NCBI GenBank assembly: GCA_051294905.1 | Contig: CM119373.1 | Span: 5,272,001-5,336,000 of the forward strand | DNA: 64,000 nt | Source of the DNA: Botryllus schlosseri | Lineage: Eukaryota | Reading direction: 5' to 3' | In this document: positions 1 through 64,000 of the stretch, piece after piece | Layout: every line of letters starts with the position of its first letter | Position numbering within the stretch: position 1 is the first letter of the stretch | Notes under the pieces: model-generated | Database searches by the model: none | Seen by the model: only the letters and a program-made list of their open reading frames with translations | What the model was told of the DNA's origin: nothing | Made by a program: the position numbers and the translations under genes

Positions 1-299
1 CGTGTTGATTGCGGCAGTGATCATCACACTTGTCCAATCTGCTTCCGCGTAACCATATACCAACTGCTGATTGAATGGCATGAAAAGTTGTTATTGTTGT
101 ACATCTACATTGTACACACATGGCATTGTAGTTTACATTATTTTGCGAATTAGTTGAGGTCTAGTGATTTAAAGCTAATCAAATCGCTGCGTGAGTACAT
201 GGACAAGCCCGATTGCAGCAACCTTGCTTGCATCACGATTTGAAATCACACCCGGATGATCTCCTGTGTCATTTACGTTAATTGGTTATCACGGGTGGT

Positions 300-560
300 G
301 GGTTTTGCTTGTTGGTTTGTCAACTAGTATGGTCATTGGTCATTTACACCTGGCCAAATTTCTTTATTTATTATTCCGTAGCTGCCGGCTTGTAGCACGG
401 GCCACTTCTAGGCTTTTTAAAAGACACCGCTTACACGGATGACAAGGCCACGAGTAGCCTAGATATAGCCCTACCGCCAACACTTAGGTAGAGATTCTGG
501 AGTCGACCTCGGACGGACTCGAACCCGCAAACCATTGGTGTTGCTGCCACAAAAAGCCCA
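300..560 (-). mobile_element. tRNA-derived SINE family A copy
   Basis: Shares the body and B-box region (ggactcgaaccc on the + strand) with copies at 10400, 14445, 38690 and 51257. Confidence 0.7.
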
Positions 561-1529
561 GTAACGCTTATGATTGTCACGTATCGCGGAAGTTTCACCC
601 GACTCACTCATATATCTAAAATTGCGCAGCGTATCTCACTTACGAATAATACGACTGTAGGTGTCGACTAAGTACGAGTGCTGTGCGCATGCGAGTCACG
701 TCATGTTGCGATCCAGGCGACTAACGTTGCGATAAAACTTTGTGACATTCTATTGTAGGTTTAGGACAGTAAGCGTCGCAGTCATTTAGTGCAATATTCC
801 GGTGGTAAATGCAACACAAAATAAGTACTTGGCGATTTGAACTCTGCAGCGTCGCATTTTCAACAGTACGTCGGCGATGATCGGCAGGACAGCGATAAAA
901 TATCAATTCGTCGCTTTGTTAATCTGCATTGGAGGTGAGCTCGTGATCTTCATGTTGCGAATCGCAATATTTCGGAATAAACAATTATTGCAATTATCTT
1001 AACTTAAACCTGATGCGTTATGCAAAGCAGGAAACCCTCTAGGAATATCTAATTTGTCGCTTCTAATGGAGATTTGAGTATAGCGTGAGACTGATTTGGC
1101 TTACGGGTCTGGTCGTTTGATAATGGTTACGAATTAGAATCTTCCTGCTCCCGATGGAGTCTTATCATACCTTTGTTAATGCTCAATTTGTGCGGGTGAT
1201 AGCTGATCATCGGATTATTTTCAAAGGTCTACAGTTGTAAGTAAAGCTTAGGTCCGGGTTATGTTTGTGTGTCTATGGTGTAAATTTCTATGGAGGGTTT
1301 ACAGCCCACGAATAATTATTGGCAACATTATCGGTATCGACATGCAAGCGACTATAACGATTCAAACTACGCGATTGCAATAGTAATCTGAAGCAAATTC
1401 TATCGCATATATCTGCACTAATGATGCACGCAGTTTCACTAATATTCATGGGCGATAAATTCGCGGTTATCTTTCGATTATCGCAAGAACACGGATTGTG
1501 TTGTGATGATTTCGCGAGTAATGGAAAAT

Positions 1530-1697
1530 GAGTTGTTGTTACTGTTGTTGTTTTGTGGTATTCATGGTGTTTGTCGACTACTATGGTCATTTACACCAGG
1601 CCAATTTTTTCATTTTTATTCCATAGCTGCCGACTTGTAGCACGGTCCACATCTAGGCTTTTATAAGACACCGCTTACACGGATGAGATGACGAGGA
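1530..1697 (-). mobile_element. SINE family A, 3' half with (CAA)n-type tail
   Basis: Near-identical to the tail-side half of the other copies. Confidence 0.65.
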
Positions 1698-1929
1698 GGA
1701 AAATGGCTCTTCACTATAATAGAACTGTCATCCTTGCTGTTTTGATCCTTTCTATACCCAGATTGAATATGGTGTCATATCCAGGAATACTTCCATTTGA
1801 TTTGCATTATCCATATTCGCTGAGCCGATCAAATTATCCCACGTTTACACCATCTGATATAAAGTAATTTAATACGAGGCATTTTTAATGTAGTGTGGAG
1901 ATTCAGCTGATTTATGTGTTAGCTTAGAC

Positions 1930-2611
1930 CAGCGGTTCTGTACCTTTTTATATGTCGGAGCTGCGTTTCAAACTTCAGAACACGTATGATGTCGCATAAA
2001 AGCACTCGAGTAGGTTACCTATAACGAAATTTTTAAGGTAGCTAGCCTACTTGTGGATCTGACCATTCAGCTAATTCAAAAGCATGCACAATTGCACATA
2101 GACTTCTCATCGGTTATTTTAGCATTGATGGAGCCAGATTGGCGAGTGCCATGGAAATAAACTGAAAATGCATATCATTACTACAGCATACTGTTGTGGG
2201 ATTATACGAGTAATCTTGGATTTATTGCAATATATACGTGACTATGAGCCGTTATTTTGATGTTAGTCAAATTGTGTCGAAATTTTGTCTTCATAGAGAC
2301 AATATACAAAAGTCTATGACCAGCAGAACTCAAGGTATATTGTTGTCTAATGGGTAATCATCCATGGGTTTGACGCTAGTCTGCAATAATTCATTTTCCA
2401 GGTTTTCAGAAGCGGCCTTGGACGGCTTTAAACATAACTAATATCCTTTATTTTGGCATTCGTACACAGAAATTGACTATAACTATCCACAGAGACAAAC
2501 AACAACTTTCGTCTATCATATTTTTGTGGCATATTTAGAGGCCAATCAGAGCCGCAAGAAGGCTACCTTGGAGCCACATGTGGCTCTGAGAGCAGCGGTT
2601 GGGACTCACTG
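1930..2611. mobile_element. hAT-type MITE
   Basis: CAGCGGTT...CACTG ends; 8-bp TSD gcttagac/gtttagac; absent from the paralogous region. Confidence 0.65.
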
Positions 2612-2796
2612 GTTTAGACAGTTATATCATATAACTTATATGCGATTACCATTTTAGAATGCTTTGGGTGATATGTCGTAAATAGATTTTCGATCCAAAC
2701 GTAAATGTGCTACAAAGGTGTTCCATTTTAGAAAAGTGCTAACTCGAAGATGTCTTTCGTCATTGATATTAAATGTATATTTTGATCATACTACAG

Positions 2797-5700
2797 GGCA
2801 AGTGAATGCAGCCGAACAATGCGAAAACGTGGTAGGTCATATAAATGTTTTCATTTATTATACATATAGGCTGCGGCAGCGACGTGCGGTCGGGGGAGGC
2901 AAGTGGGGCGGTGCATCACCTGTCGTCAAGATGAGTATAAAAAAATTGAGATGACTTCAATGAATATAACATCATCGATGTTCTAGAATAACCAATTTTA
3001 TTATTTTAATTCCATCACGAACAATTGCATGGATATGGCAATTTAATTAGAGGCTATATTCCAATTAGAAAAAAGTCGAAGATACTGAAAAAGAAAATGT
3101 CATCGAACTGTACATGTACAATATCCATGCCGTGGTGCACAAGGCCTAAAAAGGCTATAAGCGTCACTGAAATGCCTTGAATTAATAATAATAATAATAA
3201 TAATTAGAAATTCCCTTCCGGATTAATCAACCCATTCTGCAAAGTTTCCGGGTATAAAATGATGAAACATCTGAATACATTGTAAAACAATTTTGAGTTC
3301 AATCGTTCAGGGTAGACAATAAAATCAAACAGAAACACTGTCACTATGGGGTCGGGTTGATTTTTCCGTTTTGTCCTCGGGTTGGTTGCAATGGTACTTT
3401 ATTCATTGCCAAGGGGGCGACAGCTCAAAAAAGGTTTGGGTGACACTGAACTAGACAATCCCAGCGCATTTATACAATGCGCAATCGACTGCGCCAGCCG
3501 ACGGTGTATTATGAATCGTGTAGTTGCGACTGCAACGGGTAGGTTAGTTCAGTGCAAATACATTCACTTACCGTTATATCTGTTAAGTATTTTCCGTGCA
3601 TACCTATACCTTCAATAGTGTAGGTTGCGTGTGAAGAGCGCGTATGTGATAAGAAACCGGTCGCTAACTGAATCAGCCACCATCTGGGGTATATATAGGT
3701 GTAATACTAACTCTGAACCGGTGATTTCCGACGTGGGCGATATCGCACCGCAGTAGGCGATTCTGAAAAACAATGGTACAGAAATACCAAAATTGGCGAT
3801 TGGGGAGCTGTAGGAGACGCAAATGTTAGAACGTCGAGTGGGATTTATTTGATTACCATTCCACCATACCCCCTAAAAAAAAAAAAAAAAAAACGTCAAA
3901 CTCCATTCTGTAAATGACGCGAAAGAAGTTGACTACAAAGAAATTCAATCCAATGGGTAGTAGTTCGGGAAAATGAACTTTTGTTAGTTAATTCACCAGC
4001 GATCATAGTTAGGTGAATATATTGCCCTTTGATATGTTTTCTTTTTCGGATCCGTAAATGTGTGTGTGTGTGTGTGTGGGGGGGGGGATAATTCGTGTCT
4101 AGCTTTATAAGGAGCGACCGGTCGAAAACGGTCACTGCCTCGCCAACCAAGAACCCCCACCGCACGTCACTAATATGCAGTATCCATCGGTATAACATAG
4201 GGGTGTCTATGTATATTATAGTCGGTATATTTGAGCATATACAATCCGACTATTTGCTGTCAAATAAATTTGTCTATGTATAGTTGTCTACCTTATACTT
4301 TATGTCAAGAATATCACATGACAATTTGCTGAATTTGTTTCTTACTTTCAGCAGGATATCGCCAGTGAGTCTGCATTTTCAATGGTTCGGATAGCATATG
4401 ATCACCTGATATTTCCAACCGGGAATCGCGACTGACTGCGCGTGGTTTTGCAATGAGGCATTCCGAAGAATATATCATTCACTGCGGAGTCATCTATATT
4501 CGCGAGAGTCCTAATTCTACCTATAGGGTTGCTTTTAAAATATACATGTTTAAAACAAGGCCCTAATTTACATCATGCTTGTTTTTATTAAGCCATGACG
4601 TCACGAATCATTTGTTACACCATAGTGGATTGACATTGACAATTGAAAATAGAGGGTAAGTACCAGCTCACATGAGTAATGATCTACGTAGAAAACGGTT
4701 ATACATATACCTAATGATTGAGCGCGATCCTACGATAAATAATATTATCACGAAAAAATCGAAACATCATATAATATTCATAAAAATATACCGTTACATG
4801 ATGATTTATCTATCCTTAACCGATTGGTGTAGTTTTTGGTTCCGTTATTGATTGGATAATAATTTTACACCAACGCCTAAATGTAATGAACTTTTAACGA
4901 ATCAATGTAATTCATGCGAACCCATATAAAGTCTTTGCACCTTTATATATAATCGGCTCATCTTGATCTCGCCGTATCGCCAAACAATGCTTTTCATATA
5001 GTATACGATACGAAGTAATTTGACGTTTTTCACTCCTTTCCAGACGATGAGGGTAAACAAGCTCTGAAAGAATACATGCAGGAGCAAAACGATAGGATAA
5101 TAGTTTCCATTAGCACTACTGTTATCGAAGGACAAAGTAATTCAAAATCAATGCCCGACACCACGACAACAACTGACATCGTATCGACAACTTCCACGAT
5201 GACCGGAAATGGTAAGTAGACTAGATAACTAATTTGAAAAAATATGGCTCAAGTAGACTATTCCCCTAATTCAGTGGTTCCCAACCTTTTTCCACCCACG
5301 CACCATTTTGAGGTTTTATGCAGTTCTCGCGAACCAGCTATATAAGTTACGCGCGTTTCCACCATTTATGATGTCATACTCACGTATTTGACCTATGCAA
5401 GGTGTATTACCAAATTCTATTAAACTAGGTCAGGGATGTCAAACATATACGGCCCGCCAGACGATTTTATCCGGCCCGCATAGCAATTCTGAGTACATTG
5501 AAAAAAGATTATATCATCCATCACATCCACAGTAATAAGCCAAATTACAACGTCCGCGTTACGCCTACGCAGGGTTAACGCCAGATTATGACTAAAGCAG
5601 GGGTGGCCAACCTTTTTGCCATTCACGGCCGCATTTCGACTACTCGTGTGGCCTGCGACCGCATTCCGGGGCATAGTCGTAATGAACGAGCCGGACGCCA

Positions 5701-8700
5701 AATAACCAGGTTAAAGTGTTCAATGTTCATGTCCATTTCTGGTGAACTCCGGACTAATCTATTTAATGGTAGGCTTACTATGCGCACCAAATACGCGAGT
5801 GGTCACTGGTAATGTTAAGGAAAGAAGTGCTCATAGTCGCGCGAAGCGCGAAAAAAAATCAGATTCGCCAATGAATTTCGTCATAGATATTAGTAGTTTT
5901 ACATATTACCATCAAACATTTATCCTTTCTCATCCCATGTGATCAGATTCACTGGTATAGAGTTCATGTAGGGGTGTTCTCGAAAATTTAAAGCAAGTTA
6001 TAAATTATGTTGCATCTTCTGGTGAGCCAATTGGTATTAGTCACTTTGTAGCAAGCTGTTATTTCTTGACCTGTGATCAGGATTGTTAGTATAGTGAGGA
6101 GCACACGATTCCGAGCTGATATTTCCATGTGAGGCACATCATTTTCCATTGATGTTCGCATCTGTATTGTGGGGCTCTGATTGCAAAGGGTGCTACTATA
6201 TTAAAATCGAAAAATGTAGTTGAATTGAATCGCGCGCAGCGCGGATAAAATTTCAAGATTAATTAAAATTTTTCAAGAAATCGGGAGTCAATTGCATGTC
6301 GACGGCCGCCAACACATACTAATTGAATTGCGTGTCTGCGGCCACAGGTTGGCCACGCCTTGACTAACGCAAAGGGAACACTGAAATATGTCAACTTGTA
6401 TCGCTGGTAATGCCATTGTATTCAACCGGACAAATATCGTATTTTCACCAATTTCATTGCTCGCAAATAATGGTGTTGCGACTCGCTAGAATGAAACCCA
6501 TACGATCCATGTATTATCTATACGAGACAACATTTTGGATTCCGTTGACTGGTCCGGCCCGCGAGCGATTTCATGACTTCGATTCGGCCAGCGATGCAAT
6601 TTGAGTTTGACACCCCTGAACTAGGCATTATCAGCCAGGGTTGATGAGATGTATGGAATTGTTTTTTCACCACCAGTCACAAGAAGAACAACATAATGAA
6701 ATAGCAACACACAACAAAAGTCAGTTTATTTAATGCGATGGCTGCATTTGTTTATTTTCCACTAGCTGGTCGATGCGTGGTATACGTTTGGTTACAGGGC
6801 ATCGAAAGTCATGTATGGGCGCAACAAGTCGGTTTCGTTTCGACTTGATAGTTATCAGGGATGAAAATCCTTGCTCGCATTCCCACGTATAAGGAAAAAT
6901 CAGCAGCTGCATGGGGAATAGCGTGAGACGACGACTTCAAAAAACTCAAAATTAACCTCACCTGAACTAATAACTCCCTCGGTCGACAAAAACAAACAGA
7001 ATCTATACTCGCGTACCACCTAGAAGACCTTCGCGTACCACTAGTGGTACGCGTACCACAGGTTGGGAACCACTGCCCTAATTATTTCACTTATCAAAGA
7101 TGACACGACACTGTCAAAGTCCGAAACGACGTTCACCCAAGAACGTTCTACGACCGCAACGAATGAAGAACATGCAACTACGAAAGGTAAGCTGATTAAC
7201 ACAGGAAATTGAGATTATGTTTTAACGAAATTGATGATCGTAATTCTTTAATTTCCATTCATATCGAAGCTGTATCGTTCCAGCCAGATTTGAAAGCGAC
7301 TGCTCACGCTCAACTGACCACGGCTGATACCAAAGCCGAACTTACAACTTCCGAACCCGACGGTAATTGATTGAACTTGGTTCTGAGTGAATGAACACAT
7401 ATAATTTGTTAGACGTAAAGGCCTCTGCACACTGACCTCGCGACGCAACATCGCGAGTTGCGCGTTGCGAGTTGCGAGTCGTAAGTCGCGAAGCAATGCA
7501 CACTTGTCCCGGCAGTGCCCACAAGCGGCAACTACAGCTCTTGCGCGTTCTGTCCGAAGTCTCGCAATGGATACACATTGCACAGCTCCCGATAGATCGC
7601 AAAATGAATATTTCGATGGTTATACATGGGTTTGTCAATGAATAAGATGACGTCTTATATGCACACACTTTTCCATTAACGAACCAATATCATATTTCAA
7701 TGCTGAAAACGCATAATCTGGGTGACCCAGTTAAAGGCGCTATTTCCGGTTGCCGATCCAAATTTCTGGAGTTCTAGCTGTAGCCTATTATGCTACAGAC
7801 ACCAAGCCTTTCTGTATTCCACTGCCTCAGTGACGGCATCAACTGTCAACCACTCATACATTAATTTCTCGATATGATAGAGAACAACATTCAAATGCAT
7901 TTTAATTTTATTGTAAATGAATTAAGTCTTAACAATATTCAAATATAACTCTGGGATTATTTCCTTTTCAATATTCGATTCGCCCTCAGGTATCAAGCAT
8001 GGAAACTGATCCGTAGGCCTGGTTGATTCATTCTCCATAATGATGCATAATCCATTTCTGACTTATAATATTAGCCACTACAATTCGTACCGAAGTCTTA
8101 TAAAGAGGAGAATAGACGAAATCTAACATCAAGAGTTACACTGCTGCTACCTAGTCAACAAAAAGATTTTCAGACGTCGTGTACTGAGATGTACCGGTAT
8201 CTGAAATATACATCAGTGAACCCATGACATACCACGATTATATGTACCTGCTTAACCCAGTTTCCAACCAATGTACACTGTACAGGTTAGAATGAATCAG
8301 ACAAGATATATATCTAATAAATCCACCTGTAGACATACAATGATTGAGAGTTTCGCGGTATCGGTACTGCCGGAGTTGGTTGGCATTTGGTAAATACCAA
8401 GTACCGGTACTGCTTACAGTAGAATGCGCTCTTGCAGTTAAGCTTCAAGTTTTAAAATGGCCTCAAATCAGTCTAAATTCAATGAGGAAACAATTATAGA
8501 TGCCAAAACACGCATTACCCGGACAAACTATTGCGGTGACATAGAGCTAACGATCAGTAACTGCTGACCAGTCGCTCGCAACTCGCGACAAAGTTGAAAA
8601 TTTTCAACTTTGTCGCGGAGTTGCGCAACCCTGTCGCAGACGGCATGTTGCGAGTTGCCGGCGACTCCGGTCTGCATGGTCCAGTCGCAGACAGGCGCGA

Positions 8701-10302
8701 TTCTCTCGTTTTATCGGGTCGCGAGCTCAGTGTGCAGAGGCCTTAAGAGTGCCCGGTTTCGGGATATTGCTTAAATCCTATTATGATACCATAGTGTCCT
8801 ATATGGTGTCGATACAGGCAAATCTCACGCTTCTGTGAAATTGTAACACGTCACAATTTCCATTTGGCTACAGGCTATTTGACGGTTATTTTTGACCGTT
8901 TTTCCGAGCATAAAATTTGGAAAACAGGTATCAATCGAAAGCTGACCCTGCACTGATTACGAAAATATAAATTGTATTCCGCTCGTGTCCCTGGAACTCT
9001 CACAATCTGCCTCGAATTTTTCATTGTTATGGAGATTGGCATTGGGACGCAACAATGCTTAACAATGCTGCCTGGCTCTTTTTCTCTTGAGCTACTCTCT
9101 CGTTTCGCCAGACAGCATTGTTACGTCCCGATGCCAATCTCCATAACAATAAAGAATTAGAAGCTGATTGTGGGAGTCCCAGGGCCACGAGCGGAACAAC
9201 ATTTATATTTTCGTTATCGGTGCAGAGTCAGCTTTCGATTGATATCTGTTTTCCAAATTTAATGCTCGGCAAACCGGTCAAAAATGACCGTCAAATTGCC
9301 TGTAGCCTAATGGAAATTGTGATGTGATACAATTTCACTGAGGCGTGAGACTTGCCAGTGTCGACAATATATAGGACACTATGGTGGTACATTATAACCT
9401 ATGATAGATATTGTAAGATCTAGTTCCATTCTCACCACCAACGTGACATCGTGATGTAGAATTATTGATTTATTAAGATTTGTATTCAAATACACAAAGA
9501 AACACGAAAATTGTGAAAACATTTCAACATCCATTCCGTCAGTTGATGACACTCAGTTGATATACGTACGAATAGTCACAACCTGTATTAGGCGATAACC
9601 TATTTCCTGATTTACTAAGAATCGCTGAAGGATTATGTGTCTTATATTTCAGCATGTCAATCCTCCCACTTCAAGTTCCCGACTAAGATTCATAAGGATT
9701 ACGTTCAATACAATGCTAGCGTGCCTCAGTTCAGGTCATTTACAGCATGCGTGTGGTTGCGACCAGAAGAGATAAGTGCAGGTGATTCATACGGTGTTAT
9801 GAGCTACTGCACGAAAGGATCAAAGATTTGCGAAACCCTTCTCGTCTCTCTTCGTGCTGAAAAAATGACCGTTATCATCGAAAAAGGGAGCAATAGTCAA
9901 TATAATTTTGCCTCTACAATCAAAGTCAGACAATGGACTTACGCATGCATTGTGATGTCAGAAAATGTATCACAGTACTACACCAACGGCTCGTTTAATT
10001 CTGAATCTCACTATACGCTCAGCGAAGATATTCCGAACGGTGGCGTATTGATTTTTGGTAATGCCCAAGGTAAGCAAATAAACAGTAAATCACCTGGAGA
10101 ACCGACGGATTGGAGTCACGGATTCTACGGCGAAATGAAAGAATTTCAACTATGGAACAGACCACTCACTGGAAACGAAATCGAAGATTTATTCATATCC
10201 GGAGGGTGCAGTTGCAACACCGATTCTATCGTGAATTTTGATGATAGTAATTCAGTGATCAAAGGAAACGTGTTAGCTCTTTGGAATGCCACATGTCCAT
10301 GA
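2797..10302 (+). CDS. Multi-exon, probably secreted pentraxin-domain protein with Thr/Ser-rich stalk. Exons 2797-2831, 4355-4364, 5044-5211, 7100-7186, 9653-10302; signal-peptide exon probably upstream of the window.
   Basis: Every exon has AG/GT boundaries and the phases chain without a stop (1-0-1-1-1): GQVNAAEQCENV|DIA|NDEGKQALKEYMQEQ...TTTTTDIVSTTSTMTGN|DDTTLSKSETT...ATTK|ACQSSHFKFP... The last exon has pentraxin motifs FTACVWLR, WTYACIV, GGVLIFG and FYGEMKEFQLWNRPLT. Confidence 0.8.
5431..6618. mobile_element. hAT MITE nested in 5272-7075
   Basis: TIRs cagggatgtcaaac / gtttgacacccctg; TSD aactaggt/aactaggc. Confidence 0.8.
5598..6361. mobile_element. hAT MITE nested in 5431-6618
   Basis: TIRs caggggtggccaacc / ggttggccacgcct; TSD gactaaag/gactaacg. 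Confidence 0.75.
6730..6912 (-). pseudogene. hAT Charlie/Buster transposase C-terminal remnant
   Basis: LLIFPYTWECEQGFSSLITIKSKRNRL...IPRIDQLVENKQMQPSH* matches the typical Charlie/Buster C-terminus (LPFxTTYLCExGFS...KxRNRL...HxSH). Confidence 0.85.
7419..8743. mobile_element. PIF/Harbinger-type non-autonomous element
   Basis: 26-bp TIR aggcctctgcacactga(c/g)ctcgcgac; TAA TSD on both sides. Confidence 0.85.
8789..9384. mobile_element. Fold-back MITE with ~270-bp inverted arms
   Basis: ccatagtgtcctatat...atataggacactatgg; the arms are alignable inverted repeats over most of the length; flanks tgata/tggta. Confidence 0.8.
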
Positions 10303-10399
10303 TATGGAATGAAACGGGCTGCAGACCTACGCAGATGACGATTCCTTGATTCTATACGACTAAGTAAAACTTACGGAATAAATTTGTAATGGCTAGACT

Positions 10400-10690
10400 G
10401 CTGTTGTTGCTATTGTTGTTTTTGGTATTCATGGTGTTTGTCGACTACTATATGGTCATTGGTCGTTTACAACATGTCAATTTTCCTGATTGTTTTTATT
10501 TCGTAGGTGCCGACTTGTAGCACGGCTCACTTCCAGGCTTTTTATAAGACGCCGCTTACGCGAATGAGATGGTGAGCCTAGTAGCCTAGATGAAACCACA
10601 ACATTTTGTAGGAATTCTGAGTCGACCTCGGTCGGACTCGAACCCATTGATGATGCAGCTGTGTCTTATACCACTACGTTATCTGACCAC
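10400..10690 (-). mobile_element. SINE family A copy
   Basis: Full head-to-tail similarity to the other copies; lies just 3' of the pentraxin stop codon. Confidence 0.75.
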
Positions 10691-11236
10691 CAATTGCCGA
10701 TGGGGCTGTTAGCATGTTCCAATTAGATTGCAAGTCCCTGTTCCCATTCCCAATATATATATATCAAAATTGGGAAATGTAGAATTGTTTAGTAATTTCG
10801 TGACGGCATATATCAAGATACAATTATTGATATACATTTTTTTTCCTAACTGTCATTTAATTACTAGGACGAGTTTTTGACACTTTTGCAACTTTTTTAC
10901 AGCTTCCGCCAGCTTCCTAAATACTCGGAAGTTATGTAGAATGCTGTTTCAGGCTGCTTATCTAATCTTATTGTGCAACTCTTTGCAACTTTTGTCCATT
11001 TTTTCATGCAACTTTTTCGATTTTTCATGAATGGTTTTTTCGATTTTTCATGCAACCAACGTTTCACTGGAAATATTTGGCAGTATATGTAAATTGATCG
11101 CTTGAATACGTCACTGCTTTTTGAGAATTTGAGTGATATACAAATACTATCTCATTGAACATGATAATTTGATAAACGTTCGACGGTTACGAGACAATCC
11201 ATCATTATATATCGTCAGGTCCCCGGCAGTAATTAG

Positions 11237-11600
11237 TAGGGCAAGGTTTTGCAACTTTTGAAACTTTTTTTACAGCTTCCGGCAGCTTCCTAAATACTCG
11301 TAAGATATGTAGAATGCTGTTTTAAGCTGTTTGAAGGAATCTTATAGTGCAACTCTTTGCAACTTTTTCGATTTTTCATCAAAGTATTTTCGGTTTTGGT
11401 GAAATACACGGCCAAATTCGACTGAAACATTGTAAATCAGCACCGAAGTACGAGTATTTCAGGAGCTGAGCCGCTAAATTGACCTTTTTTTAGTCAACCG
11501 AGCAAAATGGGGTCTTTTAGTGCAACTTTTTCAACTTTTGTCAAAAATAAATAAATAAATGCAACTTTCGAGGATTTAACTGCAACAAAAACTTGCCCTA
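11237..11600. mobile_element. hAT-like MITE (TAGGGC ends); partial related copy at ~10865-11060
   Basis: tagggcaaggtttt / aaaaacttgcccta; TSD gtaattag/gtaatcag; internal tgcaactttt repeats. Confidence 0.75.
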
Positions 11601-12480
11601 GTAATCAGTTACCAGCTAGCATGGCTCTAATGACTCGAATAGGATTTCTTGACTTGCCTTAATTCGAGTCATATTCCTGAAACTAGGAAAAAGGACTCGG
11701 CTCGGAATGCGGCAATATGAGTATTGACTCGACTTGTACTTGAGTCATTGCGCATGACTGCACCACGTCATATGACTCGGAACTCGGACGGACAAGAGTG
11801 AACTTTTGTTGTTACTTAGTACGTATTTGTCAGATACCACAATAATTGTATTTCCTCTATCAGTACTGGTATATATATAGGGCCAGAAACTGTTAAAGGC
11901 GAGGGAAACTACTGGATTTTACATGCGAGTCATTCCATGTCAGCTAAACATACTTGTAAATAATTGAGTTGAACAGGACATGAAACTGAACAGTGAACAC
12001 AATGTCCTGGACTCCTACTCAACCCTATAATGTTCCCTGACTTTAACATCAAAGTCAGATAATACATAGAGCAGTAATCAGAGGGTGAATCACGCGGAGC
12101 GCTATTTTTTTTATTTCACTGCTTTTTCGCGCCTCCATTGAGATGCTTTCACGCCCACCCCTCAGTTTGAGAATCCATGCACTAAAATGTAGTTGGTACG
12201 GTACAAAGCTTATTGTCTATCCTCGCTGCCTTTATTGATGTCGGGTCCTTATAGTATGTATAGAGTCGCACGAGAGTGCTCAGATACTTATAACGACAAT
12301 TTTAAAGAATGTGTATAATGTATACACTTATATAATATATATCAGTAAATTTAGGATTGATAGACATGGCTTGGCGAGTGCAATTACATTAATCAAACTG
12401 CAAATGCGTAATATAACAAACGGGTAAAAAAGATAATAGTGTATTTCGCCAATTGTCACCCCGGTTCAGGATGTAAATCA

Positions 12481-13808
12481 CAGAGGTGGTCAGTAACAAA
12501 GTACTTCTACTTTTTCGAAGTACTCAAGTAGTTTTCCGGTACTTCTGGTACTTACTCAAGTAGATCTGATTTTCACTACTTCTACTTTTACTTCATAATA
12601 TTTTGTGATCTACTTACTTACTTTTCGCTATTTTCAGTTTGTCAAGTAGAAGTAGTTCAATCTTCCTAGCCTGAGGAATTTCGGGGCTGTTTTCATGGAG
12701 TATCAATAACATTTAATTTTCATAAAAGTTGAGTGAAGCCCAGAATTTTCGTCGCGCTTCGCGGGCAGTGGATCCGTTGTTACCAGTATGATTTCACTAA
12801 AGTATCGATGAATATAATTTTGGTAGCGAGTTGGCGTGGTTCCGTTCACACAGGGACATCTAGAACTAAATATTTAGATATGCCTGAGTTCACACCACAG
12901 TGTCGCTCTTCGCCCATATGAAATAATTCATCACAGTAATTCATCATAACGTTTGAAACTGATGTTTCGCAATCTAGCATTTCCTTGTCATATCGTAATC
13001 TAGCATGTTCATGGTGCGTCCTAACCTGGGAAAGTGGACTCTGACATTTTTTGTTAGTTTTAAAGCTGCCTCAGCCTACCACCTTTGAAACTTTCTGGAC
13101 TAAAGGGATGAAAAACGTGTTCCGCTTTTAGAAGTAGTATTTATGTCTCATTTCAATTCCCAGTATCATATACTTTGAGTTATAATTAATATCAGTTCTT
13201 TTGTCTGGATAACATACATGTTGAAGTATAAAAGCAAGTGTAGTAATGCCTATAATTTCCGGAAATAAAACTACACAATATGGCATTTTACGGTCCACCA
13301 TATTTTTTAATAACGTTTACTAATCGCGCAAAGTGTTTACACCGTATCCTATACAACTTCTCTGTATTGCTCTTCGACTAAACTACGGACCTCATAATAT
13401 GGGGGATGGCGACGTACCATGCTATTTTCTAAAACGTGCTGTTCGAGAAAACAGAGCATAAGTATTGCATTTCCATATCAATCCTATCATTTTCATCCCA
13501 TGATGTGGACGAATGCTTATGCTATCGAGAATTCGATACTACCTACTGGTATGCATCAATATGAATCAAGCTCGTCACCTTTCGCATAGCTCAATTTGCA
13601 CCTTTTTACAATCCATGTGAACGAATTAGGATCTTTTCACAACTACTTACTTACTTGAGTACTTTTGAAGTCAGCAAATTCTACTTCTACTTCAAGTAGT
13701 TTTAGGTTGCTTACGGAAGAAGTACTTCTACTCGTACTTGAGTAGATTTTTTCGTCGCTACTTCTACTTCTACTTGAGTAGCTTTCTTGACTACTTTGAC
13801 CACCTCTG
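12481..13808. mobile_element. Non-autonomous hAT element
   Basis: TIRs cagaggtggtca / tgaccacctctg; perfect 8-bp TSD GTAAATCA; subterminal (tactt/agta) repeats; related fragment at ~37930-38100. Confidence 0.9.
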
Positions 13809-14105
13809 GTAAATCATGTAATCGGCATGTTCAGTTGTCGAATTATGTTTTGGCGTCCTTGCAACGTGTGCAACTGACACATAAATTCTGATGGAGATAC
13901 TGTATTTCATAGGTATTTAGTGGGTTCTGTGTTCGTGAAACCACCCCAACAAATATCATATAGCTGTTATAAAAACATAACCCAATATAATACTCGCTCG
14001 CGGCGGTGATGTATGACCCTAAGCATCGATGTGCAATTGAGCATTTAATTCAGTGTCAAGGTACAATTTGATACTTGAAGGGGCCGCTTACATGATTTAC
14101 ATATA

Positions 14106-14948
14106 CAGGGGAGGGCAACTTCTCCAGTCATATTGCCTGATATAGGAGAATCAAGTACTTGGCGGGTTGGATTGCTGAATCGATACAGTATTCGCCCATT
14201 TAGCCACTTATACAAGTAATAAATCGTATTTAATGAATGTATTTTAACAACAGTAATGTCAGTTCAAATCCAATTCTTGTCGATAATGACGAAAACAATG
14301 TGGATTTGAGAACAGCATTGTCATACAGGCGCCGCCATTGTCTGCTTCTCTCTGATCAATTATCACACGATGAAAGATTTCAAGGCGTTCGATAACCCGG
14401 TACCCCAAATTTACCCAGATATTAATTCATTACGGTTAAGTAGGTGACGAGATAGCGTAGTGGTATCATCCACGGCAACAACACTAATGGGTTGTGGGAT
14501 CGAGTCCGATCGAGGTTGACTCCAGCATTCCTGCCCAGGTGCTGGATGTACATCTAGGCCCCTCCTCGCCATCGCATGTGTATTGTGTATAGATGTTGTC
14601 TTATAAATCCCTAAATGTGTGCCATGCTACAAATCGGTGGTTACAGAATGAAAAATAAGAAATATTGGCCTGGTGTGACCATTGTAGTCGACAAACACCA
14701 TGATTACCACAAACAAAATTAGGGTTTACTAAATCGTGAATGCCGATAATGCAAGTCGCTTCGACGAACTTGCGTGTAAGCTCCACTCTCGCACGCTGCG
14801 CGCAAACGTATATAAATAGCACACGCAAGTAGTAGGGAATATCGGCATACTTCCACATTATCATGTAAGACGGGAAATTGTGAGCGGGCCTGACAAAATC
14901 CCGTCGCGGGCCGGATCCGGCACGCGGGACGTATGTTGCCCGCCCCTC
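14106..14948 (+). mobile_element. hAT MITE carrying an internal SINE A (~14445-14715)
   Basis: caggggagggcaac / gttgcccgcccct ends; SINE head with A-box TAGCGTAGTGG (14453-14463) and B-box-like GGATCGAGTCC; sister copy at 47479-48339. Confidence 0.75.
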
Positions 14949-16963
14949 AGCTATATTGATGGAATCTGGCAAATTCACATGTTTCCCACCCATTGTGGAC
15001 TTACATTGTCTGGGAATTTACGCAGAGTAATATCGAACTTACTGCTAGTTATACATGGCAATTAGCTGTTATCCCGATGCTAGAAAAATAGTATGGGCAT
15101 TAGATCGTCACAGAAAAATATCTATAGAAGTCTACCGACAGAGCAGGTACAAGTAATGTCAATGTGTGCCGCAAGAAGGCTTGTACTGGTCCGCATGGTA
15201 CTCATACTTTGCTACTTTGCCTTTATTTTGAATCTGGAATATGCATGCGAGGTACGTATAGGCAGCGTAATCGGGACATATTAATGAACAGGCATGAAAT
15301 TCAACCAATTTCCTGTTCACTTTATACAGCATGTGGTTTTAGTTCACACAACAACATTCAAAAGTAGGTTTTATATTTTTAATTCCAAACAACCATTCGC
15401 GGGTCGCACAGAATAACTCTGCGAGCCGAATTTGGCATGTCTGCCGCACTTTGCCCAGGTCTGGTCTACAGTGTACAATGCTCAGTGTACATGCAAGACA
15501 ACGACTATTTTTATAATGATAAATGAAAAAAACGGTTCGACAGACCAATACGAATTTTCACTGTTTACAGCAGTATGAAGTGAAATAAAACATTGTAAAG
15601 ATATCTAATGGATCTAACGTACTTATTAAATGTGAACGAATAACACCGAATATGGTTCTTTTATGGTTGTGTGTTTGCTGGGATGGGACATCGTAATGCA
15701 AATCATAAATTCCGAGATGTTCAAATTATTTTTGATCCCTATTATTCCAATAGCTACAGGAATACAATCAGTATGGTAAGCTACTGCACTGTTGACCTTC
15801 ATCCAGAAGGTATTTTGCAGCCTAAATTAACGCAGTGTGCTCTAGGTAACGATTGTGCCGTATTTATGATTCACAGCACGAAATCCACTTCCGTAAACAG
15901 TGCAATTCGTACAAGTTCTCAATATAGATATTTGCAACTCATGATCACGCGTATTTGGCAGGTTATTTCAAAATTTAACTTTCCCGTTCTACAGGTTTTG
16001 TTAACAGTAACTTTTAACAAGGCGAAAAGATGGACGCCGTTTCATTGCTCTCTGCAATGTTGAAATTCACTGTATTGTTTATGGCGGTTACGAGTTCAAC
16101 TGGTGAGTTGATTATTGAACCAGATATTTTGCTAATAATCTGATCAATGTGAGCATCCAATGGATGTTTAACAATTATAACACGAAACTCATCATCTGCA
16201 TTAATATTTCAATGTCCTCATCATCATTGTAGATAAGTGACAACTGTTAAGCACCAGTTTTCTTAACCTTCTTGCTAGCGCGAATCCCTATTGTGGGGGC
16301 GGAGAGAAAAAAAAAACAGAGAAAAGTATGACAGCTTCGTCACTAAAAAAGGTCATCACTTTAGATTGCCACCAGTGCGCAATTTGAGATAGATGTTTTA
16401 AATGAAATGCAGTAGTATAGATTTATACATTGGCCTTTGACTAGTCCTTTTCCGAGGGTCTGATTCAGCAATATTCACGAAATATGCGCAACTGTATCGG
16501 GAACATTGCGTATCGTTCCGGGTTATGTTTGCGTGTGTAAACTGTGTATTGTATGAATTTATATGTATTGTGTTGTGCTGGTTAGCATAAGACTGTTTCG
16601 AGACTAATGGAAAATGGTTCGTCACAATGTTTATGAAACAGTCATCCTTGCTATACCCAGATTGAATATGGTGTCATACCATGGAATGTTTTATCTGCAT
16701 CCATAGTCGTCGAGCCGACGAAATTATCCTATGGTTATACCATCTGACATCGAGTCATTTATTACGTAGCAATTTACTGTAACTGCAGTGTGGATATTCA
16801 GCTGATGTCCCTATAGGCTTAATGTGTGGCATTTAGCCAGTCCTAAACGATTATCATTTTAGAATGCTCTGGGTGCTACGCCATTAGTAGATTTGCAAAC
16901 CAAACATAAATGTGATTAAAAGTTGTTCCATTTTAGTATATTGCAAAACTCGAAGACGCTCAG

Positions 16964-17110
16964 CAAGATAGCGTAACGATGAAGCAACCGGCTTCTTGAT
17001 CGGTAGGTCGTGGGTTCGATCTCCAGCCGGGTCAGACCAAAGACCCGAATAGTAACACTCGCATCCATGACTTCCTCGCTTGGCACTCATGCAATACTGG
17101 TATAACATGG
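16964..17110 (+). mobile_element. tRNA-derived SINE family B (second copy at ~44978-45080)
   Basis: agatagcgta...ggttcgatc...gggtcagacc head shared between the two loci. Confidence 0.55.
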
Positions 17111-17182
17111 AGGGGTGGTGCAAGACTTAAAGAGCCGTACAAGGCTATATATGCACCTTCCTTGTTCAGGATATATGCACAT

Positions 17183-17628
17183 TAGGGCTGTTCAGAAATA
17201 ACTTTTTTCCGCATTCCAGCCATTCACTGATTAAATTGTCAGGTTACCTGAAAAACGCGGCACAAAATTTGATTCAATTCTAACAAGTATAAGGCTCCGC
17301 AGATCCAATTAAAATTATCCACCAATCAAGGATAATCCTATAATTATCAACGAAAAACTCGAATAACTCGGCTTCTACCAGTTGGAATTGAGTCAAATTT
17401 GTTTTGCATGATATTTGAAGCCCGCTCAACAATTTTATGAGATTGACAGAAAATTTGTTTTTTTTTAAATTTTCCCTAATAAATTGAAAATTTTAATTGG
17501 ATCAGCGGAGTCATATACTTATCAGAATTGAACCAAATTTTGTGTAAAGCGTTTTTCGGGGTAACCAAACAATTTAATCAGTGAATGGCTGGAATCCAGG
17601 AAAAAAGGTATATTTTTGAACAGCCCTA
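17183..17628. mobile_element. Palindromic hAT-like MITE
   Basis: tagggctgttca / tgaacagcccta with long inverted arms; TSD atgcacat/aagcacat; related longer copy starts at 41538. Confidence 0.85.
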
Positions 17629-18244
17629 AAGCACATCATGCACTCATGGTATGCATATGCGCAGATCGTGTGTATGTATATCCTGAGTAGGTGTATATGC
17701 CGCAAAATATCATGGACAAAAATAAACTACGTCGTTTCCTTCTCTCCATCCATCAAATCAATAATGTGTTTACTGCAACAAAACCTATTGCTATTTCAAG
17801 TCATTCATGTAAAATGTATATTTTGATCATACTACAGGGAAGTCAATGCAGGCGAACAATGCGATAACGTGGTAAGTCATATGAATGTTTCATTGATTAT
17901 ATATATATAGCAGTGACATGTGGTCAGAGGAGGCTAGGGATGCGGTGCCTCACCTCTCGTCACGACGAGTATAAAGATAATTGTGACATAATTAATGAAT
18001 ATAACACCAATAATTATATGTACAGTAGCCTACTTCTGTACAGTTCATGAATAACTAATTTCTTCATTTTTTTCACCAGCAATAATTGCACATGGATATG
18101 GATATGGCAATTTAATTTCAGGCAATATTCCAATTAGAAATTCCTTACCACATAATCAACCCATTCTGTAAAGTTTCCGAGCATGAAATGATTAGGGAGC
18201 TGATTTCATTGTTGAAAAATTTGGAGTTTAATCGTCTTGGGTAG

Positions 18245-19238
18245 TAGAGATGGTGTGAACCTCTGAAAGGTTCAGGTTCGTGTGAACGCGAACCTTTTAG
18301 AAAGGTTCTTTGTGAACGCTAACGTGAACCTCCTGACGTCACGTGACGTCATATTGCTAATTCCAACCGACGTCTCAGGCCATATAATGCCACAATGGTA
18401 AAGTACATATACTGACTTTTTAAACGTCGCCAAATATATCAAATGGGGCAATCAAATGATATAATGATCTCATAAAATCAATATGATTCGTCACTTTGCC
18501 CACGATTTCGACGAGGATTTGCAAAGGAATAAAAGATTACACCTTAACCAACGTTCCCTCTAAGCTGCGCACGTGCGCAAATGCGCAGTGCTGACTCGGT
18601 CTCTGCGCACAGAAAATCCGAAGTGATGACCTTTTTTTAGTCGTTACGCGCTGTTGTCCAAGGGTCTGCGTAGTGAGTTGGTGAGTGTGCGCAAACTCGT
18701 CAAAAATTAGAGAGAACATTGGCCTTAACTGTCTAGTCCTGGCCAGACTGGACAATGTATCCGGCTACTTGAATCGTTGATGTTGAGCAGAGTGTAAAAC
18801 AGGCTTATCAGACAACGATATCAATGTGATTGATTAATTTAATAAGCATCATTCGCTGACTACCTACAGGTCGCGTATTTTGCTCTTGATGTTGTGTAAA
18901 TGCGGGTCAAGCTCATAGCAGAGAGTCACTAAATATTCACAAACGGACAGCTGGATATTTCGAGCAAATCTTTGGAACAAAGCAAGTAAAATATTTGATA
19001 TTGCCGAGGTGCATGCTCGTTAGTACTGATTTTTTTGCTGCCAGCGCCATGTACAGAGTGACAGCAGTTGAAATGCAGTAAATTTCAACCAAAGATTTTC
19101 TAACGACGTCAAAATTGTAATATATGAAAAGGTTCAAAGTGCAGAACCGACCAAGGTTCGTTTGTGAACGTGAACCTCTAAATTTTTGAGGTTCACACAC
19201 AGAACGCGAACGTGAACCTCACGTTCACACCATCCCTA
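18245..19238 (+). mobile_element. hAT-like MITE with gtgaac repeats; small nested MITE at ~18550-18721
   Basis: tagagatggtgtgaac / gttcacaccatcccta; TSD ttgggtag/ctgggtag; empty site in the paralog at ~3308; inverted sister copy at ~21950-22789. Confidence 0.85.
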
Positions 19239-19436
19239 CTGGGTAGGCAATAAAATCAAACAGAAATACTCCCAATGGGGTCGGTTTGATTTTTTCGTTT
19301 TTTCGTCGGTCGGGTTGCATCGGTACTTTATTCGTTGTCCTGCATCAGCCTACAAACAGTTTGACCAACACTGGATTAAACAATCCAAGCGTGGTTATAT
19401 AATGCGCTGTCGACTGTGCCAGCCAACGGTGTATTT

Positions 19437-20134
19437 CAGGGCCGGCCAACCGGTGGCCCGCGGGCCACATGTGACCCGCGAGAAGGTTTTGAGTGGCCCA
19501 CGAGGTAATTTCCGAAATTTCTTATATCATCAAAAATGGATTGCACAGATTGTGAACTTGCAAGGCCAACCAAAAATTTGATTAGTCTGGCAGCAACACT
19601 TGAGATGTGATGACTAAAATATCAGTTCCGACGCATTGACAGATCCCATTCTCATATAGGTATATCTTCGTACACTGCGATAGATTTATCAAAGGTGAAA
19701 ATTTTCTACAAGCTTGGCGCAACACGTTTTCACTCGATTTCTTGTTTTCAATATTGTTGCCCGTTAGTGAAAATGGAAGAACACCTAATGTATCAGATTG
19801 AGTCTAGCTAAAATCGCGATTACGAGACAAAGTGTCATTCAACATATGCGACATTGCGTTTGCTCTCGCAGTAATACCGTTGACTATGAAACCTAGGCAC
19901 GAAATGATTGACGCATGTTGGTAGCATCTTTCGATATCGATATGTCCATGCGCCGAATAACCCAGTCCTCGCAAACTTAGCTCAGCGATATACAACAGGC
20001 CCGCAATATAGTCAAGTGACAATATTATTGACCTATGAACTTCAAAAAATTTTCGCGCTTGGCGCGGCTAGTGGCCCGCGCAATAATTCGGCAATCGAAT
20101 GTGACCCGTTGGCTGAAAAGGTTGGCCAGCCCTG
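19437..20134 (+). mobile_element. hAT MITE
   Basis: cagggccggccaacc / ggttggccagccctg; perfect TSD GTGTATTT; empty site in the paralog at ~3504. Confidence 0.9.
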
Positions 20135-20845
20135 GTGTATTTTGAGTCGTGTAGTGGCGACTGCAACACGTAATGTAGTGTAGTGCAAACACATTCACTT
20201 ACTGATACATCTGTTTTGTATTTTCCGTAGAAACCTATATAACTTCAATTGTGTAGCCTGCGTGTGAAGGGTGCCTATGTGATAAGATTCCACTCGCTAA
20301 CCTAACTGAATCAGCTACCATTCTGGGTATATATATTTATAAGTCTAAAGCTAAACGTTCAGTGCATCACCCACCATGAACCACACCGCACGTCACTGAT
20401 ATATAGTATGTAGGGTAGGCCTATACAATATACATCTATGAGGGTTATATAAGGGTGTCTACTAATATAGTGTTTCTTTTCCACTTTCAACAGGATATCA
20501 CCAGTGAGTCTGCATATTCAATGGTTTGGATAGCATATGATCGCCTGATATTTCCAACCGGGAATCGCGACCGGCTGCTCGTGGTTTTGCAATGCGCCGT
20601 TTCGTATAACAGTCACGACGGAGTCATCTATATTCACGAGAGTCCTGTTTCTACAATACTACCGTCTTCCGCGTAGTAACTCTCTATTGATCTGGCCACA
20701 CTAGTACGGCAATTTATGAACTAGGAAATTGCATGGGTAGAGCTAGGCAAATTTACCGCATTGTTAATATGATGCATTTACGGGGCAGTTCCAACCCGAT
20801 AAATGTAGTGTATATCAACGAGTAACTACAATTATCGTTGTAAAC

Positions 20846-21670
20846 CATGGGTGTCCAACCTTTTTGGCCAAAGGGCCACATGAGATTTACGAACCATTGC
20901 GCAGTCCTCTTGAATATTAATGACCTTTATTTAGTCGTCCGATAAGAGCGAACAAAATTAGGTAACGTGGAAAACAAGACTTATATGACTACGCTTTAAA
21001 ATTGAACAATTATGTCATGAAAACTCTGTGTGCAACTGGGCAGTGTCCTGGTCGCGCGAGGCGCGAAATTATGTCAAAGGTAATGAATGAATTCGATAAA
21101 TAGATATTTTACTTGCATATATTGAGGGTCGCCTCTGTATACCAGTGGGCTCATTTGGCAAGGAAAGGAATATTCATGCGTTTAGACATAGCAATATCGA
21201 AGGTTTCGGTGAACATGCCTCTCTCATTTTGTGCAAGTGTTTCATCGCCGACGATCTCGCTGCGAGCGCACAAGCAATGCCGCATGTCGCACGACACGTT
21301 ATCTCCTAATTGCGAATATAGTTAGACTCAAGTATGTAAATTACGCGTATTTTTAGTTTTCGGGAGGGGGCTCCAATGCTAGAGGCAAGAAATCGAACGA
21401 GAATAAATCATGCGACGTGCTAAGAAAAAATTCAAGTCAAATCAGTCTGCCTCGAAATATATTCTACTTAATGGTCATATACGAAGATATGCGATAAGTG
21501 TGGCTGGTCCCTGGTTACGTCAATGCGTCGGGACTGATGTTTTAGTCATCATCAAATTTTACGGTGAGGCTAATCATATTTTGATTGGCCTTTCAAGTTT
21601 ACCTGATGTTATAACTGATTTCGATAATTACCTCGCGGCACACACAAACCCTACTCGCGGGCCACATTAG
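20846..21670 (-). mobile_element. hAT MITE, inverted relative of 52007-52859
   Basis: Reverse-complement similarity to 52007-52859 along most of its length. Confidence 0.65.
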
Positions 21671-21949
21671 TATCCACACAATAACATTAATCCAACTTCT
21701 GGAAGCGAGGCTTCGATTCTTTACCATTCACCCTCGCTTGCTTATTCTTTCAACGTTTTGTTATTCCAAACAAAACCACGGTTGCATGAATAAAATAGAT
21801 AGCACATTTGAGTGACCCATTGAAAGTGTCACTGCGCTATCGATCAATTAGAAAATACAATCATCAAAAATCCTCCCTAATGCGTAGAAGATTGTGAAAG
21901 TTTGAATTCTTATCAAGATGGGACTTGTGAAATCGTGGGCAGCTTTTTC

Positions 21950-22789
21950 TAGGATGGTGTGAACGTGAGTTTGACGTTCGCGTTCTGTGTATGAACCTCA
22001 GAAATTTAGAGGTTCTCGTTTGCAAATGAACTTTGGTAGGCTCTGCACTGTGAACCTTTTTCATGCATTACAATTTCTGATGTCATTATAACATCTTTGG
22101 TTTAAATTCCTTGCATTTGAACTTCAGACCACTCTGTGCCAGGCGCTGGCTGCACAAAAAAATCAACATTGAACGAGCATGCACCTCCACTCAAAAATTG
22201 TACTTGCTTTGTTATAAAGATTTGCTCGAAATCTTCTGCCTTCCGTTTGTAAATATTCAGTGACTCACTAGTGTGAGCATGACCGGCAATCACACAACAT
22301 CAAGAACTAAATACGCTACATGTATAGGTTGTCAGCAAATAATGCTTATTCAACCAATCATTGAAATTGATTGAAGACGTTGTTGTCTACTGTATAAATG
22401 TATAGTAATGGTAAGACGACGAATACATTGTCCTGTCTGGCCTAAACCGTTATGGCGTAAGCTCCTTGTCGAAATTGCTGGCAAGGCGACTGAAGATATT
22501 GATTTTATAGGAATATTATAGCATTTGATTGCTTCAGTTGATACATTTGGTGACGTTTAAAAATTCAGTATGTACTTCAGCATTGTGATATAATGTGGCT
22601 TGAGTCGTCGCTATGTATCGTGTACACTGTACAGTACATTAATACATCACTTTACTGAAATGAAGGGTTTTAATTAGCAATATGACGTCACGTGACGCCA
22701 TTAGGTTCACGTTCGCGTTCACACAGAACCTTTCAAAAAGGTTCGCGTTCACCCTAGCCTGAACCTTTTAGGGGTTCGTGCCATCCCTA
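21950..22789 (-). mobile_element. Inverted copy of the 18245 MITE family
   Basis: taggatggtgtgaacgtga...gccatcccta; internal reverse-complement similarity. Confidence 0.75.
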
Positions 22790-22843
22790 ATGCTGATGTT
22801 ACTGAAGTGCATGCACGTGTATTGATATGAAGTTTCCACTCAC

Positions 22844-22953
22844 GTGTATGAGTTGGTTGTTCCATCAACCCATTCAAACACCCTGTCGACGTTGCGATCA
22901 TTCAACCCAATCCATAGTTCATCGTCAAGCCTTGAGATTCTCCATAAGAACGC
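22844..22953 (-). CDS. C-type lectin domain exon (isolated; possibly pseudogenic)
   Basis: tttacag|AFLWRISRLDDELWIGLNDRNVDRVFEWVDGTTNSYT|gtgagt; canonical WIGLND and FEWVDG motifs; phase 0 to phase 2, as is typical for CTLD middle exons. Confidence 0.8.
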
Positions 22954-23706
22954 CTGTAAAGAAGGTAGAAATATACAGGATCTGAATTGTGGATTCTCAC
23001 CGGACAGGAATCCGGCAAGTTTATCGAAACAGGATTGAATCCGGATCAAGACAAGATTTATTTTGAAGTTTCAGCTGGTGGACAACATTCAACATCTGTA
23101 TCCAGTCGCCGGCCGTACTATATTAAATTGAGATTATAAGCGAAATCGCAACATTACTATTTAATTATTACATAGGGGGCGAGGAAACATGGATATATTA
23201 TATTTAAAACACAACAGACATTAATGTAATGATAACGTACATTAAGGCTGGTCATTCTAAATAAGCAATTCGTGAAACTTAGATACGAAAGTCGGTTGTG
23301 CCTAGGGTTGCATTTATACCAATAATCAATATGAAACAAACGCGTTTACAACATGGGCCTTGTTTAAAACATGGCCCTTGTTTAAAACATGTTTTTTATT
23401 GTTTTGTTTTTTCATCCATGACGTCACGAATGTAATATTGTGACTGTGGATTGGTATTGACAATTGGAAATATCAAGTAAATATGGGTGGAAAATATTAC
23501 GAAAAGGGCTTCCAATCACTGTCATAAACAGACCAAAAATATATTTAACCTGGACTACATCTAAATGCAGCATGCGTACGGTCGGCAGTCATCATCATCA
23601 GGGCACCCTTTCCGTACCAGAATCCGTACCTACTTGCTATATGTGTGGAACCAACGACAATTTCGAGGGTTCCAGCCACTCCATGCCCTATACTTCATCT
23701 GGAGTG

Positions 23707-24000
23707 GATGCAAATCGTCCGTAGGCTCTTTACTGCATTGTTTCGAAAGTATTTTTACACAATCATAGCATAATTATTCAATGTTTGAAAAAAGTGGTTA
23801 CCAACGGGGGAGATATCGTCCCCATTGGCGATTTTCAGTAACATCGGGGTGATCAACTAAAGTTGATGCAAATCGTCCGCAGGCTCTTACTGCATTGTTT
23901 CGAAAGTATTTTTACACAATCATAGAATAATTATTTAATGTTTGAAAAAGTGGTTGCCAACGGGGGCGATATCGTCCCCCATTGGCAATTTTCAGTAACA
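23707..24000 (+). repeat. Tandem duplication, ~160-bp period
   Basis: gatgcaaatcgtccg...ttttcagtaaca occurs twice (~23707 and ~23865). Confidence 0.85.
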
Positions 24001-24497
24001 AGGGGGGGGGGGGGATACCGCAGGGTCGAATGGGGGCGATAAGGAGCGAAAATGTAAGAAAGTTCAGTGATATATATTCAATTAACACGGTCAAAAAATA
24101 CATGCGAAGACGGTTTATTCTGCATATGACGCGAAGAAAAGGGTTGGATAAACAGAGAGTGAACGCTTAAACCGGTTTCCCAAGCACCTACCACCGTAAA
24201 ATGGCATTTTTTTAGTAAATTTACCAGCGATCAGAGTTGTGTGACTAAATTTTCCGATTATATGTCCTCTTTGTCGGATTAGTAAATACAGAGATCGAAA
24301 ATATGTGTCGAGATTGATACGGGGACGATGAGTCAAAGAAGGTTGGGAACCACTGAACTTAGATTTTAACATTACGCAGTTGAACACAGGATCCGGCTTC
24401 CGTTCTATCAAAGGGTATCTGATCCTAATCATGTACATCTCTAAAAGACGGTCACGATTTACCCTGCAAGAAATAACCAGGCACCATGGATGACGTG

Positions 24498-25438
24498 AGT
24501 AGTATAGTAGATCGGTCGCGAATCGCGCTTTTTTGCATGGGTAGTATAGGGTGCGGCGGTGAGGTGCCTGAAAACTCGTCCTGAACCGGTGACCCTTTTA
24601 GACCCCCCTATCGCTGGTGACTTGCCATGTGTTCTTATGGATGCGGTGATGAGGTGACCCCTCGCTGATGACTTTGGCGGTTGAAATCTGTGAGTTGACG
24701 ACACCCCCCTTCCACCCGACCGGTGCCTTATGAGTATAGGGATCTCTCGACCGGTGCCTCGAAACTCGTCTTGAACCGGTGACCCTTTTCGGTATAGGGA
24801 TCACTCAACCGGTGCTAGTATAGCCATCTCTCGACCGGTAACCCTTTTCGGTATAGGGATCACTCGACCGGTGCCGAGAAAACGCGTCTTGAACCGGTGA
24901 CCCTTTTCGGTATATGCATCACTCAACCGGTGTTGAATATGTATCAAGTAAATAGTCATGTGAATGAATCTTTGTTAATGCGTATATCGTGAAAACTCGT
25001 GGTCGTGACTCGCCTTTTTTACTATAGGTGGTGACGGTGATTCGCCTGCCGTGTATTCTTACGGGATCTGTGGTGACTCGCCATGTGTTCTTATGGGTGC
25101 GGTCGCATGCGGCTATTGGGTCTTATGGCGGGGGTGGCGAGCGGCTATTGCGTCTTATGGGTGCGGTCGCATGCGGCTATTGTGTCTTATGGGTGCGGCC
25201 GTGAATCGCCCTTTCGGTATAGGCATCTCTCGCACGTCGTACTTTCGCATGTCGTGCTTTCGCGTATACGCTGTGTTGGTGATTCGCCATGTGTTCTTAT
25301 GGGCGTGGCGGTGATTCGTACTTTCGAGTATAGGCATCTCTCGACCGGTGTTGAATATGTATCAAGTAAATAGTCATGTGAATGAACCTTTGTTAATGTG
25401 TATATCGTGAAAACTCGTGGTCGTGACTCGCCTTTTTT
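24498..25438. repeat. GC-rich internally repetitive block starting AGTAGT; candidate Polinton/Maverick terminal repeat
   Basis: Starts AGTAGTATAGTAG; repeated accggtgacccttttcggtatagggatc and tcttatgggtgcgg units; a ~95-bp direct repeat at ~24926 and ~25344. Confidence 0.5.
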
Positions 25439-28400
25439 GCTGATCTATCACTCAATACACAACCGAAGTTGAATTGTAATTGAATGCGTAAATTTATCAC
25501 CTCGACATCAAAATTCGAAAACAACAACTTGATGCTTTATGTTCTCACTCTAATTTCATGATAAGTGTAATAAGTGCCGAATAACAGATACACCACCGGC
25601 GAGACTTGAATACCAACAAATTGTCACTTATTTCTAATCTAGCCGTAATCCTTTGTGAAGTTAACGCTTATTCAAAAAGGTGTGAAATATTTGCAAAACC
25701 CCGCGATCACTGACAAGATAATGTCTCGGACATAACCATCTTTCACGACTTGGTGTCATAACCATACCGATCGCTCACGCGGTGAAATTTTAGTAATCAG
25801 TTTGTCACAGAACTTGATTTTGCTAGTAAGATTTAACAAGTAACGAATAACAGACCGCCAGTGTCGGTAACTTGAATAGCGACAAATTGTCACTTATTTC
25901 CGCTCTAACCCTAATCCTCTGTGAAGTGAACGCTTATTCAAAAGGGTGTGATATAATTTTCAAATCACCGGATAATGCTTCAGACATAGCAATCTCTCAT
26001 GCCCGCTCACAAGGTAATATTTCGGTAATTAGTTTGTCCCAGAACCGTCGCAGACGGTGATTCGAAAACCAACAATTTGTCACTTGCCTGCGATCGCTAT
26101 ATGTTTCACGCCTCGCGAATAGTGGCTGACTTTAGTTGCGTGATAAGATCCATGAAAATATTCAATCAATGTGTTAGTTTGTCAACTTGAAATGTAACTC
26201 ACTACACAAATCAAGTCGAATCGTATTTGAATGTATTGATTCGACCCAACTCAAATCCTTTGACAAATCCTATTAACGCGATCTGTTGAATCGAACGTAA
26301 CCTGAATATTACTGACGCCAACATTCACCCGCATCGGATCATTCACACATTCCACGCCGCTGTTTTAACACTTATAGAATCAATACCAACTATCTCTAAC
26401 CCGATAATATTCAATCATTTTGGTAATTTGCCAACTTTAAATCCATTCGCGGGATGTACTAAAGGTGAATCCAAATAATCCAGAATGAAATATTTGGACT
26501 TTGCGCGAATTGAAATAGGTTTGACAATCATGACTACCAACTTTCACCCAGTCACATTTCAAGATTATACTTTGAAACAATCCTTGAAACTGACAACTCT
26601 ATTCACGACTCCGTTTCCGTTTGTAAAATAGAGTTTCAGAAATACTATCGCGATATTTTAATGTGGTACTACACACAATAGAATCAATCAATGAAATAGC
26701 ACCTGTTGTAAATATTTCTAACTTGACAACCACTTGTGCATACCGCGATCGACTTGTGACGCGATGAGTTAAATCGGAATATTTCAATCTATTTGTCGAA
26801 ACCTTGAGAACAAACTATCAGGTTATTTTTTGTTGTAATCGAGTGAACGGAAATAGTATTACGTCTCGACATCTTACCATCTTACCATATTCAAAGAATC
26901 AACCACAAAAACATTGTCAAGTAAATCCGTTACCCGACCAACTCAAACAGTATCAGTATGAAAAACAGCCAAACATATACGAATCCATACAATCACTAAA
27001 ACCTAAAATCCATAGCAAGCTTGGTTGTATTCATATCCCTACGCATCTTTTTTATTCAACTTGAAAAGTCGTTACCATTCTGTAAGATAGAGGAATTACT
27101 ACGCGGTATATTCTGCAAGACAAACTAATTACTACTCGGTATATTTTGTAAGACAAAAGTAATTACTTCTCAGTGTCGGCGACTCGAGAATAACATAATA
27201 TGTTTGAGTATACGAGATTTGACAGTCTGACCATCGTAGTTGAGAATTCATTTCTTACAATCGAACACAGGTGCTATATCAAAAATTATCATGATGTAAA
27301 CATAAGGATTGACACATTGATTTGACATATGAGATTTTGTAATAGTTGATCATTGCTTTATTAATAAATTATTTGTGTTAATTAGACCCGGCGTTGTGGT
27401 AAATGTTATGACAGCAACAATCGTTTGCGATAAACAGCACTAAAGATGTAATAATTCCAGTATTCATACATTGAACATCTGATTCAAAATGCTTTATTAT
27501 CCTGATTCCCAACGGGTAATTGAAACGACTAAGTGTAGAATCAGTATATCACAATATCGTTAATATTGGATCCAACGATTTATTGTCGGAATTTGTGACA
27601 GAGAATTGAAACATATGCACTTTACAGAGTGTGAAAATATCACTTCGAGTATCGAGTACCGTTCGAAGCTAGCGATCAATTCTTAATCATTTCAGTAAAT
27701 CCCCATCGTGCGTGCTAAATGTAAAATATCGCGAGGTTATACACTCTAAGACTTTGATTATTGCAAAAGTAAATTGTGATATGTTTGTTAGATGCATCCA
27801 ATTCAACTAGAAGTGTCTAGTGCCCAACACTCGTAATATCGAAAAAGTACTTGCTACACTGTTATTTACTAAACGTGTTTTGCATTGTTGTTCATTTCTA
27901 GTATTGATTGAAATCGTTCTTGAACCCTCGAATAATAATTCCCGACATGAAACCAAGCCGCTGAAAGTCGTTACCATCACGAAGAAACAATGTGTACGAT
28001 GTTTGTCAAATGTGTCCTACCTGGCCAACAGAAAACAATTTTCACTCACTCGAAATGAAACCAATGTGATGGTCCCCATTCGATATTTTGTTTGTGTCAA
28101 ATACTTTGCAATGAACACATTTGCGTGGTTGAGATTTACATCATCAAGCTGTTATTTGTACATCAAGATTTCGGTAAACTTGTAAATGTATCGTTTAACT
28201 AACCGACATTTAGTGATTGGGGAACATACCAAACGATACACATCCATCTCCGAAATACTGCATTGATCTTAATTTCCATCATCGTGATAATCGAAGTACA
28301 TTTCTTTCGAATTCGTAACAACCGGTGTTTCTGCGACACGATAAATTTTTGACAAGTTATGCTTAGAAGATTGGTTGCATATCGCGAAAAAAATAATATA

Positions 28401-29235
28401 CCACTCATATTGATACTGTTACTCCATTGATCGATATTTTCAAACGAGTAAAAATTTATTACTTGAGTTTCTCCGCTTAATGTAAATGAAAACTCAGCCG
28501 TCTTTTAACATCACAAAGACATTGATAAAAAGTAGGCAATCAAACACAACACTTTGTACGACACTAATTATTGTTCCACACATCTCATTTCATACTAAGT
28601 GTATACGAAAGATATTCATGACACATGAAAATATTCCCATGCTACAAACCTGTACAATGATTGGTGGTGCTTTCAAACTGTTTCGATATCACAAGAACTT
28701 TATTGTCTGAATGTGTGTTCATGTATCTTAATAATCAAATAGTTCAACACAGAACTAGTACGAACAGAAACATCAGAGTTGTTTACACAAAAGTTTGTAT
28801 GTGTACAGTATGCGAATACCATGTGCAAGTCCAGCACAATTGTGGTATCCACCCGAGTTTAGTTAACACAAATTTATTACAACGAGCCACGTAAACTCTC
28901 GTGAAAGAAAAGCATACTCACATCCAGAGGGTTATGTCAACGCCATAGCAGTAAATCAGCTACTCCAACAACAAAGTACATATGTTTTCTAGTCACGGTC
29001 CTTACATCTTTCACATAGATCAATCTACTTTGCTAACGAAAAGTGCTGAGTCATCACATGATTGCCCTCGCAACAAAACAGCTAGAAGATATTATCATAC
29101 AAAAATATTCCTAACCCTTTGCGCACCAGTGACAAATCATACAACAAACATTTTTTGTGAGTCAAATTGTTGTTCAGTGTCAAGTCCACCTGTTGAAACG
29201 TACATTAAAACAACACAGTCACAATTCAATTAAAA

Positions 29236-30265
29236 CAGGGCCGGCCAACCCGTGGCCCGCGGGCCACATGTGGCCTGCGAGAAGGTTTTGAGTGGCCCGC
29301 GAGGTAATTTCCCAAATTTCCAATATCATCAAAAATGGATTGCATAGATTTTGAACTTGCAAGACCAAACAAAAATTTGATTAGTCTTGCCGCAATACTT
29401 GAGATGTGACGACTAAAATATCAGTTCCGACGCATTAACAGATCCATCAGCCATTCACATATTGGTATATCTTCGTACACTACAATAAAGCAGAATAATT
29501 TGCGATATATTTGTCAAAGGTAAAAATTTTCTACAAGCTTAGCGGAATATGTTGTCACTCGATTTCTTGTTTTTAATATTGTTGCCCTTTCGTGAAAATG
29601 GAAGAATACCTAATGGAGTGGTTCCCAACGTGGGCGATATCACCCCCCACCCCCAGGGGGCGATTTGGCGGTCTAGGGGGCGAAAATGGGAGAACCAAGT
29701 CGGAGAAATGACCTTTTTTCTTAGTAAACCCACGAAAATTCAATTGCAAAGTGGAAAATTCGACATCGAGCCAAAAAGTTGAATTTTTTTTAGTCAACCC
29801 GCCGGTGATTACAGTTTGTATACCGATTTTTCGGTTCACAAAATTTGGGGGGCGATGATCGGCGTTGAGCTTGAAAAGGGGGCGATGAGACGAAAAAGGT
29901 AGGGAACCACTGACCCAATGTATCAGATTGAGTCTAACTATATTCGGGATTACGAGACAAAGTGTTGTTCAACATATGCGACCTTGCGTTTGCGCTCGCA
30001 GTATAAGACCGTCGACTATGAAACCTAGGCACGAAATGATTGACGCATGTAGGTCGCAGCTTTCGATATCGACGATATGTCCATGCGCCGAGCCCAGTCC
30101 TCGCAAATTTAGCCCAGCGATATACAGCAGGCCCGCAATATGGTCAAGTGACAATATTATCGACCTATGAACTTCAAAAATTTTCGCGCTTCGCGCGGAT
30201 AGTGGCCCACGCAAAAGTTCGTCATTCGAATGTGGCCCTTTGGCCAAAAAGGTTGGCCTGCCCTG
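29236..30265 (+). mobile_element. hAT MITE (19437 family) with nested MITE 29616-29912
   Basis: Perfect outer TSD AATTAAAA; the inner element has TSD acctaatg/acccaatg and is absent from the 19437 copy. Confidence 0.9.
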
Positions 30266-30829
30266 AATTAAAACCACAAATCTATTTTCATTTCGTCACA
30301 AACTGTCACATACAGAAAAATAAATTTTCTTTTCCCCACACATACTTGTATCCAATCGCTTTCATTAAACACACAACTCCATAAAAGTATTTACTTTCTA
30401 CAACATAGACATTCCGATGTAGTCAAGAAATATTTTTATTAATCAAAATCATCGATTTCTGTTCACGGCGTTAGTGTGTGCATGTCATACCTGTGGGCCC
30501 CGTATTAAAATAGACACGACACGACTGAATGTAAGGGGATAGAAGTCTATCGCATCGATTTACATGTGGTCTTCGCTACGGTTTCAAAAAACGAATCATC
30601 TATTTTGCATTGGTCGAGACCGAGCGAACCAGTTACATGTATTCGCGGGTCATATGCGAATGATAGGGTTGCTACTCCGACAAATCAACATACAACAATC
30701 TTCTGACGATCATAATAGCAATTGCATTTTCCACCCCTTCGTAATTGTATACCCACGAAAAGTATATTGTACAACTCAGCAACTACGTTTAACAAGACCA
30801 ATCACACTACCAGCGTTGAACACAAGATA

Positions 30830-31280
30830 CCTACCCAAGTCAAAATATCATACTGGTTTGGACAACTGACGTTTACCTGTGTACAATTACCATTTGCCCT
30901 TGGAGGTCAACCGTTACCCGAGTAACAAAACCATTTTCACTTGGAAATATATGTTTTCCCTCAACAACAAACGTTTTTCACTTGGAAATATATTTTTTCC
31001 TGGGTTACAAACCTTTTTCACTTGGAAATATATTTTTCCCTGGGTAACAATCGTTTTTCACTTGGAAATCTATTTTTTCTCCTGGGTAACAAACCTTTTT
31101 CACTTGGAAATATATTTTTACCCTCAGCAACAAACCATTTTTACTTGGTGGTCCGTCGTTTACCTGAGTAAAAATATCATTTTCCTTTGGAGATCCGACG
31201 TTTACCCAGTGTAACAATACATTTTCACTTGGTCATCTATCTTTTCCTAGAGTAACAAAACCACTTTCATTTAGAAATCT
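30830..31280. repeat. Minisatellite, 40-42-bp unit, about 10 copies
   Basis: ttttcacttggaaata recurs every 40-42 bp (30934, 30975, 31015, 31055, 31097...). Confidence 0.85.
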
Positions 31281-32401
31281 GACAAACACACCTGCTAATT
31301 TGGTATTTGTTGTATTGACGACAGTTTGAAATAGATTACAACGAACAGTGACGGAAATATACACGGACTACCAGTTTCAGAGTATTCCCGCATCAGTGGT
31401 ATCACATCAATATCATCGGTTAACCACATGAAATAACAATATGCCGTTGTACACCGAAATGCATGTTTTGGAAAATTGGTCAATAGGCTTCGATAGGTCT
31501 GTGATGTCCGGGTTCGTACTTTAGTTTTTACACAGAGTCCATACGTCTTAATAAAACACCACCTCGGTGATGGCTGGTACATGGATAACGGCGGTCGGAA
31601 ATCGACGAATTTAGGTTCTCGTCGTGCTAACAGTTCCGGGCTACTTGTGATTTTTCTCAAACATGTTTACTATATTGTGTCACTCTTTATTGGTCAATAC
31701 ATATCCCACCGTTCAGTCTGAAATCGGAAACCCGAGAAAGTATTAACCGGATCCGGATATCAACTCTGAATCAAAAAAACCAATGAAACATGTCACACCC
31801 TGTGTTTCCAGGAAAATAACAAGACATTACACATCAAGTATACTTCACGATTGTTCATAGATACCAAGTATTCGAGTAAACGAGGTGTGTGACATTACAT
31901 ACATCATGGATAACATCATGGCCGGCATTACAAGCATCATGGATGAGAAATTCATGTTCTCAAGTCTCGTCATGAACCGACTCTGTACATTCAATGTGGG
32001 GTAGATGACTCGGAGACAGACAAACACCCATGTTTGCCCAGTCTGCATTTCATCTGCCTATAAGTCCACTCTGATAAAATTCAACCAGATAATTAGTTAT
32101 GCAATATCGGTGGATTCGTCCGAGGCTGGGTTAAAGTAGTCTACGCGGCAACGTGTTTCAGAACATGTGATAAAAGATCGACTGACATTGATGTTTCTCG
32201 TTTGGTCACGGTTGAATCAGACGACTGTATCTTCGCAATTTATCGAGTGATGTTGTCCTTGCTACTGTTGTGTCTTTATTCACAAACAAAAATATGCCAC
32301 CAAACAGACAACTACGAGCACTTATAAGCAACGTAAAAGCACCAATTAGTAGACATGAGAAATGATCATTAGACGTGATTGGACTGACGTAATGCACCAC
32401 A

Positions 32402-32411
32402 TCTCCTCCCC
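32402..32411 (-). promoter_or_regulatory. Polypurine tract
   Basis: GGGGAGGAGA on the minus strand, abutting the 3' LTR. Confidence 0.85.
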
Positions 32412-32419
32412 AACTAATA

Positions 32420-35400
32420 CTATAGTTCCTCAATCAAACGTCTAGGTCGTCGTCGTATTCTTTGTGACGGTGGACGCAAAGGCGGCACTGCATTTTCAGT
32501 GTTTTGGCGCACAGGCGGCACTGTATGTTCAGTGTTTTGGCGCTCAGGTGCCAATAGTTCAAGTTCATTGTCAACGTCCGCTACATTATCATTGCTTGGA
32601 ATGATTACCGGTGTAGGGATATTTTCTGTTTCCACTGGTGTTGGACTGGATGGAACACGAAGACGAGGACTTGTCAGACGACGATCTGGTGTTGGTGTCA
32701 TGCTTGTTAATACGACTGGATCGACGATCTCTTCATCTTCCTGGTCGCAAAACCGTGACGCCGACAGATCTCGGATTTGGTCGATATGTCGCTTCCAGAG
32801 TAGGTCACTAACTTGAACGCGATACGTTGCAGGACCCAGCTTTTCGACAATACCTCCTCTTGTCCAGACTGGGGACGCTGTCGATAGTCCTTGACCATAA
32901 CCGGATCGCCCACTTCCTGCTGACGAGACTTAAGAAGTTCGGTCGGTTTGCAAGCTGGATGATCCTTCTGCAACGTGGACTCCAACTGTGGGTGCACTAA
33001 ATGCAATCGTGGCCGCAGCTCCCGTCCGAACATAGCTCTAGCAGGAGATATCTTTGTTGTTGAATGCGGAGTCGTTCGGTAGTGCAGCAACATTGACTGT
33101 AGTCTGTTCTTGATATCTGTTCCTCTGTCCGCTTCCTTCTTTAAAAATTCCTTTAAAACACGAACAAATCGTTCCGCAGAACCGTTGGTTTTGGGACTGA
33201 AGGGGGCAGTTCTAATGTGCTTAACACCATTCCGAGTCAAAAACATTTCGAATTGTTTAGACGTGAAAGGTGGCCCGTTATCACTTACTAGCTCATCCGG
33301 CAGGCCATGCGTCGAGAAAATCTTACCAAGTACGGATATCGTATTTTCAGCAGTAATTGAACTCATCTGATGCACTTCCGGCCATTTCGTCCGAGCATCC
33401 ACTAGTACCAGGAAGTATTTCCCCATACGAGGTCCGGCAAAATCCACGTGTACTCGCTGCCATGCACGAGTTGGCCAGACCCAAGGATTCAAAACTTCCG
33501 GCCTTCTGCTTTCTCATTGTCTGCAGATAGCACAATCTCTAACCTTCTGTTCGATGTTACCGTCGAGATTGGGCCGCCACACATGCATTCTGGCTTTTAT
33601 CTTCATCCTTACGATCTCAGGATGGTGTTCATGCAATAAATCAAGGATCTGCCGTTGATATCGCGCCGGGATAACTACTCGGATACCCCAAAGTAAGCAG
33701 TCCTGCTCGTCTGTCAGTTCGTTCCTGCGCAAATACAACGGTTGATATTCTGGAGATAAGCCGCCAGCGGGCCATCCGTTAATCACATAATAATGTACAC
33801 GAGATAAAAGCGGGTCTCGGCGCGTCGCAAGGCCAATCCTTTTCGCCGTTATGGGTAGATTGTCTACTTGTATTGCATTTATCTCGTTGGCTTTCTGCGT
33901 TGATGGATCCACCTCGGCTGATGCAATCGAGGGACTTCTCGAAAGCCAATCTGCAGTAACATTCTGCTTACCCGGTTTGTAACGAATTTCGTAATTATAA
34001 CACGCGAGTTTGATTGCCCAACGTTGCAACCTGGATACGGCTAGCACGGGTATACCAGTCTTTGGACCTAGAATCATCGTCAAGGGTTTGTGGTCCGTAA
34101 ATAGGGTAAACTTCCTCGCGAACAAGTAGTGTTGGAATCTCTGTAACCCGAATATTATGGCCAGAGCTTCGGTGAGAATAGTTTTTCTCGGCCGGTGACA
34201 ATGTACGAGAGGCGTACGCAATTGGGCGATCACGCTCTCCATCGGGTTGCATGATTACTGCTCCTAAACCATCAGGGGACGCGTCTACTGACAGGGTAAT
34301 CGGCTTATCAGGGTCATAGTGAGCCAACACCAAATCGGAGGTAAGCCAATTTTTCAAAGCTCCGAAGGCCTTTTCACAAGCATCATCCCACTTCCACTTC
34401 ACGTCATTTCTTAGCAAGTTCGTTAACGGTTGCAACAGACTGGATAGGTTCGGTAAAAATTTTCTATGGACATTTACCATCCCGAGAAAAGACCGCAGTA
34501 CACTCACGTTGTCTGGGCGGCAAGCAGAAGTCACTGATCGCAAATTTGAGTTGCTCGGTCGAATGCCATTCTTGTCAATCACATAGCCTAAATATTCCAG
34601 GGACTCTTCCAGGAAACAACATTTGGACTTTTTAGCTTTCAAACCATATTTATCCAAACGATTACATACTGTCGATAGCAGCTCCAGATTTTCCTTCTCC
34701 GAAGACCCGGTGATTAAGATGTCGTCCAGCAAACACGGTACATTCAGTCCTGATCCATCAATTGCTGAAAAATCGCCGGCGCTGATGCCACTCCAAACGG
34801 AAGTCGAGTGTATCTGAACAATCCCAGATGGGTGTTAATCACCACGTACTTACGCGAGTCGTCATCAAGCTCCACTTGCGTGTACGCTTGTGATAAATCG
34901 ATCTTGCTAAAATACGAACTTCTCCTTCCGTTAAGAAGCGCCAGCAAGTCGTCGGGGGTCCGTAATGCATATTCCGGTATATCCAACTGCGGATTAATCG
35001 TAACTTTGAAGTCGCCACAAATACGAACTTCGCCTGACGCCTTAAGAACAGGCACAATTGGACCAGTCGGAGTGCTCAACCTTTTCCAACACTCCAGTAT
35101 CCACTAACCTACGGATTTCTGTTTCCACTTTATCAAGTAAAGCGTATGGCACCTTACGCGCTTTGTAAAATTTCGGAACGGTGTTGGGCTTCATGTTGAG
35201 CCGTGCTTTAATGCCGACAACTTTCCCTAGTTGCGTTTCAAAAATACTAGTATCCCTCAATAGCCTGCTTAGGCAATCTCTCGAATTCCCACTCTGACCG
35301 CTATCCGAGACCAATCCGATTAATTTTGGCAAATTCATTTGTATTTTACGCATCCAGTTCCTACCGAACAACGGCGGAGCTTCCATATCCAAAACAATCG

Positions 35401-36496
35401 AAGGCAATTTACAATCATGTCCCTGATAGCTCACCATCACCACGGTTTTACCCAATACCGGCAGAACTTCGCCACTGTATGCCTTCAATTTAATGTTGCA
35501 TGGCTCCAGCGTCGCAAGAGGAAATTTCTCCCACAGTAAATACTTCGAAATTACGGATACTGCAGCACCTGTATCGAATATCATAGAAATGATAATACCG
35601 TTGATGCCAATATCTACGCGAATCTCATCTTTCCCTTCTACGAAATTGATATTCATCAAGATACTCACACTGTCGTCTGCCGAGGACTCGGAACCGCAGT
35701 CGTCACCGTTACCAGCATCATCAGTTGATTGCTTTTCCGTCGATCCGCTCAAACAGTTAATCTTGCATGCGGTCTTACTCTTTCGCCTTGTACCTTTTCC
35801 GGGGCACATCTTCCTTATGTGTCCGACCCGTCTGCACGCATGACACAGCGCTGTGACCCGTCTGCACGCATGACACAGCGCTGTGCGAAAGATACAGTGG
35901 TCTTCTCCGTGGTTAGATTTCCCGCAGCGCTTGCATTCCTGGTATTCTCGAGCCCCCCGCTGTTCCCTTCGTACCATCGCGGTGCTGTAACTACCAGTAT
36001 CGAAAAGTTGTCTCCCCGCTGCTTCCATTGCGACAGCTTTTTTAACGGCGTCTTCTAAGCTCAAATCATTCTCCAATAGTAAGCGCTCTTGGATAGGTCT
36101 CGAGCGCAGACCGCAGATGAGCCGATCTCGAATTGCTTGGGTTAAGAATGCCCCGAATTCGCAATGTTCCGACAATTTCTTCAGTGCCGCGACGAAGGCA
36201 TTGACAGGTTCACCCTCGTCTTGGACCCGTAGATTAAATTTATACCGCTCTGCCACTAACAACGGCTTCGGCGTAAGATGATCCCCGAGCAATTTAACTA
36301 TTTGTCGGTAACTCTTATCTTTCGGTTTTTCGGGTGTCGAGGGATTTCGAACGAGGCTGTATGCTTTCGACCCACAGACTGTTAGCAAGACAGCTTTCAT
36401 TTTTCCTTCGTCGGTAATACCATTCGCTTCAAAGTAGAGCTCCAAGCGTTCGACATACTCGTCCCACCCGTCTTCACCCAAGTTGAACTCGGACAC
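32420..36496 (-). pseudogene. gag-pol: gag-pol polyprotein broken by at least 4 frameshifts and 1 stop
   Basis: Two CCHC knuckles, protease FDTGA, RT (VRICGDFK, RLPFGVASAP, LDDILI), RNase H (VDAS, TDHKPL), integrase (HxxH/CxxC, HVDFAGP, SDNGPPF, NGSAERF) across ORFs 35042-36496, 34744-35079, 33995-34732, 33514-34242, 32707-33492. Confidence 0.95.
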
Positions 36497-36535
36497 TTTC
36501 CCGTATCCTCCGCTTCCGACCGCAGGAGTTTCGTT

Positions 36536-36553
36536 ATCCCATCCTCGTCGCCA
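36536..36553 (-). promoter_or_regulatory. Primer-binding site, tRNA-Ser(GCT)
   Basis: TGGCGACGAGGATGGGAT, 1 nt after the 5' LTR, complementary to the metazoan tRNA-Ser(GCT) 3' end ATCCCATCCTCGTCGCCA (recalled sequence). Confidence 0.85.
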
Positions 36554-36968
36554 ATGTTGTGTCTTTATTCACAAACAAAAATAAGCCACCAAACAGACAA
36601 CTCCGAGCACTTATAAGCAACGTAAAAGCACCAATTAGTAGACATGAGAAATGATCATTAGACGTGATTGGACTGACGTAATACACCACAGCTACTAAGT
36701 TGCGGAAACAGCAAATATTCGCACAGAATGTTGAGGTTTTATTAAAAAAAACCTTCTATAGCAGATTTCTTGGGTTTAGCGATATTCCAATCAATTTTGA
36801 ACGTCGTCGGCAATCTCAACAACCGATCGCAGTGAGTCTAACACTCTTCAAAAGTGTAGGCCTTCTACGTAGAGCAATTCACTTGAACTAGATTCCAGTC
36901 GAATACCGATTCAAAACAATAACAATCTGAAGTCGAGCATATATCAAGAAACGAGAACACATTAAAGC

Positions 36969-37287
36969 AGTGGTTCTGAAACTATTTTAGACATGCCGCC
37001 GTTTTTGATAGGGAACATTTAGTTCCCCGTTATCGTCATATAACAAAATGCAACCAGAAAGCTAGCGATACAAACGGCTAGTCCGATGGCATGGAAGGTT
37101 ATAGCTGTTGATGAGAGAATTCTTAAATATGAACTTCTGACTAACTATACACCGATAAATAAATAGTAATAGGAGATAAATTGCGCACAGCGCAAATTTT
37201 TTTTCAGTTGGTGGCAGCTTCGCGCCCTTCCCCTCAAGATGTTTTCAGGCCCCCAAGGGGGCACGTCCTCCAGTTTGAGAACCACTG
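36969..37287. mobile_element. hAT-Charlie-type MITE
   Basis: cagtggttctgaaact / agtttgagaaccactg TIRs; TSD not clear. Confidence 0.6.
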
Positions 37288-37664
37288 TTTTCAAGAAAGT
37301 GTAATCAAACGAAAGAGAGACGGTGCGATGAAAGAGCTAAGTTTTTAAATTAATTTGTAAAAATAGCGTGTCAGTATAGTAATTGCGTATATAAGGAAAG
37401 ATGTCGCGGGCCGCAAAATAAACGTCTGCGGGCTGCATGCGGCCCGCGGGTTGAGAACCCCTGAACTACAGTTTGTGGAAAAATTATGCGAAAATATAAT
37501 AACGTAGAATTATCATTAATAATAATGATATTGCAAATGGCACATGCAACTGTCATCGCTTTATGGGTCAGGTGTGCCAGGACTAGGATTGAGGTGGCGA
37601 AGTAATTCGTAACACCTGGGTAACATAGCAAGGGAAAACACCATCGTTGCAATATAATATTGAT

Positions 37665-37865
37665 TGTCGTGTTTTGCCGGATTCGCTATAGCGTATCACG
37701 TGGGCGCTGTCATGTCCCATGATCGATCATGGTGCTGCCAGCGCAGTAATCATTCATTTATGCATCTGCCCATACCTAGTGGGGATCGTTAGTTTATTGT
37801 GTCAGCGCTAGTTGGGATATTGTTAATAAAAACCTACCATAAGCTCATTGGTCTGGTTCATCACA
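37665..37865 (+). mobile_element. Solo LTR (201 bp)
   Basis: TGTCGTG...CATCACA ends, perfect 5-bp TSD TTGAT, AATAAA at 37825. Confidence 0.7.
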
Positions 37866-38689
37866 TTGATCATCATTTACAAATCTGCCGCAAGAAGTGC
37901 GAAAAATGCTAGTTACGATACGATATATATCACGGGGTGGTGAGTAACGAAGTACGGCTACTGTTTCACAGTAATCAAGTAGTTTTCTTCTGCTTGAAGT
38001 ACATACTCAAGTAAATCCATTTCCGCTACTTCTACGTCCTCATATTTGTGATTTACTCATTTACTTTTCGCTATTTACAGTTCGTCAAATAGAAGTATTA
38101 TGAACTTGAAATCAGAGAGAGGGACAGAGACCAAGCCGGAGAAATGACCGATTTGTGTTTGTGGAGTCTAGAATTTCCATCATGCTTCTATCCATATATA
38201 TATATATATATATATTTACCTATTAGACTACTTTGGTGGACAGTCCTGTTTTGAAGCAGTTGGGCGACAATTATCGCCAACAGAAGGAGACAAGCTAGGC
38301 GTATGAAAATAACTCGATTGGTTTTGGAATATCGATTCCGCGCTTTGTCACTGGTGATTTGCGGTTTATATCGCAGCGTTTAGAATATACACGAAATGTC
38401 CTCCAACTGCGGTCGCCCTAATTTTTCCCAACTTTTGCAATATCTAATAGACCACTTTAGTGGACATTTGTTACTTAGGGAGACAATTCGCCATTTTGAA
38501 TTACCAGACCATGACCATTGCTGTTACTGAACTAAGGTGGACATTGACGTCGTATTATATGACAAGGTTCGGGAACCAGTTTCGTCAAAAGAGTCATTTA
38601 CCAATGACAATCACTTTTGACGTCACTATTTGAAATCCACGACGTCATCCTTGTACGATATCGATGATCGCGATACATAATTCGCCGTT

Positions 38690-38950
38690 TGTTTGTTTTT
38701 TATTCATGGTGTTTTGACTAATTTGGTAGTTTTAGAGTATGCCTATATTCATTTTTTGATTCCGTATTCACCGACTTTTAGCACAGCCCACTCCTAGGAT
38801 TTTATAAATCACCGCTTACGCGGATCACATGACAACGAGGAGCCTAGATAAACCTCCAACACTTGGGTAGGAATTCTCGTGTCGTCCTCAGCCGGACTCG
38901 AACCAACAACCCATTGGTGTTGCAGCTGTGGATTATACCAATGACCACGC
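38690..38950 (-). mobile_element. SINE family A copy
   Basis: Similar to the other copies, including ggactcgaacc. Confidence 0.7.
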
Positions 38951-41537
38951 CATTTCACCACGCACATATTTGCGTTTGAAAACTGCTGTGAAAATACGGA
39001 ACATGTGTCTTTATAAGAAGCTACAGTTGGCCATGCTGCAGATTAGATCACCAGTTCTCTACGGCTAGTATGCAAATAACTACGACATTCAATAGCTACC
39101 TTGCTGCGATAGCAGATCTCAGTTACCATAAAATAATAAATATATTCATTTATTATAATCGACCCTAATATCCATCGGAAGCTTCTTGTTTCATAGACTT
39201 GGAGTGTATTAGCAGGTATAAGGCAATTTTCGGCTTAACGTATAAGGCACACTTTTTGATCAATTATTACTAGTGCTGCAAGACAGAAACCTTCGAATAA
39301 ATACCACATTAACATGTCTCTACCTCCTATCTCAGACTCTCGTCATGTTAAAGCCGCTTCAAATCGTTACGGATTAGCTGGAAATTAGTCCACTTCATTA
39401 AAATAACTCCATTAAAGGGTGGTGGGATAATTTTTTGAAATTAAGGACGACGAAAATGAAATGAGCTGACAAGCAGGTAAAATACGGGTAAATATATTTC
39501 TCCAGTGATAGTAACATGTATTTTTGTCGGACCAATTTTGATTTCATGAAATCATTCCCAGTTATGCAGGGCACACCGATGTCTCTCTGCCTTGATTCGA
39601 AGTTTTTACTGATTGCAAAGTCGCCATTCCTAAAATCTCATCCACAGAGACATCAATTGCATTCCTCAGCAACTCAGCGTTCCAATATTTCTCTGCCACT
39701 TGACATTGACTGATCCAGGGCGTAAATGATGCCGATTGCAATTGAGAATGGACTATGCCAATGAATGGTATTTATGAGTTGAAAAAGCATTTATGGTACT
39801 TCACTTAGGCGTTGATACTAGAGCTGTGTATGTGCTGGAAACTTTGCGAGCTTCAGGGAAACTAAATGGTAACCCACTGAGCTTATAAAGCACATTAGAT
39901 ATTTTCTGGTCTTTCAATATCACCAGAACCCCCTTCTTGTCATAAAGTAATAAAAAACATTGGTGATTTAACACGATATATGGATACAATTAGTTATTAG
40001 ATGGTATTCACCGAATGTGGAGGATGACATGAAAAAAGGACGATGACTTTTGATAGGAATAAGATCTGTCACGATGCCAATTAGTCTTATAATCCGCCTG
40101 TAAGAGTACTATATAGGAGTGCTGCAGAGTACATGATAAAATAATTCATAAATATCAAATTGTATCGTGAAGGAATCTACCTTGGACCGATAAAGAATAT
40201 AGATATTGACTATCACTTGAAAAATATACGTACCCGTATTTTGTGTGCTTATTATCAGTTCATTTCCTTCTTGTGGTCGTGAATTTCAGTGTGTAAAGTA
40301 CTGTATTTGAGAATTATCTCACCATCGTTTCAACGTGTCTATCCCAATGAAGTGGACCAATTTACAGCTAATATGTGTCATCAATTTCTTTCAGTTACTG
40401 GCGATGTATGCCTTGTCAAGATCAAAACATGTGTAAAAGACATCCCTGCCTCCTAAGGCATAAATAGAACACGATTTCTGGACATGTCGGTGTGACGAAA
40501 TCGGTCACCGTAAATACTATTATTCTAGCAGCGCAGCACGAAATCCAGCAAACCTAACCGAACATTCGCCGCATTCACAGACACGCCTATGAGATCTTCA
40601 ATTCAATCAAGCTCGTTAGTAGAGCGTAGCGAGATAGCGTATAGTGGAATAATCCACAACCGCAAAACCAGCTGATTGCGGTTTCGGGTCCGACCGAGGT
40701 CGACTCCAAATTTGTACTGTGTTAAAGGTTTATCTCGGTTTCTACGTACCACTCATTTGCGTAATCGTTGTCTTATGAACGTAAATATCGCATACAAAGA
40801 TATCGGCAATGTGAACAATATAGTCGAGCACCGTGAATATCAAACAATAACGACCAAAATTGTTGCGTTACGCTATATTGCGGCGTGAAAATTGCTTTCA
40901 TGAATCGCATCGATCTGATGTCATAGTTCAGATACGCGCCTTTCGCAGATGAAACACATTAACCTAGCTTTATCGGCTCGGAGCCGAATGAATCTTCACT
41001 AATCTATACTAAAACAGTCAGAGTGGGTTTGTTGATGCAGCCATCCATCCAATCTTATCGAGTACAACAGTCAAACCAAATTCGAAATAGTGAGGTGATG
41101 TAATATTGACCTTGATACCGATAGCTTTCCTTCATGTGTAATTTCGTCACTAAATGCTATATTTGTCGTCAAGACTACGTTGACTACGGGTTTTTGTAAA
41201 GTATCATAACTTTTACGAGTAATTACCGTGCCCGATAAATTATAATCACAATTATCAACATGGTCAAAATGCCGAATCATATATAAGATTATCCCAACCG
41301 GGGCCTACGATAACTGGCCTACGATCGTAGGCCCCTAGGCCCCGTCCCAACCTATCTTCATTGCCAATTGCGAGTCTTCTTGATTACCCTGGCGCTTGAT
41401 GGGTTCATTATCATTGTAAACGAGGTATTACATGCGACCTAATGTTATTTAATAGGCTCCAGGCTCCGCCTATGCCTGCAGGAGGCCTGTGCTTCAAGTC
41501 CCGCACTGATCATAAATGGACTGTACGTACGTACACT

Positions 41538-42470
41538 AGGGCTGTTCAAAAATAAAGTAAAATTTCGGATTCCAGCCATTGACTTATTAAATTGTCAGGT
41601 TACCCTAAGAACACTGCACACCAAAGTTGGTTCAATTCTAACAAGTAAAGGACTCCGCAGATCAAATTAAAAATTTTAATTTATTAGGTGAAATTTTGAA
41701 AAAGAATTCAAATTTTTCTGCCAACCTCATGAAATTGTTTAGCTGTCTTCAAAGACGATGCAAACCAAATTTGACTCAATTCCGACCAGTAGAAGCGGAG
41801 TTATGTGAGTTTTTCGATTATAATCCTCGGATTATCCTGGATCGGTGGATCATCCGAGAAGTTCACGTTTTTCATAGGCGGGCTTTCCGAGGTTCCGTCT
41901 CGGTCGTTCACACCACTGGGCCATACGAGGTACCGCTGCGTTCGTCTTCGGGCCCCGCGTAGACCGATACCCGATACGATCGTATCGGACTTTCAGCCGA
42001 CTCGGGATCGGCCTTCAAAAAACAGTGTATAGCGCTTTTTTCACAGTTTTTTAAATCACCGATTTCTCGCCAACCGAATATCGTAGCCGGATAAATTTGG
42101 TACCGGCAGACGCGTAATTCGATTACGATTCCAACGATACCCAGGAAATGGGGATGGGACGCGTAGAAAAAAGTTTTCTTCCAAAAACCCGTGATGGTAC
42201 GCCAATACGGGTTACGCAATTGGTTTTTCGATCGGTCGGTATCAGAACACAGATCGAAATACCGATCGACAACCGCTGGTCTTAGGGGTTCGACAGAGTT
42301 ATCCCCGTTTTCCTCTCGTCGAACTGAACGCGATGATATCCGATTCAACGGCTTGGGCACGGGGTTGGCCCGGTATTGGCGTCTGAAAAGTCGGTTTTTG
42401 TCTCCCAAAGGCTACCGAATTCGCAGAATATATAGATCGATCAGTAGCTTAGGAATAGCCTACTTTTATC
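41538..42470 (+). mobile_element. Longer relative of the 17183 MITE with a GC-rich, ccgat-rich interior; right end not found
   Basis: 41538-~41850 aligns to the arms of 17183-17628. Confidence 0.55.
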
Positions 42471-45400
42471 ACAAAAAATTTAACATGCCGCCTTTCTTAC
42501 AGAGATAGGCACAATTCACAATGTTGAATTAGGTCGATGACTTTTGTATTGTATTCGTACGCGCGACCAATTGCGTGCCATCAACTGGTAAGGTCTCATG
42601 TCCGCTGTCACCGAGTGATTGAAAGATTAGTTTCAGCGTATTAGCAGGTTATTGTAAATGGACGTTACTTTGGACGATGGACTAGCAGATGATGTAGAAT
42701 GATGCAGAAGATGTATTAGCACCTCATGGCCCTAAAGTTTCATGACAAGTAAATCAGCATGAATCCTTAACACGAATCTTATATGAAAAGTTAAGACGCA
42801 AACATGCGTGATGGAGTTACTTCCCAATCAGTGTTTTCATCGAACGATTCGTTCTGTGTATTGAAGAGTATTCTACATAGCTGATGAATTCTGCGTACAA
42901 TAGCGTACAAATTTGGATCGCCACGCTGACTCCTTTTCCATGACAAAAAGTGAGTATTCAGTATAGAATGCATTTCCCTTCTGTTGTAAGTATTATATTT
43001 CGTTAACTACGTCACGCGGAAGGGTAAGTACTGGACAGAACAGTCGCCAAACGGAGGCTGCGTCCTGTGATGTTTCCCTCACTAATTCAATTCGTGCCGT
43101 GGTAGATTTTCACTGCGTAACGTGCTTTCTGACAGATTATTAAACGTCTATGTGAGTAGCAACGGATTTAGAATCGTCCTTGAAAAGGTGTTCACAGAAC
43201 TCAATTAGTAAAATGTTGACTTCACGCTCAATATATCTGGGAATAGGCCTACTTTTATCGCGTAACGTTAACTTTATATTGTTTCCCGATTAATTTCAAA
43301 TAATTCAACTAGCTAGATACTTTCTAAATATTGATAAATCGTATATATACGCTGTGTGAGTGAGCACATAGTTACGATAACATCTGCCTTTTCGTCTCAT
43401 TGATTCTTTTCAAAATCAAGTGTGTGGCCTATGATAAAGCTCCATCTTGATGAAGCAACCTATCATGTTGCATTTTTGTTTTGAAATTTACTGGAGTTGT
43501 GTATAATCTTCAAACGTATGTACTGTGCATGGAGCTAACAATTTGGCATTAGATCGCTGCCTTGTTTTTCAGCCACTGCAAACAATCGAGACGTCAAGAT
43601 AGCTGGGAAGACACTCTAATGAATTTGCCGTCAAGCAATTCTGATCAAAGTGCCTGCGGTCTCCCTAGTCTGCCATAATGATCAACGATGATGACGTGAC
43701 GGTCTGATCACTTAAACATCAGACTGTCAATGTCAATATATGTATTGTTGCCTTGGCTTGAACGGACGGGGCCGTAATTGATAGCCGAATCTGACTGCTT
43801 CTTACCGTGTGTTAATATAAGGAAAATAGAATATCTGTACTCATGTTTTAGTTAGTGCAACGCATATAATGTAAGATTATCGGTTGTAAGCCTAGATTAT
43901 ACCGAGCGTTGTAACCAGCGTATTGTGCGAAACCGACACTCTGGGTATTTACAACTGACACCACAATATGTCTGATAGCCAGTGATAGGTGTTTGAATGG
44001 ACACTCTCTTGCCGCAGCATTGTGACGTTATGAAATGACAAAACAAGTCAACTTTGCAGTTGGCTGCTTTCCGAACCTATATCGCCACATTTCAGCCTGA
44101 TCATCATTATTTGTTTATGTTAGCTTTGCAGAGTCATTTTATCCTTGTACGTGATGACGAATAAACGAGTTTGATTTTTCAAGCAACACTGCTGCATGGT
44201 ATGAGCGGATGACATGAGCTACGTCAGTTGAATTTAATGTTAAAATTACGGTTGATTGATATCACGCGTTTTCAACCCAGATATGCGTTTCTGGTAAGAT
44301 GATAGGGTGATTACAATCATTCAAGGAATTGCTACAAACTTACGAAGGTATGGAAAGCTGATTGAGGTCACATGGTCCGTTGGACCTTGCACATAATTTG
44401 AAAATTACGACGAGATATATTGTTATTATGCTAGTCGTTGCTGTTCTCCTCTCTCTAGCAACGAAATTATTGTGGGTGTGGAGAGGGATGATTACACCCG
44501 CGGCCATATTAGGTCACATTTTATATTCATCTGGTCCAGATTGACACGACATGAATATTCGGCGCCAGCAATTTAGGTACCCGGATCAAGACATTTTTAT
44601 ATCGAAGTTTACGGTCAACATAAGGGAAATACTTTTCGGCTAATGTTTTCTTGCTGACGATCTTTTTGGCTCACTTCTCTGAGACCCATGTTGACCCACA
44701 CTTTATATGTCTTTTTACATCGTGGCGTGGTAATGGCCAACGCTCGCTTAGATGCCTACGTCTACAGATGATGCGCATTTTTTGTGGAGGAAGGGTGCCT
44801 AATAAACAAACATTTATCTACATGAAATCGCGTACAGCGCGAGAAAAATTAAAAAGTTACGAAAATTTTCAAATAAATAGCGAATAATTAGTGTTCATTC
44901 ACGAAATAATTTTGGCACCATTCGAGCTCGCCCTCCCCCAAGCGGGGTAGGAATATCTGGGTGTGGCAGGAATGGGGGAGATAGCGTAGCAGTGATGCGT
45001 GCGGCTTTTTGATCTGTAAATCGTTGGTTCAATCCCCGGGCGGGTCAGACCTAAGATTCGAAAACTGGTATCCACGGTATCCGATGGTTAAGATAAAAAT
45101 AAGTTTGTTTGCTTTCTCTCTTTCTTTCTCTTGAGCATTAGTAAGGTGAATCCTTTCTTATTTGCACGGTTAGAGCAACAACCCTCCTTGTTTTAAATGG
45201 GCTACTCCTCCGACAAAGACATGGATTTGCGAATGCCAGGAAAGCGAACACTGAATTGCTAAGACAAGCAACTGAAACACAGCTGAAGAGAAAAAATGGA
45301 AGCCAATCACCTTCACGATTAGGCCGAGATGGATGCTATAGATTAATAATAACCGTGCTTGGTAGTTTAAGCATTCTCTTCTCTGTTGAATATGTCGCAA

Positions 45401-47478
45401 TGCATCTTTAGTACCGCATTGCACATTGTCTGGCTTGAGCGGAAACAATAATTTGAGCTAAATTAGAAATAAAAGTCGGGGGTTCGCTGAGGCTCGCGAC
45501 GGTCCAAAAGGGGTCCGCAAAGACATGAAAGGTTGAGAATAACTGACACAGGGTATATGCCTTACGCTCGCAACTGACAGAGCATCTTAAAGCTGTCTTG
45601 ACACAAGCAAATCAACGACCTATCAGCTCGATATATTTGGTGCGGGAAATACTACAGAATATTTATCATGCTATAACCAATACATATATTTGATGGAGTT
45701 GTATTAAGGTAAAGCAGGGATTCTTTTTCACAATATGTATCACGAGTGTTAAACAACAAAATTTAACGATGGTATAGTGCCCTTTCGCCTTTGCCAAGAG
45801 CTAATCAGGGCCCAAATAATAGGAGTCGCCATTAAAATCGTACGATCCGCGGTGTCTACCAAGATCGCAACTAGAACTTATGTCGAGTCATCACAATGGT
45901 AGTCAGCATTTTTTATGTCGTCATTTTTTAAAACAGTGTATAAAGTCTTAAAATCCCTATATATACTGGAATGGTCTAAACTGAGTAAATCCTAAACAAA
46001 AACTATCATGTATGCAAAGCGGTGTCATTTTATACACGCCAAAAGTGGAAGAAAATCCCCCCTATTGATTGTCGACTTAATGCCACTTTTCAAAATACGG
46101 GGTTTATACAGGGGTCAAAATGTCGCCATTGTAACTCGAAATTCCTGCTACTTCATGACTTGATTTCTTTTGGAAGGGACAAATGAGGGACTAATAAGCG
46201 TGGTCCCAAACGGATTTGCTTAACAGACGATAGCAACCGAGGGAAAAATGTCGCCAAGAATTAGGGGGACACAAAATTGTCTCCCAATTTTTTTCGTCCC
46301 CCAACTGCTACAAAAATAAGTGCGATTGTCTCCCAAAGTAGCCTAATAGGTAAATATATATATATGAATGATAATATATGCTTTCACAAGTCTTTGTCGC
46401 TATAATTTATGTAGCGGCTCTATGCGAGCTTCATGTGTCCAATTTCAGGCCGCACATAGTCTGCCGTCTGATAGTTTAATTTCCGAAAATCGAGCTTAGC
46501 AATACATTTGCAATAATAAGATCTACCCCCTATCAGTTGGCTTCGTAATCGCACAAATAATTTACCATCCGACTCAACTTATCGCTCATCGTCATACATG
46601 AAATCACATCAACGTTGAAGAATATAAGCAGTGATTCGAATTTCCAGCCAAACTTTATTGCAACGAAACAAAGTCTACTTTTGAATGATTGTTACAGTGC
46701 CCCGGAAATGATTGACTGTCCGCGGGCCGGACAGAATCCCGTCGCGGCCCAGATCCGTCCCTTGCACACCCCATCCAAGTGGTACAGCCTACGAACATTA
46801 TGGTATAGTACATGTCCTGTACCCCGCAGCGTTACTGCCACTCTCAAACCACCCAATTGGGGAGTGGGCGAGTTTGAAGGGGGTCAAAAATTATTTCGTA
46901 AATTACCATGAATTATAAAGCATATTTCGGATAGTTTTTGAAATTTTGAAATTGAAATGAGGTTTCAGTGAACATGTGACTCTGTGAACTGTGCTGTCAA
47001 ATGACATATTCAACAAAACCCACGAGCTAATCCATCACATAGCTCTTTGTTGAGCAAATCAAAGAGATAACAAGACTAGAAATCGGTTTGTGGTATGTTT
47101 TTTGAATCACTCCTTTACATTTTGTCGCAAAAGTCGCAGTAATTGGCTGCATGAAAAATATAGAAGTTGCAATATGATAATTTTTCAAACAGTCTAAAAC
47201 ATCACACTACGATGCATTCTGAGTATTTAGGAAGCTCCCGGACGCTGTAACAAAAGTTGCATAAACCTGCCCTGTGCATCACGTATTTCAATAAATGTAC
47301 CCGTGAATGTGATCAGATCACCTATATTAAATACATACGTTAGTGACATAATTCATTCGATAACTTTGAAGGATAAAAGCTCCGTTACTAGATCCACCTC
47401 GTTCGCGAGTCACGTACTGAATTCGTCACTTAATTAAAAGCTGTGTGCGGTGTGCATCTTGAAATGTATGCATTAAGT

Positions 47479-48339
47479 CAGGGGCGGGCAACTTCTCCAG
47501 TCGGCGGGCCGGATATAGGAAAATTAAGTATCTGGCGGGCCGGATTGCTGAATCGATACATTATTCGCCCATTTATCCGCGTATACAAGGAATAAATCGT
47601 ATTTAATGAATGTATTTTAACGACAGCAATGTCACTTCAAAGCCATTTCCTGTCCCTAATGGCGCCCAAGACAATGTGTATTTGAAAATAACATTGTCAC
47701 ACAGGCGCCGCCATGTCTGCTTCTATCTGATCAATCAACACACGGTGCAATCCCTAATTAAGATTTCAAGGCGTTCGATAAGCCCGGTGACCCTGATTTA
47801 CCAAGATATCAATTCATTACGGTTGATTAAGTGACGAGATAGCGTCCTTGTTCAACTGTGTGGCCTCATTAATCTCGATATTGAATTCATGCGGCCCGCG
47901 TCCTCTACGAAATTTGGAAGGTAGCCTGCGACCTATTTTGAGTTGGAGCCCCTGGCATATACGGTGCAAAAAGCCTAGAAGTGTGCCGTGCTACAAGTCG
48001 GCGGTTATGGAATCAGAAATAAGAAATATCCGCCTGGTGTAAATGACAATTGTAGTCGACAAAATTCATGATTAGCACTGACGACATTATAGGGTTGAGT
48101 GCATCGTAAATGCCGATAATGCAAGTCTTCTTGCTTCGACGAACTTACGCGTAAGCTCCACTCTCGCAACGCTGCGCATACACGTATATAATAACATACA
48201 GTCACTAAAATTTGTCGTAGTAAGCAAGTAGTGGGGAGTCTCGGCAGACTTGGGCCGCGGGCCACATTATCGTGTAAGACGGAAAACTGTCGGCGGGCCG
48301 GACAAAATCTCTTAGCGGGCCATATGTTGCCCACCCCTG
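47479..48339 (+). mobile_element. hAT MITE with internal SINE remnant (sister of 14106)
   Basis: caggggcgggcaac / gttgcccacccctg; collinear with 14106-14948. Confidence 0.8.
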
Positions 48340-51256
48340 CTGTAAGCTGTTTGTAGAAATTTTCTGTTGCCAGTTTTTTTCTATGTTTCATGCAACCTTT
48401 TTACTGCAACTTTTATAAAATATTTCACAAAATGTAAATGAGTGATTTTGAAACGCAAAACAATTATATATAAATGTTTAGACGGTCTCGGGTTAATTCA
48501 GTTTATAAACGCCTCGACTCAAACGCCTACCTGAAATTAGCATGCGAAGCAAGAAGATATTACAGGTTGCTATCGGTAAATAAATATTTGAACAGAGACC
48601 ACATGAAGTGACTCAGAAGACATCTGGTGTGATTCTGAAATATGAAATAATACTTAGTCATCCAGACAAGGCAATCACGCTATGGAACTCACACCCACGG
48701 TTTCCTGGTATAATCTAATCATGGTGGACAGTCAGGAATTTGACTCACTGTAGCTTGCTCATTTAATCCACCACATCATATAGCTTGTACGATGCATGCA
48801 GAGCATGATCTTCGTGGTTTGGCAGTAAACAGCAGTTTATCTCTCAATGACATCGGGCAGTTGCATGAAAGTTTACCAAAGTTGTATTCCAGTAACATTC
48901 CCAGTAATCTCGCCCTTTTCTGTTCCAGTATAATCGCATACTGTCAGGCTTTACCATCTGTTGGTCTAAATTTTCCCTCCTATTTGCTGTGACAAAGCTC
49001 ACCACAGCATCGATTGGACGTAGTGGGACGCAGAGAAAGTTGAGATTGTACTAATCAACAATGAAACCCACTATTCTGACGATGATGACGCCAGTCTCAT
49101 CCATTTCATTAGTTGCAATGCATGCAAAATAGGTCTGGTTATATTCTTTCGATGCAGGGAGGAGATGGAGGGGGGAGCTGATATTTTATTCGGTTCGCGG
49201 GAGGGAGGCTCTGACGAAAAAAGATTGGAAAACGCCGATCTAGACTTTGCGTGACTAATGCGGACATATCAAGCAGTAGGCCGCATAACCCCTCATATGA
49301 CATGACAGTTTCATTACCAGTAAACAGTGCCCAGCAAAACCTTTTATTTAATTTAATGTCTGATACTATTTAGCCTGATTAACTATGAGCCTTGTAATAC
49401 GAGGGAGGTCGCCAAACATTCACGTAATGTGAATGGTGGCACTGGGGTGGAAAGAAGGTATAGAATGACTGTTCTATAGCAAATCTATCATTTGTATCAC
49501 ATTTTGTCGAACCATTGTGATGTCGAAAATGTTCACCTTTTGTTTGCGAATCGGGCTGTATAGCAACACATGGGGTCAACGAGAGCGTATTTATGACTGC
49601 TTTTCAAAACTACTTCCTTACTCGAGTTGTTTTGAAAGACAGCAACTTCTTGAATCCTACTTGAAGCAGTTCTACGCTGATTTAAAAAGCACTGCTTCTA
49701 CTTCCATTAGAGTGGCATTATTGGCTGCTTTCACTACCTCAGATTATTATTATATTATTTAGTCACTGTAAAACTGGGTATTACGCAGGTAATCCGGGAA
49801 GCAGCCTACCCCTTTAGAAAAATAGCGAGATTGAACTAAACCTTTCGTTCCATCCGTAGAGTCGAATTGGTATTCCTATGCACTATATAAGGAGACTAGA
49901 TTACAGAATTGCGGTAGATGAATAATTGAATTGCAGAGGTAGAGATGATTGAAAATGAGGAATCGAAATTTCGCACATTACGTGTGTTTTAGTACAGTGG
50001 TGCGTGCATTCAAGGCCTTTCGAAGAATTCGCACAGTGCCCAATTAAGTGATCTTTTAGGTCATGTTGAATTGAGCATTTTCAGCAATCTGTTGGATATG
50101 TATCATCTGTTTTTTGCTTACGAGCACAGCAGCACAAGTGACTACGGACACAATGTCAACACAATGTGTACATCGCCATATTTTCTCACATTACATTTTG
50201 CTTTGTTTTGTTGTATGTTCTAATAAATTGGAACGGCAAGTTCATTGAAAAAGCATTCTTTTTCTTTTCTGGTTTGATCATGATTACTGGGCGGTTGCTC
50301 TGGATTTCGTGGTTAGTTATGAGTAGGCGTTTTTTGACCTAAAAAAGGAAAATTTTGACCTAAAAAATCGAAACTTTAACTTTTTGAACCTAAACAAACT
50401 GAATTCCGACCAAATTTTGACCTAACGTATGCAAATTAGGTTTTTTCCCACATAATGTTAAAATTGTGGCACTTATCTTCCTTTCTGGTTGGAAATGGCA
50501 GTCCCAACGAAGTAGTTTGGCCTGAAAAAAACATTTTAGGCTTAGAAACGGACAACTTTTTATATGAAAAAAAGAAATATTTCAACGAAGTCTGGCCCTA
50601 TGAAGTATTCCAGTGGTTACAATCAGGGCTGTGGAGACGGAGTCGGGCTAATTTTCGCTTGCTGGAGTCGGAGTCGGAGTCGGAGTCGTGGAAACTGCAG
50701 TGGCTGGAGTCGGAGTCGTGGAAAAAATACTGACTGGAGTCGGAGTTTGTGAAAATGAATAACTATAATAGGATTTTTATGTACCATCAATTACTGTTAT
50801 CAGTATGGCGATTTTTTTTGACATGTCAAAAAAAGTCAAAATAAGGTCAAAATTTTAGCGTTAGGTCAAAAAATGTCAAAATTGACAAAAATTTTCGCAA
50901 CCTGCATTTTATTTTTATCGTAGATTTTGCGCAATCGGTGAACTTATCGTTTGATATTTTACAGTTTGTAGCCTACTTTATAGGCCTACTGTGGCAGACG
51001 GCGCATTGTTTGCTCATTGTGAATCATAAACATTCAAATGAAACAAATGGGTTGACACCGTGTTATGCTCAACGTACCGCAATATTCTAAGTGAAGCAAG
51101 ACTGCGTGGGCATTGCATGGTTCTTACAAAAATCGTGATGTACAACATTGTCAGAATGAAGCAACACGGTGTGTCACCAGCAGTGTACGCACGCACAGCT
51201 TCACTGTTGCCAGCCAATAGCTGCTACAGTTGAACGTTCTTTCTCCATTCTTCTTG

Positions 51257-51537
51257 CTGTTGTTGTTCGTATATTCATGGTGTTTGTCGACTACAATGGT
51301 CATTTACACCAGGCCGATATTCCTTATTTTCGATTCCATATCCGCCGAGACTCTGCCGACTTGTAGCACGGCCCACTTCTATGCTTTTTGTAAGACACCG
51401 CTTACGCGGATGAGATAAGGAACCTAGATAAACCTTCAACACTTGGGTAGGAATTCTGGAGTCGACCTCGGTCGGACTAGAACCTAAACCCCATTGGTGT
51501 TGTAGCTGTGGATTATTCCACTACGCTATCTCGTCAC
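51257..51537 (-). mobile_element. SINE family A copy
   Basis: Complete copy ending ctacgctatctcgtc (tRNA-like head on the minus strand); absent from the sister element at ~53900. Confidence 0.8.
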
Positions 51538-51591
51538 ATCTTCATCCTTGGCAAGCTACTTAGTAAAGACAGACACTTTTTACCCGAGAAC

Positions 51592-51619
51592 CAGGGATAT
51601 CTAGAACTAGATATCCCTG
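51592..51619. mobile_element. 28-bp TIR-only hAT-like insertion
   Basis: cagggatatctag-aa-ctagatatccctg hairpin; 8-bp TSD ccgagaac/ccgagaat; empty site in the sister copy at ~53855-53870. Confidence 0.75.
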
Positions 51620-52006
51620 CCGAGAATGCAGAAAAGTATCTTTCGTTGTACTACAACACATTTTAATTATTTTCACCATAGTACATCATGTACTGGAATT
51701 CATCATAGGGCCAAATTTTGTTAAAATAATATTTCGTCATGTAAAAATTCGTCAGTTTTTGAGTCAAACAAGTTTTTGAGGGAAAACTACTTCGTAAGGA
51801 CAGACAATTCAAACCAGAAATGAGGATAAGTAGTAAAATTCTAACATCTTTTGGGAAAACACCTAATTTGCATACGTTAGGTCAAAATTTGGTCAAAATT
51901 TAGTTTTTTAAAGTCAAAAAATGTCAAAATTTGGATTTTTTAGGTCAAAATATTTCGTTTTTTAGGTAAAAAAAAAATCGCCCTAGTTATCAGTAAAGAT
52001 ACAGAT

Positions 52007-52859
52007 CAGGGGCAGCCAGACCATGCTCCACGGGCCAAATGTGGCCCACGAGAAGGTTTTGTGTGGCCTGCGAGGTAATTCTCGAAATTAGACATAACAT
52101 CACGTAAAAATGCAAGAACAACCCAAATTTGATTAGCCTGACCGCGAATTTTGATGATGACTAAAACATCAGTTTCGACTCATTGGCATAACCATGCATC
52201 AGCCACATTCATCGCAGATCTTCTTGTATGACCAAAAGTAGAATATTATGTGGCAGATTTGTTTGACTTGAAATTTTTCTTAGCACTTCGCATGATTTAC
52301 TGTCACATTTCTTGTGTTTAGTATTGTAAACCCTCCTGGAAATCATAAATACGCGTAATTTTCAGAATTGAGTCCAACTATACTCGCAATTAGGAGATAA
52401 CGTGTCGTCCAGCATGCGACTTCGCTTGTGCGCTAGAAGCGAGATCGTCGGCGATGAAACATTTGCACAAAATGGCAGAGTTATGTTCACCGAGACCGTC
52501 GATATTGCTGTGTCTAAAACGATAAATAATCCTGTCCGACAAATGAGCCCATTGCTATGCAGAGGCGACCCCCAATATATGCAAGTAATATATTTATTGA
52601 TCGAATTCATTCATTACCTTTGAAAAAATTCGTGCTTCGCACGACCAGGGCATGACTGCACACTATATTTGCAGACTGAGTTTTCATGATATAATTGTTA
52701 TCACTTTTAAGCGTAGTAATATAAATTTTATTTTCAATGTTACCGAATTCGGTTCGTTCCTATCGGGCGACTAAAAATAGGTAATCAACATTCAAGTGGC
52801 CCGCGCTATGGTTCGTAAACCTCATGTGGCCCTTTGACCGAAAAGGTTGGCCACCTCTG
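52007..52859 (+). mobile_element. hAT MITE
   Basis: caggggcagcca / tggccacctctg; related to the 19437, 20846 and 29236 elements. Confidence 0.75.
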
Positions 52860-55800
52860 ACATGGATAGAATTGGACATTATTTGCAAATTACAATTCAA
52901 TTGCATAGAGGAAGAAGGGAAGCAATATGCATCTTCGCGATGCAATCACAAATTGATGCAATTTTTGGAATTATACCATGATATTGTGACAGAGCCAATA
53001 TATATCGTCGGGTTGTAAAATTGATATAAATATAACCATACGCTACTTCCACTTCAAAAATTAAAAATATTTGCAGTGTACCTTAGCTGCTTGGGTCAAA
53101 CAAATGATTCAGAAAGACTACAAGTCCTAGTCTTTGAATACTTGACTAAGTAGCCTACATGTAGACTAGACATATGCTATTTGACTACTTCCTAAATTTC
53201 GTTTATGACCAATGTATCTTAGTAGTGAGAGTGTGTGACTGTGTGTGCTTGTAATCAGTACGATGTGTAATACGGAAATTAGTAAGATGCATCTCTGTAT
53301 TAGTTGCTGACTCATACACAAGAGCAACACTACCATTGTTTTATCTACATTTTAATTATACAGGATGGGATATATGTCGTGTTTGAATGATTCATACATA
53401 TTAGGTTATCAGAGAGTCCAGTCCATGTTATAAAAACTGATGAAATATCAAAAAAGGAAGGAAATTTTGAAAGGCCATCTTTCATGCATAGTGAGTAATT
53501 CGAGTTGTGCCCCAATGAAACAATTTTGTATGCCATATCTTTAATCATGGTTATATGATAGTCATTTAACCGTCACTGTGGCATATCATTTTCGAAGTAA
53601 ATTGATAATACTGTTGGAATCAGGGTTGTAGTCGGAGTCGTTCGTTTTAAAGACTCAGGAGTCGGAGCCGTAGTCTGAGTCGGTAAGTTTAAAGACTCGG
53701 GAGTCGGAGTCGGCGTCGGTCCATTGTGAATGTGAGAAGTCGGAGTCGGAGTTGGAGTCGGTGGTAAAGTTTACCGACTCCTCAGCCCAGGTTACAATAC
53801 GTATTATGGTAGAAATGTTTAAAAAACAATTGTAATACAACGAGAGATACTTTCCTACATTCTTGGGTGGAAAGTCCATGTCCTTGCTAAGAACCTTGCC
53901 AAGGAAGTTCAACAGCAGCAGTTGTTGGCTGACAGCACTCAAGTTGTGCGTACACTGCTGGTGACACACCCTGTTGCTTCTGACAATGTTGTCAACATCA
54001 CAATTTTTCATCATGCTCTTCTTAATATAAGAATGATGCAATGCCCAAGAATTCTTTCTTTAGTTAGGATATTGCGGGACGTTGACCATAACACCATGCC
54101 TACCTATTTGTGTTATTTGACCGTTTATGATTCACAATTAGCAGACAATAAGCCGTTTACAACGGTAGGCCAACAAAGTAGGCTACCAGCTATAAAATAT
54201 CATATGATAAGTTCACCGACAGTTCAAAATCTACAATTTTGACCTAACGCTACAATTTTGACAGAATTTTGACAAATTTTGACATGTCAAAAGAAAACTG
54301 CCCTAGAAGAGTGGTAGGCCTATATGACACAACATTTTCATTTGGTCGTTTTCTGACGTTTTCTGTTTATTGTTATTGTGACACAACAACAACAGTGACG
54401 TCCATATCTTGTTCAGGTTTGTGCGGCACGACAGTGCATTTCAAGTTCAGCGTGTCTGCTTTAGGTCGGGGGGACGACATTTCATACTCGCTTACTTCCA
54501 ATCTTCATTCACTTTTGCTTTCAATAATCCACTTTCAGGTATCTAGCGCCGAGTCTAGAGCTTGTCTCAGTCTTCTTTTCGGCTTTTCAAGACGCTGGAA
54601 GCTCATCCAAGTAATATGACGTCTCTTTCATTGCCCTATTGTGGCTGCTTTAACGCAAAAATGCACGAGTGAAATTGCCGGTGCAAAAATCCCGGGTGTT
54701 GAAGCTAGAACGTCGAAATTAGTTTGCACTGATATCGATAGCAGGAAAAGTCTTTCAAAAAGAGGACATATGGTACGCCCATGTTATAAGAACTAATATC
54801 CACCGTGCCGCCTTGTTTCAGATCCGGATTTGTGATATCGGGGGGCGATGTCGCTGTTCTCCGGAGTTCCGCTCTCCGGAGTTCCACTCTCTATTGTGGA
54901 AGTTGATTGGAAGTTGTGCAGGATATTGACCGAAGACTGCATAAATAGGCATGCATTCACAGTTGCTTTAGATTGATTGATCAAAACACCATCGCCATAA
55001 ATTATGTTCTGGGATATGTTGAGCATCATAGCGATTTCACAACGGGTTGCATTCGTTACATAATACATAAATAGAAAGCATTACACCTGAATGAGTAATA
55101 CATAGCACCATATTGCATATTCCAGGCATTTTGTATGCGACCGCAAACGTACAGATGTCGCGGTATAGAGGATGTAGAGTGGATACCTACGATTCAGAAT
55201 GCATGCTGGTAACAAATGGAAATGGCATATTATAATTGTAACTCAGGGGGATCTTTGTAAGGTGCCAGAGATATTCTTCGTCCATGGAATGATGTTACCA
55301 TCGCCAAAGCCGTATCAGCTAAGGAGTAATAGTAATGTTTGGCTTAGGAGAATAGCTTATTTCAAACAAAAACACTTTTAAACGGTAATCAATTTTAGCA
55401 TGTCAATAATGCTTTACTAAAGCGTACTTCTGAAATCTCAAATCAGGCCGCGGGCCGCAAAATATGACCTCACAGCCCTCGTGTTGATGACACCCGCCGT
55501 ATTATGCGAGCCAAATGAATTGAAAAAAGTTTGGTGCACATATATGTGCATTTGATATGGTTGAATAATACATTCATATATATTATGTCATATTATATAT
55601 TTTGTGCTGATTCCCATCAGAGGGTATATTTAAACATTTGCTTTACGAAAGTTGTGTTAATGAGATTTATAGAATTCTAAAACGTGCCCTACTTATGACA
55701 AGCAGATACATTAGACGTAATTCAAATCAAGAGTATGAATATATATGTTGTATTTGCATTGATGAGAGCAGTTCAAGGATACACCGACCGTATCTGGGAT

Positions 55801-56799
55801 CTCCAATGCAATACATCTGGTGAGTAGTACTCTGCATTTGCTTACGGTGATTGACGGTTCATGACAATGCAGGTAGGTTGGACAATGTCTCCACGATATT
55901 TATTTGTCAAATGAAGTCACAATGGCTTATTCCGACGTTAAAATGTGACTTAATAGTCACTCGAATTTCACAAACCACGGAAGTGGTTCGCATGTCAGCC
56001 GTGACAGAACTTGCAATAACTTATAGATTTGTTTGTTAGAGCCATTTTCCTCAACGTTTATGAAGCGATGAACCGTTAGCTGGACACCGCAGACTAATCT
56101 AGAGTGGAGTAACACTACTGTAAAATTTACCTGCAGTATTGATAAGGTGGCTTTCTGAGGAAATCGGATATTGAGAAACAAAATCCCAGATGTTTATATT
56201 TAATTTCAATCAACTACATCATTCGGACTGCCTCAATCGCCTTCCTGGTTATCGATATCAGCCATACTGAAAACGAATAATGGTGGACTGATCGGGAAAA
56301 GGGCGATGCATTTTACTGAGTAAACTCTTTTAATATTGCAAAAACTTGAATCTCGATCTTAAGAAAATAGATATCAGCGATAATGAAGATGTTGGTAATT
56401 TCAGCTAAGAATGCGACATACAAAGCTCATGCATACAACAACATTTTTGAACTGTCATTTGGGTAATATAGGACACTCGCTCTAGAGCAGGGCTCTTCAA
56501 CCGGGTGTATCGTACACCCTATGGTGTACCAAAATTTTAAAAAAGTGTACCGCTCAGATGAGGGGAATTGGGGTGTACCATCTCCGCATTAAAATAAACT
56601 AACGAGTCGTTAGTAACGACTATAGGTATCACATTAAATAGGCAATTCAATGCTTCAGGACATGTTGACTGGGTGTGCAATATCGTATAATGTTCAGTTG
56701 TTCATATTAGCTGTACGCAGCTTGTGAATTGCATTCCTACACTGTAAAAATTATTGTTGTAAATTTACGACAAAAAGCCTGGTGATTTCCAATACAGGC

Positions 56800-56980
56800 T
56801 TACAACCATAAGCTTGCAAACTCATTACAAGCTAACAGCCATAAGCCTGTAAGCTCACTACAGCCATAAGCCTGTAAGCTCACTATACAGCCACAACCCT
56901 GTAAGCTCACTACAGCCATAACCCTGTAAGCTCACTACAGCCATAACCCTGTAAGCTCACTACAACCATAAGCTTGTAGC
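56800..56980. repeat. 25-bp subterminal tandem repeat
   Basis: cagccataa(g/c)cctgtaagctcacta repeated about 5-6 times. Confidence 0.9.
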
Positions 56981-57583
56981 TCTCTCTCTTTCTCATACCT
57001 ATAATCTTGCACCTGATACCGGCAGTACTCGACAGTACAACTGACATGATGCACGGTGGTCATGATTGTTCACAAATCAATAGAAAGAACAGGCATTTTG
57101 TATACAGCAAATGAATATGAAGCAGAAGCAACACATGCAGCAGGAACAGTAGATACACCAGCAGTCAGCACAGTACAATAACACAGTATGGAACAATAAC
57201 AAAAGTGTCACGACTTGGCCATCAGAGACCTATGTTAATAAGATTGAAGAGGTCAAAGTAAAGGCAAGATCACATTATTCAGCATGGGAACGTGGGTATA
57301 TGTCATGATTTATTGCTCAGGGGCAGCAATTGCCACGTGCTGATACTTCTCGTAGTATAGTAAATGAATGGAAAGTACGCAAGTACTCTGAAACAGTTAA
57401 TTTGGCCAGATACTAACTTATTCCACTTCTATTTGTACTTTACAGAAGTAGCAGAGTAAAAATTAAGTTTAGAGCAGTTCAAAATGTGATTTAGCACTAC
57501 AAAAAAGCTAAATTTTCTTGATAACTGATCATTCTTTACATCAATGTCCATTAGTTGTAAAATCAGTCGAATCACTTTCTATA

Positions 57584-60141
57584 TCACATGTTATCACAGA
57601 TTGTAGTGACTGCAGATGGTACACGCAGTCCCTTGATTTTGCCAATGCAGATGGATAAGAAATGCAATGTGTTATTCACACTGCGCTCGAATTGGATATT
57701 AAATACCCAATGCAGGGATAGAATGATAGCCAAAGCATATGCAAAATCTACAACGTCATTAATCTCAATCCCATCAAAGTGTACCGTCCATATCTTTTTC
57801 CCAGTGTCCAAATGTATGATTGGGTTTGGTGATTCCGAAACATCCTGAAAAGAAAGGTACATCTGTATATTGAAAGGCAATGAGAGTAGTACGACTACGA
57901 GAGTAATTTTTTATCAAACAGGTGTAATTGGTCCAACAATGACGAGTACAGCACTTACTAACACACTGGTTCTCAACCGGTATGCCGCGACACACTAGTG
58001 TGCAATCTATGTCTCGCAAGGGTGCTTCAAGAGATTTCTTCTACATAGGAAATTATGCGCGAAATACTTCCAGTCTTTATACAGCAAATGATCATTAATC
58101 TAAATCGGCTCTATCTGACAAATCACAATTGCTGTCATGCCCAATGTTCCCTCTAAGCTGCGCACAAAAAATTCGAAGTGATAACCTTTTTTTTCGTGGT
58201 TACGTACTGTTGTCCAAGTAACCGCGCAGTGAGTGTGTGCTGACTCGTAAAAATTAGAGGGAACATTGGTCCCGCCCGCAATCAATACCCCGCTCGAATT
58301 CGCTTTACTCGGCATATCCTCATCGTCTTCCTAATTACCAGCGAGAAATGAACCCACTTGGAAGTGACGGTCCCGTTCAAAAATTTGACGAACATAGCCA
58401 TCCACATTGCGATTGTTAGGTAGCGTATCAGTACTGCCGTTAAAATGTAGGCGCGAAGTGCAACGTAACGTTATGTTACAGGTGCCGAATATGAGAATTG
58501 AAAAGTATAGTTGATCAAATTATATCAGCTAACACATTTCCCCGTCCCAGTTTGTTGGAACTATAATTGAGCTGCAGGTGGCTGCCAATAGAACTACAGC
58601 AGTGGTTCTCAACCGGTGTGCCGTGACAGATTTCTTCTAAATTTTGAAATTATGTGCAAAATAATTCTAGGATGTAGGAAATGATCAGTATACTACATAA
58701 GACTCGATTTGAAGTTTGTACATATGACAAAACGAAATTGCTGTCATGCCATCGTGTGCTCGAAAGGCTGAATTCAGCAGACATGGCGCCACCTGTGTGA
58801 CAATGCAGTATTCTGGCAGTTTACAGAGGCGTCAAAAAATGTTGCGATCCACTGTGCTAGTGTGCCGCAAACTATTTTCAATTTTCAAAGGGTGCCGCAA
58901 GGTCAAAAAGGTTGAGAACAACTGAACTACAATATTGAGGTATTGCTATCCTCACACGTATTACACGATCTGCGAGGAAATGCGTTAGGCGTCCATGTAT
59001 ACGCCTCTGTATTTGGTAGCGATCGTGTTTGGCCTCTTCAGAGCAATGGTTAATTACATTGCCAATGCGGAAGTGGGCTGAGCTTATTGTCTAACTAATA
59101 TATCGGACTCTTGGCTTATAATGATCGCAGCAAGGTTATATTCATAGTAATGCAATGACGGTATGTATTTGGTACGAACCTGATCTATAACCAAAAATTT
59201 GTCGTATGACTCTTTGAACATTGCAGGCATACCGACCATCCAATTTATTTTCACAAAATCTGAAAAAAATTCTTATTTTTAGACATCCAATAATTTGTAT
59301 TCTTGAAGCATCGTACCCATCACAGCTGTAATGCTGGTTGGCACACGACTCCAGTTTATTTTTGTCGCGTGCTTAGAGAATATTTCTTTTTCTTGGATAT
59401 TGTCCAGTATATTCAGACCATTGTTTATGATCTTCATCTCCTCCAATAGCTGAAACATCAACAATTACCAGTGAACAGAAATCGAACAAATGATATTTTT
59501 CTTACCCAATATGATTCTCTCAGCGGATATTCAATAAGAATTTCAGCAGTTGGCATGCAGGCTTCTATGTCAGACCGGCGACCTTTGAAGGTGGCTTTCA
59601 TGGATTGCAATAGCTCTCCCTTCGCTGGGTTTGACGCACTCGATTCCGACAATATGAATGCCTTGTGTTCAGCTGAACTTTTATCATTGGTCAACGATTC
59701 TATTTCCTGAAATTTTTAGTTGATATGAATCAGTGGTTCTCAACCTTGAGGCTTCCTTGAAATAGCAGTTTCATACTTCGTCCGCAACATCAGAACTTCT
59801 GGGTTTCTTGCATCGTGGGCTTGCCGTAGGCGATTCTTCAGCAGGAAGCCGTCTCCGCGGGCCAGTCCGTCTTAACTTTTTTTCTGTTTGCTAGGAGAAC
59901 CGGGTCGTCTGTGTCTTTCATTTTCCGATGCTCGTTATATATTTTGTCGTTGAGTCTCGTTATCCATGAGTACTAAAATGTATCGAATTTGACAGAGTGT
60001 GATATTTCCACACTGCAAGCCTCAAAACTTACATATGGCGGAAGAAAATTATCTTCAACAGCCGTAACTAATTTCAGAATTGGATATTTCCGAATTAGAG
60101 CTGAACATGCCTCTTTTCTCGCATGCGTTGGCGGAGAAAGT
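57584..60141 (-). CDS. Spliced SAMD3-like (EnSpm accessory-type) gene. Exons 60141-60033, 59972-59777, 59706-59506, 59449-59317, 59259-59180, 57844-57584; 5' exons unresolved; one 1-nt frameshift.
   Basis: Canonical AG/GT with 56-70-nt introns and compatible phases. Motifs ACSALIRKYPIL, YSWITRLNDKIYNEHRK, MKATFKGRRSDI...ILIEYP, GMPAMFKES and ALAIILSLHWVFNIQF...TLHFL resemble, from memory, SAMD3-like proteins of animal EnSpm elements. Confidence 0.7.
58600..58924. mobile_element. hAT-Charlie MITE in the last intron; related copy from ~57965 with nested MITE 58142-58269
   Basis: cagtggttctcaacc / ggttgagaacaactg; TSD aactacag/aactacaa. Confidence 0.8.
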
Positions 60142-62039
60142 CTGAACAAAAAGTTCACGTATATAATCAACCTCATTGCACTAAAATTGGTACACAGTGA
60201 GTTGGGCTGTTGAAGTAACAGAGCTGAACTGGAGTAAAACATGGCCATAGCATCTGAAGGGAGCACAAAGCCACAATCGACGGGAATTATTTTGCGCCCC
60301 GTGCGATTTGCCCCACAACTCATAATTAATTATTGCCGCATATAATTCAAATTTAACATTTGAAAATTTTCTCAGCAATAGCCATAACCTTCCTTGCCAT
60401 CAGACTATCCGTGTCCATGTCTGATAACCACTGCACTAGTATATTAATCACTAGAACAGCCATTTTCTGCACCCGAGCTGAACTTGCCTGTGTTCTTGAT
60501 ACGAGGGCGGATAATGTCGTAATGGAAGTTTACATGTTTTATGTTATTAAAATCAACGTAAATGCGCCAAATGTCAGTTCGGCACTCAGCGCTCAGCACG
60601 GTGTGAGCATGTAGGTTATAGTTGTCACAAGTCACAATGTGCTTCGGGAAATAGTACCTAATAACACTGATGGGTAGTGAGTAATGAAATACTTATAATT
60701 TTTCAAATAAGTTGAGGTAGCGTTGGTACAACTTTGTGTCACTTTCCGAGTGAAACAGCATGAAATAACCATCACAGTCACAATCAATTTTCGAAGATTT
60801 TAACTTATTTGTAGCGTCATTATCAGTCATTTTCCATTAGTCGTGAATAGGTATCTTGCAATTTCGAAAGCAGTCAGTACCGATTGACAGCTAAAATCTT
60901 GTTAAACGTTCACCAAACATATATCTTACAAAATACTTACTCGACTGTCGACTACATCTGTTTGTTTTCTTCCGCAGTATAGAGGCTACGAGATCAGTCA
61001 TGATTGATGAAACATTGTTGCGTTGTTCTGACTATTGCAGACCACAGGGTAGGCCTACATCTCCAGCACTTTGACATATCACCTGCAAGATAAAATTGTG
61101 CTGAATTCTACACCATCAAGTATATCCGATGGCAGAGTATCTTACCAATTTTGTGTCATTAATAGATTCACAATGCTGACACATCAATTGGAATTACACA
61201 GACCATATACAAGGCAAATCTGTCACTTTTGAAGCATCTGTAACACAAATATGCCAAGTAATTAATCAACTAGACCTGTGAGGCCGAAATTTTAAATTTA
61301 CCTGAATTTCTCTTTAAATTCAATTTTAACTGGCCGTCGTTGGAATCAGCCATCCCAGACAACATCTTAGTAACAGTAACCAATGCTGGCATCGTCTACT
61401 TCATGGAATACGTCCGCTATAGCAAACAGGACTAATTCTATATTCTGCAAAGTCACCAAATCACATATAATTTTTCTACGTACCAATCTCTTGGCTGCAG
61501 TTATCAATTGAGCACGACTGCACAAGAATATATAGGCTATATAATATAGCCATCGCAGCGGTGGAATCCCTTTCAATAAGATAATACTGACTGAAAAACT
61601 TGCCAATTTTCCGGGCTCTGCTGTACTCTCACTACGTATTCGCGCCATCTACTACACAAAACGAATTAAGCCGGATATGACGTCAAAGGGTTCTCACTAA
61701 AGGTGAATGACGCACAACCTCATAATCTGCACATAGATACTACGTCTCTAACACTTCCTATCTACAAATGACGCGACACATAGCAGCCCTCAATAAGATT
61801 CGGCCTGACTATGATCTCGACTCAAGCTGCAACAAACGCTACAGCTGACGGCAAAGCTTCTGCTGTCCAGTGAAGCCGAAACGAAAGGAATCGGCAGGCA
61901 ACATTTTGGCGGACTTTTACCGAACTGTTCAAGGTTCAACCGCGGCCGTGTCTTTATTTTGTACAATATGCATTAACGATCTGTGATTAAAGTAATAATG
62001 ATGAAAAATAATGACCATAATACTTCTGTTGTCTTGAGT

Positions 62040-63410
62040 ATGCCTGCGGTATGTATGGAGTATTATGGACTACGTTTCCAGTAGGACATCAAATCTGGGG
62101 CGTATCTAGGGTGTGTTCGGATTATGTTGTCAATCGGAAACCATGTCTGCGGTATATCTGGGGTGCGTTTGGGCTGTGTTATTTCCACTCGAACATCAAG
62201 ACTAGAGTGTGGCCTACGTGTCCACTTAATCATCTTCATGTCCAATAAACCAATGATGATGTCTGCGGTATGGCTGATGTATGTTGGGGCTGCGTTGGCC
62301 CCCGTGGATCAGACCTGGGTCATGTCTGGGGTGTGTTTGGACTGCTTAGACACTCCGACAGCATGTCTGCAGCATATCTGGAGTATAGGCTCGGACTTCG
62401 TAGTCAATCGGACATCATGTCAGGGGTGTTTACGGATTGCCTCGACACTCAGACATCATGTATGGGGCATGTCTGGGGTGAGTTTGCAATGCGCTGACAC
62501 TAGGACATCGTGTTTGGGGCATGTCTGTGGTGTGCTATAACTGTGTTGTCACTCGGAAATCATGTCTGAGGCATGTCTGGGACGTGTTCGTTATTCTCTG
62601 TCGACACTCAAAGATCATGTCTGGGTCATGTCGGGGGTGCGTTCGGACTGCGTTGACGCTCTGACATCATGTCTGAGGCATGTCTTGAGCTGGTTCCGAC
62701 TTCGTTGCCAATCGAACATAATATCAGGGGTGTTTTAGGACTGCTTTGACACTCAGACATCATGTCTGGGGAATGTCTGGGGCATGTCTGGGGTCAGTTT
62801 GAACTGCGTTGACACTCTGACATCATGTCTGAGGCATGTCTGGAGTAGCTTCCGACTTCGTTGCCAATCGAACATAATATCTGGGGTGTTTTAGGACTGC
62901 TTTGACACTCAGACATCATGTCTGGGACATGTCTGGGCATGTCTGGGGTGAGTTTGAACTGCGTTGACACTCGGACATCATGTCAGAGGCATGTATGGAG
63001 TAGGTTCAGACTGCATTTCAACTCCGACTTCGTGTCTGGGCATATCGAATGTGTGTTCGAACTGCGTTGTCACCGGAATATCATGTCTGGGATATGTGTG
63101 GCGTGAGTGCTGCGGTCTTCGTTTGAGACACGAACATCATGTATGGCAAAAGTCTGGGGAGTGTTCGGACTGTGTTGACACAGGACATCATGTTTAATAA
63201 ATGTTTGGAGTATGTTCGGACAGGGTTGCAGATCGAACATCATGCCGGGTGAGTTTGGACTTCGTTTCAACTCAAACGTCATGTCTGGGTCATGTCTTGG
63301 TCATATCCGGGGGTGTTCGACCTGCGTTGCCAGTCCGACATCATGTATGAGGTATGTCTGGAGTATAAGTTCAAACTTCGTTGTACATTATTGGACATCA
63401 TTTCTGAAGC
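62040..63410. repeat. Complex ~40-52-bp tandem array with a ~156-bp higher-order repeat, rich in CATGTCT
   Basis: Unit gacatcatgtctggggcatgtctggggtgtgttcggactgcgttgacactc; 62661-62816 is repeated from 62817. Confidence 0.9.
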
Positions 63411-64000
63411 ATGTCAATTTACAAGCACGACAGCTTGTTATGTGCCTGCATTTGGCGTTTACAACCTCCACAAGCTTGCAGTCCGCCATTACAAGCTGAT
63501 TACAGGGTACTTTACAACAATAATTTTTACAGTGTAGTGTGATGTTGTAAGAAAATGCTTCTCTTCATTTAATCGTTGGTAATGGACTTATTGGTTCGTT
63601 TTGGAGTAGTACTGGATGGATTTACCATGTGTTCAGCTTGCTGAATCTGTCTATAATGATTCTTGAGGAAACCGCCGCTAGAACTCAGGCATTTGGAATT
63701 GGTAGGCTATTTCCTGCAAGATGCTTATAAATAGCGCAATCTTCATATAATTGCAGGGGTACCGGGAAGGGGGTCGAGTTTGACAAGCACTGTACAAGAT
63801 GGTGGTCCGGTAACCTCGTGGTCAGATTGGTATTTAGAATTTCCAATATGTTGCAGCCTTGCTGATCCTTATTTCAACAGTCCAGAGCGGCCAACCTGCA
63901 GACGTACGGTCGCATGCAGCCAATAAACAATAGGTATGCGGACCTCGTCACATAATTAAATTAGCGAGTGCGGCGGCCGTCAACATGCAATTTGGAATAC

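Follow-up and report, generated by a model that had tools for sequence, protein, structure and literature searches.

p53 is known to restrain transposons, and its sites are found in several elements. Such sites are described in LINE-1 and ERV promoters (PMC5031199), and the zebrafish EnSpm-N6_DR family (Micale et al. 2012, PMC3485254) is an animal non-autonomous EnSpm-type transposon with p53 half-sites in many copies. As reported there, the element is 346 bp long, contains two full response elements and acts on neighbouring host genes; 14 of the 27 tested fragments were p53-responsive, so that the precedent named in the sequence-only reading of the present locus holds. In the mouse genes Rbl2, Ncoa1 and Klhl26, an imperfect tandem repeat with fast turnover multiplies half-sites near the transcription start (Simeonova et al. 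2012, PMC3386156). These clusters are described as lying within a few kb of the start, and the Rbl2 cluster (6/7 perfect half-sites in 117 bp) is supported by reporter and ChIP proof and, in the account given of it, belongs to no previously described repeat (PMC3386156).

Two plant systems are also close in architecture. The Spm-encoded protein TnpA is reported to bind dense clusters of a 7-10-bp motif and to activate cognate copies, TnpA-like proteins being described there as present only in flowering plants and the binding domain as usually fused to the transposase in animals (bioRxiv 10.64898/2026.08.24.746577). The Chenopodium element Jozin (PMC8978399) carries a tandem array within a CACTA-type element. 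No report of a p53-site array in an EnSpm element of an invertebrate chordate was found among the open-access papers searched.

The array described here lies in a stretch of 64,000 nucleotides from Botryllus schlosseri (hereafter the window), in which all coordinates are given (Table 1). It is almost certainly a fuzzy minisatellite within the 5' end of an EnSpm/CMC-like transposon that is multi-copy and has no transposase, and it lies upstream of the transposon's spliced gene. The terminal inverted repeats are perfect over 24 bp and start with CACTG, as expected from the CAC(T) start of the EnSpm/CACTA and CMC/CMCT clade, and direct and inverted subterminal repeats are found at both ends of the element, as in EnSpm/CACTA. 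TTACAR occurs at 9 places in 56742-56949 and at 6 places in 63419-63527, counts that include the copies in the terminal inverted repeats. Target-site duplications of 2 bp are known in animal EnSpm elements. CMCT elements are described as having CA..TG termini and target-site duplications of 2-5 bp (PMC12730594), a range that holds the TA duplication of this element, unlike the 3 bp of plant and fungal EnSpm. Because none of the 94 element reading frames of at least 40 aa has a transposase match in Pfam, the element lacks a DDE transposase gene and is taken as non-autonomous; it is called EnSpm/CMC-like by its ends only. The same Pfam search of the 94 frames found no MDM2/SWIB-like cargo, and one sub-threshold zinc-finger match in a repeat frame was rejected as domain evidence.

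Table 1. Position of the element, its gene and its repeat array within the window
Feature	Position	Strand	Basis or remark
EnSpm/CMC-like element	56740-63534		6,795 bp; array near the 5' end (relative to the gene)
Left TA target-site duplication, 2 bp	56738..56739	.	matches 63535-63536
Right TA target-site duplication, 2 bp	63535..63536	.	
Terminal inverted repeat, starts CACTG, element 3' end relative to the gene	56740..56763	+	100% complementary
Terminal inverted repeat, element 5' end	63511..63534	-	inverted-repeat search
Subterminal repeats, 25-bp units, TTACAR in both orientations	56795..56982	.	motif differs from the 52-bp array
Subterminal TTACAR repeats, 5' end	63419..63510	.	
Last coding exon, 86 aa	57587..57845	-	13 HMMER matches; X8 loose end at 59179 matches the exon start
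Nested MITE-like insertions, last intron	57960..58925 (approximate limits)	.	inverted ends seen
Internal coding exons	59180..61237	-	X8 spliced joints and translations; some edges predicted
Internal exon limits	~61237-61146, 61082-60949, 60141-60033, 59971-59777	-	
Internal exon limits, continued	~59704-59526, 59460-59317, 59259-59180	-	
Putative first coding exon, ATG at 61353	61302..61353	-	predicted; in phase with the next exon; no confirming joint among those listed
CRE-like words (TGACG, four; the one at 61678 is a full palindrome)	61678..61850	.	between gene and array
Fuzzy 52-bp minisatellite, 26 units	62083..63443	.	mean pairwise identity 0.63
Recent 156-bp higher-order repeat, 2.5 copies, 91% matches	62617..63012	.	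5 of 8 perfect half-sites inside
Sole zero-spacer full p53 consensus site	62925..62944	.	unit with an extra sub-repeat, one base short in the G-run

In run X4, contig depth is 164-191 over the element and 21.7 for the piece that bears the flank, which suggests several copies of the element, although depth gives no copy number. The array is covered over its full length by contigs of all three covering runs (X2, X4 and X8); thus, it belongs to the element family and not to one copy alone. Within the array, at 62818-62974, the summed X4 contig depth reaches 2933 compared with about 170 in the element body, and the contig ends there are diverged units; related arrays are therefore probably present in other families or in short derivatives. 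A separate depth spike in X4, X2 and X8 at 60306-60462, in the long intron, is probably a fragment of another high-copy repeat.

Each unit of the array is made of a 15-bp near-palindrome (box A, for example at 62754-62768), an 11-bp box B and a 26-bp spacer; the cut that ends the last unit is arbitrary, the array running on into the subterminal repeats. For box A, 29 strand-matches within 3 mismatches were found window-wide, all inside the array, against 1.75 expected. Box B is a direct copy of the 3' arm of box A and carries the perfect p53 half-site. A 52-bp unit thereby contains the 7-bp arm ATGTCTG three times, as an inverted pair and a direct copy 11 bp further on, and the perfect half-site is this direct copy plus the preceding purine run and C. 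Since box B has been lost in 4 units and gained as an extra copy in 2, the sub-repeat evidently slips. Near the other end of the element, at 57043-57055, a lone reverse-strand copy resembles the centre of box A by eye and may be there by chance.

Several other roles for the array were considered and rejected. A coding role is disfavoured by frames that have no Pfam match and by unit lengths that are mostly not multiples of 3. For a structured RNA, no Rfam match came near threshold (one match, 23 bits against 90), and for a DNA hairpin the folding z-score was -1.14, with 9 of 100 shuffles folding equally well. An origin of CATG by CpG deamination is unsupported, CATG being the majority state in the consensus. 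Both 52 and 11 bp are near multiples of 10.5 (coherence 0.65), but this helical phasing is uncontrolled and a consequence of just two numbers. In a metagenome scan, the box A plus box B pattern matched one locus and no related element; the locus is an unrelated 11-bp minisatellite (L001, 1237-1398; 14.7 copies, 96%) built from the 11-base word that forms the centre of box A.

The minus-strand gene of the element may be the accessory gene 'SAMD3-like ORF2', and its middle exons may resemble a helical DNA-binding domain. In contigs of X8, a run that is RNA by guess only, the introns at 59259-59317, 59705-59776 and 61080-61144, all with CT..AC ends, are missing (among the 15 of 61 joints listed), and among these same joints X2 and X4 have none of the kind; thus, some copy of the element is transcribed and spliced. 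Three lesions break the copy in the window: one stop within the 61146-61237 exon, another at 61032-61034, and one base too many in a T-run at 59877. The last two read differently in X8, X2 and X4 contigs. The last exon has 13 HMMER matches at E<=0.001, of which 11 are credible; P0011 and P0012 look spurious and were excluded from the last-exon alignment. The nearest Atlas clusters are eukaryotic, with Chordata commonest, and none of the 9 relatives looked up has an informative name. The search found no longer or full-length relatives of the gene product, and none of the 94 element frames rose above the Pfam curated cut-off, so that no DNA-binding domain was found in the accessory protein. The array lies 0.7-2.1 kb upstream of the putative ATG, and the segment between them is likely the proximal promoter region, to judge from its CRE-like words. 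Element ends and gene mapping together confirm the earlier placement of the array 5' of a minus-strand gene inside a transposon.

All eight perfect RRRCWWGYYY half-sites listed in the sequence-only reading (62465, 62517, 62569, 62676, 62780, 62832, 62925 and 62935) are present and agree with the p53-type half-site consensus, and the many near-matches that it had described at 11-bp spacing are likewise found within the array. The eight sites fall within 480 bp, among about 30 CATG words. Like the mouse clusters of Simeonova and colleagues, they are clustered in an imperfect tandem repeat less than 10 kb upstream, as measured from the putative ATG. Dinucleotide shuffles of the array contain 0.28 sites on average and never reach eight (0 of 2000). 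The whole window has 18 half-sites where 13.8 are expected, a count reached by 19 of 100 shuffles. The dinucleotide shuffle is the wrong null for the array, however, because its sites are copies of one repeat unit: the eight half-sites are one motif amplified, not eight gains. When single 52-bp units are shuffled, 235 of 20,000 (1.2%) contain a perfect half-site, and after amplification to 26 units at 17% divergence 134 of 20,000 shuffled units give at least 8 sites. Perfect half-sites are absent from the window's 17 other tandem arrays; short arrays at 30920-31278 (40-42 bp units), 24734-24932 (59 bp) and 25084-25198 (32 bp) have none. One such array is thus uncommon, yet expected many times in a repeat-rich genome. 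The lesson is general, in that counts of consensus matches in a tandem repeat overstate the evidence.

Conservation among units was measured in 20 of the 26 units, three higher-order copies and three ragged units having been dropped, with columns matched by base class and CpG columns excluded. The tests are in part post hoc and compare related units of a single decayed copy, in an alignment anchored on box A; the p-values are therefore indicative only. It had been proposed that CATG cores no better conserved than the rest of the unit would speak against a p53 role. The outcome is mixed: the cores are somewhat better conserved than base-matched columns (0.869 compared with 0.799, p=0.027), but the excess comes from A/T (p=0.047) and not from C4/G7, for which both boxes over 20 units give p=0.126. 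For the perfect half-site alone (box B), C4/G7 conservation is 0.735 against 0.757 (p=0.62), and half-site B as a whole is kept no better than background (p=0.30). Substitutions in its flanks are not biased towards staying in the purine/pyrimidine class (10:11 compared with 56:63, p=1.0). In the 11 central units, C4/G7 of both boxes are kept in 36 of 40 cells against 91 of 121 spacer C/G cells (p=0.034, cells not independent); in edge units they are kept in 13 of 22.

The part that is best kept in central units is the left palindrome arm (32 of 33 cells, compared with 90 of 121; p=0.002, cells not independent), which is in no usable p53 half-site and is as conserved as the CATG cores (52 of 56 in these units). 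Two post hoc comparisons over the 20 of 26 units point to the arm as well: the three 4-base arm cores score 0.891 against 0.820 (p=0.004) and the two direct 7-mers 0.869 against 0.805 (p=0.006). Throughout the array, A/T columns are kept better than C/G (0.82 compared with 0.75). At position 3 of half-site A, 24 of the 26 units have T, a non-consensus base, and a single unit has a purine. In one X4 contig (depth 235), two box-A palindromes are joined at a distance of 24 bp with no box B, and at some contig ends of related units TGTCTG persists while CATG reads CGTG; both suggest that related arrays keep the arm more than the half-site. Six cross-copy substitutions fall in the array and none in a CATG core among the 40 of 169 rows listed, too few to score.

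The spacing of the half-sites is mostly not that of a canonical p53 site. The zero-spacer pair reported earlier is present in the window but is not fixed, since X2 and X8 contigs carry an extra G behind 62934 (X2, one contig, depth 10.5/10.5; X8, two contigs, depth 62.5/187.9); the count is 0/1121 in X4, where the listed pieces may not span the site. Zero spacing at this site is thus either polymorphic or an assembly slip. With the extra G, the site becomes a pair of perfect half-sites with a 1-bp spacer; the full 11 bp is present in the sister unit of the higher-order repeat. Of the nine pairs with both CWWG cores intact and a spacer of 0 or 1, eight are at 1 bp, with 1-4 flank mismatches, and one is at zero, so that the zero spacer is not the dominant form; of the arm-to-arm distances, 20 measure 11 bp and one measures 10 bp. 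One X8 contig has box A followed directly, at spacer 0, by a perfect half-site. A 1-bp spacer falls within the loose p53 definition of 0-13, and for human p53 it is reported to leave in-vitro binding at 0.83 with transactivation down 45% (PMC2518093). Activity of p73-beta is reported to fall by 90% at this spacing (PMC6696488), and 1-bp-spaced or lone half-sites make up 1.1-5.1% of 7705 human p53 peaks in the set described in PMC7735755. Because the 1-bp spacer allows partial p53 activity, binding by p53 is possible.

The reading that we prefer, tentatively and with a probability of roughly 0.35, is that the motif cluster is read by a protein that the element encodes. The array grew by slippage of the 7-bp arm ATGTCTG; on this reading, binding by a protein would be what preserves the arms more than the spacers. 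The reader may be the accessory gene product, or a transposase DNA-binding domain supplied in trans, and the dense cluster could be used to activate or un-silence the element's own promoter, as with TnpA of plant Spm. In the simplest version, the TTACAR repeats of both ends would be read by the transposase, and the array, present at one end upstream of the accessory gene, by that gene's protein; the p53 match would be a by-product, and a p53-family protein may bind it weakly. Consistent with such a reader are the unit structure, the gains and losses of 11 bp, the arms that are better kept than base-matched columns and the prevalence of 11-bp spacing although 10-bp variants arise through slippage of the G-run. 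Against it, the array is found at one end only and its motif is unlike the two-ended repeats, TnpA-like proteins are reported from flowering plants alone (bioRxiv 10.64898/2026.08.24.746577), homogenisation by slippage could yield the same conservation pattern, and the CATG cores (p=0.027) and central C4/G7 (p=0.034) are conserved, as p53 binding predicts. A protein of the element's own had been the third option in the sequence-only reading; it fits the anatomy slightly better than p53 does, but a DNA-binding domain was not found among the 94 frames.

Nearly as likely as an element-encoded reader, though doubtful when taken by itself, is a neutral minisatellite, that is, slippage debris carried by the element without selected binding, in which the arms look conserved owing to homogenisation by the 11-bp sub-repeat and to a higher mutation rate in C/G and CpG-rich columns of the spacer. 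If the unit decays neutrally, a mean of 7.8, 5.5 and 4.4 sites is left at 15, 20 and 23% divergence, with probabilities of at least 8 sites of 0.54, 0.155 and 0.049, so that the eight observed are compatible with it. Three of the eight lie in recently duplicated units, the flanks of half-site B have no class bias (10:11 compared with 56:63), the A/T advantage (0.82 compared with 0.75) is array-wide, the L001 minisatellite of the same 11-base word has no perfect half-site, and tandem arrays inside CACTA elements have been described (PMC8978399). What neutral drift explains less well is that the arm excess survives base-class matching (p=0.004-0.027), that the array is full-length in contigs of three of three covering runs and that it lies directly upstream of a transcribed gene. 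Binding by host p53/p63/p73 tetramers to box A plus box B across the 1-bp spacer is unlikely, if only a little more so, although a tetramer could well bind a cluster of this kind; under it, DNA damage or the germ-line setting might turn the accessory gene on or off, or p53 might be titrated by the copies. The eight perfect half-sites and the eight pairs with intact CWWG cores (1-bp spacer, 1-4 flank mismatches) are what it predicts, and a perfect half-site is obtained in just 1.2% of shuffled units. The conserved CATG cores (p=0.027), the central C4/G7 (36 of 40), the X8 contig with box A and a perfect half-site without spacer, the partial binding and transactivation at 1 bp (0.83 and down 45%, PMC2518093), the zebrafish and mouse precedents (PMC3485254, PMC3386156) and a motif described as conserved from sea anemone to man (PMC5031199) are also in its favour. 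The same proposal has to contend with the rarity of such spacing in human peaks (1.1-5.1% of 7705, PMC7735755) and the 90% loss of p73-beta activity (PMC6696488). Moreover, the zero-spacer form has not spread (one of nine pairs at spacer 0 or 1) and is not fixed, C4/G7 of the perfect half-site is at background over 20 units (0.735 compared with 0.757) and at 13 of 22 in edge units, and position 3 of half-site A is still the non-consensus T in 24 of the 26 units. If box A is taken as one half-site, its core has a gap of 5 bases, and AT gaps of that length are reported as unbound in the assays described in PMC6696488.

For the coupling or decoy role proposed earlier, motif, position and precedent thus stand, but the mostly 1-bp register and the background-level C4/G7 of the perfect half-site do not suit it; such a role is possible, not favoured. 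The spacing and the conservation pattern fit another DNA-binding protein or repeat drift at least as well as p53. A more specific proposal, which we consider quite improbable, is that an EnSpm family wired its own accessory gene to host p53/p73 through an expandable minisatellite in which slippage of the G-run toggles between 1-bp (weak) and 0-bp (strong) pairs. Less probable again is a host Smad (TGF-beta/Nodal) enhancer: on the minus strand the arm includes CAGACA, which would make the array a natural CAGA-box multimer. There are 15 perfect CCAGACA and 28 CAGAC words in the array compared with 8 p53 half-sites, CAGACA is reported to bind Smad3/Smad4 (PMC2760791), and some contig ends of related units keep TGTCTG with CGTG in place of CATG. 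The A just before the Smad word, however, is one of the most strongly kept bases (0.90 and 0.94), although a CAGA box can do without it, and a 5-6-base match is easily obtained after the fact. Since a Smad CAGA multimer fits the letters too, a short unit of this kind matches known factors easily.

Probable mobile-element remains lie in other parts of the window as well. Frames on the minus strand at 32400-36600 resemble, by eye, gag, protease, reverse transcriptase, RNase H and integrase of a frame-broken, Gypsy-like LTR retrotransposon. Long inverted pairs (210, 168 and 60 nt) with GGAGTC repeats at 50330-54300 are likely nested non-autonomous DNA transposons, and CACTG-like or similar end fragments lie outside the element at 49764 and about 56115, for which no partner was found. 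On the plus strand, a 227-aa frame at 9619-10302 with Laminin_G_3/pentraxin matches (E 6.8e-15 and 2.7e-09) is probably a host gene exon.

If the accessory protein is the binder, its family of unnamed animal transposon proteins would gain a first target motif from the array; if the array drives the transposon's own gene through p53, it would be a clean, testable case of an element reading host damage signalling. Among known systems, the Botryllus element is like EnSpm-N6_DR in type, as an animal EnSpm-like non-autonomous transposon with p53 half-sites. Unlike the zebrafish element, it is 6.8 kb long, and its half-sites lie in a 26-unit minisatellite, mostly in the 1-bp register, and face the element's own gene. 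As in mouse Rbl2, an imperfect repeat has multiplied half-sites; unlike there, half of each pair is non-consensus. The array resembles plant Spm/CACTA in superfamily, as judged by the ends, and in packing a short motif densely close to one end of the element, on the upstream side of an element gene, whereas the effects of TnpA are reported at both termini (bioRxiv 10.64898/2026.08.24.746577) and the 52-bp array is one-ended, apart from the TTACAR repeats. The array of Jozin is described as made of 171-bp-type monomers near the 3' end (97.7-98.8%, PMC8978399), compared with fuzzy 52-bp units at the 5' end here. p53 sites in EnSpm and half-site clusters in fuzzy repeats are thus already published; the Botryllus locus has a minisatellite internal to a transposon, in a non-canonical register.
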